DNA of 64,000 nucleotides from the human T2T-CHM13v2.0 reference genome, Homo sapiens. The translations under genes were made by a program, and so were the position numbers. The notes under the pieces are model-generated. The model worked only from the letters and a program-made list of their open reading frames with translations. It was not told where the DNA came from and searched no databases. Below are positions 1-64,000 of the stretch, in pieces. Within the stretch, counting starts at the first letter, position 1; every line of letters begins with the position of its first letter. The DNA lies in assembly GCF_009914755.1 (NCBI RefSeq), contig NC_060946.1; one strand, given 5' to 3'.

Positions 1-426
1 CCACTAAAAAGTTAAATTCGCTTCAGTTGACAAATAAAATTTATGAGATTATTTTCAAGTCTTTATCTCTTCTCACTCACTCTACTCTCATTCCTTAATT
101 TAAGGTTACAGTTCTAGGCCTCATAACTATTTAAAATGCCCATTAGGCCGAATGAGAAAAATAGTAAAGACTGGACTACAACACATACATAGAAAGAAGA
201 AATGACTGACTCATTCCCATTTGCATTTTTAAAAAACTATCATTACCTTATAACTGATGACAATTAAATAGGAACAGTTACGAAAGTGTGAAAACTAAAT
301 AAATCTAAAGAGGGAAATATTTCAATTCCGTAAACGATAATTATGGCATCCTTAATCTTTTTAGCCATCTATTTATATTCAATTTACTTGTTGGAGGCAG
401 TGAATGAGAAATATTTGTGTCACTTA

Positions 427-780
<354 letters not shown>

Positions 781-2460
781 TCAAAGTCGTCTTGTCAGTG
801 AATCCAGTAGAGTTCAGTATTAAATTTAAACAGAAGTAAACAAGATTCTCTATAATTCACTATTCATAGAAAATGTTAACAGGTAGATATGGATCACTAA
901 TCAGAATAGAAAAATCTATGTCTGGTTTAGGGAATATTGAACTATGATGTCTAATTTGACATACTATTTCTTCAGAAAACATTGTTTTAAAGAAGTAGAC
1001 GATCAAACTTCTATAAGGCATCAACTACCTCTTAGCACTGAGATGATAGTCCTATCTCCAAGTAGTATGAAAGAAATGTTCATTACTCATAAGTTTTCTT
1101 TTTGTGCTTTTCAGCCAATGTCTGCAGCTGACATCCACTAAAATAAAACGGCACAATCTAAGCCAAGTCTAACCATGATGACACTAAGAAAACTATCCCC
1201 AGATATTCCTGATTAGTAAAGGAATACAGAATAGTGAGGCCTTTAAGTTCCACTTATTGCTAGATGTTGGTTATTTGCATTTAAAATACTGTTTCTTGAC
1301 TGAACTTAACTCTATGAAGTTATTAATCTAGTAAAGTTTCAATTTAAATAGATGTAAAATCCAGACTGCATGGCAATAGTAGGTTTAAACTCTCTTTTGT
1401 TGGGGGGAAAAACAGCTCATTTTAGGTTCTCTGTAGACAAACCGCCAGAAAAATTACTGACATACTGTGAACATCAATTAGTCACTATGTGTGGGAAGCA
1501 ATATAAAACAAAATGAATAAGAAGGAAAATAAAAGGCAACAGTACTTTTAAATCAAGTAAATATTAAAATGAAATTGTTTTAGAGAAATATTTTTCTGAC
1601 TAAAAATGCTGTTAATATATTGAAAGCACAAAAAATGAGTAAGCATCTAATGCAAATTTCCAGAAAGAAAGATAATATTTCCCCAGAAGACGTTGGTGGT
1701 TTTTAAAAACATATTAATGGGAAAAGTAAAAGTAGTAGTTAAAAAAAGTGGGAGGGAAGAAGCAGGAAGTTATCTATTTTATTTGACAAGTTGTTCATTT
1801 CTTGAACTTTCTTTGCATTGCTTTGTCATAATTTATCATAAATATTCCTCAAATTCTTTAAATTTTATGCTGCAGAATATTAAATTCCTCAACTTCTTTT
1901 GTTTCTCTGATCTAAATCACACCTTTATCTATATGCACTTATTTATTCAAAGACAAAACCTTCATCCCATTTTAAAATATGTCCTCCTGGACCCAATCCA
2001 TCAATATGATTGATCTTTTTCTCTTTTGTGTAATTTATTTTATTCTCCTCTTCGGTGCTCTGATTTCCTTATCACACGTGTATTAAAAAAACCATATTTT
2101 ACAATTCAAAACAAAAACTGTCTCTCATGGTGCTGAACTTTTTCTCTGCTTTTAATTGCCACAGAGAATTTCTATTAGTTATTTCCTTTCCATCACTTCT
2201 TATTATTTCTCAGGTTTTATCCCACAACAGTGAAGTCACAGTGGTTTCTCAAAAGTCATCAGTGACACCCTAATTGCTAAATGTAATATGTTACCTTAAA
2301 CTTCAGTTGAATATTTTTGCCATTGATAATATGCTCTCATTTGAACATTCCACTTACCTTAACCAGTCAGGCTTTCATCCCCAACGGTCCACCAAAAGTA
2401 CTATATTTAACTTTCTTTTTGCCAAATATAATAGTTTTTTTTTAAATTCCTATCATTGTT

Positions 2461-2740
2461 TATTGAGACACGGTCTGGTTCTGTTGTCCAGGCTGGAGTG
2501 TAGTGGTGCGATCAAGGACTCACTGCAGCCTCAACCTCCCAAGCTCAAGCGATCTTTCCACTTCCACCTTCCGGGTGATTGTGACTGCAGGCCACCAGGC
2601 CTAGCTAACTTTGGTATTTTTGTAGAGACAGGGTCTCTTCATATTGCCCAGGCTGGTCTCGAGCTCCTGGGCTCAAGCCTTCTGCCCGCCTCAGGCTCCC
2701 AAACTGCTGGCATTGGAGGTGCAAGCCACCACACCTGGCC
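2461..2740 (-). mobile_element. Alu (AluJ-like)
   Basis: Diverged antisense Alu from tgagac to cacctggcc. Confidence 0.9.
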
Positions 2741-3789
2741 AATTATAAAAGTTATTTTTTAGTCTCCCTCTTACTTGAATTATTCCTGATGCATTTACTC
2801 TCAATCTCCTGGTTATCTTTTCCTGTACAATGGATTTCTGAATGGTACTGAGTCCCATATTTATATCTCCAGCCAGTCTCTTACCAATGCCCCAAACTTA
2901 TAGGAGTCTGTTGTACATATTCGAGTTTAATAGGCAATTTGAACTCAAGGCTACAGACTGAATTCTGATCCACTTTCCAAACAACTTTCCCCATATGTTT
3001 CCCATTTCACCTGATAATAATTACGTCCTGCTGCTAAGGCACATAAGGTCATCCTTAATGCTTTTCTTTTCATTGCATCATTTCTATTAATCATCAAATT
3101 CTGCATGTTTTACTTTTAAGACACATGCAGAATCTAGCCACTTTTCCCTATTCCTCCTGCTATCACCCAGATGCAGGCCATCCACATTTCTCAGGCGATT
3201 AACTCAGCCTCTTTAGTGATCCCCTACCTTCCTCGATTACCTCTTATATTATGTGAGTTATATCTCAGATACTGTAAAAGTAACCATTTTAAAGTACACA
3301 TTTAGTGATTTTTAGGGTATTCCCAAAGTTACAGGAAAGATCAACACTATTTATATATAGAATGTTGCCATTACCTTAAAAAGAAACTACCCATTAGCAT
3401 TCAATCCCAGCCTCCCCCTTTCCTAAGCTAAAACCATGGTCCTTATAATGTAACAAAAACACATAAGTAATTTTATTCTTATTCACTTTTACATATCTTC
3501 TACCATTCTTTTTCTTGGTCAGGGCCCCAATACATACTACAACCTCAGAGGTTCTGCTCTCCTTGCCATTTCAAAAAATTTGCTCAAATCTCCTTTGAGT
3601 TTATATTATGCACCTGCATATACATGAACCCACGAGCCTTATGCTTCTTACTTAAAAGTCACTAGTTGTTGTCACTGCTTCCTACTAAAGCCAAAATGTA
3701 AGTTCTATCAGTACATGGATATTTGTCTTTTCTCAGGTGAACTGTGGAAAACAATACGTGATATATTTTCAGTTCACTTTGATCTTTTT

Positions 3790-4113
3790 TTTCTTTTTCA
3801 CTTTCTTCTTTTTTTTTTTTTTTTAATAGGAAGTAACAAAGTCTTGCTCTGTTGCTCAGGCAGAAGTGGCAGGATCTCGGCTCACCACACAACCTCTGCC
3901 TCTTGGGTTCAGGCGATTTCCTGCCTCAGCCTCTCAGTAGCTGGGACCACAGGCGCCCACCACCCGACCTGACTACTTTTTTTTGGTAATTTTAGTAGAG
4001 ATGGGGTTTTGCCATGTTGGCCAGGCTGGTCTCGAACTCCTGAGCTCAGGTGGTCAACCCACCTTGGCCCCACCAAAGTGTTTGGATTCACCCTGAGTCC
4101 ACCGTGGCTGGCC
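3790..4113 (-). mobile_element. Alu (old AluS/J)
   Basis: Poly-T tail plus Alu body, flanked by tgatcttt repeats (candidate TSD). Confidence 0.9.
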
Positions 4114-4414
4114 TGATCTTTATTCTAAAAGGTTCACAGACTTAATTTCTGTAACAGGCTTACTATTCGGTCTTCTTATTAAACTAAGGAGACTAAAGCA
4201 AGAAAAGATTAAGTAATTTGACTTGATTCTTTATCCTGGTGGTTTTGTTATCAAAATAGAAAACTCTGTTTGCTTATATGTATGTATAACATGAACTAAA
4301 ATGTAAGTTATATTCTTCACGTGTACGCTGAACAATTTATAATTTAATGTTGGTACTGCCAACTCCTTTCTAGATTCTGAACTTCACTTTCTTATTAAAA
4401 AAATGATTTAATAT

Positions 4415-4747
<333 letters not shown>

Positions 4748-5083
4748 TTAATATTTAGGGGCATATTTACAGGCACTTGTTATAAGTGAAAAATTATCCA
4801 ACTACATGGCCACTTCCTCCAGTTTTTCCTACATAGACTGGAGAAAGCATGCTTTCATACTCAATGCCAAATTTGAGTTTAGCTCTCACTGTTTTCCAGT
4901 TGTTCACTTCCCTGCCCCTTTATGTCACTGGGGCACATTCTGTACTTTTGTTTGTGTGTTTAACCCGCATATACATTCCTGTTAAGGCTGGTAGTGCACA
5001 CAACTTTAACCAAGATTTAAACACTTTTTGGATTGAGAGATAACTCACATAGTATAACATTAGCCATTTTAAAGTACACACTT

Positions 5084-5382
5084 GCTGGGCGCAGTGGCTC
5101 ACGTCTGTAGTCCCAGCACTTTGGGAGGCTGAGGCAGGCAGATCACGAGGTCTGCAGTTTGAGACCAGCCTGACCAACATGGTGAAACCCCGTCTGTACT
5201 AAAAATAAAAAAATTAGCTGGGCATGGTAATGTGCACCTGTAATCCCAGCTACTCAGGAGGCTGAGATAGGAGAATCACTTGAACCCTAAAGGCAGAGGT
5301 TGCAGTGAGCTGAGATTGCACCACTGCACTCCAGGCAGGGAGACAGAGTGTGAATCCGTCTAAAAAATAATAATAATAAAAT
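5084..5382 (+). mobile_element. Alu (AluS) inserted in an old L1 3' end
   Basis: Full dimer; TSD aaagtacacact on both sides. Confidence 0.95.
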
Positions 5383-5690
5383 AAAGTACACACTCGGTGA
5401 TTTTCAAGGTATTCACAAAGTTGTACAAACATCACCACTACTTACATACAGAAGATTTTCATCACCTTAATGAGAAACTCTGTACCATTAGCATTCTATA
5501 CCAGCTTCCCCCTTTCCTAGAGCCCTTGGTATCCAATAAGCCATTTTCTGTCTCTGTGGATTTGCCTATTACAGACACTTAATATAAACAGACTCATACA
5601 ATATGAGGCTGTTCGTGACTTACAGCCTTTTGTTGTAGATTATCTTCATGGAGCTGTGTATAACAATCACTGTAGAAGATAAAGATAATG

Positions 5691-6078
<388 letters not shown>

Positions 6079-6329
6079 TTAAAAGGCTGGGGGTTCCTAA
6101 ACTCGAGATTTCTATAACTGGCTTGCCATTCTGTCCGATTTTTAAGCCGAGCATACTGAGGCAAGAAAGTTTAAGTAATTTGTCCAAATTCTTTATCTTG
6201 GTGGTTTTATTATAGAATATGTGGATTTGCACCAATTATATCAGATATATGGTGAGTGAATGTATGATGCAAACCCACTGCAAGGGTAACATCAACCTAG
6301 GCCCACCTCCACATCTGGAAACATTTATA

Positions 6330-8165
6330 TTGTGAATAATGCTACTAGTAACATTCATATACAAATGTTCACAATTATATCTTAATTTTAGGAACATATG
6401 GTGAATGTATGTCCAATCTTTTGAGAAACTACCAGACTGTTTTCTAAAGAAGCAACCTCACTTTATGTTCCCACTAGCAATTGGATGAGGTTCCCAATTT
6501 TTCCATATATTCACCAACATCTGTTATTTCTTTCTGATTACACTCCATTCTATTCAATATATCTCACTGTGGTTTGAGATTCATTGTATCTCATTGTGGT
6601 TTGATTTTCATTTTTCTGATAGCTAATTATCATTTCCTATGCTTAGCTCTAGATATGATGTGACAATATTTTTCTCCCATAGTGTCATTTTACTTCATAA
6701 TCTCTTTGAAGCACAGAAGTTTAATTTCAATGAAGTTCAATTTAGTTGATGTTTATTATTTGTGTTTTTGGTTACATATTGAAGAAACGTTTGCGTAATC
6801 TAAGGTCACAAAGATTAACGTCTACCTTTTTCTAGAGTTTTATTTTATTGTGTTCAGCTCCTGAATTTAGGTTTTTGATACATTTTGAGATAACTGTGGT
6901 AAAAGACAGGGTTCCAACTTCACATGAATATCTAGTTGTCTCAGCTCCATTTCTTGAGATTTTGACTATGTTTCCTCATTTACTTATCTTGGTACCTTTG
7001 TTGGAAATCAATTGCACACAGGTGGGAAGGCTTCTTTCTGAACTCTCAATTCTATTTCATTGGTGTATTGTGTCAGTACCACACTATCTTTACTGCAGCT
7101 TTGTGGTAAATTTTGAATGGAAAGTGTATTGTTTTGGCTATTCTGCATCCTATGAAAGTCCATAAGAATAGTAGAATTGCCATAGCTATTTTTATAAAGA
7201 AGCCACCTGGGATTTGGTAGAGACTTAATTGAAACTGTAGGTCAATTTTGCGGTGTTGTCACTTAATGTTATCTTCCAATCCATGAATATTGGATATCTT
7301 TCCATTTATTTCAATTTTCTTTAATGTCTTTCAACAATATTTTAGAGTTATTAGATTATAATGTTTGCACATTTGTTAAATTCATTCCTAAGTATTTTAT
7401 TCTCTTATCTTTGTGAAATGTTTTTCTTAATCTCATTTTATTTTTGGATTGCTCTTTGTTACTGTGTAGGTATATAATTGACTTTTGTATACTGATCTTG
7501 TTATCTGCAATTCTGCTGGACTTAATTATTAGTTCTGATTTATCAGAATTTTTTGTATACAGGATCATGTCATCTGCAAACAGAGGTAGATTCACTTTTT
7601 TCCTTTCCAATTTAGATGGCTTTTTTTTTTTAATTTTCTTGCCCAATTGCCCCTCATCAAAATCAAACTCCCAGTAAAATGTCAAAGAGAAGTGGCAGCA
7701 GTGGACATCCTAGCCTTATTCTGGATCATGAGGAAAATGCATTCAGGTTTTTGCATTAAGTTTCATGTTAGATTTGGGGTTTGTGTAGATGCCTTTTTTC
7801 AGGCTGAGGTATTTTCTTTCTATTCCCACCTAGTTGAGTGCTTTTATCGTAGAAAGGTGTTGGATTTTATAAAATATTTTACCACATCTGTTGAGATTGT
7901 CATATGGTTTGCGTTCCTTAATTGTATCAGCATTGCATAGCTGATTCTTGAATATTAAGCTAACCTTGCATTCCTGAGATAAATCCTACTTGGTTATGAA
8001 ATGCACCTCTTCTCATATATTGCTGGATTTGAATTGCTAGTATTTCCTTGGGAATTTTTGTCTGTATTCATGAAATATATTTGTCTGTAACATTCTTTTC
8101 TTCTACAATCTTTCTCTAGTTTTGTTATCAGAGTACTACTTGCCTCATAGAATGAGCTGGAAAGT
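6330..8165 (-). mobile_element. Old L1 (L1M) ORF2/3' fragments
   Basis: Minus-strand ORFs contain L1 ORF2 motifs LFADDMILY, IKYLGMNLT and SFYEASSTLI. Confidence 0.85.
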
Positions 8166-8386
8166 CTGTTAATTTTATATTGGTTACCTTTAACCATAAA
8201 ATCAGATCTATATGAAATTATCTATCTAAAACTTGTTGAGATCACATTTTTGAACCAAGTAAATCATCATTAAAAAAGAATGTTTTCTTGGTAAGTAGAA
8301 GGTATATAGTGGTTAAGACACATATTTACTTTTTAAGAGTGAAGGTAGCAACATTTATATACATATAAAAGGATTGTTAATTGTTA

Positions 8387-11300
8387 ATTGCAAAGTATTC
8401 CTATTAACAACTAAATGTCTGTATACTCATCAGTCTAGATGATTGATATATTAATCACCTCTCACTACAATTGTGATTTGTCAATATAAATAAATATCCA
8501 TCAAATTTAATTCTGGCGTATATTGTGACAATGCTACTGAGGCATTTAAATTTGTGACTGTTATATATCTTTAAAATTTTTTCACATTTTGATATTTCAT
8601 ATTTTGCCTGTCACCTCTTCTGTTATCTATTATTGTCCCTCCTTATTGCTTGCATTTTTTCTAAAATTCTCTTCTGTCTTATACAATTGTAGTGGCCTAT
8701 CTTTTTAAATAAATATTTGTTAATTTTCTCTACACATTTGTTTTAATATTTCAGTGTGATTATTCCCAAGTAAAAGCATATTTTCTCAATCCAGTGTTAG
8801 AGTATTTAATATTTTAACACATAATTTGGAAGCATTTACATCTAATATGATTACTCTCTTATCTACATAATATCTGATTAGATATCTTTTTATTTACCCA
8901 AGATTTTCTGTCTCTGCCTTTGCCGCCTCTCTTTCAGCCTGTTGTTCAATCCCTCTCCCTACCCTGAACCTTTTTTTCTAATTGTATTATTTTTCTTGCA
9001 GAAATTTATTTTTTCCTGCTTTTGACATTAATTACCATATTTTTACACTTTCTGTAGTTATTCATTTTTTTGAAAAAATATTCATTTTTCCTGGTTTTGA
9101 CATTAACTACCATATTTCTACACTTTCTGTAGCTAATCAAAAGGGCCCAGTTAGTTGATATTTTTTTCCTAAAAATGTAAAATGTATTTCTAGCCCCCAC
9201 AAAAAAAAACCCACACAAATTCCTACGTACCATTTTAATTTTGATATTTGTTTTTGTCCCTGCTAAAAAATAAAAATAATAGGTTTTATACTTCTTTTCC
9301 TTTGGCTTTCACTAAGTCTTTAATATTTGCTTAATCTTTGTGAGTTGAAAAATGTGTTTTTATTAAATGACAACTTATGTGGAATAATATCCAGTGTAGA
9401 ATTTATTTTCATATTCTGCCTTTTGGCCCTTCTATACATGTTTTCCTTCTGGTGTATCTTGTAATTTAATATGAAAGTTGTCTACTCTGAGCTCAATTTT
9501 TATTAACTTATCTTTCATGTATGGTCATCAGATATAACATGGAATTCCCAGTTGCATTTTCATTTTAAATAAACAATAAATAGCATTTTAGTATAATTAT
9601 ATTCTCAATATTGCAAGGAAGAGACTCATACCAAAAATAAATTATATGTTGTTTGTCAGCAAACTATCAAATTTCAAAATGAAATGTGACATTTACATTT
9701 ATGTATTTTCCCCCACAACTGGCAAACTTACTTTCAGATCCACTTAGAAAATTACTTATTCTTACTATATTTGTGCTGAATCTACTATACAAGAAACAAA
9801 GAAACAAAAATTTGTTTGACTTTTTACTATATGGTTCATTTTTCAATGAGATATAATTCTCTATTTAAAAAATTTATTTTTGTCCTCCTACTCACCTGTT
9901 TTGCCTTTAGATTCCATTTATTCATCTCAGAGAACACCAAAACCTACTTATTATGAAGAATCTTTAAATTCAACTTTTTATCCTTGAGTGTTCCCCTTAG
10001 TGTGTCTTTTTTGGCTGTTTCTTAGGGCATCGAACGTCCACCAATCAATCAGTTTCTGCTTTTGAGGTAGTTATATCTTGTACGTAATATAAAAAATCTG
10101 ACCTCAGTCTTGAATATCACATAGGATGGAGGTTGAGATATGAACTTTCCCCTCATGGCTTTGAATAAAAACCTCATTCTGTGTTAGATCCTAGTATCTG
10201 TGGTCAATGGCTTTCTATATTGGCTCAAATATTCCAGCTAAATGTCTAAACAACACTTTCTTTAACAAATTATTTAGGCAGGAAGCCAAACCCCACTGGA
10301 CTCAGAAATGGTCTCTTCCCTGGGAATATATCCACATTTACTCCTCAGTTGACTATTTCAATGAACTATCCAGTTTATCCCAAATTAGTGATATTGGAGT
10401 TCAAATCTCACAGATGTTTTCTTTCTTGACAGCCATTTTTATTTTTTTAAAAAGAATATTATATTACACTTTTAATCTTTGGTTTTCATAATATTTGGTT
10501 TTGCAACTGCTCACATTGCCCCAGAGAACTAGAAACAAGTGCTTGATTTCAATTGAATTATTTGTTACTTAACAAATAAAACCTATGAAAAGCCATTATT
10601 ACTATATCCCTTCTGCAGTTGAAAAAGAACATATTTTTGATAATATTTTCTGGAAGCACTGCCAACTTTATTTTTTTTCCAAAGTGTATGGCAGGTATTT
10701 CATCTGTTCTTCATTGACCTATATTATTTATATGCTATAAATCATTGGCTTTTTCACATATATTATAAAACTTCTTCGAGATTAATTTTGGTGAAAAGTT
10801 TATTCTATAAAATCACTTTATTATAGGTAAATCATATCATTTCATTCTCTGCAATCATACCTCCCCATGTTTTGCTTTATGAGATTTGGTTTGCTTTGTA
10901 CTTTAAAGCCTTCCTCAAACTTTGACTTCCTAGGACTTCCAGGTACAATGCAACACCCCAGTGTTTCCTCTGAACAACTAAAACACCACGGACATAATGA
11001 CAAGAAACAAAGACAGACTCTGAAAGGTCTTGTCTAGGGATTTCAGGACTTGAAGAGTGATACTATGGTAAAGATACTGGGTTTTCTTATTGCCTTCCAT
11101 GTATCCCACATAATGGACTATAGAAGTTTCCAATTCTGAATCTCCAATAGGCACAGACAAAAAGAGCTTCAAGAAAATCCTGTTCTCTCGCAGCCCAAGG
11201 ACCAGGAGAGGATAACCTAACTACAAACAACTACACAAAACCGTTCTATGGAGAATAACCAAACTACTCCAGACGAACACCACAGAAAAAAAACTACTAC

Positions 11301-12522
11301 TTCAGTTTCTCTGCAGCCATGTACAGAGACAAGCTTCTCCCAGGTCAGTGATGCTCTGATTCCCTCTAAAGTCAGAGGAGGCAGCTAATCTTCTATTTCC
11401 CAACCAGCTAAAACAGAGGACAGCATTCCAATTCCAATTCCCTAACCAGTGTCAGCAGAGTCCAATAGCAAGCTGAGCACCCAGGTCCACCCAACAACAA
11501 TAGTGGTTAAAGAGCCAGATCTAAGTAGAGATGATTGCACTGTGCTTCTTGACTGCTCTTTCCACTACCCTACCCTATTCTGTCAGTGGGCTCCACTGGG
11601 GAGTTAAGCATCTACCACCACCCAACCCCCTATCCTCTGAACAGTTGAAATGAATCTAAACTAGTCAGCAATCTGCTATTTCCCTATGCTACAGGTCAGG
11701 AGGACCCCAAATTTGCAACAGAATCATCCACAACTGCTCCAAAAAATGTGATATGCTCTGATATACATTAAAAAAAAACAGGTATGGGCTGGCTCTGTAT
11801 GCTGAAACATATAAAACACTGGTGAAAGAAATCAAAGTAGTAATAAAGAAGGATACATTGTGTTAATGTATTGGAAGACTCAATATGTTGTGTTAATCTT
11901 CCCCAGCTTGATCTATATATTTGATGCAATTCCTATCAAAATCTCAAAAAGGATTTTTTGAGATAAAGCAAACTTACATCCTTGGATAGCTAAGACAATT
12001 TTGAAAAAGAAGTATATAATGGGAGGAATCTGTCAACAATGTTTTAAAGACTTATTACACAGCCAAAGTAATCATGACAGTGTGGTATTTGCCTAGGGAT
12101 AGATTCATAAAAAATGTAGAAGAGGAAGCCCAGAAATAGAGTCACACTGATTTGAATATGATGCAATATCTCACAAAGCTGGCAAACACAAATCAGTGGA
12201 GGAAAAATAGCCTTTTAACAAATTGTGCTAGGGCAAGTGGACATCCATAGGTTAAGGAAAAATAGCCTTAACATAAAACTCACCCTACAGAAATTAATGC
12301 AAAATGGTTCATGAACTTCAATGCAATCTGAAATTCTAACACTTTTTAGGAAACTTTAAAAAATAATAAAGAAAATTCAACCCTCTTAGGCGTGGCAAAG
12401 AGTTATTGGATTTGATACCAAAAATACAAGCCATGAAAAAAATCTGATAAATTAGATCAAATCAAAACTTAAAACTTCTGCTCTGTGAAATAACTTATGA
12501 AGAGACTAGAAAGCCAATGTGC
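8387..12522. repeat. Left arm of a ~4.1-kb inverted duplication (mosaic of old L1 fragments and unique DNA)
   Basis: Collinear reverse-complement match to 25814-30004. Paralogous ORF pairs: 10207+/27952- and 10978-/27116+. Confidence 0.93.
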
Positions 12523-13060
12523 AGATGGAAGAAAGCATATATGAAATGTGTACCCAATTACTATACCTAGGTAAAAATTAATTAGCTAATGAACAAAGGG
12601 TACAAAGACATTTCATTAAGAAGGATATAAGCATGGGAAATAAATGCACAAAAAGTCACTGAACATTACTAGCTACATCACTGCATCTATTAAAACACCT
12701 ACAATTTTAACAAGTAATGACAACACCAAATGCTGGTGAAGATGTAGAAATAACAAGCCACTCATGCGTTGTTTGGTGGCATGTAAAATGGTAGGGTCAG
12801 TCCAAAACTGTTTGCCATGCAGCTGTCAGACAACCTTGCAACTCAGTGCAGTTATCCTACAGAAAATAAAACTTACGCAAAAAAACTGTACATGAAGGTA
12901 TAAGGCAACTCAACTAAGAACATCCCTTGTGTTCTTCAATTGTGAATGTTCAAACAAGCTGTGGTACATTTATACCATGGGTTGCTACTCAGCAATAAAA
13001 ATGAAATAGACTATTAGCAGGTATAATTGGAAGAATCCCAGGGAGTTAAACTGAGTGAGG
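11740..13060 (+). mobile_element. Old L1 (L1M) ORF2 end and 3' region
   Basis: L1 ORF2-like text (gcaattcctatcaaaatctca, caacaccaaatgctggtgaagatgtag); continues past the arm boundary at 12522. Confidence 0.8.
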
Positions 13061-14298
13061 AGTCTTGGCAGGGAAGTGTTCCTCCTGTTTCTGCCACACT
13101 ATGCAACACAGGGAGATGGAAACAGATCTACTGACAAGTAAAATGACATGAATGTTCATACTCCTTTTGCTGGATTCCTTCATATTTAACATGGACCTGG
13201 GTGCTGCAGCTTCTCAACTGGTCTCTGGAGCTCTCACAAAGGTATTGTGGTCCAAATATTGTTATTAATTCACTGACTCTGTGAAGGCATGAAGGCCTGA
13301 CACTTCCTAGTACGCCATCTTGTTGACATACATAGCCTCCATCTCCAGTACACAATACAGAGACCATTCTTTCATTCAATCACTTACTATGCTTACTTAA
13401 CAAAAAAACAGTTGCATAATATCTAAGAAATGACAGAGTAATCAGGAAATAATTGTGATGACAGGTAAATAATATATTCATTTTTTAAAAAAGATTTGAT
13501 GTTACCCCTGAAATGTCATGCACAGTTATAGATGAGAAAGCAAACCTAACAGATGCTAGAAATAGGATGACTGTTTCACGATCTCTTGTAAGTTATAACT
13601 CCTTCATGAATACCCCTCTTTTGTGATAGAATACCCTTTTTCCCGTTTGAAAACTAAAACACAAACTATTATCATCCATAAAACAATTATGACTAAGACA
13701 AACAAGATATATGACTGACATAGATTTCAAGTAAATGGAAATATTATACAAAGATGTTAGAGTTAAGTCTTCAACTCTGATGTTATCTGATGCTCAAATT
13801 TAAGACTAATAATATTAAGCAATATCTTCATGTTTAAGAGTCACAAATCAGACTTTCAACCCACAATTTAAAAATAAAATGTAATTTTCTATGATAGCAT
13901 TGACCTTAACTGAAAAAATGTATATATCAAAGCTGTTAAGCAACTTTACTTGCTTTCCTTCTAGAAAGCTCCATTATGACAGTACAGCCAAACTTAAGAA
14001 AAATATCAATAGAAAGAATACTTAAAATAATTCTAACAGATTATCTTAAGAGTACTATAGAAGATAAACAAAGCATCTCAAAAATCAGGAGCCTAATTAT
14101 AAGGAGTATTTTTATTGGTTACTGTGTTTCAAGTACCTGGAAACAGCTGCAACTTTGTACACAAAGTGAATTTGCTTTCCAGGTATATTGGCAATAAACA
14201 GGTACAACTGATGAGAATTTTTTTTTTCATTTGTTGAACAGTAATACTCAGCAAGATTTGGAAGGTAAAAAAATAAACACAGCAGAATTTTTTTTTAC

Positions 14299-14385
14299 CT
14301 TATTTTTTCTCGCTTCCTTGATGCTAATACAAGAGACAGTGGGAGGGAGTTTCACTGATACGTTCTGCATCAGAATTTAGAATTT
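14299..14385 (-). other. XKR3: Candidate alternative non-coding first exon of XKR3 (5' boundary uncertain)
   Basis: Minus-strand donor AAG|GTAAAA after 14299 in non-repetitive sequence; spacing fits my recollection of the XKR3 gene model. Confidence 0.45.
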
Positions 14386-14899
14386 CAAAAGATTTTGTTA
14401 CAAGAATAATCAGAAGAATTAGATTCTAACTCTGTAGGCAGCAGGTATCTAGGAAACCTCGTGCTTCAATTTCATATAAATTGAATTTACACTACATCTT
14501 TAAATTTTTTGGACTTCAATATGATTATTTTATGTGAATTTCAGTTCAAACAAACTATGCTATACCTGTTACATGGAGTTACAGTTTAGTTTTATAACAT
14601 ACTCGTTCTGGGCATTTATTTTTACTATTTTTTGCCACCTAATAAGAAATTTTAAAATCACTATTAAAAACTTTAATAAATACATGACATTCTTACTGTA
14701 TCTACAAATTAATTTATCAAATGGCTGTGATAGGTGCCACAAAGATATAATAGATCTTATAAAATGACAAAAACTGAAAATGGCAATTTTGTATGTTAAT
14801 TTTAGACTTTTTTCTTTAATCAAATCTTTGAAAAATGCAATTGACTGTTGAAATAATAAAATATTGTGGTTATATAATTTTAAAAATGCATGTAGCACA

Positions 14900-15400
14900 G
14901 AGGCTGAGAGGGGATAATGGTACATGTTATTTTAGTGTTTTAACATTGTCCATAGAGAAGTGTAATACCTCTTCAAGGTAGGTTGTGGTAAATTTGAGAT
15001 GTACACTACAAACCTCAAAGCAAGAACTAAAGTAACAGTAACAGCTAAGAAACCAACAAAGGCCATAATAGGAAATTAAAAAAATAAATAAATAATAGAA
15101 AAGAAGACAGATAAGAGAAAATGGAACAAGTAACACATGGAGAAAACAGAAAGCTACATCAATCAGCACATTAACTGTAAATGGCTTATATACCACAACT
15201 AAAAGGTAAAGCCTATAAGAGAAATAAAAATAGTAAAATCCAGTTATATGTTGTCTCCTGGAAACCCATACTTGACATAAAGACACAATTACTACGGAAG
15301 AGATGGAATAAAGCTGTGCACTACTAACCCTAGTGATAAGACTGCTGGAATGGCTATATTAATATCAGACAAAGTAGAGCAAAAAAAATGGAAAATATCA
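14900..15400 (+). mobile_element. Old L1 fragment (ORF1 end / ORF2 start)
   Basis: gctatattaatatcagacaaagtaga and tatatgttgtct..gaaaccca resemble the L1 endonuclease start. Confidence 0.7.
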
Positions 15401-15574
15401 ACTGATGCTCAAGTTGTTCTGGTTAGCAGTACAAACTCTGGAACCAGACTTTCTGAGTTACAATACTGTCACTTCTATTTTTTTCTTTTAACTATAAAAT
15501 AAATGTCCACATTGCTAACAAGCATATTAACTAGCTTATTATGCTTGCTTCCTTTGCTTTTGGTTGTGGTGGGT

Positions 15575-15865
15575 ATTTATTTGTTTATTTTTTAAGACAT
15601 GATCTGCCCTTGTCACCCAGGTTGGAGTGCAGTGGCGTGACCTAGACTCACTGAAGCCTCAACCTCCAGGACTCAAATGATCCTCCTGCCTTAGCCTCCC
15701 AAGTAGCTGGGACCACAGGTGCATGCCACCATGTACACTAATTTTTGTGTTTTTTGAGGAGATGGGGTTTGACCATCTTCCTGGTCTCAAACTCATGAGC
15801 TAAAGTGATCCACCTGCCTCAGCCTTCCAGTGTTGGGATTACAAGCATGAGCTACCACACTGCCA
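15575..15865 (-). mobile_element. Alu (AluJ-like)
   Basis: Diverged antisense Alu. Confidence 0.9.
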
Positions 15866-17149
15866 GAATCCTGTCATTTCCTTGAATTGCAAAATTAAAA
15901 CCTCATAAGCTACAGTTTCCACATCTGTACAATGATAACATCATTAGAATCTTCCTGGGGAGATAGCAGTGTAGAGAAAATAATACATCGGCAGCAGGAA
16001 GAAGAGTTCGTGGTACACAGTGAAGTTTGGAAAGGTGTTCCTATTGACATCATTATAATCATGACCACCATCATCATTTCTTAGAAACACAGAATTGACA
16101 GGACTCACTGATTAAGAGTATTTGACAGTGAAATATGAGAGAAGAGATTGCCTTGGTCAATTCTTGAGTATCCATCTGGTAGAGCTTGGAAAAGTGGTGG
16201 AAGCAGAATTTTTGGGAAAAACATTTAAAATAAACTTAAACACCTTACTTTTGATCTGTGTGATGTACAGAACTGGTGATGAACAGGGCAACCTTGTCAC
16301 TTTAAAATATATCTGATTGCCAATTTGCAGCATCACAAGACTAGTAAACATTTACTGTGAAACATTCAGAAAATACAAATTACCAAAAGAATAGAGTTTA
16401 CCTATTGCTTAGTTTTCTCCAGCAATGGAGAGATCAATAATAATAAATCTGACACCAATTCAAAATATGAAACTTTAGGGTACTCAAGTACTAAAAGGTT
16501 TTTTTTTTTAATGTAAACAAACTCACAGGTAACAGTGTCCAAAGTAGAACATTAGAAATGAGAGATTCTTGATGTAACAACAGGTCCAGGTGATGATAAT
16601 TCAAGGCTGCTGAAACAAGTGAATGAAATCTTGAAGGGATCTTAATGATGAGAACTAATTCTTGCTTGTTGGAGTGATGAGACAAATGGTCCAAAAATTA
16701 AAAAACAAAACAAAACAACAACAACAACAAAATAATTTGTTGCTTGCAAATAGGCCCTAGAAGCAATATGAAACAGTCTTCAAATGAATAGATGAGAAAA
16801 ATCGCATCTGACCTAATTAATTCAATGTCACAAAAAGAGAGACAATGTGTTATTTAAAGGGATGAGACAGAAAAAACACTCTTGTAAATAAAGAGAGAAG
16901 AGTACAATGAAGTACCCATTTCCACCTACGAGGAACGGGCATGTAAGAAAATACGGGAATCATGTGCAGATGATATAATTACTTATCTAGAGGCACCATA
17001 AAAATGTTTTTCCCCAAATAATGTCCATTAGGGATAAAATTTTAAGAAAGAAAGGATGTTACTTTTAAAGACAATTGTTAAATACCTAGTAAATAGAGTA
17101 AGTGAGTAAGAAAAGCAGAAAGAAAATAAGTTGCAGCTACCAGATACCC

Positions 17150-17275
17150 ACAAAAAGAAAGAAAAGGGAAAAAGAAGGAATGGAGGGAGAGAGCACAAAT
17201 GGAAAGAAAAAGGGTGGGAAGGAGGAGGGAGAGTAGAGAGAGAAATTACAGAAGTAGGCGAGGGGTATAAAGGAA
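17150..17275. repeat. GA-rich low-complexity tract
   Basis: Strongly purine-biased + strand. Confidence 0.7.
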
Positions 17276-17981
17276 AGCATGGAAAGACAACTGCAGAGAC
17301 ATCAGAGTTTCTGGGCCTCAGGATAGGGGAAAAATACATCCAACATTATAAGAAATATATCCCACTCTCTCCCCAGCAATCCATACATCGAATATGATAT
17401 TAATGCAGATTGCACCTTTCTGGCTGCCCCAACCACTTCCTTCTCCTTTGGACTCACAGAAGGACCTCTATAATTTATTTCTGGAAAACACTTATGAAAA
17501 TATGCACATATGAAAAGGGCCACAGAGTTTAGAAATGGGTCTTCCAGAGTCTAAAATTCAAGGTAGAAAGTGAAAGTAAAGTCACTGAACAATGGAATTT
17601 AGGCATGTGTTTGTGATTAAGTGAACTTGTTTCTTGTACTCACATAGCCAGTGCATCACTGCATCTGAATAACAAAAAATATGGTAGATTTCTGCCCCTT
17701 TGAGATTTCACTTAAATACGAAGCACTTTCTCCTTCTGATGTTTAAAAACATGCTGAAATTTGTAATATATTAGTAACAACCACTGTCCCACCCAAATGC
17801 TAAGCAGCTGCTTCTCTTCTCTGAAAATCAGAATCAAGAGAGGGAGTTTCTAGGCTCAAGACTCGGGAAAAGCCACCCCTGATATCCAGAGATTTATGTT
17901 AAGATCCCCAGCTGAGACAGGCAGAGGTCAAGGTAGGCTGAAGAAGCTGATCTGAGATGGTCGAGGGCTGCTCCTACTTAC

Positions 17982-18100
17982 CTTGCCTATTTGCCACCCT
18001 CACAGTTTTGAAACTCGTTCAAAAAGTAAATGCTTTTGTTCACCTCTTTAACAGCACCATTTCTGGTCTCGTTTTCAACACTACGTCCTTTGCTTTGCAG
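17982..18100 (-). other. XKR3: Candidate distal non-coding exon 1 of XKR3 (TSS uncertain)
   Basis: Strong minus-strand donor AAG|GTAAGT after 17982 in unique sequence; TGAGTCA (AP-1) motif at 18175-18181 upstream. Confidence 0.55.
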
Positions 18101-19602
18101 GTAAAATTGCTTATTTTCTTGCCTTTTTATGACTAAAGTAGGCTTGCAGTTTGGAGTCAGGTGACTGCACTAGCTGAGTCATCTTCCCTTGAAAACACCA
18201 AGGCATTCTTCCTCCCTACAGAGTCACACATCTTAGTTCCCCAAAACGCTCAGCCACAATTTGACTTCGATTGTCCTACATTTAAGGTGATATTTTTCTG
18301 ATTCTCCCATTAACTCCCTCTTCTCTTCGCACCCATGGCCCATCTTTTGCTGCTGTCTAGTAGCCATTCATCCCCTCCCATCACAAAAGAAGTCTGTACT
18401 TCCTTCAGACAGAGCAACAAGAAAATTCCCCAGAAAGCAAACAATTAAACAAATTTTAATTTTGCCTTTTTTAAATGAAAATTCTGTCAAAATTGATGAA
18501 CCACATCTGGTAGGAGCACCTGTTTTATTTTCACAAAGAGTTTTCTGATCTGGACATTTTTGTTACTTACTGCTAATATGGAAAATTTTGAACTAAACAA
18601 AATACACCCCCAAAACTTAAACTATGTTAAACCAAGACAAGCTTCTAACAATGACACCTCTTTCCAGTATGAGAGAACTGCCTCCTACAGTATAAGAAAT
18701 ATCAAAATCATTATTTTTTTATTCCACACATATTCAACACTTAAAGCCAAGGCATTAGAATTTTAATATACCACCTCTCAAGCATGAACATATAAAAATT
18801 CTTACTGTAAATGGGGCATGATTATTTTTCAAAGAGAAGAAATATTTTATTCAATTCTAAGATTAATTCACAAATTTGACTCCTGTTTTATAATGATAAC
18901 TTTACGTTGCAGGACACAGAGATTATTCCTTAAGAAATATTTTTTAAATAGATATTTGGCTCTTGGAACCAAATAATAAAATTTTCTGCTTAGACATACA
19001 TACAAATTTACTTTACTTAAAACACTTTCTTGTTATTATTACATTTTTAAATCTCCCACTCTTTGGGATCTCCTTATAAGTAGGTCACTTGCTTTTAAAA
19101 TCTTACATAATTAACATGTCAGATATTTACAGACATACCAAATGAAAGTATTATTTATTCTATGATATGAATAAAAAATGTTTTGAATAGATACATACAT
19201 GAATAACTTTTTATTCTGAAATCTAATCAGTTTTATTCATATTTGATTTTATTTTAATTTTTTAAGGTATGTTTCACATAATACAAAATTACATTATTCA
19301 AAATTATATTATTAAAACATTTCTATCATCAAACAGGAAACCCCATTATCTACTTAACAGTTCTTTCTATTCCCCAGCCCCTGACAACCATTAACCTACC
19401 TTTTGTCTATATGGCCATGTCTTTTTACCATATATGTTTTACACTGCATCAGTTTTCAATCCAACATGCCAAGCTGAGAGAGTTTTTAAAATATTTATTT
19501 TTATTTTTTTGCACCGTCCAATTACCAGGCCCTATGCTCCTCGCACCAATCTAGTAAGACTGTGTGTGTCAAGGAGAAAATTATGTTTATTTCAGGGATT
19601 GA

Positions 19603-19931
<329 letters not shown>

Positions 19932-20070
19932 CTCCTTATTAATTTAAAAGATTCTGCAGGCATGAAACTTTTGCAGAATAAACTGTGTAAGTAATCATTC
20001 TATATTTTATTTTTACCAGATACATTTCTGAGACTGGGAAGTAAACAGTCTTGGCCAAATTTTTATGTTT

Positions 20071-20083
20071 GTTGCTAGGTGAC
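20071..20083 (+). promoter_or_regulatory. RFX X-box-like motif upstream of HSFY1P1
   Basis: GTTGCTAGGTGAC vs X-box GTTGCYAGGCAAC; ~160 bp 5' of the HSFY ATG. Confidence 0.4.
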
Positions 20084-20237
20084 CAAAGTCCTCTTGTGAT
20101 GCCATTGCTACTCAGGTTGGAAACCACTGTGGTGATCTCAATTACTTTACCTGAGTAGACTACTGAAGCAGCATTTGAAGCTGCAGTCTTGAAACACATG
20201 CAGGCTGGAAAAGTCGCTAAAGAATTACTTATTTGAG

Positions 20238-22006
20238 ATGGCACATGTTTCTGCAGAAACTCAAGATGTTTCTCCTAAAGATGAATCAACTGGTTCAAAA
20301 GCCTCCTCTGGGTCTCCATTGTGTGAACACATAATCCCTGGGGATTCAGACTTAAGGTCAATGACTGAATCAATGATTTTCAGGTTTTGCCACAAGGATC
20401 CTTGATAAAAAGGCCACATTATACTTTATGTCTCTGAGCCAGATAAAGATAATGATTTTCCTTCTCTGACCTTTCCCAGTAAACTTTGGAAAATAGCTGA
20501 AAGTGACCAATTCAAGTCTAATTCATAGGATAAGAATGAAACTTGCATAGTGACTAATGAAGAACTCTTCAAGAAAGAAAATTTGGAAATAAAGGCTCCT
20601 TACAGAATATTTCAAACTGACAGTATGAAAATCTTAATTTGACAGCTCAACCTTTATGGATTTAGTAAAATTCAACAGAATTTTCACAGATCTGCTTTTC
20701 TAGCCAACTTTCTGGCAGAAGAAAAAGAAATTTCTGTTTTAAGCAAGGTATTCAAAATATTTCAGTTACCACTTTGAGTATATATGTAATTTCATTTTAT
20801 ATATCAGTAACTATGTTAATACATGCAGTAAGATCAGATTTTAAAAATTATATCAAATATTAAGGTAAAAATTACTTAATTTTTTTGAAATTATTGAGTG
20901 CAGGTTGAGCATTAAACTTTCAGGTTTTAAGAAATGTTGCTAACAACATTCAGTCTTACCAGTGAACTCCAAATAAAGATACCAAAGCCACTTAGTGAAA
21001 TGTTACTATTAAATGTATAACATGTTTTCACCAGAGGGCTTCAAAACTTGAGTGTTTTTTTTTTCTCAACAAGCATGTTCTTAAAAATAGTAAACAATGT
21101 TCATTCATTATTTGATGATATTAACTTTGTGTGATAAAACAGAAATCTGAGATTGTATGGGTTATGTTTGTTATTGTTACTTGCCTCTTGGTTTAAAATG
21201 GCACTGAATTACCTTCTCCTTGGTTTTAGTTAAAGTTGTATTATCATCCGAATTTCAAACGTGGCTGTCCCCAACTTTTAATAAGAACGAAAAGAAGAAT
21301 TAAGATTAAAAACACTTCTCTTGTATCTACTTCACTGAATATTTCAAGAAACACTTTAGAGCAGGGGCTAACACAGATAAACATAATTCTGTCTTAGCTG
21401 CTGAAACTAGTGAAGAAAGTTCATTTTCAACATCTACAAATTTAAATATGACTCTAACAAGGAAATCTTCTGTCAGCCAGGGCATTGCTGGTTCACCTGA
21501 CCCAATTAGAAGTGGTTTCCCTCCTCTTCCATTTCAACCTCAGTTGGACAATCAGAACAAATTACAACAAATCAACATGCTATTTTAAATCAATTGACAA
21601 ATATTCATATGCACTCTCATAGCACCGACATGTAAGCAAATGGCCACGTTGTGAATTTTGTTACAACCACAGCTTCTCGATACTACATCATATCTCCCTC
21701 CTTTGGGGCTGATAGTGAAACCACCTACTTTTTCCCACCAGATATCCTGAGGTATTAGCCAATGAGGCTCCTCATTCTAACCTGCTACCAGCAGGCAACC
21801 TGTGGTTGTAAATGACTGCGACAGCTGATACATCAGTTGCCTTTCGTTACAGGCCAGCTCTTCAACCATCTTTACTGGAAAAATATCACCCTAGTTACAA
21901 CTGATCTTCCACCAAAAGAGTACCAGATTATGCATGACAACAGAGACTGAAATTTATGTTGACAAGAACATTAAAAATTCCTGCAATAATCTTACTGAAC
22001 AATAAA
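20238..22006 (+). pseudogene. HSFY1P1: Unprocessed HSFY (heat shock transcription factor, Y-linked) pseudogene; exon 1 20238-20747, intron 20748-21229, exon 2 21230-21904 (stop), AATAAA 22001-22006
   Basis: Translates as MAHVSAETQDVSPKDE..., FPSKLWKI, QLNLYGFSKIQQNF, LKLYYHPNFKRG ... KYHPSYN*, matching HSFY. GT-AG intron retained. Disabled by a 1-nt deletion near 20370 (TGA at 20403), TAG at 20526, TGA at 20640 and further stops in exon 2. Confidence 0.95.
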
Positions 22007-22206
22007 ATTACATGTTGACCTTTATGGTTGCTTTTCCTTTATTTCTAAAAATACAGTTAGGAGTAAAATGGGGCTTTGTTTTAGTGGCAGGCTACTGTAC
22101 CGCATTTAAAAAAAAATATGTGCTTTTTTATCATTTGATGGGAAATTTGACATGGCCCTTTGTAAGCTAGTTTATTTAATTATCTAAAGAGGAAGAAATA
22201 ATAGAG

Positions 22207-22490
22207 TGTTTTAGTCCATTTGCTGCTGCGACAACACAATACCACTGACTGGGTAATTTGTAAGGTGACTTATTTTGCTCATTATTCTGAAGGCTGGAAA
22301 GTCCAAGGGGCTGCATCTGGTGAGATCTTCTTTCTATGTTGCAACATGGCAGGAGGCCATCCTACGGTAAAGGACATGTGATAAACAGAAAATCAGGGCC
22401 AAACTCATCCTTGGTTCCAAAGCCCACTCACACAATAACTAGCCTGTTCGCCAGATAATGCTATCAATCCCGCCATGAGGGTGCACACTC
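22207..22490. mobile_element. MaLR LTR fragment (MST/MLT1-like)
   Basis: tgtttttagtccatttgctgctg...gactgggtaattt...ctgaaggctggaaagtccaag. Confidence 0.75.
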
Positions 22491-23035
22491 ACGATTTTAT
22501 GGTTTCTAAGTCCACAGTCAACGTTGGCTAATTCACATACATATGTTTATATATCAAAACCATGGCAGCAGGCAAGGGAAAAAGAAGGAATTGGAGTTAG
22601 AAAAGAGTAATAACTGACTTCTCAAGTAGTCTGGCATAAATCAAATGAGGGCCTAAATTACAATGGCACAAAAAGAATAGATATGCACACACACACGCAC
22701 ACACAGAAAATCTAGAGAAACATTAACACACACTATATACTTCAGTATTTTCTCACTTTTTCTCAGTTATTTTAAACTTGGATTTTAGTTGGCAAAGATT
22801 TTCTTCATTACAATTCATACCTAGCGAGCTCAGTAACCATGATCACAATTATTTGTGTCCTCACTTGCGCAATAAACTTCACATATTTTACTCATGGATT
22901 GTATCACTGTAGGCACATGGTAGAATTTTATAGCTGGCATTATCAATAGACCTTTTTGATCTTCCATCAAAGCTTGTGGCTTTAATTACTTCCTGTAAGA
23001 GTCCACCTTTCATGTTTTCTAATGCACATTTTCCT

Positions 23036-23395
<360 letters not shown>

Positions 23396-24564
23396 TAATA
23401 CTTTCTAGATTCTGAGCCTATATCCCCAGCATAACTGAACAAATCCCTTCAAGACCTGATATTTGTCTGCCTTGCAGCTTCATGTGTTTCTGTTTCATCA
23501 CCGTCCTATTTGAAGCAACATTCAGGCAACTCCACTTTCAGCCATGCCTTTTATCATCTGGTAACTTTGCCCCCATTTCTTTCCTGGAGATAAAAACTCT
23601 CTCCCTCTTTGCCTACTTAAGACTCCTATAGCACAGACATCACTTCTTCCAGGAGGTGCTTCTTATCTATCAGATTAGTTTTCTCGTCTGTCTTGGACAC
23701 TCAGTACTGATGTAACACAGTACCTGATGTATGTATGTATGTGTATTAGTCAATGATGACTGTGGACTTAAAACCATAAAATCTATCTTTATTGTCAAAA
23801 ACAAACATTCCTGGTGTTGCGGCATTACACTTTACTCTTCGTTCTTCACCAGAACTTTTCTTTAGAGGTTAGGTCACAGTAGTGTTCATTAGAGAGGCAA
23901 TAATTTTGACTTACTAAAACTACTATCACTGTTTATCACTTCAACTATCACACTTTCTTTTTAGGTCTAGTTCTGATTTTCCCCTGCTTCTTCTAAAATT
24001 TCTTTTTCATCTTCTGCTTTGACTCGCAGTCTTTGCCTGAAATAACTAGGTGGGTGCTTACTACTCCTTCCTTTATTTGCAGCAGAGATTCCCAGCTGTT
24101 GTGCCGAAATGGATTACACTGAGAATCCCAGCTGCGCAGCTTTTCAGAAGCAGCATTCATGGTGGATTTGGTGTACTATACAACTTCTGGTGTCACAAGC
24201 TAAGGCCTGACATGATTTATCACTCAGTTTTCTGGGAAAGCTGGGGTTGGAATGGGGTTGGAATTGGGTACGAATTTGGACAGCCAGATTCCTCAGGCTG
24301 GAAACCTACTGCCGCCATCCTACCATACACATATATTTTCAAGTTATGCCTAAGTAGAAAAAGTTCAGAATCAATTATGTACACGGGGAATACTGATTCT
24401 TTATCCTGGCATACCATGACACAAGACAATGGTCATTTCACCTATGTCCACAGGGTATTAAGATATATACCACATTTTAGTTCTCAAAACTGTATTTTCA
24501 GAGGGTACTGTGATATACACGGTTAAATGCTGAACATGAAGAATGGTAAAAAGAAAAAAAACTG

Positions 24565-24800
24565 GGACAAACACGGTGGCTCACAACCGTAATCCCAGCA
24601 CTTTATGAGGCCGAGGCGGGTAGATCGCCTGAGGTCAGGAGTTTGAGACCAGCCATGTCAACATGGTGAAACCCCATCTCTTCTAAAAATACAAAAATTA
24701 GCCAAGCATAATGGTGGGCACCTTTAATTCAAGCTAGTCAGGAGACTGAAGCCAGAGAATGGCTTGAACCCAGGAGGCAGAGGTTGCAGTAAGCCAAGAC
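24565..24800 (+). mobile_element. Alu (AluSx-like), 3'-truncated
   Basis: Alu body ends at gcagtaagccaaga with no tail. Confidence 0.9.
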
Positions 24801-25423
24801 AGAAATTTCCCCTAAAAGCCCAATTTTTATAGCCAAAGGCTAGGAAAGGAACATTTTACTAAGACAAAGATAATTTTTATAATAACCATCCTACTTTAGC
24901 CAAACTACACAGCACAAAACAAAGGAAAATAAAAAACCTAGCCAGGACAACAAAGTCCAAGTCAGAACATCCATTGTACCAGGCAGTAATGAAACATCCC
25001 AATCCCCTGCTGGAGTGGAATTAGAGAAGGTAGAGTAAAGAGCTAGAGTTTTCAACCCTGCCATGTAGTAACAAGACACCCTTCCCCTCCTAGACAGGGA
25101 GGTACAAGTAAGGCCTAGGGTGAAGCTAGAATCTGGGTATTTATTTGTCAGTAATGAGGAGCCCTGCCTTTTGTGTCAAAGAGAAAAAGGGAAATTGGAA
25201 TTGTGCCCCTACTTGACAAGCATACCCTTTCCTCTGTTAGGTTGGTTTCAGACAAAGCCAGCTACACTGAAAAATAGAATGTCATAATAAGATCCAGAGT
25301 CTCCTAGTAGTCTCCCAAATGTTTAACTTGGAAATAAAAATCTCTCATCTTGGCAAGAAAGAGGAAGCCCTGCACATCAATGAAATAACATGATAAATAT
25401 AAACACAGAAATTTCAGTGCTAT

Positions 25424-25813
25424 TGTTACAGGATCCCTGAGATGTTGATTTTTCTGGCAGGAAACCTCTGTGGCCATTGCGCCTTTGCCTAAGTTCTTGT
25501 CCTGCATGCAGGAAGAATGAGGTACACAGACAAGCAGAGGGTGAAGAAGAAGAGTTCTATTTAGTGTTAAAAGAGCTCAGAGGAGTGGGTAGCTCCTCTC
25601 TATAGGCAGCTCCTCCCATGGAGCATTCAGTTCTCAGCAGAGAGGAGGCCCTGGAGAGGGTGTCTTCTCTCTGCAGGCAAGTTCTTTAAATGTCTCTGCA
25701 GGTCTCTGAAGCTCTCTGCCACAGCTGCTGCTCTCAGCAGAGAAGGTACTGCTCTCTGCGGCTGGTCCTCCCATTGTCCCCAGCTATCAGCAGGAAAAGT
25801 ACTCTTTTCTGTA
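25424..25813. mobile_element. Truncated ERV1 LTR (MER52/LTR27-like)
   Basis: TGTTACAGGATCC terminus, ggaaacctctgtggcca, repeated ctcagcagagagg/gctcctctct units; ends abruptly at the inverted-repeat arm. Confidence 0.7.
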
Positions 25814-28800
25814 GCAGATTGGCTTTTTAGTCTCTTCCTAAGTTCTTTCACAAAGCGAAGTTTTTAATTTAGATTTGATCCAGTTTACCAGTTTTCCTTT
25901 TATGTCTTATACCTTTGGTATAAAATGTAATAACTCTTTGCTACACCTAAGAGGCTTGAATTTTCTTTATGATTTTTTTCTAAAATGTTTCATAAAAAGT
26001 GTTATAATTTTATATTACATTCAAGTTCATAAGCATTTTGAGTTAATTTCTGTAGTGTGAGGTTTATGTTAAGGCTTTTTTTCTTTAGCCTATTGATGTT
26101 CACTTGCCCTAGCACCATTTGTTGAAAGGCTATTTTTCCTCCACTGATTTGTGTTTGCCAGCTTTGTGATGTATCAATTGGTAATAGCCATACCAGTGTG
26201 GCTCTATTTCTAGGCCTTCCCTTTGGATCCATTTTTATATGAATCTATCCCTATGCCAATACCACACTGTCATGATTACTTTAGCTGTGTGTAAGTCCTT
26301 GAAATACTGATGGATTCCTCCCACTCTATATTTCTTTTTCAAAATTGTCTTAGCTATCCAAGGATGTAAGTTTGCTTTGTCTGCAAAAATTCTTGCTGAG
26401 ATTTTTATAGGAATTGCATCAAATATATAGACCAAGCTAGGGAAAACTAACACAACATATTCAGTCTTCCCATCCATGAACATAGTGTATCTCCCTTTAT
26501 TTCTGCTTTGATTTCTTTCACCAGTGTTTTATATGTTTCAGCATACAGATCCCATATCTGTTTTGTTTTGTTTTAATGTACAACAAAGCATTTCATGTTC
26601 TTTGGAGCAGTTGTAGATGGTACTGTTGCTAAATTGGGGTACTGCTGACCTGTGGCATGGGGAAATAGCAGATTGCTGACTAGTTTAGGTTCACTTCAAC
26701 TGTTCAGTGCCTAGGAGGTTGGGTGGTGGTAGATGCTTAACTCCCCCACTGGAGCCTGGTGACCGGATAACACAGGATAGTGGGGAGGGCAGGTAAGAAG
26801 CACAGTGCAATGAACCCTACTTAGATCTGGCTCTTTAAAAACTGTTGTCGTTGGGTTGACCTGGATGCTCAGCTTGCTACTGGACTCTGCTGACACTGGC
26901 TAGGGAACTGGACTGTTGCCCTCTGTTCATGCCAAGTGGGTAATAAAAGATTAGATGCCTACTCTGCCTTTAGAGGGAATCAGAGCATCACTGATCTGGG
27001 AGAAGCTTGTCTCTCTACATGGCTCCACAGAAACCGCTGTAGTAGTTTTTTCTGTGGTGTTTGTCTGGAATAGCTTGGTTGTCTGGAATAGCTTGGTTAT
27101 TCCCGTAGAAGGGTTTTGAGTTGTTGTGTGTGGTTAGGTCATCCTCTCCTGTTCCTTTGGCTGGGAGAGAACAGGATTTCCTTGAAGTCTGTGCCTAATG
27201 GAGATTCTGTATTGGAAGCTTCTATAGTCCATCACCTGGGATACACTGAAGGCAAGAAGAAAATCCAGCAAATTTACCATAATATCACTGTTCAATTCCT
27301 AAAGACCCTAGACAAGCTGTCTTCCTCTTTGTACCTTTCAGAGTCTGTCTTTGTTTCTTGTTGTTATGTCTGTGGTGTTTTAGCTGTTACAAGGAAACAC
27401 TGGGGTACTGCATTGTAACTGGAAGTCCTAGGAAGGCGTTTAAAGTACCATGCAAACCAAATCCCATAAAGCAAAATGTGGGAAGATATGATTACAGAGA
27501 ATAAAATGATATATCTACAGTGAAGTGATTTTATAAAATAAAGTCTTCACTAAAATTAAAAAATCTCAAAGAAGTCTTTATAATATATGTGAAAAAGCCA
27601 ATGATTTTTAGCACATAAATAATATAGGTCAGTGAAGACCCGATGAAATACCTGCCATACACTTGGGAGAAAAAGAGTGTCAGCACTGCTTCCAGAAAAT
27701 ATAACCAAAAATGTGTTCTTTTTCAACTGCAGTAGAGATATAGTAATAACACCTTTCTCACAGGTTTTATTTGTTAAGTAACACATGATTTAATAGAAAC
27801 CAAGCACTCATTTCTAGGTCTCTGTTGCAAAGTGAACAATTGCAAAAGCAACTCTTATGAAAGCCAGAGATTACGAAAGAAAATTCTTTTTTAAAAAATC
27901 AAACTGGGTATCAAGAAAGAAAACAGCTCTGAGGTTTGGACTCCAATACTATTAATTTGAGATTAAACTTGGCAGTTCATTGAAATAGTTAATTGAGAAG
28001 TAAATTTGGATATATTCCCAAGAAAGAGACCATTTCTGTGTCCAATGGGGCTGGGCTCCCTGCCTAAATAATTGGTGAAAGAAAGTGTTGTTCAGACATT
28101 TAGCTGAAATACTTGTGTCAATTGGAAAGTCATTGCCCATGGATACTAGGATCTAACACAGAAAGAAGTTTTCATTCAAAGCCATGAGAAGAAAGATTCA
28201 TATCACAACCTCTGACCTGTGTGATATTCAAGACTGAGGTTAGATTTTTCATATTACCTGTATTATATAACTACCTGAAAAGCAGAAACTGGTATAACAT
28301 ACTAGATTGAACAATTAAGTTCTTAAAAACCTGGAAAGATTAACATAAAACTGCCCCCACCCAAGAATAAATTTACATTTAAGAACTTAAGATTGCTTTA
28401 CCACCTCAAAGGCAACATTACTAATTCATGGATGGACATTCCATGCCCTAAGAGATAGCCAAGGAAGACACACTTAAGGGTCACACTCAAGGATAAAAAG
28501 TGGAGTCAAAAAAAGTCATCATAATTAGTAGTTTAGGGGTTCTCTGAGACCAATAAATGGGATCTAAAGGCAAAACAGGTGGGTAGGAGGACAAAAATAC
28601 ATTTTTTAAATAGACAATTATACGTCATTGAAAAATGAACCATATACTAAAGGAACTCAATTTTTGCTTGTTTGTTTCTTATATAGTAGATTCAGCACAA
28701 ATATAGAAAGAACGAGTAATTTCCTAAGTAGATCTGAAAGTAAGTTTGCCAGGTGTAGGGGGAAAATTCAAGAATTTAAATATCATATGTCAATTTGAAA

Positions 28801-30004
28801 TTTGATAATTTGTTGACAAAAAACAAAGAATTTATTTTGAGTATAAACCTGTCCCATGCAATATTTAGAATAGTGCTAAATTACTAGAATATTGAAAATT
28901 ATATTAAAGGCTATTTGTTGCTTATTTAAAATGATAATGTCACTGGTAATCCTGTATTATATCTGGTGACCATACATAAAAGAGAAGTTAGGAAAGATGA
29001 ACTCGACACTTTTATATATTCATAAGAAACACTAGAAGACAAAAATGTATAAAAAGGGTAACATGCAAATTATGAAAATAATCTCTACCCAGGATATTAT
29101 TCCACATAAATTATCATTTAATAACATTTAATAACATTTTTCAACTCACGAAGATTATGCCAATATTAAAGACTTATGAAAAGGCCATGGAAAACAAGTA
29201 TAAAAGTTTTTTTTTTTAGCAAACAGAAAAATAAATCTCAAAATGAAAGAGGTATGCAAGAATTTTTTCTAAGAGGGCTAGAAATATGTTTTAGCTTGTT
29301 TAAAAAAAGTCAACTAACTGGGTCCTTCTGATTAACTACAGAAAGTAGAGAAATATGGTGATTAATGTCAAAAGCAGGAAAAGAAATAAATATGAGTAAG
29401 AAAAGTAAATCAATAAAATTAGAAAAACAGGTGGCAGGTGGGGAGACAGAGAGAAAAACAAAAGCAGATAGACAGGAGGCAAAGGCAGAAACAAAAAAAT
29501 CTAGGGTAAATAAAAAACTGTCTAAGCAGGTATAAGTTATGTAGATAAAAGAGTAACCATATTAGATGTAAACTGTTTAAACTTATGTTTAAACATTAGA
29601 TTGGTAAAAATTTTCTTCTGCCTAGGAATAATCACACTGAAATATTGAAAATAAAGGTTTAGAGAAAACTAACAAGTATTTATCAAAAAAGTTAGGCCAC
29701 TCATATTATATTAGGCAAAAGAGAATTTTAGAAAAAATGCAAGGAATAAAGAGGGACAATTATAGATAACAGGTGACAGACAAAATATGAAATATCAAAA
29801 TATGAAAAAAATTTAAAGATAATATAATAGTCACAAATTTAAATGCCTCAGTATCATTGTCTCAATATATGCCTGAGGTAAATTTGATGGACATCCATTT
29901 ATGTAGACAAGTCCCAATTGTAGTGAGAGGTGTTTAATGTATCAGTCATCTAGACTGACGAGTATACAGACATTATTTAGTGGTTAATTAAAATACTTTG
30001 CAAT
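25814..30004. repeat. Right arm of the ~4.1-kb inverted duplication
   Basis: Reverse complement of 8387-12522 along its whole length. Confidence 0.93.
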
Positions 30005-30210
30005 GTTTGTGTACTAACTTTTCATCAGCCATTTAATGTGAAGCTAACTAGTATAGCATGCTTTAATGATTTGACAGCTCTGCTAGGAGAGCAAGTATTA
30101 ACACAGAGTAGCCCTCATCCTCTTTAAAGTCAAGTCCATCTAATATAACTAGCACCTCGCTTTGCCTTCTCATATGCTCACTAGCCATCATGCTTACCCT
30201 TCCCTTCAAG

Positions 30211-31540
30211 ATCCACTTTCTCATGATACAGTTTTCTAACTGGGCTTACTTGGATGCTAGCAAAATGCAGGCTTACCAGGATATCAAAGCAAAGAAAGAA
30301 CAGGAACTGCAAGATATCCAGTCTCAGTACAAATAATAACTTAATTTTTACACACAAATATTTGCCACAGTGTTTCAGCCAATGCATTTACAGCTCTGAC
30401 ACATCATCAGACAACTGCTCTGCAGTACAGATGCCTATCCCACCAAACTAACGTAGACGTTCAAACACCTCGCTTTATGTCTCAAGCTGCTGGGCTTTTT
30501 CTTTAGAGCAAATACTGGCAGTTTCATGTTAGTCATTTTAAAAGGCAACACTTTGACAAAATAATTGTTCATACCTTGGAAATTTGTGGAAGGTTCATAT
30601 TTATTGCTAGAGGATTTCTACCAAGACACTCTATGGAATATGTTATACTCCTTGAATAGGTACCTGTGACATGCCAGCATCAAAAGATGAGACCATAAAT
30701 TCACATATATGCCATCTATCCTAAAATAAGTATTATCTACATAGAAAATAAAATGAAATTGGTGTGAAGTTCCAATTCTGACAGCTGACATTTGTTAAAC
30801 TTTGGCTCAAAGATAATGTGATTCTCATACTGACTTTACAAATTATCTTTTCTTCCCAAGTCCAGGGCCAATTAACTTCCTGAGCCAGTAAGAAAATATT
30901 TTTCAATAATGCTAATATTAGCTACAATTCTGCTGACTCGACTACTAAAGAACTCGATTATGACTCATTGACAAGCTTTCCAGAAACAATTTTATAATCT
31001 ATTACTAAAGAATCTGGATTCTGACTCATTGAAAAATCTTCCAAGTGCAATTTTATAATAGGTCTTATTTCAACAAAATACTGATCCAGTTTTCATTATC
31101 CTTCGGAAATACACGTCAGCTCTGTCTTAAGGAGTATTTGTTTTAAATTTCTAAGAATTTATATTATAACCAGAGACCCAAATATCTTTCACAGAATTTT
31201 GTCCATAAATGTTTTTCTTAATTAAGAAGTGTTACCTTATTAAAATGAGCACCATTTTAAACCATTTTTCAGTGGTCTGGGTAAACAGTTTCATACCAAC
31301 TCTCTAAAACCTAATTTCAAACTGACCACAGACTTCTAATCTTTTATTTTTATAGATTTGAAGACATAATTTAAATTAGGGTTGGTATTTCTTTTTGTCT
31401 TATCTAAATCTTAGTTTCCTGGAATAATAAAGTTTGATGTTCAGCAAGAAAACTGCTTGACTTCAAGCCATTTTCAAAAGAAACTTTACTTCTTCATTAT
31501 TGTGTTCCAGACATTAAGTGACTATAGGTACTGGGTATTA
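30211..31540 (+). pseudogene. GPM6BP3: GPM6B pseudogene fragment: terminal coding exon plus 3' UTR, preceded by intron-like sequence
   Basis: After tcccttcaag| the frame reads IHFLMIQFSNWAYLDASKMQAYQDIKAKKEQELQDIQSQYK**LNFYT, matching the GPM6B C-terminus (...QDIKAKEEQELQDIQSRSKEQLNSYT). Premature TAA at 30334. Symbol assigned from recalled locus context; 3' boundary approximate. Confidence 0.85.
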
Positions 31541-32187
31541 GTGTTGATCTTTCAGAGTGTATCTAACTTAGATTTAACAACAAATTGGTAAAGGCTGTTA
31601 TGGTTCATTTTTCTATATTTAGAAATAACTCTGGAATCACAACTCCAATTGAAGGGCTAAAACTTAAGCTGAATACATGCAGAGACAGTTTTTGTGATCT
31701 ACATGCCTAAGCTCTTTATGAACTGTCTCCATCTCAGTCACCTTTACCAACATGGGCCTAAAGAAATTAGGATGCTATGTTTGCATTTTCTTTGAATAAA
31801 ATTTCAATATCTCAGTTTCTCTAGACTTCAGCTTCTTCACTTCATGCAAAACAGAAATAACATGATATGACCAAATGTTATCGCTGGGCTATTATGAGTG
31901 GCTTAAAATTATAAAAGTTTTACAGACAGACCAATAGGATAGACTAGAGAGTTGAGAAGTAGACCCCAAGAGATGACAAACACGTGACTTATATAGCCCT
32001 GTTCCCATGCTGTTAATTGGTATCATTCATCAATCACAGCATTCTTCTTCAAAGACAAGATACAGCCTCAGAAATCCTTCTCAGCACAGCACTCCAGGAA
32101 GCCACTACCAACAGAACAAAGGTGGCATCATAGATAAATCCTATCTAGCCTTAACTGTCCTGGTACATATAAAAACTGTATAGGAGT

Positions 32188-32500
<313 letters not shown>

Positions 32501-32785
32501 ACAACTGGATAGGAGAAATCAAAGGATTATTTAATGATGCTACAATAATTTGTTTAACTATTTGGGATATGTTCCTAAAATCAAGAAATACTTCTATGCT
32601 TACAGCACCTCCCACTCTAACATCTAGCAAATCTATTAGACAAACAAAAAAAGCAAGATCAGTGTGGCAGACTGGGAACAGAAAACCCGTACTGAATGTG
32701 TATTCTTTTATAAATACAAACCATATTCTAATAATCTATTCTAATTTTCCCTAGGTAGCCAGACTAAGGTAGAAAGGTGTATCTG

Positions 32786-33105
32786 GGCCAGGCATGGCGG
32801 CTCACGCCTGTAATCCCAGCACTTTGGGAGGCTGAGATGGGCAGATCACGAGGTCAGGAGGTGGAGACCATCCTGCCTAACATGGTAAAAACCCCGTCTC
32901 TACTAAAAATACAAAAAAAACAAAAACAAAACAAAACAAAAAAAATCAGCCAGGCGTGGTGGCGGCACCTTACCAGCTACTCGGGAGGCTGAGGCAGGAG
33001 AATGGTGTGAACCCAGGAGGCGGAGCTTGCAGTGAGCCGAGATCGCGCCACTGCGCTCCAGCCTGGGTGACAGTGCGAGACTCCAGCTCAAAAAAAAAAA
33101 AAAAA
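32786..33105 (+). mobile_element. AluY-like with expanded middle A-rich region
   Basis: TSD aaaggtgtatctg on both sides. Confidence 0.95.
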
Positions 33106-34052
33106 AAGGTGTATCTGAAGAGTTATGCCAACAGGACACCCCAATTCTCAGAGTTCCACATATAAATATATTGCCTAATCTACCTTCTTTTACCCTAGAG
33201 GCTTAATCCCTCCATCTTCTAGACTCTGATGAGTTGCCAGCTGTAATTCAGAGGGACCATCACCAACATCTTACAGACAGAGTCCTTGTTCTCACTGCCT
33301 GACAAAAAGAGCAGGCAAAATCCATAAGAAGCATGTGGAACCTCAAATTGCAAGTATGAATGTATTTTCAACATTAAATATGGTATTAAGTAATAAAAGC
33401 AACTCTTGGGGGGAAAAACTTGTTTCTAGACTCATCGCCTCAGTATAACCTTACAAAGAATAAAGATAAATGACATTTATTACTGTCATTGCAGATTACT
33501 ATTTACTAAGTATCCTACTTTAAATAAATAAACCAAAAGTCCTCTGCTTTTAATGTTTAGGTGTAGAAGAAAAATGAATTGTGTTACCACTGGAGAACAG
33601 GATTAGAATAGGAAGGGGTAGAGTTTGTAATAATAAGCATGTATTACTTTTCTTCCTGACATAGAAGGTTCCACTCCACTTCTACCTTCAATGAGCTTAT
33701 AAATCAATTTAAGAAATTAATAGAAAACCAAAGAAGTTATGGGTTGCATAGGATGCCTAAGTAGATTAGAAAAATGAATAAACTGTCACTTCAAAAACCA
33801 TTAGGAGGGCCACGACACAAACGGACGTGGGATTCTTTATACTGTGGCTAAAAAAATAGTTAATAGCTCTTAGTTCCATTCTTTTTCCTCCTAAAGTTCC
33901 TGAATGTGGAGACTAAATGCTGCTGCAGAAGTTAGGCTTCACACAGTTTGAAACTGATCACTTTTTACATGCATGTATAATCTCAGGGTTGTTATTACAC
34001 TTAACTGGTGATGACGAGAATACTGATAATAATGATGGCAAAGAAAAATAAG

Positions 34053-34388
<336 letters not shown>

Positions 34389-34560
34389 TTAAAACTTGTT
34401 CTACTTGACATTTTAATAGGATAACTTTCAGCTTTCCCTATAGAATGCAATAAGTTATGCTTATTCACTGCTACACAGAATTAGGTTGTTAAAGTCCTTT
34501 TCGGCATATAGCTATTTGAGTATAGCTGTGAAAATTAATGTAATATAATGTAAAAAATAA

Positions 34561-34924
<364 letters not shown>

Positions 34925-34937
34925 AAAACTGAAAAAA

Positions 34938-35198
<261 letters not shown>

Positions 35199-36035
35199 AC
35201 AGAACTGCTATGATCTGCACTAATTAGAAGACAGTATATTTATTATGTTGTTTACTTAAAAAGACAACAGTCTATGGTTTAGGAATTTCTAGTAAGATCA
35301 TATGTAATAGTTTTAATAATTAGTTTATAATTTAAATTGATATCACTAACAGAAACATATAGCATCATGATTCAAGGCATTATTTAATACTAAGCTATGA
35401 ATAAAGTATTTTGATGGAAAAATAATATCTCAAGCCAGCATCCCACAGAAATCACAAGGGACTACACAATTTCTAGATGATCAGGACACAGAAGAAGTGT
35501 CATAGAAATTTAGGCTTTTCCTTTTACTATGGTAAATTAAGAAACATGCTATTACTACTTGTTTGGATAAGAAAAATTGGAAGTTACTACTTGAATTTCA
35601 AATAATTTCCATGGCAGGGCTTTACCAGTAGAGTACTACTGAATAGTGGTGATGGAAAACAATAATCTGGAAGTAATAATTTGAGTCTCTGATGGAGCCC
35701 AAGAAGCAGAAGGCATAAAACACACAGAGGTTACACTTAGAAAGCACTTTATAGTTAAACAGATCATTTTTGCACATAGTGTCTCTTTGTTCCTTACAAA
35801 ATCCTTCATGGTTAAGATGGCTATTTATAAGGATCCTCATTTTACAAATGAAAAAACTAAGCCTGAAGCATTAAGAAACACAAATAGTGGCAGAACTGGA
35901 GCTTAAACCCAAGTCTTTTAGGTCCAATCTGCTTTATATTACTTTACTTTCCTCCTCTCTATTCATAAACTAATGTGAAAGAGAAAATGCAAACATTTTC
36001 CTAGACAAAGCGAAACATGTCCTCATATCTTACTT

Positions 36036-36172
36036 AAAAAAGAAGGAAAAGGAGTAGGAGGAAGAAGGAAGGAGAGAGAAGGGAGAAGGGGAAGAGGGGA
36101 GAAAAGCAAAGAGAGAGGAAAAAGGGGAAAGAGGAAAGAAGAGAAGAACATGGAGAAGGGAAGAGAAAGAAG
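36036..36172. repeat. GA-rich low-complexity tract
   Basis: Near-pure polypurine run. Confidence 0.85.
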
Positions 36173-36649
36173 TGGTTACTTCGAGACATTTCTCATTCCA
36201 AGAAACTGCCATGGGAAAGTCAATAAGCTTATAAACATCTGAACAAAACTTGAGAGGAACCCTAAACAATTTTGAAGAAATCTAATGGAAGAGTTCTGAA
36301 AGTTTGCCTACCAAAACAATCCTGACGAGAGAGACAAAAACTGCATATATTAGAGCTGATGCTAGTTGCCATCAGGCAACATGATGTGTCTGTCAATTCT
36401 ATTCTCTTGTAACAACCAATAACCCTGCATTGTTATAACACACAATATTTACTATATTCATCTGCCCCATAGAAAACTTGTCCTGTTCAATGAATGAACA
36501 AAAAGTCAAACAGTGAGGAATTTCAAGAGAAAGCTACTATATTAAAAATATTCTCAACTTGAAATCAATATTATAAAGTCTCATAAATGTCTCCAAATTC
36601 ATGAAAAAGAAAAAGCTAGAAAGTCAGCTTCAAATAAAGACCCTGCACA

Positions 36650-36780
36650 AAGCCTCCCATTCACAATTGTTACAAAGAGAATAAAATACCTAGGAATACA
36701 GCTAATGAGGGGTGTGAAGAACCTCTTCAAATAGAACTACAAGCCACCGCTCAAGGGAATAAGAGAGGACACAAACAAAG
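36650..36780 (+). mobile_element. Short primate L1 ORF2 fragment
   Basis: cccattcacaattg...aataaaatacctaggaatacagcta...agagaggacacaaacaaa. Confidence 0.85.
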
Positions 36781-37827
36781 GAGAAGGCCAGGGCATTGAC
36801 CATGATCACCACGAAAGGTGTGGTGCCTGGTGGCTCTGCTGAGAGCATGCTCTCTGTGTGCCAGTGACCTCTGTAGGCAGAGGGAGGAGGGCTTGCCCTG
36901 GCACCAAGATCATTAAATGCACCATCACAGGCATGACAGGGTGAATCGTGTCATCTCATGGGAAGCATACCTCAGTTCCCCTCACTCTTCTGAGGACAGA
37001 TACTGGGTCCATCCCTGGACCTGAGTTGCTCAGCAGTGGGGCTGAGATGAGCTCTGGAACCTAGCCCAGCCCTGCATTCATCCCCCAGACCGCTCGGCCA
37101 GCCACAACCCCATGTACCAGAAGCAGCATCTGTTCAACAGCAACCTCCACTGGGACTCCAGGGCCTTCCGCAGACTCAGCCACCTGGTGCGAGAGACTCA
37201 CCTCAACTTCTCAAGGTAACACAGCTGAGCTCCCTGGAGTTTGGGAGGTGGGAGGGAAAGGGGTGAGGTTCCTCCGTGCAACTCACAGCCTCTCCCTCGA
37301 CGGGCCAATAGGAGAACACAGGAGACTGCAGACCATGCAGGTGACCAGGCCAGAGCCCAGGGGCAGGAGAGGCCTCCTGTTTACGGGGCAGAGGGGAGCT
37401 TGGCAGGCGGGGCCTCCTGGTGCCCAGCAGGGGTCATGGCAGCTTCCCTGGACCACGTTGTTCCATATGCGGGGAGACATTGAGAGTTGGCTTGGTGTGA
37501 GTAGCCCACTGCAGGTGAACCTTCACATTCTGACTCCTGATCTCTGCTCCTCAGGTTTGCCCACCAGTTCCTAGATCCAGGCACATACATGTTTCAAGAC
37601 AATGGGCAGCCAGAGAGCCTGGCCGTGGTGCTGGTGAAGGAGGAGGGGGTGGCCTGTAGTCCTGGCCTGTGCCCTGTGCAGCCCTCATCCCCTATCAGCT
37701 GGGCAGGCAAAGCATCCTCAGGCACAGGCTGCCAAACCTGGGCCCAGACTGGGCAGTGATCACAGGTACTGATTGACAGGACATAGCAGCCAGGACTTGA
37801 GCAGGCAGGGAGGAGTGCCATGCCACA

Positions 37828-37899
37828 GGGCCCTGAGTGTCTGTCAGCCCTGTCCGAGTTCCTGGGCCCCTAGTGTGTGTCAGCCCTGTCCGAGGCTCT
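37828..37899. repeat. 36-bp tandem duplication
   Basis: gggccctgagtgtctgtcagccctgtccgagttcct / gggcccctagtgtgtgtcagccctgtccgaggctct. Confidence 0.85.
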
Positions 37900-38268
37900 G
37901 GGCGTAGCCACCAAACTCCAGATATGATGACAGTGACAGTGGCATGGTGCAGCTTGTCCTTGACCTGGGACTTCATTTGCAGGCAAAAATTTTCTCCATT
38001 TGGGGCCTCCTTTCTCACCTCCCCTTCCCCACTTCTCATGCTCATTTTTCCTGGAAGCTGCCCCAGTGGACAGGGTTCCTGAGTGGAGTCACAGGATCAC
38101 AGACATCCTAGACTAGCCCCCAGTGTGGGTTTCCCATCTTCCTTCCTTCTTTTCTCCAGAGGTCAGCAATCCGCACTGAGCTCTTCAGGCTGGGGCCTGC
38201 CCAGTGGGCAGAGAGGACACAGCCCTCTGATGGCTAAGACTCAGCCCTGGGCACAGGGCAGCAGCTCT

Positions 38269-38274
<6 letters not shown>

Positions 38275-38312
<38 letters not shown>

Positions 38313-38345
38313 TGCATGCATACATGCATGCATGCACACATACAT
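38275..38345. repeat. (CA)n / (CATG)n microsatellite
   Basis: Read directly from the sequence. Confidence 0.95.
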
Positions 38346-39111
38346 TCAGAGCACAGGTCACATGTGGGGCTGTCCCAGGAGGGTCCTCACACAGAAGGGC
38401 ACAGGGTAGTGGGGAGGGCCTCCCAGAGGGAGACTAATGGCCCAGAGACAGGAAAGGAGCTGTGAAGAGTTCAACCGCAAGGGCAGCAGGGCAGAGGCCA
38501 GGGCCACTGAGGCAAATGCAAAACAGCGGTTCTCACGTTCCCAGGCAGCCTGGAGGGGCTCTGAGTGGCCACCATGTAGCCCCATTCCCCTCTCCCGCCC
38601 ACCTTCCAGGGGTGCTGCTGGCTGTTGGCTTGGCAACTGTGCTGTTGATGGGCCTGGGCCTCCTGCTGAGTCCCTCCCTGCCCCACGCCTGCCCCATGCA
38701 GGCTTGGAAGACTCGGTGGAGAAGGCTAGGACAGCCTCAGGTGCCTGCTGAGTATGTGATCCTCAGAGACAGGTGAGTTCCCCCTGCCCTCCACACACCA
38801 GGCCCAGCCCTGGCCAGCCCGGGGACTGCTGTGGCAGGTCTGGCCACTCCCCAGGAGCCCGGGCACTGGCCAAGCTCCCCCTGTCCCTGTGGACTTGGGA
38901 CAGATGACCTTTAGAGTTAACCTGTGATGTGGGCTCCACCTGGGGTTCAGCACTGCCGCTCATGTCTAGGCACTGAGGTTGGTTCTTCCTTTCAGCCTCC
39001 CGTTCTATGAAGACCTTGGCCCTTGGGGATCTGGGGAAGGAGCTGACTCCAAGAAGGCCATGAGCCGGGGCACAGGTACCATGCTGGTGTGCAGCCAACC
39101 CCTCCTCAACA

Positions 39112-41520
39112 ATACTTGTTATTTTCCCTTTACTAGATAGTAGGTATCCTACTGGGGACGTATACACTGATATCTTTTTGTAGTTTTGATTTGCATTCTT
39201 CACTAATGATTAGTCATATTGAGCATTATTGAGCATCTTTTTATGTGCTTATTGGCCATTTGTATATCTTCTTTTGAGAAATATCTATTGAAGTTCTTTG
39301 TCCAGTTTTGAATTAAGTTGTTTGGTTTTTGTGGTTGTTGTTGTTGACTTTCAAGAGTTCTCTATTTATCACATACATGATTTGACAATATTTTCTGTGG
39401 TTCTGTGGGTTGCCTTTTTACTCTGTTTATAGTGGTTTTTGATGCACGAAATGTTTTTTAAGTCATGAAATTCAGTTTGCATATTTTTTCTTTTATTGCC
39501 TGTGCCTTTGGTATTGAATTCAAAAATTCGTTGCCAAATCCAATACTGTGATGTTTTTGTCCTGTGTTTTCTTCTAAGAATGTTATTGTTTTAGGTCATA
39601 CATTTAGGTCTTTGATCCATTTTAGTTAATTTTTTTGTATGGTGTTAGGAAAGAATCCAACTTCATTCTTTCGCATGTGGATATCTAGTTCTCTCAGCAC
39701 AATTTATTGAAAAGACTGTCCTTCTTCCCCCTGAAGGGTCTTGGGTTCCTTGTCAAAAGTGATTTGACTGTATCTGGAACAGATTATTTCTGGACTCTCA
39801 ATCCTTTTACCAGTTATAGGTCTATTCAGATTTTCTATTTCTTCATGATTTAGTCATGGTGGGTTTCGTGTTTCCAGGAACTTGTCCATTTCATCTAGGT
39901 TGTCTTAATTCGTTGGCATACAATTGTTCATAGTACTCTTATAGTCCTATTTTATTTTTGTAGACTTGTCCGCATTTTCACTTCTGATTTTAGTAATTTG
40001 AATCTCCTTCTTTTTTTCTTAGTTCATCTAGCTAAAAATATGTCAATTTTGTTCATCTCTCCCAAGAAACAACTTTTGATTTTCTCTATTTTTTTCTATT
40101 TTTTGTGTTTATCTCTGCTCTAATCTTTGTTATTTCCTTCCTTCTGCTAGCTTTGAGTTAAGTTTGTTCCTCTTTTTCTAGTTGCTTAAGTTGTAAAGTT
40201 AGGTTGTTCATAGAGAGATTTTTTTGTTTTTTGATACAAATATTTATAGGTACACATTTTACCCCTTGGGTTGGTAGGTGGTGCTTTTTTATGTTCATTC
40301 ATCTCATTATTTTCTAATTTCCCCTATGATTGCTTCTTTGATCCATTGGTTGTTTAAAAATGTGTTGTTTAATTTCCAAAAGTTCTTGGATTTTTTTAGT
40401 TTTTCTTCAATTACTAATTTCTAGCTTCATCCCACTGTGGTTAAAGAAGATACTTTTTATGATATCCATCTTTTTAAATTTATTGAGACTTAATTTGTGG
40501 CCTAACATATGCTCTATCCTGGAAAACATCCCATAAGCACTTTAGAAAAATATGCATGCTGTTTTTGTTGGGTAATGTTTTCTATATGTCTGTTAGATCT
40601 AGCTGGTTTATCGTGTGTTTAAGTCCCCTATTTCCTTACTTATATGCTGTCTGGTTGTTCTATTATTAAGAAGTGGGTATATATACACCATGGAATACCA
40701 TGCAGTCATAAAAAAGAATGAATTCATGTCCTTTGCAGGGACATGGATGAAGCTGGAAGCCATCATTCTCAGCAAACTAACACAGGCACAGAAGACCAAA
40801 CACCACATGTTTTCACTTAAAAGTGGGAATTGAACAATGAGAACACATGGACACAGGGAGGGGAACATCACACACCAGGGCCCGTTAGGGGGTGGGGGGA
40901 CAAGGGGAGGAAGAGCATTAGGACAAATACCTAATGCCTGCGGGGCTTAAAACCTAGATGATGAGTTGATAGGTGAAGCAAACCACCGTGGCACATGTAT
41001 ACCTATGTAACAAGCCTGCACATTCTACACATGTATCCCAGAAATTAAAGTAAAATTAAATACATAAATAAATAAGTGGATATTGCAGTCTCCAACCATT
41101 ATTGTAGAACTATTTCTCCCTTCAATTCTGACAGTTTTTACGTTGCATATTTTAGTGGTCTGTCATTCAGTGTGTCATGCATATCTTGACATATCAAGCA
41201 TATCCTTGCTGCATTGAACCTTTTATTAGTATTAATATATAGTGTACTTCTTTGTCTCTTGTAAACTTTTTTTATTTAAAGTTTATTTTGTGTGATACTA
41301 ATATAACTATCCCTGCTCTCTTTTGGTTACTCTTTTCATGGAATATCTTTGTCTGTTCACTTTCAATCTAGTTGTGTCTTTGAATGTAAAGTGAGACTTT
41401 GTAGATAGCAAATCTACAAAGCTGATCATGTGTTTCTATGATCATGTGTTGGATCATGTGTTTTTATCCATTCTGCCAATCTCTGTTTTTTTATTGGAGA
41501 CTTCAATCCATTTATGTAGA
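39112..41520 (-). mobile_element. Old L1 (L1M) fragments, interrupted by a younger L1PA 3' end
   Basis: Typical antisense L1 text (gttttgatttgcatt, ttggccatttgtatatcttc, tttatctctgctctaatcttt). Confidence 0.85.
40681..41068 (+). mobile_element. 5'-truncated L1PA (L1PA7/8-like) 3' end
   Basis: ORF2 C-terminus YTMEY...KHHMFSL; 3' UTR; degenerate A tail; candidate TSD aagtgggtat / aagtggatat. Confidence 0.92.
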
Positions 41521-42261
41521 ATCTTCTAATTCCTCTCTCTCTCTCTCTCTCTCTCTCCCCTACATTGAATTTGCTGACTTTTGTGCTGCTGTTGAGATAA
41601 AATGCACTGCTGATGCATGGTATTGCTAATCCAAAACTACTTGGGTATTTTGTTTTTCTTATACAATTCAGCCAGTTCTAGCTAAAATGCAAAAATTGAA
41701 AATTTAACCCTAAACTCATTTGAAACTGAAGGTGAAAAAAATATATGAAAAGAGTTTTGTGGGTTTTTTTAAATCAAATTGCCATGGAAACTGCTTTTTT
41801 CAAAACTTTGTTTCATAGCCTTCATTACATTACCCTCTGGGGCAAATGAAATTTAGCCATCTGAACAGGTTCCAGTTTTGTCAGGAATACAATTTGAATC
41901 CAGCCATCTTTGGTAAACCAGTGAGTTTATATTACCATCTCATGACAAAATTATAGAATGAAAGCTATAAGATATTTATGTGTGTGTATGTGTTTAGATG
42001 TGTTTATGTAGGTGTACATGTATTTTTCATGTTTTGTCTATATGGTATCAAATTGACTTATAAATAAACATGCATACATTAGGAAGTACAAATATTTTCC
42101 AAGTTCACATGACTTAAATCTTTAATAAGTAAGCTGGTTTTAGAATTATTAATAAAATATACATAGAAATGTCTTCAGAAATGTCAGCACACATTTTTGC
42201 CTGCATTTACTGATCTAAAAGTCTTATAGTTGTTTCTGCTAGATATTTTAAAGTGTCAGGG

Positions 42262-42648
<387 letters not shown>

Positions 42649-44203
42649 TTAATGTTGTTTTCACGAAAACAGACCTATCTTATGAGTTAGAGGCAAAATA
42701 CCCATATATGTAACTTTCAGGTTCTTATTTAAATGAACATTTGATATTCATAGGCTATAAAAGTTGTTAACAACAAAATAACTTGAAATACTTATCAGCT
42801 TTGTCTAATATCTCAGTTTGCGTAAGTAATCTTGTTATACTGTTAAAAGTAAGTAAATTAGGCAAATGTAAATAAAAAATGCTTATAAATAAACCTTTTA
42901 TGTAATTTGAAATCTTAAACTTATGATAAATTAAATAATAGAAACTCATTAAGTGTCATTTTCAATTAAGAAAATATTGTAAGAAAACGTTTAAAAAATG
43001 ATGAAATGGCTCTTTTCTATAAAATACTGATATGTGGCAGACAAGTCAAGATCTTGCTTACTAAGTTTACACCAAAATTTAAGGTTACTAAGAGTTAAAA
43101 TTTCTAACTAACATATAATTTTGTATATAAAGTATGCCAAAAAATAAGTTGTATTTTTGATAAGAAAAAATACAAGAAAGGCATGAAATGTGTTCTTATT
43201 GAGAAAAGAAAATTTTGTCTAATTCAGAGGTTATTTAAAGGTTATTTATGAAATAAGACAGAAAGAAACAAGTAATTGGAAGAGAAAGTGAAAGAAGTTA
43301 TGGATATGGAAATGTACTTTTTTGTAAAAAAACAAAAAGAGGTTAAAAAGAAAAGAGAATAATTTTGTATAAGAAAGAATCTTGTATAGTAAATTTTTTC
43401 CTACAGTGAAATGACTGGGTATTTAAGAAAAAGGAAATATAAGAAAGAGCAAAAAGTCCCAGGATGTCTTAAGTAGTCTGTGTAAGTCACAATAAGATAT
43501 TTGAAAAGACATTTATTAAAGGAAGTTTGTATGTGATTAAGTTTGCTGTAACACAAATATTTATCTTTCTAAATATGGAGTTTTGATATTAAAAATACAC
43601 TAATGCAAAACTAAAAATTGGTCCCCTATGTTAGAATAAGATTTCATGAAAGTATTTATTTGTTATTAATAAAATTACAAGAGGTTTTATCTGTTTCTTT
43701 TTGAAATTTCTCAAATTTATGTCCCAGAAGTTCAAATTCTGCTCTATCTCACTAAATGTGATTTGCAGTTTATATGTCATTGCCTTCTGTTCTTTATTCC
43801 CTTAAAAGGTAAATCTTTTTGCTTACCTGGGATGATAACTCTCTTCTTCAATCTTTTTATTAACTCCCGTAACTATTTTCTTCCACTCTACCTCTGATGT
43901 TGTGGCTGGACACTAAAATGCTTATCTTGAAGGTCTAGAATAGCAGTGTTTTCCTCTAGAATAATTTGATTCTGTACTCTTGGCTTTTCTTCAATAGAGG
44001 GGAATTCTCATGCTGTTACTGACAGCCATGTGTTTCTGTGCTCAAGGTATGAGTTTTCCTGTTTACATTCCTTTATACAATCGTGTACACATATAATCAT
44101 GGACACACTGTTCTTACATCTGATTAAGGTCCACTACCCTTTTTATCAGGCTTGACTTCCAGGCTATCTAAATGGGCTTCCCATAAGGAGAATTAGTCAT
44201 ACT

Positions 44204-44621
44204 TGTGTTGCTCCATTTTGCATTGCTATAAAGAAATACCTGAGACTGGGTAAATTATAAAGACATTTATTTTGGCTCACAGTTCTGCAGACTGTACAAG
44301 AAGAACAGTGCCAGCATCTGATTCTGGTGAGGGCCTCAGGAAGATTACAATTACATTTATGGTGGAAGGTGAATGAGGAGCAGGCATGTCACATGGCAAG
44401 AGAGGGAGCAAGAGAGAGGAGGAGGTGCCAAGCTCCTTTAAACAACCAGCTCTTGCATAAACTACCAGAGCAAGAACTCACTCATTGCCATGGGGATGGC
44501 AATGAGTCATTCATAAAGTATCTGCCTCTATGGCCCAAACACCTCCCACTAGGCCATCTCCAACACTGAAGGTAACATTTCAACATGAGATTTGGAGGGG
44601 ACACACATCCAAACTAAATTA
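44204..44621. mobile_element. MaLR solo LTR (MSTA/MSTB-like)
   Basis: gcattgctataaagaaatacctgagactgggtaa...caacatgagatttggaggggacacacatccaaac. Confidence 0.9.
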
Positions 44622-45376
44622 ACACTATAGGAGGTTTTGTGGGGATTTTTGTTTATTTGTTTGTTTACCTTTATAGTAGCTGGTCTAAAAAGCAAAGATT
44701 TTATGTTTTATTAAAACAATTTCTGCATTATTCTTATTAGGTTTCATATTACTTAGGAAAACTGAAATTTAAAAGGGTTAAGGATTTTACATTCATAAAA
44801 ATTTCTGTATTTCTTTCAAAGTATTTTGATTACCACTCTACGTATATGAATAACTTTTATTTTCCAGTGACCTATGGTTTTATTTTGATCTAGTTTTTTG
44901 AAACTTTTGACGTCTTTGTCATGTTCCCCCAGGATGAAAATCGTAAATTAAGTCTTTTTGTATTAAATAATTAAACTTATTTGGTAGATTCTTTGTAAAG
45001 TATTATCAAATGATAATTGATATTAGATCTTTCTGTTACAATTATGGGTACATTATTGACATAAATGTTCCAAAACTTATATAAATTTACAAAAAGCTAA
45101 TTTGTTATCAGTCATAATTTTGATTACTATGTTAAATCTTAAGTTATATTTGTATGGGTATGTTATTCATGTGAATATTCTAAAGACGATATAACATTTA
45201 TGAAAGCCTGATGTCTCTAACATGACACTGTCATAATGATTCTGGTTGTTATCTTAAAATGCTGCAAATAATAGAAATAACAAAATTTCCTTGTCTATCG
45301 GGAACTTTCATCAAATCTTAGCCATAGCTACACCGAATTTTGGTCATCCAGTGTTATTATTCTCAATTCTTCTCTA

Positions 45377-45739
<363 letters not shown>

Positions 45740-45974
45740 TTATGAAAAAGATTCTAATAAGTACGGGCACAAAAGGAGGAAAAAGCTAATACAATTAATG
45801 AAAGAATATACAAATGTATGTTCTAGTTTTTTTGAATATTTATCATGGTTTTTCGCCAATGTGTCACTCCTTTGATGATATTATGTGTAAAACTTGTAGT
45901 ATTCTTGTAATAGTCTTCTTGAAGTGTTGTGATAGGTGAAGAAAACTGCAATGTCAGAAAAAAAAAACTGAATC

Positions 45975-48373
45975 ATACTAATTAGAAAAATAGATGAGTG
46001 AGGCAGAAAACTAACAAGGAAATGCTGACTTAAATTCAACACTTCACCAATTGGACCTAATAAAAATTGACAAAATGTTCCACCCAACAACCACATAAGA
46101 TACATTCTTTTCATTTGCACATGGCATATACTCTAAGATCAACCACATATTTGGCCATAAAGCAAGTCTCAATAACTTTTTTTAATGAAGAAACAACACC
46201 AAGCATATTTTTGGGCCACGAAGAATAAAAATAGAAGGCAATATCAAGAAGATACTTCAAAATCACACAATAAAATGGAAAACTAAAGAACTTGTTTCTT
46301 AATAACTTTTGAGTTAACAAAATTAAAGCAGAAATCAAATAATTATTTAAAGTAAATGAAAACAGAGACACAATTTACCAAAATCTCTGGAATGTAGAAA
46401 AAGCAATATTAAGAAGAAAGTTTATAGTGCTTAAATGGTTTGCCTACCTCAAAAAGCTAGAAAGATACCAAATTATCAATCTAACATCACACCTAAAGGA
46501 CCTAAAAAAACAAGAACAAACTAATACAAAGCTACCAGAATAAAATAAATAACAAAAATCACAGCAGAAATAAAATTGAGACCCAAAAAGCCATATAAAA
46601 GATTAATGAAATTGAAAGTTGGTTCTTTCAAAGAATACGTGAGATTGATAGAATGCTAGGTAAACTAACAAAGAAAGAAGATTCAAATAAATACAATCAG
46701 AACTGATACCCACGGTAATACAAAAGAGCCTCAGAGACCATTATGAACACCTCTGTGCACACAAACTAGAAATCTAGAGGAAATGAATAAATTCCTAGAA
46801 ACACAAAACCTTCCAAGGAAGAATTAGGAAGAAATTGAGATCCTGAACAGACCAATAGCAAGTTTGAAAAATATAAACCAGTAATAAAAAACCTACTAAC
46901 CAAGAAATGTCCTAGACCAATTAGTTCACAGCCAAATTCTGCCAGACGTGCAAAGAAGAGCTGGTGCCAATCCCACTGAAACATTCCCCAAAAAATGAGG
47001 AGAAGGAACTCCTCCCTAACTCATTCTATAAAACCAGCATCATCCTGATACCAAAATCTGACACAAGCACAACAAAAAAAGGAAACTACAGGCCAATATT
47101 CCTGATGAACAGACACAAAAATCCTCAACAAAATACTAGCAAACTGAATCCAGCGACACATCAAAAAGTTAATTCACCATGATTGAATAGGCTTTATTCA
47201 TGGGAGGCAAGGTTGGTTCAACATATGCAAATAAATAAATGTGATTCAACAAATAAACAAAATTTACAAAAAACACAAACACAAGTAAAAACTTCATGAT
47301 CATCAATAGATGCAGAAAAAGTTTTAAATGAAACCCAACATCTCCTCATGATAAAAAACCCTCAACAAATTAGACATCAAAGGAGTATACCTCAAAATAA
47401 TGAGTTATCTATGACAAATTCACAGCCAAGCTCATACTGAACTGGCAAAAGCTGGATTCATTCCCCTTAAGAATCAGAACAAGACAAGGTTGCCCATTCT
47501 CACTATTCTGGCTCAACATAGTACTGGTAGTCATAGCATAGCAGTTATGCAAGAGAAAGAAAAAGAGGAAATTCAAATAGGAAAAGAATAAGTCAAATTA
47601 TCTCTCTTCATAGATGATATTACTCAATACCTAGAAAAACTTAAAAGACTACCAAAAATTCCAACAACTAATACATAACTTCAGTAAAATTTCAGAATAT
47701 ATAATCAATGTACAAAAGTCAGTAGCAGTTGTATACACCAAAAACGTCCAAGCTGAGAGCCAAATCAAGAATGCTATCCCATTTATAATGACCACACAAA
47801 AAAAATACCTAGGAATATATCTAACCAAGGAGGTGAAAGAACTCCACAAGAATAACAAAAATTTCTGCTGAATAAAATCACAGATGACACAAACAAATGG
47901 AAAAACATTCCATGTTCGTGGATGGGAAGAATGAGTATCATTAAAATGGCCATACCACCCAAAGCAATCTCTAGATTTAACACTATTCCTATTAAATTAC
48001 CAATGTTGTTTTTCACAGAATTAGGAAAAAAACTACTCTAAAATCCATATGGAATGAAAAAATGAGCAGGAATCACCAAAGCAATCCTAAGCCAAAAAAA
48101 AAAAAAAGAAAAAGAAAAAAGAAGCCAGAGACATCACACTATCCAACTTTAAACTATATTGCAAGGCTACATAACCAAAACACTACAGTACTGGTACAAA
48201 AACAGATACATAGACCAGTGGGACAGAATAGAGAACCTAGAAATAAAGTCACACACCTACAACCAAGTGAACATCCATGAAGCTGACAAAAATAAGCAAT
48301 AGGGAAAGAACTCTCTATTCAATAAATAGTGCTGGGATAACTGCCTATCCATAGGCAGAATGAAACTGGCTAC
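45975..48373 (+). mobile_element. L1 ORF2 fragment (L1PB/L1MA-like), truncated at both ends
   Basis: [15 protein letters not shown] and NYRPI motifs; stops at agaatgaaactgg. Confidence 0.92.
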
Positions 48374-48822
<449 letters not shown>

Positions 48823-51800
48823 TTTTTCAAATGTCCCACGTTTATTTACATATGAAATGTGTTTCATACAGTTATGATGGATGGAGTGTATAACACCTGA
48901 CAGCAGCAAGACCTTTCGAGGAACTGAACATTGACTACAGTATATCATGCAAGTACCTACATATATACACAAAAGAATTCCTTTTCTTAAAAAAAAAAAG
49001 TACAAAACATGTTCAGGGATAAATACAAGATATAAGATGCAAAAGAAAACACAAGACGAAACCAAAAAATATAACTCTCTCAGAGAACTATAAACAGAAG
49101 GGACAGAAGAGTACCTCTACTGCATTTTAGTAAAGCAGAACTACCAACATTAAATATACCTCTTGAAATGGCTGAACTAATCCCATGTGGCTCAGTGCTT
49201 AAGGTAACGGCCAATTGCGATACACAGCCGGCTGCATTGATAAGTCGGTGGTTGATGTCGTGCATCCCAACTCTAAGCACCAGAACGTTTGGCAGTAACA
49301 CCCAGAACAGGAAACGCCAACTCTTTTGAAAACAAAGGATTAAGTCAGCTGATTTTTTTTTCTATCAAGAGCCAGAGAAATACTTGATATTCTTAGTTGT
49401 GTTTCTGTAATAGTTAATAAATTACATGACAAAAACCTGACTATGTAGATCTATTGGTCTAACTACGTATTTGTAACTTTTATAGTAGTCCAGCCGTTTT
49501 GTTACTTTCCCTCCTTGTGCTCCTAAAGCCAGCCTTGCAGATCTGCCCAGAAAACCAGTCCCATTCTTTTTTTCTTTAGAATAACCTTCCCCATTCCTCA
49601 AAATGGAATTGAGGAAATCAGCATTCCTTATTAGATTCCTGGCTTCAGTTTTTATCCACGGCTGGGAAAGGAGCGACCTGCAAGGCTGCTTTAAACACCC
49701 TTCGGCGTGGCCTGAAGACAAAGGCGCGCCCACGCTGGAGTGCAGTTGTCTCAAACGTGCACTCACTCCCTCGGGGCAGGCACATCCAGAAGGTGCTAAG
49801 ACATTTAGAAGTTCCTAGTGTTTTTGAGACCCACAATTACTTCCAATTTATGTAGTGAATTTTTAAAATTAAAAACACTAAAAAAGGCATTATTTTAGCC
49901 TGTAATTAGTTAAGCCATTCAAATTTGAAACATACAAAATGATTTATTTGAATTCAGGAACTGCCCCTGTTCCTAAGAACTCTGTTTTAAAGAAACAGGA
50001 CAAAAAGAAAAATTCTAACCCAAAACAACTCAAAACGTTTTCCACTGAATACTGATACAAACATGTAACAAAGAGTATAAAAAGTTACTCACTTAAATAT
50101 ATACAAACTCTTTTAAACTCAAATTCTGTTTTAATACTTAATGAGGATATATATGACAAGATGAAGAAGGAAGGCACATTGAAAGAGAATATATAGCAAC
50201 AGCCTAGACAGTACTGTTAACTCTATTATACTGCAAACTTAGTGTAACAAAAGTGTCTTTTTTATCCCAATGTGGACAGGGATTTTCCTCATGGAGCGTC
50301 TGTGACTATTTCTCGTCTGAGCTCATCCTTTTGGATTTGATGAAGGCCATACCATGTGTCTGCATGTGAGTGTTTAAGGCAGCTTTAGTTTCAAAAGTTT
50401 TTGCACACACTTTGCACTTTCTGTCTGACATGACGCCATTGGGAGATTCGTCCTCGTGGCTGGGTTTGTTCTCCTGTTGGTTATCTTCCCCAGCCCCATT
50501 TTGCTTGGTCACTGGCTGAGGTTCCTTTAACTTGTGTACAACAAAGAGGTGCCTGGACAGAGAGACGTGAGACATGTAGCAGAGGCCACACTCCCGGCAC
50601 TGGTAGGAAGAACCATCCTATTTGTGCTGAGGGATGTGTTCGTGGAACTGCAGCAGGTTTTCGGTGGTGAAGCAACACAAGGCACACTTGTGAACCTTAA
50701 AAACATTGATTTTCAGCTTTTTCAGTGGTTGAGTTATTGCTCCTCTGGGAGGCCTGTACTCCAGAACCGGTTCTTTCAACTTCCACTTGGGACTGCGGAC
50801 CTTGACGTCTACTTTTATTTCTGTTTCCTCCTCATTGGTGGCATCTGTCATTTCTTTCAGGTCAAGGTCCTTGATGCCATGCATCAGCTGGACATGCTTC
50901 TCCAGCATCAACCCTTTGGTAAAAGTACCTGTGGAGTCTGGGCAGTGTGAGCAGGCATACACTTTCCTGATGCCTTTGTGCTTGATCCGGTTGTGCCAGC
51001 ACAGTCTGTGGGATGAGCTGAAAGGCTTGTCACACTGGCGGCAAGGGTGTTTCTTCATTTGCTTCCCATGCTCCTTCCTCAGGTGGGATATGTACACATC
51101 TCTCTGCATGAACAGGTGGTCACACTCCCAACACGTCCACCCAGGACTGGCCACTTTCTTGGTTTCCATTGATTTTTTTTCAAAGGAGATGGAGATTTCT
51201 TTTCCGGTTTCTCTTTCCCACTCATGGATTTGCTGTCCTCTTTTTTCTGATATGCTGAATTATAAGTTGCAGGCTTAAAGCTCAAAAGCAAGTTTACACC
51301 CAAGTTGGCCCTTCAATACTTTTCAATGTCCCATGCATAGACTTGATATGGTCCATCATAAGTTGCTTCTGTACGTATAAAAGAGAACAGTCCAGACACT
51401 TGAAAACAGATATCTTCTGGTTTTCAATATGTTAGTCAAAGTGGCGATACAGCAAGGCTTGCAGGGTGAACACAGCGTTGCACATGGAACACTTATATAT
51501 TATTTTTGGTTCTCCTATCTTGATGCCAGGATGCTGTGTTAAGTGCTTGGGGCAGACTTAAACACCATTGGACAAATAGGACACTTGTAGAAGACTTCAC
51601 AGTGAGAACCTTGAATGCGAGACTTCAGAGCAGCCACATCAGAGTACACAACATTGCAATGTACACGTCAAAAACCAACTCTCCTTGTGTAGTGTAGACA
51701 GTTCTTGGTGACATGGGTCTGGAAGTGCACCAACCTGCAGATGGCCCTGCACTCAGGGCAGGTGTAGGGAGATTTGTGCTGATGGATTCTCTGCACTGGT

Positions 51801-53420
51801 TAGGAAGCAGCATCTGGCAGATAGTACAAGTCTTTTGTCCACTCATATCTGCAGCCTGCTGGAAATGTGTAGCCAGGGGTCTCTTGTCCTGGAAGATTTC
51901 ATTACACTTCAAACATTTTAGATTATGTCTACACAGTTTGGAGGGGTCTTCATCTAGGGGCATGGCTGTGGTGCTGGGAGTGCTTGAAGGAGCCGATATG
52001 ACTGTCCCAGTTATGCCAGACTGAATTTTTGTGACAGTGTGTATGCCAGTTCCCACAGGGCTCTGAAGAGTGGAAGATGAAGAAGAACTATTGCTCGATG
52101 GAGAAACTATGATATGACCTGCTGAGACTGGCTTTAAAATTGAGTAGGAACATTGCATTACCACCCCCTTCTCCTTATGCCCACGGGCTTGGGAAAGGAG
52201 GTTGCATTTGTTGTAAACAACGAGGTTCTTTGTACAATGGTTGCACGTTACTTCGATGCACATGCTCCATCTGTTGTAGTGCTGGGTCAGACTCTTCAAG
52301 TGCAAAGGAGTCCCTACACTCCAAGCACTTGTACCCATGCATCAGTAATGTGATCCCTGCATTGGCAGGAGGACTGAGGTTTAGGATGTAAACAGGGACT
52401 GGATTGACACTGCTCAGCACCTTGTTGAAAGTTTCCACCATAGAATTCTGCAAGGACGACACCACCTGGATTCGAGACACCTTTTTGGGGGGTTGTGAGG
52501 CTGCTGCATTGATTAGTGCCTTCTTTATTTGTTGCTGAGTTTTGGTTAGCACTTGGTGGAGTTCAGAGGTGGCCTGGGCACCCTAAGCCAGAAGGTTAAG
52601 GTTGGCAAGGTGCACAGTCTTTGGCACAAGTTTGGCATTGGCCAGGCTGGATGCTGGCATCATGACAGCTTGCTCCTGTATAGCATTGGCAGCTTTAATG
52701 ATGATGCCGCTGGCACTCTGGACAGAGGCAGCAGGTATGACCGTGGCTTTCACCGTGGTGTTGTTAGCAAGCTTCAAATTAATGACTTGGGATCCTGCTG
52801 TCTTCACAGCAGACACTGGGAGGAAAGCAGTAGCCACAGGCTTGATTGTGACCTGTTTAGGGGTGGGCTCTGCAGGGAAAACTGCATTGGTCACCACTGC
52901 AGACTGGAGAGGCACCCTGGGGGGAGAGGAAAGGGCAGCGGCTGATGCTGGAGATGACAGAAGGGATGTCACAGAGGCCATCACAGACACCATCTGCTCG
53001 GAAGGTTTCTTCCCAGAGTCAAGATCCACTTCTGGCAATACCCTGGTCTCTGTTCTCTTGATTTCCCCAGAAGATGTCTTAATGGTTTTTATGCGGACTT
53101 TGGGGATTGCTGTTGTGGATCCTGCAGGAGAGGACGGGGTTCCCTTGCTGCTGTTGTCACTTGAGATGTTTCTGGGACTGTCTGGTTGCTTTAGGGATGG
53201 TTTTTTTGTCCCATCGATGAGATTCTGGGATTCAGGAGACTTGGTGGCGGCTCTCGGACTGTCGTTTACTTCTTTTGGTGACGGGGAGGATTCCCTCGAA
53301 TTGGCCACTTGTTCTTTGGAGGAGTCTGAAGCCGCCTTTTTAGTTCTGAGAGCTGCAATGGCAGCAATGCAGGATGAGAAGTTGGAGGACAACTTTGTCT
53401 TGATGGTGCAATGCCGAGGA
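48823..53420 (-). pseudogene. Processed ZNF532 pseudogene (5'-truncated CDS, stop at 50306, full 3' UTR)
   Basis: Frameshifted, intronless blocks match ZNF532 ([55 protein letters not shown]). Minus-strand AATAAA at 48846-48841 and a 6-nt A remnant at 48828-48823. Confidence 0.95.
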
Positions 53421-53455
53421 GGCCAAGAATTTCATACACGGTCAAACAAACTTCA

Positions 53456-53857
<402 letters not shown>

Positions 53858-54092
53858 AAATATGAGAACAAAAGACCATTACCAACCACCATAAAAACAC
53901 ACTTAAGTACATAGACCATTAACACTATAAAGCAACTACAAAATCAAATCTAGTCTGCATAATAACCAGCTGAAAAAAATATAAGGACAGGATCAATTCT
54001 GTACATAGAATTTTTAACTTTGAAAGTAAATGGGCTAAATGCCCCAATTGAAATGCACAGAGTGGCACATTGAATAAAGAAGCAAGACCCAC

Positions 54093-54390
54093 TTGGGTGC
54101 AGTGGCTCATGTCTGTAATCCCAGCACTTTGTGAGACCAAGGTGGGCAGATCGCTTAAGCCCAGGTGTTCGAGACCAGCCTGGGCAACATGGGAAAACCT
54201 CATCTCTATAAAAAATGTAAAATTAGTCAGACATGGTGGCATGCGCTTGTAGTCCCAGCTACTCCAGAATTTGAAGTGTAAAGATCACCTGAACTCAAGA
54301 GGTTGAGGCTGCAGGAAGCCATAATTGTGCCACTGCATTCCAGCATGGGTGAAAGAGACAGATCAGTCTCAAAAAATTAAAACAAACAAA
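54093..54390 (+). mobile_element. Alu (AluJ-like)
   Basis: TSD caagaccca. Confidence 0.9.
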
Positions 54391-57297
54391 CAAACAAGAC
54401 CCAAATGTATGCCATCTTCAAGAGACCCATCTCACAAATGCAATGACACAGATAGGCTCAAAGTAATAGGATGGAGGAAAACTTACCAAGCAAACAGAAA
54501 ACAAAAACAAAACAAACAAAAAAATAGCAGGGGCTGTTATTCTAATTTCAAACAAAACAGACTTTAAGTCAACAACAATCAAAAAACTACAAAGAAGGGC
54601 ATTACATAAGGGTAAAGTGTTCAATTCAACAAGAAGACTTAACTCTTCTAAATATATATGCATCCAACACAAGAATTATGTGTGTACCCAGGGAGCACCA
54701 GGGAGCACCCAGATTCATAAAAACAAATTCTTAGAGACCTGTGAGGAGACTTAAATTCCCACACAATCATAGTGGGAGACTTCAACCCTCCACTGACAGT
54801 ATTAGACAGATCATCGAGGCAGAAAACTAAAAAATATATGTGGGACCTGAACTCAACACTTGACCAAATGGAACTAACAGACATCTACAAAATTCTCCAC
54901 CCCAAAACAACAGAATATATATTCTTCTCATCACCACATGGTGCATACTCTAAAACCGACCACATAATCAGACAAAAAACAATTCTCAACAAATTTTTAA
55001 AAATTGAAATCATACCAATTATGCTCTCAAACCACAGCACAATAAAAATAGAAGGGAATACGAAGAAGATTGCTCAAAACCATAAAATTACATGGAAATT
55101 GAACAACCTGCTCTTGAATGACTGCTAGGTAAATAATGAAATTAAGGCAGAAATAAGCTTCAAAACCAAAGAAAAAAAGATAAGACATACCAGAATCTCT
55201 GTGACACAGCTAAAGCAGTGTTAAGGGGAAAGTTTATAGCATTAAAAGCTCACATCAAAAAGTTAGAAAGATCTCCAATTAACAACATAGCATCACACCT
55301 AGAAGAAGAACTAGGAAAACAAGATCAAACCAACCATAAAACTAGAAGAAGGCAAGAAATAACCAAAATCAGAGCTGAACTGAAATAAAGTGAGGCATGA
55401 AAAAACATACAGAAGATCAATAAACCACAAGTTTTTTAAAGACTAAATAAGATAGATAGAACACTAACTAGACAAACAGCAGAAGAAAGAGAGAATATCC
55501 AAATAAACACAATCAAAATTGACAAAGGAAACATTATCAATGACCCTACAGAAATACAAAAGACTCTGAGACCATTATGAACACCTCTAGACACACAAAC
55601 TGGAAAACCTACAAAATGTGGAAAAATTCCTGAAAACACAGCTGCCCAAAATTGAACCAGGAAGAAACTGAAACCCTGAACAGACTAATAATGAGTTCTG
55701 AAATTGAATCAGTAATAAAATAGTTTCCATCTAATTTTATGATTTTGAGCAAGAAAAAGCCCAGGATCAGATGAATTCACAGCCAAATTCTACCAGACGT
55801 ATAAAGAAGAGCTGCTGCTATCCCTACTTGAAACTATTCCAAACAATTGAGGAGCAGAGACTCCTCACTAACTCATTCTATGAGGCAAGCATCATTCTGA
55901 TACCAAAGCCTGGCAGAGACACAACAAAGAAAAAACTACAGGCCAATATCCTTGATGAACACAGATGCAAAAATCCTTAACAAAATACTAGCAAACTGAA
56001 TCTACCAGCACATCAAAAAGCTAATCCACCTTAATCAAGCAGGGTTTATCCCTGGGATAAACAAGCAAGGTTGGTTCAACATATGCAAATCAATAAATGT
56101 GACTTATCACATAAACAGAACTAAAAACAAAAACCACATGATCATCTCAATAGATACAGAAAAGACTTTTGATAAAATTCAACATCCCTTTATGTTAAAA
56201 ACCCTTAATAAACTAGGTATTGAAGGAACATACCTCAAAATAATAAGAGCCATTTATGACAAACCCACAGCCAACATCACACTGAACAGGCAGAAGCTGG
56301 GCTCATTCCACTTGAGAACTGGAACAAGACAAGGATACCCACTGCCATCACTCCTATTCAACACAGTACTAGAAATCCTAGCCAGAGCAATCAGGCAAGA
56401 GAAAGAAGTTAAAGCATCCAAATAGGAAGACAGGAAGTCAAACTATCTCTGTTTGCAGATAACATGATTTTATACCTAGAAAACCCCATAGTCTCTGCCT
56501 AAAAGCTCCTAGATCTAATAAACAACTTCAGCAAAGTTTCAGGATACAACATCAAGGTACATAAATCAGCAGTATTTCTATACACCAACAATATCCAAGC
56601 TGAGTGCCAAATCAAGAATGCAATTTAATTCACAATAGACACATACACACACAAAAATACTAAGGAATAAAGGGAACCAGGGAGGTGAAAGATCTCTACA
56701 ACAAGAAAACAATAATTACAAAGCACTGCTGAAAGAAATCAGAGCTGACCCAAACAAATGGAAAAACATTCCATGCTCAAGAATAGGAAGAATCAATATT
56801 GTTAAAATTGCCATATACTATCAAAAGCAATCCCCAGATTCAGTGTTATTCCTATCAAACTACCAATGTCATTTTTCACAGAATTAGAAAAAAAAACCTA
56901 TTCTAAAATTTATAAAGAACTCAAAAAGAGCACAAATCACCAAAGCAATCCTAAGCAAAAAGAACAAAGCAGGAGGCATCACACTACCTCACTTCAAACT
57001 ATACTATAAGGCTACAGTAACCAAAACAGCATGGTGTTTGTACAAAAACAGACACATAGACCATTAGAACAGGATAAAGAACCCAGAAATAAAGCCACAC
57101 ATCTACAGCTAACTGATCTTTGGCAAAGGTGACAAAAATAAGCAATAGGAAAAGGACTTCCTATTCAATAAATGATTCTAGGATAACTGGCTATGTAGAT
57201 GCCAGAATGAAACTGGACCCCTACTTATCACCATATACAAAAAGTAACTCAAGAGGGATTAAAGACTTAAATGTAAGACCTCGAACTATAAAAACTC

Positions 57298-57569
57298 CCG
57301 GCACTTTGGGAGACCAAGGCAGGTGGATCGCCTGAGCTCAGGAGTTCAAGACCAGCCTGGGCAACATGGTGAAACTCCGTGTTTACCAAAAAAAATACGA
57401 AGAATTAGCTGGGCGTTGTGGCACATGTGCCTGTGGTCCCAGCTATTCAGAAGGCTGAGGTGGGAAGATTGTTTGAGCCTGGGAGGTGGAGATTGCAGTG
57501 AGTCAAAATCTCACCACTGCACTCCAGCCTAAGGGACAGAATGAGACCCCACTCAAAAAAGAAAAAAAA
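57298..57569 (+). mobile_element. Alu (AluJ-like), missing its first ~25 nt, fused to the L1
   Basis: Begins at cccggcactttggg; A tail present. Confidence 0.9.
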
Positions 57570-57699
57570 TTCTGGAACTAGAGAGTGTTAAGAATGTCCT
57601 AAATGTCAGTGAATGATACACTTTAAAGAGCTTAATCTTACATAAATTTTTCCTCAATTTAGAAACTTTTTCAAATTCTTGAAAAAAAAAACTATGCAA

Positions 57700-57990
57700 C
57701 ATTTAAATATATACATAAACATAAATATATACTATAAACATTTATAGCATACATATGTAATCTCTCTGCCATTTTGGGCTACCTTACAAATAAGGCAGAA
57801 GCAAACACATAAAAATTAAATATACATATATATATACATATACACACACACATAAATATGCATATTTATAAATTTAGAAATAGAGAACATAGCTGACTAT
57901 TCAAGGAAATATATATTTATGAGCATATAAATATATAGGTAACATACATAAATATATTTAATATAGAAATTTACACATATGTATGTAGCA
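57700..57990. repeat. AT-rich (TA/CA)n low complexity
   Basis: Read directly from the sequence. Confidence 0.75.
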
Positions 57991-58024
57991 CTCTGCCACT
58001 CTGGCATACTTCGCTCATACAGGT

Positions 58025-58425
58025 GTCCTAAAGCAGCCTCCATACTTATTTTAAGTTTGGCCTAATGAGTTCTGTATACATAGCTAGTTGTAACCTAACT
58101 TAATGTGTAAAAATAACTGTAACTTAACCCAAGACTATAGTCTTATAACATGTAACTATGTCTTAGCCAATGAAAACAGCTGAGCCTTCAGCCAATCAGA
58201 GGCTGAAAGCTGCCAAAACATGACTATATGAGGTAAATGCCAACAGCAGCCAATCAGGCTGTTTCTGTGCACTTCTTTTTCTCTAGCTGTAAATGTAACC
58301 TGCACAAATGGTGGCATGGAGTGTTCTGAGCCATTTTTGGTGCAAACTGCTGCCTGATTCCTAAACGGTTTCTTTGCTCAAATAAACTCTGCTAAATTTA
58401 GCGTATGTAAAGGTTTTTTTTAACA
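58025..58425 (+). mobile_element. ERV1 LTR (MER57-like)
   Basis: cctaaagcagcctccatac..ttttaagtttggcctaa; three CCAAT boxes; AATAAA; ends ..taaca. Confidence 0.8.
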
Positions 58426-59640
58426 GATTAGTGTAGGAAATGCAATCTGAAGTAGAACGTCCATCAAACCCCAGAAGCATGGAGTGCCCAAGCACAGCGA
58501 CCCACCAGGTCCATTGTGCACACAGATCTCTCACAGCAGCAGGGGTCCTGGGCAAGTTCTCTCTCAAATTTTGAAGCTCCAAGGATTTGTGTTTTGAGCT
58601 ATGCATTTGTTTACCTTTGTAAGGGTTTTTATTTTTATTTTTTTATCCAGACTGGGTTTCGAAGTTGATTCTGAAATAATAAATGAAAGCTAAGTTTCAT
58701 TTATTTATTTTATTTTATTTATTTAGTTTAAAGTAAATTTGTTGTAATTTTGTCTTTTGAGAGTTCTGGCAAGCTGGATGGGATCCACCTCCCAAGACCC
58801 CTTGAGGAATTCAGGAAAGACACTGCTGGCCCCTTTGCCCTCCTTCTGAGGTTGTACATTCCTCTTAGGCCAGACTCTGCTGTTTTTGCATTGAACCTTG
58901 ATCCTTTTGGGTTTCTAATCCAGGGTTTTGTGCTATGAGAGGGCAAATAACCTTGGGGTGGGTGCCAGTGGCCAGTTTGTGCTGTGAGATGACATATGGC
59001 CTTTTGAGGTTTGGGTAGCTGATGAGTCATTGGTAAAAACTTGACTCAGTCCAGCATCAAATTGGATTTGATTGGTGAACTGTATTGGATCGACGTAAGA
59101 GGTCACTCAGTCTGATGATCAGATGGCAACTGGACTGGGTTCAGTAGATAGATAAGTTTGGCCTCCCTAAAGATAACCTAGAATTACAGTGGTGACAGTG
59201 GGGAAACACTTACAAAGGTAAACAGGTGCATGTCCTCCCAGTTACAACAACTGCAGGGATTGGGAGTACTTCTACTTGTGCATGCAAACTAAACACCCCT
59301 GTGCCCTAAGATGTCTGCCTTTTTTGCAAATAGCCAGGCCACTGGAAAAAGAATAGTCCACTTTTACAGCAGCCATCTCACGGGTCATCCCTTTGGCCTG
59401 GACTCTTTCCCCCCTAAGGGAAGCCCCCAAAGGCGTCGCTCTTGGGACAACTATGAACTAATCTAATTAGCCCTCCCTGTTCTTTCTCTCTCTCTCTCTT
59501 TGATCCTGCTTCTCCCATGGGAACCCCTCAGTTGACTGAAACCACTCTTTTCAAACGCTTGCTGCCACTTCTTTCTTATTGTCATGAACTTTGCTATGTC
59601 CCCAAAGTCTTACTAAGGGAAAATAAGCCTTTCTGACTTA
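58426..59640 (+). mobile_element. ERV1 internal 5' region (MER57-int-like) with a decayed primer-binding site
   Basis: gattagtgtaggaaatgcaatc directly after the LTR resembles a decayed TGGTGTCAGAAGTGGGAT (tRNA-Leu) PBS. Confidence 0.6.
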
Positions 59641-60101
59641 ATTTCCCGGTTGAGAAGAGAAGGGTGGCCAGTAGCCAGGCTAGTGATAGAATTAATTAAA
59701 TATGCTACCGAATTGATTAATTCCTACAGTGTTAAAAGAGAAGCACTAACAACGCCAGTGACCATGTAACACGGATTTAAGCTACAAGTCATAGAACTGT
59801 GATGAGAAGCCTCAGCGCTGTAAAACAGAGGGTGGAGGAAAGCTTTTCCTCTCTCAAATGAGCTTTGCCGGGTATACTTCTTGAAGAATAGGAAGTTGAA
59901 GTGTTCAGGACTTTTATGTCTATTCTACTTTGGCTTAGTTTACATAATTCTTAGTTTATTAGCCTAGAAATGGCCAAGAAAACTTAAGGCTCAATAATTA
60001 GTTATAAATATGAAATATCCCCAATTTTTAAGATAAAAACAACTTATAAATGTATTTGTCTGTAAAAATTGTCTATATTTTTACAGAACATCTATTTCTT
60101 T

Positions 60102-60866
60102 CTTTTTTAAATTTTTATATATTTTTTTTTTATTATACTTTAAGTTCTAGGGTACACATGCACAATGTGCAGGTTTGTTGCATATGTATACATGTGCCAT
60201 GTTGGTGTTCTGCACCCATTAACTCATCATTCATATTAGGCATATCTCCTAATGCTATCGCTCCCCCCTCCCCCCACCCCACAACTGGCCCCGGTGTGTG
60301 ATGTTCCTCTTCCTGAGTCCAAGTGTTCTCATTGTTCAATTCCCACCTACGAGTGAGAACATGTGGTGTTTGGTTTTTTGTCCTTGCGGTAGTTTGCTGA
60401 GAATGATGGTTTCCAGCTTCATCCATGTCCCTACAAAGGACATGAACTCATCATTTTTTATGGATGCATAGTATTCCATGGTGTATATGTGCCACATTTT
60501 CTTCATCCAGTCTATCATTTTTGGACATTTGGGTTGGTTCCAAGTCTTTGCTATTGTGAATAGTGCCACAATAAACATACGTGTGCATGTGTCTTTATAG
60601 CAGCATGATTTATAGTCCTTTGGGTATATACCCAGTAGTGGGATGGCTGGGTCAAATGGTATTTCTAGTTCTAGATCCCTGAGGAATCGCCACACTGACT
60701 TCCACAATGGTTGAACTAGTTTACAGTCCCACCAACAGTGTGAAAGTGTTCCTATTTCTCCACATCCTCTCCAGCACCTGTTGTTTCCTGACTTTTTAAT
60801 GATCGCCATTCTAACTGGTGTGAGATGGTATCTCATTGTGGTTTTGATTTGCATTTCTCTGATGGG
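60102..60866 (-). mobile_element. 5'-truncated young L1PA (L1PA3-5-like)
   Basis: Open ORF2 C-terminus [31 protein letters not shown]...; TSD tctatttcttt (60091-60101, 60867-60877) at an endonuclease-type site. Confidence 0.97.
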
Positions 60867-62847
60867 TCTATTTCTTTAAAACAAAGGGAGGGGAGTCTCT
60901 CATTTACATTAGTTTTTTTCATAGCCTTTTGGACTTTGCAATTTCTATGTTTTGGAACCTATTTCTTACAGTTTTTCTATGCTAAACTCTGTCCTGGTCA
61001 GTTCCAGAGTGTATGAAGAACCAAATGGTGTAATTGTATGCCACCTGGCTGTAGTGGAACAAGTTTGACTCTTAAGTATGCAGGCTCTAATTTTGCTGTC
61101 TGGTTTCGGTAAGTATTCCTTACACAGGTTTTTTCTTTGAAAATCTGGGTTTGAGAGGTTGATGAATGAAAATTAATCCTTTCACTTTGTTGTATATAGG
61201 TTTGCAATAATTAGGTCAGAGTGGAGTTTTAAGGTCATGAAGGGGGCTGATGACTTACAACTAATGGGCTCTGATTGGGCAACTACTCATCTGAGTTCCT
61301 TCCATTTGACCTAATTAAGCTTGTGAAATATACACTAAGCCATGAGCTCATCTTTAAAAAGTTTTATTAAAAGATTTTCAGCTGTTCCAAATGGGACTTA
61401 TTAGTGGAATGTGTTTTAAAGGATCATATCAGATGAATGAAAGGTATTTGATCCTTTCTTTCCTTAATAATAAAATGATGGTTTGGAAAAATAGGCTACA
61501 GTCTAACCACAGTGCTATTATTAGGCTTTCTTGTTAAACATAGGTCTAAGCCTAAGTATGTCAATACAACCAATACTTACTGTTTCATTTCTAGTAATGA
61601 AAAAAAAAAGAAGTCTTTTCTGGCATAAGGATGATTTTCATCTGGTTATTTTGAAACATTTTTGTAAAATAAGTTTACATCTATAAAGAACATTTTTATT
61701 TGTAAGGAGGGGTATGTCTCTGTGCACTGGAAGAGAGGGAGGACTAAATCACTGGGAAGTCTTATGATAAAGAAGCCATTGGCTTAAATCTGCAAAGCAA
61801 GCCATCCCTTGGTTTAAGGTGTTTTTCCTGGCCATCCTGTCTTGACTAGAACTTTACCTACACCTTCCTTTTTGGTTTAGGCAATTATAGTATCTAAACC
61901 TGAAGTCTCAGCTCTGTGTCTTTGAGATATAAATGTTCTACCATGTCTTCTCTGGAACCTGATAACTATCTATCTCTTTAAAATGCAAGTCTAGGGAGAT
62001 GACTCATCAGAAAAAGAAGAAAAAAGAGGTATTTGGAAATTGTGCAAATTAAAGCAGCCCCTGATGCCAAAGTCTACACATTCCTGAGTGAGTCAGTTCT
62101 GGCCAGTTCTAGCTGGATCAAGAGAGCTCTGCTGGGCAGGCCTGAAGAGCAGCTGGATGGCAGACACCTGAGGAGCCAGGTGCCTGAAACTTCCTCCACC
62201 TTCTTGAGGAGCACCAAAGCCCAGGTGCTGGCTGGACAACCCCTTCTGGCTGCCTAAGCAGGTGGCAGAAGAAGGAAACAAGGTCAGAGGCAGAGTATTG
62301 AACCCTGCCTCCCAGGTGGGTGGAAGATGCCTCTCGCCAAACTAGGGCCCAGCTTGCCGGGTGAGGTGGGTGAACTGGTGATCCCCCGAGAGAGTGGACG
62401 TCAGAACTTCATGGTCCCAGACTTCACCTTGGCCAGCGAAGGAGAGAGAGTGTTAATGTTAACTGCAGGAGGCCCACTCTAGCCTTAAATTCTGTAATTC
62501 AAACCATTCCCTTGGAGACAAAACAAACATGACAAGGAATTCTGAGGTCAGGGGACAAGAATAGCAAGTTCCCTAGTGGGAGACTGAGGAGGCAGTGTCC
62601 TTTCTGCCCTTGGTCTACTGGCTAAGAACCTTCCTCAGCCTGACCTTTCCACGTTGCACTTTCAGCTCTGTTTGCAATTTTCCTCCTTTAGTGCTGAGGG
62701 AATCCCAGTGTTCGATTCTGAAATCTATACGTTCCTAATGGGTGGTTAAAAAAAACCTCAGCAAGAGAAGCAGAAAATGTTTCCTCTTCCTGAAAACTGT
62801 AGAAAGGCAGGCACCATTCTGGGTGGGACATGGTCCTTGCAAAAGTC

Positions 62848-63198
<351 letters not shown>

Positions 63199-64000
63199 TA
63201 GGAAAGTTAGAAAGTAAAGGATAATGTATATAGAAAGCTTTTTGAAGACTCTTAAGAAGTTCATAAATATGGGGCACTATGACTATGCATATGAAAATAT
63301 TTCCTATCAGTTGGCAGTTACCACCTCTTATAGTGGCATGGAACCTCTTGAGTTAAACCAAGGCTCAGTGAGATTTGGTGATTTAGGTAGTGTCATTTTA
63401 TGAACAAGGAGGACCCTACTCAGGTCTTTTATTTTATTATACTTCTCTTTGACATTCACTCCAGTTAAAGAACTCTTTCAAAAGACCTCATGACTGGTCT
63501 CACAGAGATTCAAAGGTGTTTGAGTCCTTCCTTATTATGCCCTTGGAAGATGCTTTGAGGACCCCAGTGATGAATCCCAAGTACTCTGTCTCCATTATCC
63601 CTGGTATAGGGCACCTCATCACTCTGGTGTTATCCCTGAAGGGCCTTCATAATAATGTGCTTAAAGAGTCCCCTATTATGTCCTTCAGGATGGAGCTTGA
63701 CTTGCCCAAATTGCTATGTACATGTTAAAGAGAGGCTGGAACTGAAGTTGGTCATTTCTCACTGGATCAGTCAACAAGATTTGAGTACTTTCTGTGTGCT
63801 CTGCATCATTCTGAGTACTCTGGGGGACAGAATAAGGCATGGCTCCTGCCTTCAAGGAGTATGGAATTTAATAGAAGATGACAACATACATGATCGTAAA
63901 TCTATCTACATGAGAGTGCCTAATTGTGAGATTCCTAATAAACGGCAAGATATGTTCTGAAAATGTGAAACATAAATGAGGTTGAAGAAATTGTGAAAAG

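What the first reader, a model, noticed from the sequence alone, without database searches (positions are those of the whole stretch)
37089..39075. Hidden four-exon remnant of a transmembrane-protein gene, one base from an open spliced frame
Seen: four + strand exons (127, 211, 163 and 80 nt) with canonical AG/GT sites and compatible phases. The spliced translation is [87 protein letters not shown][fs]YQLGRQSILRHRLPNLGPDWAVITG/VLLAVGLATVLLMGLGLLLSPSLPHACPMQAWKTRWRRLGQPQVPAEYVILRDS/LPFYEDLGPWGSGEGADSKKAMSRGT. Exon 2 is exactly 1 nt short of phase (C-run near 37691) and there are no in-frame stops otherwise. The ORF track shows only exon 3 in frame. Recalled knowledge: the motifs resemble the uncharacterised large cysteine-rich membrane protein of mouse Gm9195 / zebrafish si:ch211-286b4.4. 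Inference: a duplicated piece of a gene lost relatively recently in the human lineage, probably unannotated here.
Basis: partly seen in the sequence, partly recalled or inferred. Interest (0 to 1): 0.85.

Follow-up and report, generated by a model that had tools for sequence, protein, structure and literature searches.

The report
Orphan four-exon membrane-protein gene relic
A 2.3-kb GC-rich island near the chromosome 22 centromere holds four still-recognisable exons of a single-pass membrane-protein gene with no other copy found in this human genome, so it is most likely a dead, unannotated gene fragment of unknown parent.

Summary
Four + strand segments (127, 211, 163, 80 nt) have AG/GT borders, compatible phases and no stop, with one frame change inside exon 2. 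It is not chance. That compares with a maximum of 72.1 in 120 shuffles, 60.6 in 20 real non-coding GC-rich windows and 54.0 on the minus strand. Exon 3 encodes a clear membrane helix.

The exons sit in the window's only sizeable GC-rich island (about 60% GC against 38%). It lies in a 6.9-kb stretch without a paralogue, between two chromosome-2-derived duplicons, and abuts an internally cut LINE piece on the left. No second copy was found in CHM13 by DNA or by any of the 5 exon peptides. RefSeq annotates nothing there. CpG in the exons has decayed to the intron level, as in a pseudogene.

The parent gene could not be identified. All protein searches were blank, but they were length-limited, so the Gm9195 link is untested. 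An alternative donor after 37655 gives an open frame with no frameshift, so 'one base from open' is not the only reading.

Verdict: a real, ordinary kind of object (an unprocessed gene fragment) with an unusual orphan status.

The parts
36654..36786 (+). Internal fragment of a LINE-1-type element (sense orientation), cut on the side facing the gene block. It is preceded by 35 unassigned bases (36619-36653) that follow the end of the chromosome 2p22-derived duplicon at 36618.
   Evidence: All 39 other scored places (of 1501 candidates) were 89-95% identical over this stretch. One such copy (L003) carries an RVT_1 reverse-transcriptase ORF just upstream on the same strand. The duplicon end was seen base by base. 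The name LINE-1 is my reading.
36787..37088 (+). GC-rich intron remnant upstream of exon 1, ending in the acceptor site.
   Evidence: GC rises from 35-47% to 50-62% per 100 nt here. The acceptor scores 8.73 bits, the 48th percentile of 305 real sites, and 2.3% of 16,723 decoy AGs reach it.
37089..37215 (+). Exon 1 (127 nt, 41 full codons), the most coding-like piece. It contains an N-x-S sequon.
   Evidence: Codon log-odds are 0.376 per codon and GC3 is 0.88. None of 1841 decoy open frames reached this. The donor scores 6.18 bits, the 25th percentile of real sites. Translation.
37555..37765 (+). Exon 2 (211 nt). The first 45 codons are coding-like. The frame must change somewhere in 37660-37756, or the exon ends at an alternative donor after 37655 (101 nt, no frameshift).
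   Evidence: Exon 2a scores 0.118 per codon (0.2% of decoys reach it). Exon 2b scores -0.455 (82% of decoys reach it). The acceptor is at the 59th percentile and the donor at the 3rd.
38274..38312 (.). (CA)n-type microsatellite inside intron 2.
   Evidence: Read directly from the sequence.
38610..38772 (+). Exon 3 (163 nt). It encodes a membrane helix (38612-38668) followed by a basic cluster. It has the best splice sites of the four.
   Evidence: The 19-residue Kyte-Doolittle mean is 2.65 at residues 1-19. The acceptor scores 11.24 bits (81st percentile) and the donor 12.97 bits (99th percentile; 0.01% of 10,306 decoy GTs reach it). Codon log-odds are -0.06 (3% of decoys reach it).
38996..39086 (+). 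It would encode the proximal cytoplasmic tail. There is no stop codon, so the gene continued beyond it.
Evidence: The chain search chose 39086. Codon log-odds are -0.09 (4.6% of decoys reach it).
39106..40670 (-). Old, degraded interspersed repeat (LINE-like, antisense) that starts about 20-35 nt after exon 4, with no T-run at the junction.
   Evidence: GC falls from 60% to 28-36% at 39100. Other genomic places match at 69-78%. Pfam gave no significant hit on its short ORFs, so the LINE label and the end coordinate are my reading of the translation.

Best explanation
The block at about 36787-39105 is a genomic, intron-containing fragment of a protein-coding gene. It holds four consecutive internal exons. 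They would encode the last part of an ectodomain, one membrane helix and the start of a cytoplasmic tail of a single-pass (probably type I) membrane protein.

The block has no start codon, no stop codon and no promoter of its own. It sits in a 6.9-kb stretch without a paralogue (36619-43503), wedged between two duplicons copied from chromosome 2 in the pericentromeric mosaic of 22q11.1. It is most likely inert: a pseudogene fragment evolving neutrally.

Shown here: the exon chain is real, the membrane helix is present, there is no other copy in the open parts of CHM13, the left border is a rearrangement junction, and CpG has decayed to intron level.

Inferred: the fragment was either pasted here from a GC-rich locus that the human lineage later lost, or it is what remains in place of a gene broken up by the duplicon insertions. 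I lean towards pasting. In either case the gene it came from is no longer present in this genome. The identity of that gene is unknown.
For: Exon chain:
- 0 of 120 shuffles reached it (mean 48.5, sd 7.0, max 72.1).
- 0 of 20 real non-coding GC-rich 2320-nt windows reached it (max 60.6).
- The minus strand scores 54.0.
- All 4 acceptors lie at the 41st-81st percentile of 305 real acceptors, and one donor at the 99th.
- Exon 1 and exon 2a have codon usage that 0 and 0.2% of 1841 decoy open frames reach.

Membrane helix: Kyte-Doolittle mean 2.65 over 19 residues, followed by a basic cluster.

Pseudogene state:
- The score is below all 54 real four-exon windows (90.6-206).
- CpG observed/expected is 0.167 in the exons and 0.154 in the introns. 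None of 76 groups of four real exons is that low (median 0.53, minimum 0.27).
- There is no start or stop codon.

Orphan status:
- DNA search of 36733-39223 found only itself across the block.
- 5 of 5 exon peptides gave only the self match at a significant E-value.

Setting:
- It is the only sizeable GC-rich island in the 64 kb (about 2.4 kb; three other stretches of 400-600 nt pass 52% GC).
- Flanking duplicons are 94% (chr2:36.90 Mb) and 96% (chr2:110.4/110.8 Mb) identical to their chromosome 2 counterparts.
- The chr2 duplicon ends sharply at 36618.
- An internally cut LINE fragment touches the block.
- RefSeq has no gene there.
Against: - No homologue in any species was found, so there is no direct proof that these exons ever belonged to a working gene. 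Pfam was blank for the 5 pieces, apart from one sub-threshold hit (BcsF, E 0.12, 12.8 bits against a 23-bit cut-off). PDB was blank for 3 pieces. The word search was blank 3 of 3 times. These were single-exon queries, and the word search is length-limited.
- Two of four donors are weak (3rd percentile; 19% of decoys are as good).
- Exon 2b is non-coding-like, and exons 3 and 4 are only marginal in codon usage.
- The models were trained on the same chr22 exons used as the positive control.
- Matches in closed regions of the reference are not shown, so a parent could be hidden there.
- Whether the fragment was pasted or remains in place is not settled.
Confidence: 0.72

Rival explanations
1. These are live but unannotated exons. 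They are spliced into a transcript, for example a testis mosaic transcript starting upstream on the + strand such as a read-through from HSFY1P1, and may even be translated using the alternative exon 2 donor that keeps the frame open.
For: All eight splice dinucleotides are intact, and the four acceptors are of normal strength. With the donor after 37655 the four exons are open with no frameshift. HSFY1P1, a transcribed pseudogene, lies upstream on the same strand.
Against: RefSeq has no transcript, CAGE cluster or other feature here. The block has no start or stop codon. Exon CpG has decayed to intron level, unlike 76 of 76 groups of real exons. The chain score is below all 54 real four-exon windows. 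Both flanks are repeats and foreign duplicons. No expression data could be consulted.
Confidence: 0.1
3. It is a chance look-alike. GC-rich DNA has long open frames, and AG/GT pairs are frequent, so a four-segment chain that is allowed one frameshift can arise without any gene.
For: Two donors are weak and exon 2b looks non-coding. No homologue was found.
Against: With the same loose rules, 0 of 120 shuffles, 0 of 20 real non-coding GC-rich windows and the block's own minus strand came near the score. Exon 1's codon usage was reached by 0 of 1841 decoy open frames. The strong membrane helix falls exactly between the two best splice sites.
Confidence: 0.05

Closest known systems
Unprocessed (duplicated) pseudogene fragments of the 22q11.1 pericentromeric mosaic, such as the annotated neighbours GPM6BP3, ANKRD62P1-PARP4P3 and IL9RP6
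   Same: It is a genomic piece of a gene with introns kept, and it lacks the gene's ends. It lies among duplicons copied from other chromosomes.
   Different: Those fragments have a recognisable parent elsewhere in the genome. For example, the GPM6B-related stretch matches chrX and chrY at 79-87%. This block has none, and it is not annotated.
Unitary pseudogenes (relics of genes lost without a functional counterpart; Zhang et al. 2010, PMC2864566, of which I saw the abstract start in the search listing and a term search only)
   Same: There is no functional or broken counterpart in the same genome. It shows signs of former coding and of neutral decay.
   Different: A unitary pseudogene is defined by a working orthologue at the syntenic place in other species, which could not be tested here. 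This relic is only four internal exons and may not lie at the ancestral locus.
Mouse Gm9195 / zebrafish si:ch211-286b4.4
   Same: Nothing was shown here.
   Different: It was not testable with the tools at hand. The two papers with passages naming these genes only list them in expression or chromatin tables. The piece holds 3 cysteines in 189 residues, although a tail piece need not be cysteine-rich.

Membership tests
Unprocessed pseudogene fragment | Exon-intron structure of a protein-coding gene is retained | tested here: met
   The four-exon chain scores 86.2, against a null maximum of 72.1 (120 shuffles) and 60.6 (20 real non-coding windows). The acceptors are of normal strength.
Unprocessed pseudogene fragment | Cannot make the protein (truncation or disabling lesion) | tested here: met
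   There is no start and no stop codon in the block. LINE and duplicon sequence begins about 300 nt before exon 1 and about 20-35 nt after exon 4. The frameshift itself is optional, given the donor after 37655.
Unprocessed pseudogene fragment | An identifiable parent gene | tested here: not met
   There is no second locus in CHM13 by DNA or by 5 of 5 exon peptides. Closed regions were not seen, and other species could not be searched.
Segmental duplication | A second copy of at least 1 kb at 90% identity or more | tested here: not met
   Only the self match covers 36787-39105. The stretch 39100-43520 also has no long paralogue. The neighbouring stretches do have paralogues.
Unitary pseudogene | No functional counterpart in the same genome | tested here: met
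   within the open parts of the reference.
Unitary pseudogene | A functional orthologue at the syntenic position in other species | not testable with these tools
   No vertebrate genomes are on hand. The word search is limited to proteins of 0.55-1.75 times the query length, and it was blank 3 of 3 times.
Gm9195 / si:ch211-286b4.4 family | Collinear protein similarity across the four exons with matching intron positions | not testable with these tools
   A long parent cannot be reached with single-exon queries. The papers give no sequence information.
Single-pass type I membrane protein (what the piece would encode) | One hydrophobic helix of about 20 residues, basic residues on the cytoplasmic side, and glycosylation or cysteine features on the other side | tested here: met
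   The Kyte-Doolittle mean is 2.65 over residues 1-19 of exon 3, and no other piece exceeds 1.15. A K/R cluster follows the helix. An N-x-S sequon and 2 Cys lie before it. The topology itself is inferred.

The most novel reading that the evidence does not exclude
The block is a 'ghost duplicon': the only trace left in the human genome of a vertebrate membrane-protein gene whose original locus was lost entirely from the human lineage. A 2.3-kb piece survives only because it was pasted into the chromosome 22 pericentromeric mosaic beforehand. It would then be a datable fossil of a complete gene loss that synteny-based screens cannot see.
Probability: 0.3. Interest if true: 0.55.

Novelty: new member of a known kind. 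Interest (0 to 1): 0.38.

Why it matters
Pericentromeric mosaics are known to collect gene fragments, so one more fragment is ordinary. The unusual point is that this one has no parent in a complete human assembly. If its relatives exist in other vertebrates, it marks a gene that humans lack, and it gives a handle for dating and describing that loss. It is also an unannotated stretch with four usable acceptor sites next to a transcribed pseudogene, which matters when interpreting testis transcripts from this part of the cat-eye-syndrome region. It changes no known mechanism.

Tried and rejected
Identifying the parent:
- Pfam on the five exon pieces gave nothing above noise.
- PDB sequence search with exons 1, 2a and 3 gave nothing significant.
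- The protein word search was blank with exon 2a (45 aa), the 104-aa open frame around exon 3 and the 57-aa open frame around exon 1. 3, 59 and 2 candidates of sample-only or untold source were left out before scoring. These blanks say little, because only proteins of similar length are candidates.

Literature:
- Searches for Gm9195 (2 papers), ch211-286b4.4 (1 paper), XKR3+ZNF402P (0 papers) and 'unitary pseudogene'+22q11.1 (2 cancer reviews, listing only) gave nothing on this locus.
- Term searches in three gene-loss papers for chr22, 22q11, 'chromosome 22', Gm9195 (in two of them), XKR3 (in one) and pericentromeric (in two) found 0 occurrences in the main texts. Their supplementary gene lists were closed and may bear on this.

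Other readings considered:
- A structured RNA: Rfam found none.
- A gene on the minus strand: the chain score of 54.0 is within the null range.
- A transposable element or provirus origin for the block itself: it is single-copy.

Ideas from recall that no call supports:
- A possible PKD/Ig-like beta-sandwich reading of exons 1-2a. Pfam gave no hit on the separate pieces.
- The tail, read across the exon 3/4 junction, holds two Y-x-x-L motifs six residues apart, an ITAM-like spacing by recalled consensus. Exon 1 holds an N-P-x-Y. I give these little weight.

Dating:
- Absence of stops only bounds neutral divergence loosely: P(no stop) is 0.54 at 3%, 0.16 at 10% and 0.04 at 20%.
- CpG decay suggests tens of millions of years, but the parent's CpG level is unknown.
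- Pfam did not confirm the LINE label of the downstream flank.
Full report
**What is in the sequence.** Each follows a pyrimidine tract and AG, and each is followed by GT. Spliced, exons 1-2a read in one frame and exons 2b-4 in another. The frame change can lie anywhere between the TAG at 37657-37659 and the TGA at 37757-37759, so its placement at the C-run near 37691 is not determined by the sequence. RefSeq has no gene, transcript or functional element at 36-40 kb.

**Is it more than chance?**
- *Training.* I trained splice-site matrices and a codon log-odds table on 305 curated internal coding exons. Background came from 108,735 nt of non-exonic sequence. Both were taken from 20 GC-rich 10-kb tiles of chromosome 22 (61% GC, like the block).
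- *Splice sites.* The four acceptors score 8.4-11.2 bits, the 41st-81st percentile of real acceptors. Only 0.6-2.8% of 16,723 decoy AGs do as well. The donors are mixed: 99th percentile for exon 3, 25th for exon 1, and 3rd for exons 2 and 4, where 19% of 10,306 decoy GTs do as well.
- *Codon usage.* It is clearly coding-like in exon 1 (0.376 per codon, GC3 0.88; 0 of 1841 decoy open frames reach it) and in exon 2a (0.118; 0.2% reach it). It is marginal in exons 3 and 4 (3% and 4.6%) and non-coding-like in the 24 codons of exon 2b (-0.455).
- *Chain search.* A dynamic-programming search looked for the best chain of four phase-compatible open exons, allowing one frameshift. The score was 86.2.
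- *Null values.* The same search gave 54.0 on the minus strand. It gave a mean of 48.5, sd 7.0 and maximum 72.1 in 120 dinucleotide shuffles. It gave a mean of 41.8 and maximum 60.6 in 20 real non-coding GC-rich windows of the same length.
- *Positive control.* 54 windows holding four real exons scored 90.6-206, with a mean of 139. These were evaluated on training data, so they are somewhat flattering.

The block therefore lies well above noise and just below intact genes, as a decayed gene piece would.

**A second reading of exon 2.** The search without frameshifts found a chain scoring 81.7 in which exon 2 ends at a GT after 37655 (101 nt) and joins exon 3 in phase. Exon 2b looks non-coding, and both candidate donors are weak. 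So 'one base from an open frame' and 'already open with a shorter exon 2' cannot be told apart here.

**What the piece would encode.** Exon 3 begins with 19 residues of mean hydropathy 2.65. No other piece exceeds 1.15. A cluster of K/R follows the helix. Before it lie an N-x-S sequon (exon 1) and two cysteines (exon 2a). This is the layout of a single-pass type I membrane protein: end of ectodomain, helix, start of tail. The topology is inferred. The tail, read across the exon 3/4 junction, has two Y-x-x-L motifs six residues apart, which by recalled consensus is an ITAM-like spacing. I give this little weight. Exon 4 ends at a donor without a stop, and exon 1 starts at an acceptor, so the gene went on in both directions.

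**State of decay.** CpG observed/expected is 0.167 in the four exons and 0.154 in the three introns. In the training set, pooled exons have 0.54 and non-exonic sequence 0.30. None of 76 groups of four neighbouring real exons is as low as 0.167 (minimum 0.27). The exons have thus lost the CpG excess typical of constrained coding sequence. The absence of stops in 189 codons bounds neutral divergence only loosely: P = 0.54 at 3%, 0.16 at 10% and 0.04 at 20%.

**Setting.**
- The block is the only sizeable GC-rich island in the window: about 2.4 kb at 50-73% GC per 100 nt, against a window mean of 37.8%. Three other stretches of 400-600 nt also pass 52%. The block's edges are sharp, near 36790 and 39100.
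- Its introns (59% GC) are as GC-rich as its exons (61%). The composition therefore belongs to the source locus, not to coding alone.
- The window is a mosaic:
  - 27083-31546 resembles chrY and chrX (GPM6B region) at 79-87%.
  - 31542-36618 matches chr2:36,901,535-36,906,560 at 94%.
  - 43504 onward matches chr2:110.44 and 110.78 Mb at 96%.
  - 59680-64000 matches many pericentromeric places at 95-97%.
- The chr2p22-derived duplicon ends sharply at 36618.
- After 35 unassigned bases comes a 133-bp repeat fragment (36654-36786). It is 89-95% identical to all 39 other scored places, of 1501 candidates. One of those copies carries a reverse-transcriptase ORF just upstream on the same strand. The fragment is therefore an internal piece of a LINE-type element, cut at the side that touches the block. 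That makes the left border a rearrangement junction, not a normal insertion end.
- On the right, an old repeat (69-78% to other copies) begins about 20-35 nt after exon 4, with no T-run. I read it as an antisense LINE, but Pfam did not confirm this.
- The whole stretch 36619-43503 has no long paralogue.

**Other copies and relatives.**
- The DNA of 36733-39223 matched only itself across the block. The other 39 scored matches (of 437 candidates) cover only the repeat ends.
- Each of the five exon peptides matched only its own place at a significant E-value. Exon 3 also drew 8 weak hits (E 0.66-6.2) of the kind hydrophobic segments give. Matches in closed regions are not shown.
- Outside the human genome I could not look properly. 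Pfam and PDB were blank. Three word searches were blank but see only proteins of about the query's length.
Two of the three papers that name these genes (read as passages) only list them in tables of chromatin or expression data. The third I saw only in the search listing.
- Three gene-loss papers do not mention chromosome 22 in their main texts.

**Most likely explanation.** This is an unprocessed fragment of a gene for a single-pass membrane protein, now inert, with no parent in this genome. Two histories fit.
- *Pasted.* The fragment was copied from a GC-rich locus into the growing pericentromeric mosaic, like its neighbours, and the source was later lost. In favour: the composition is foreign to the AT-rich surroundings, including the XKR3 part of the window. 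The cut LINE sits at the left border. There are only four internal exons. The neighbours are all imports.
- *In place.* The 6.9-kb stretch is native 22q11.1 sequence, and the gene was broken up by the imports. In favour: there is no source elsewhere, and an old repeat next to exon 4 could be an ancient intronic insertion.

I lean towards pasting, but the data do not decide. In either case the LINE fragment at the left junction is of a family still about 90-95% alike among its copies. That places the truncation within primate evolution. This step is an inference from recalled LINE ages.

**Comparison and verdict.** In kind this is a known object: a gene fragment in a pericentromeric duplication mosaic, like the annotated GPM6BP3 or IL9RP6 nearby. 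It differs in being unannotated and parentless. It meets the 'no counterpart in the genome' criterion of a unitary pseudogene. The defining orthologue test could not be run, and it fails the second-copy test of a segmental duplication. I rate it a new member of a known kind, of moderate interest. It becomes more interesting if cross-species comparison shows that it is the last trace of a gene otherwise deleted from the human lineage.

Noticed in passing
window 31542-36618: A 5.1-kb duplicon 93.6% identical to chr2:36,901,535-36,906,560 (+). Both ends are sharp. The right end is at 36618, where the chr2 sequence continues differently.
   Followed up: yes
window 43504-46999 and beyond: A duplicon 96% identical to two places on chromosome 2 (110.44 Mb on the - strand, 110.78 Mb on the + strand). 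It forms the right boundary of the stretch without a paralogue that holds the gene block.
   Followed up: partly
window 27000-31546: The stretch around GPM6BP3 matches several chrY places (19.5, 22.8-26.9 Mb) at 77-83% and chrX:13.35 Mb at 82-87%. It appears to be genomic sequence from a sex chromosome, not a processed copy.
   Followed up: no
window 27000-30005 versus window 8387-11339: An inverted, 78-81% identical paralogue of the GPM6BP3-flanking stretch lies inside the XKR3 gene body (chr22:17,492,387-17,495,339, - strand). Part of an XKR3 intron therefore shares the same sex-chromosome-related sequence.
   Followed up: no
window 59680-64000: A high-copy pericentromeric duplicon, 95-97% identical to at least 26 places on chromosomes 1, 2, 9, 10, 14, 15, 16 and 22. 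It lies on the side of the window facing the IGKV orphon pseudogenes annotated 43-63 kb beyond the window's end.
   Followed up: no
window 40676-41076: A roughly 390-bp interspersed repeat, 89-92% identical to 39 other scored places, sits inside the old repeat downstream of the block. Its family was not named.
   Followed up: no
window 36030-36175: A purine-rich (GA/GGA) low-complexity tract, masked in the reference, lies inside the chr2-derived duplicon.
   Followed up: no
window 38763-39203, - strand: A 146-aa open frame runs from the old repeat across exon 4 on the opposite strand. Pfam gave no hit, and the minus-strand chain score is at null level, so I take it for chance.
   Followed up: partly
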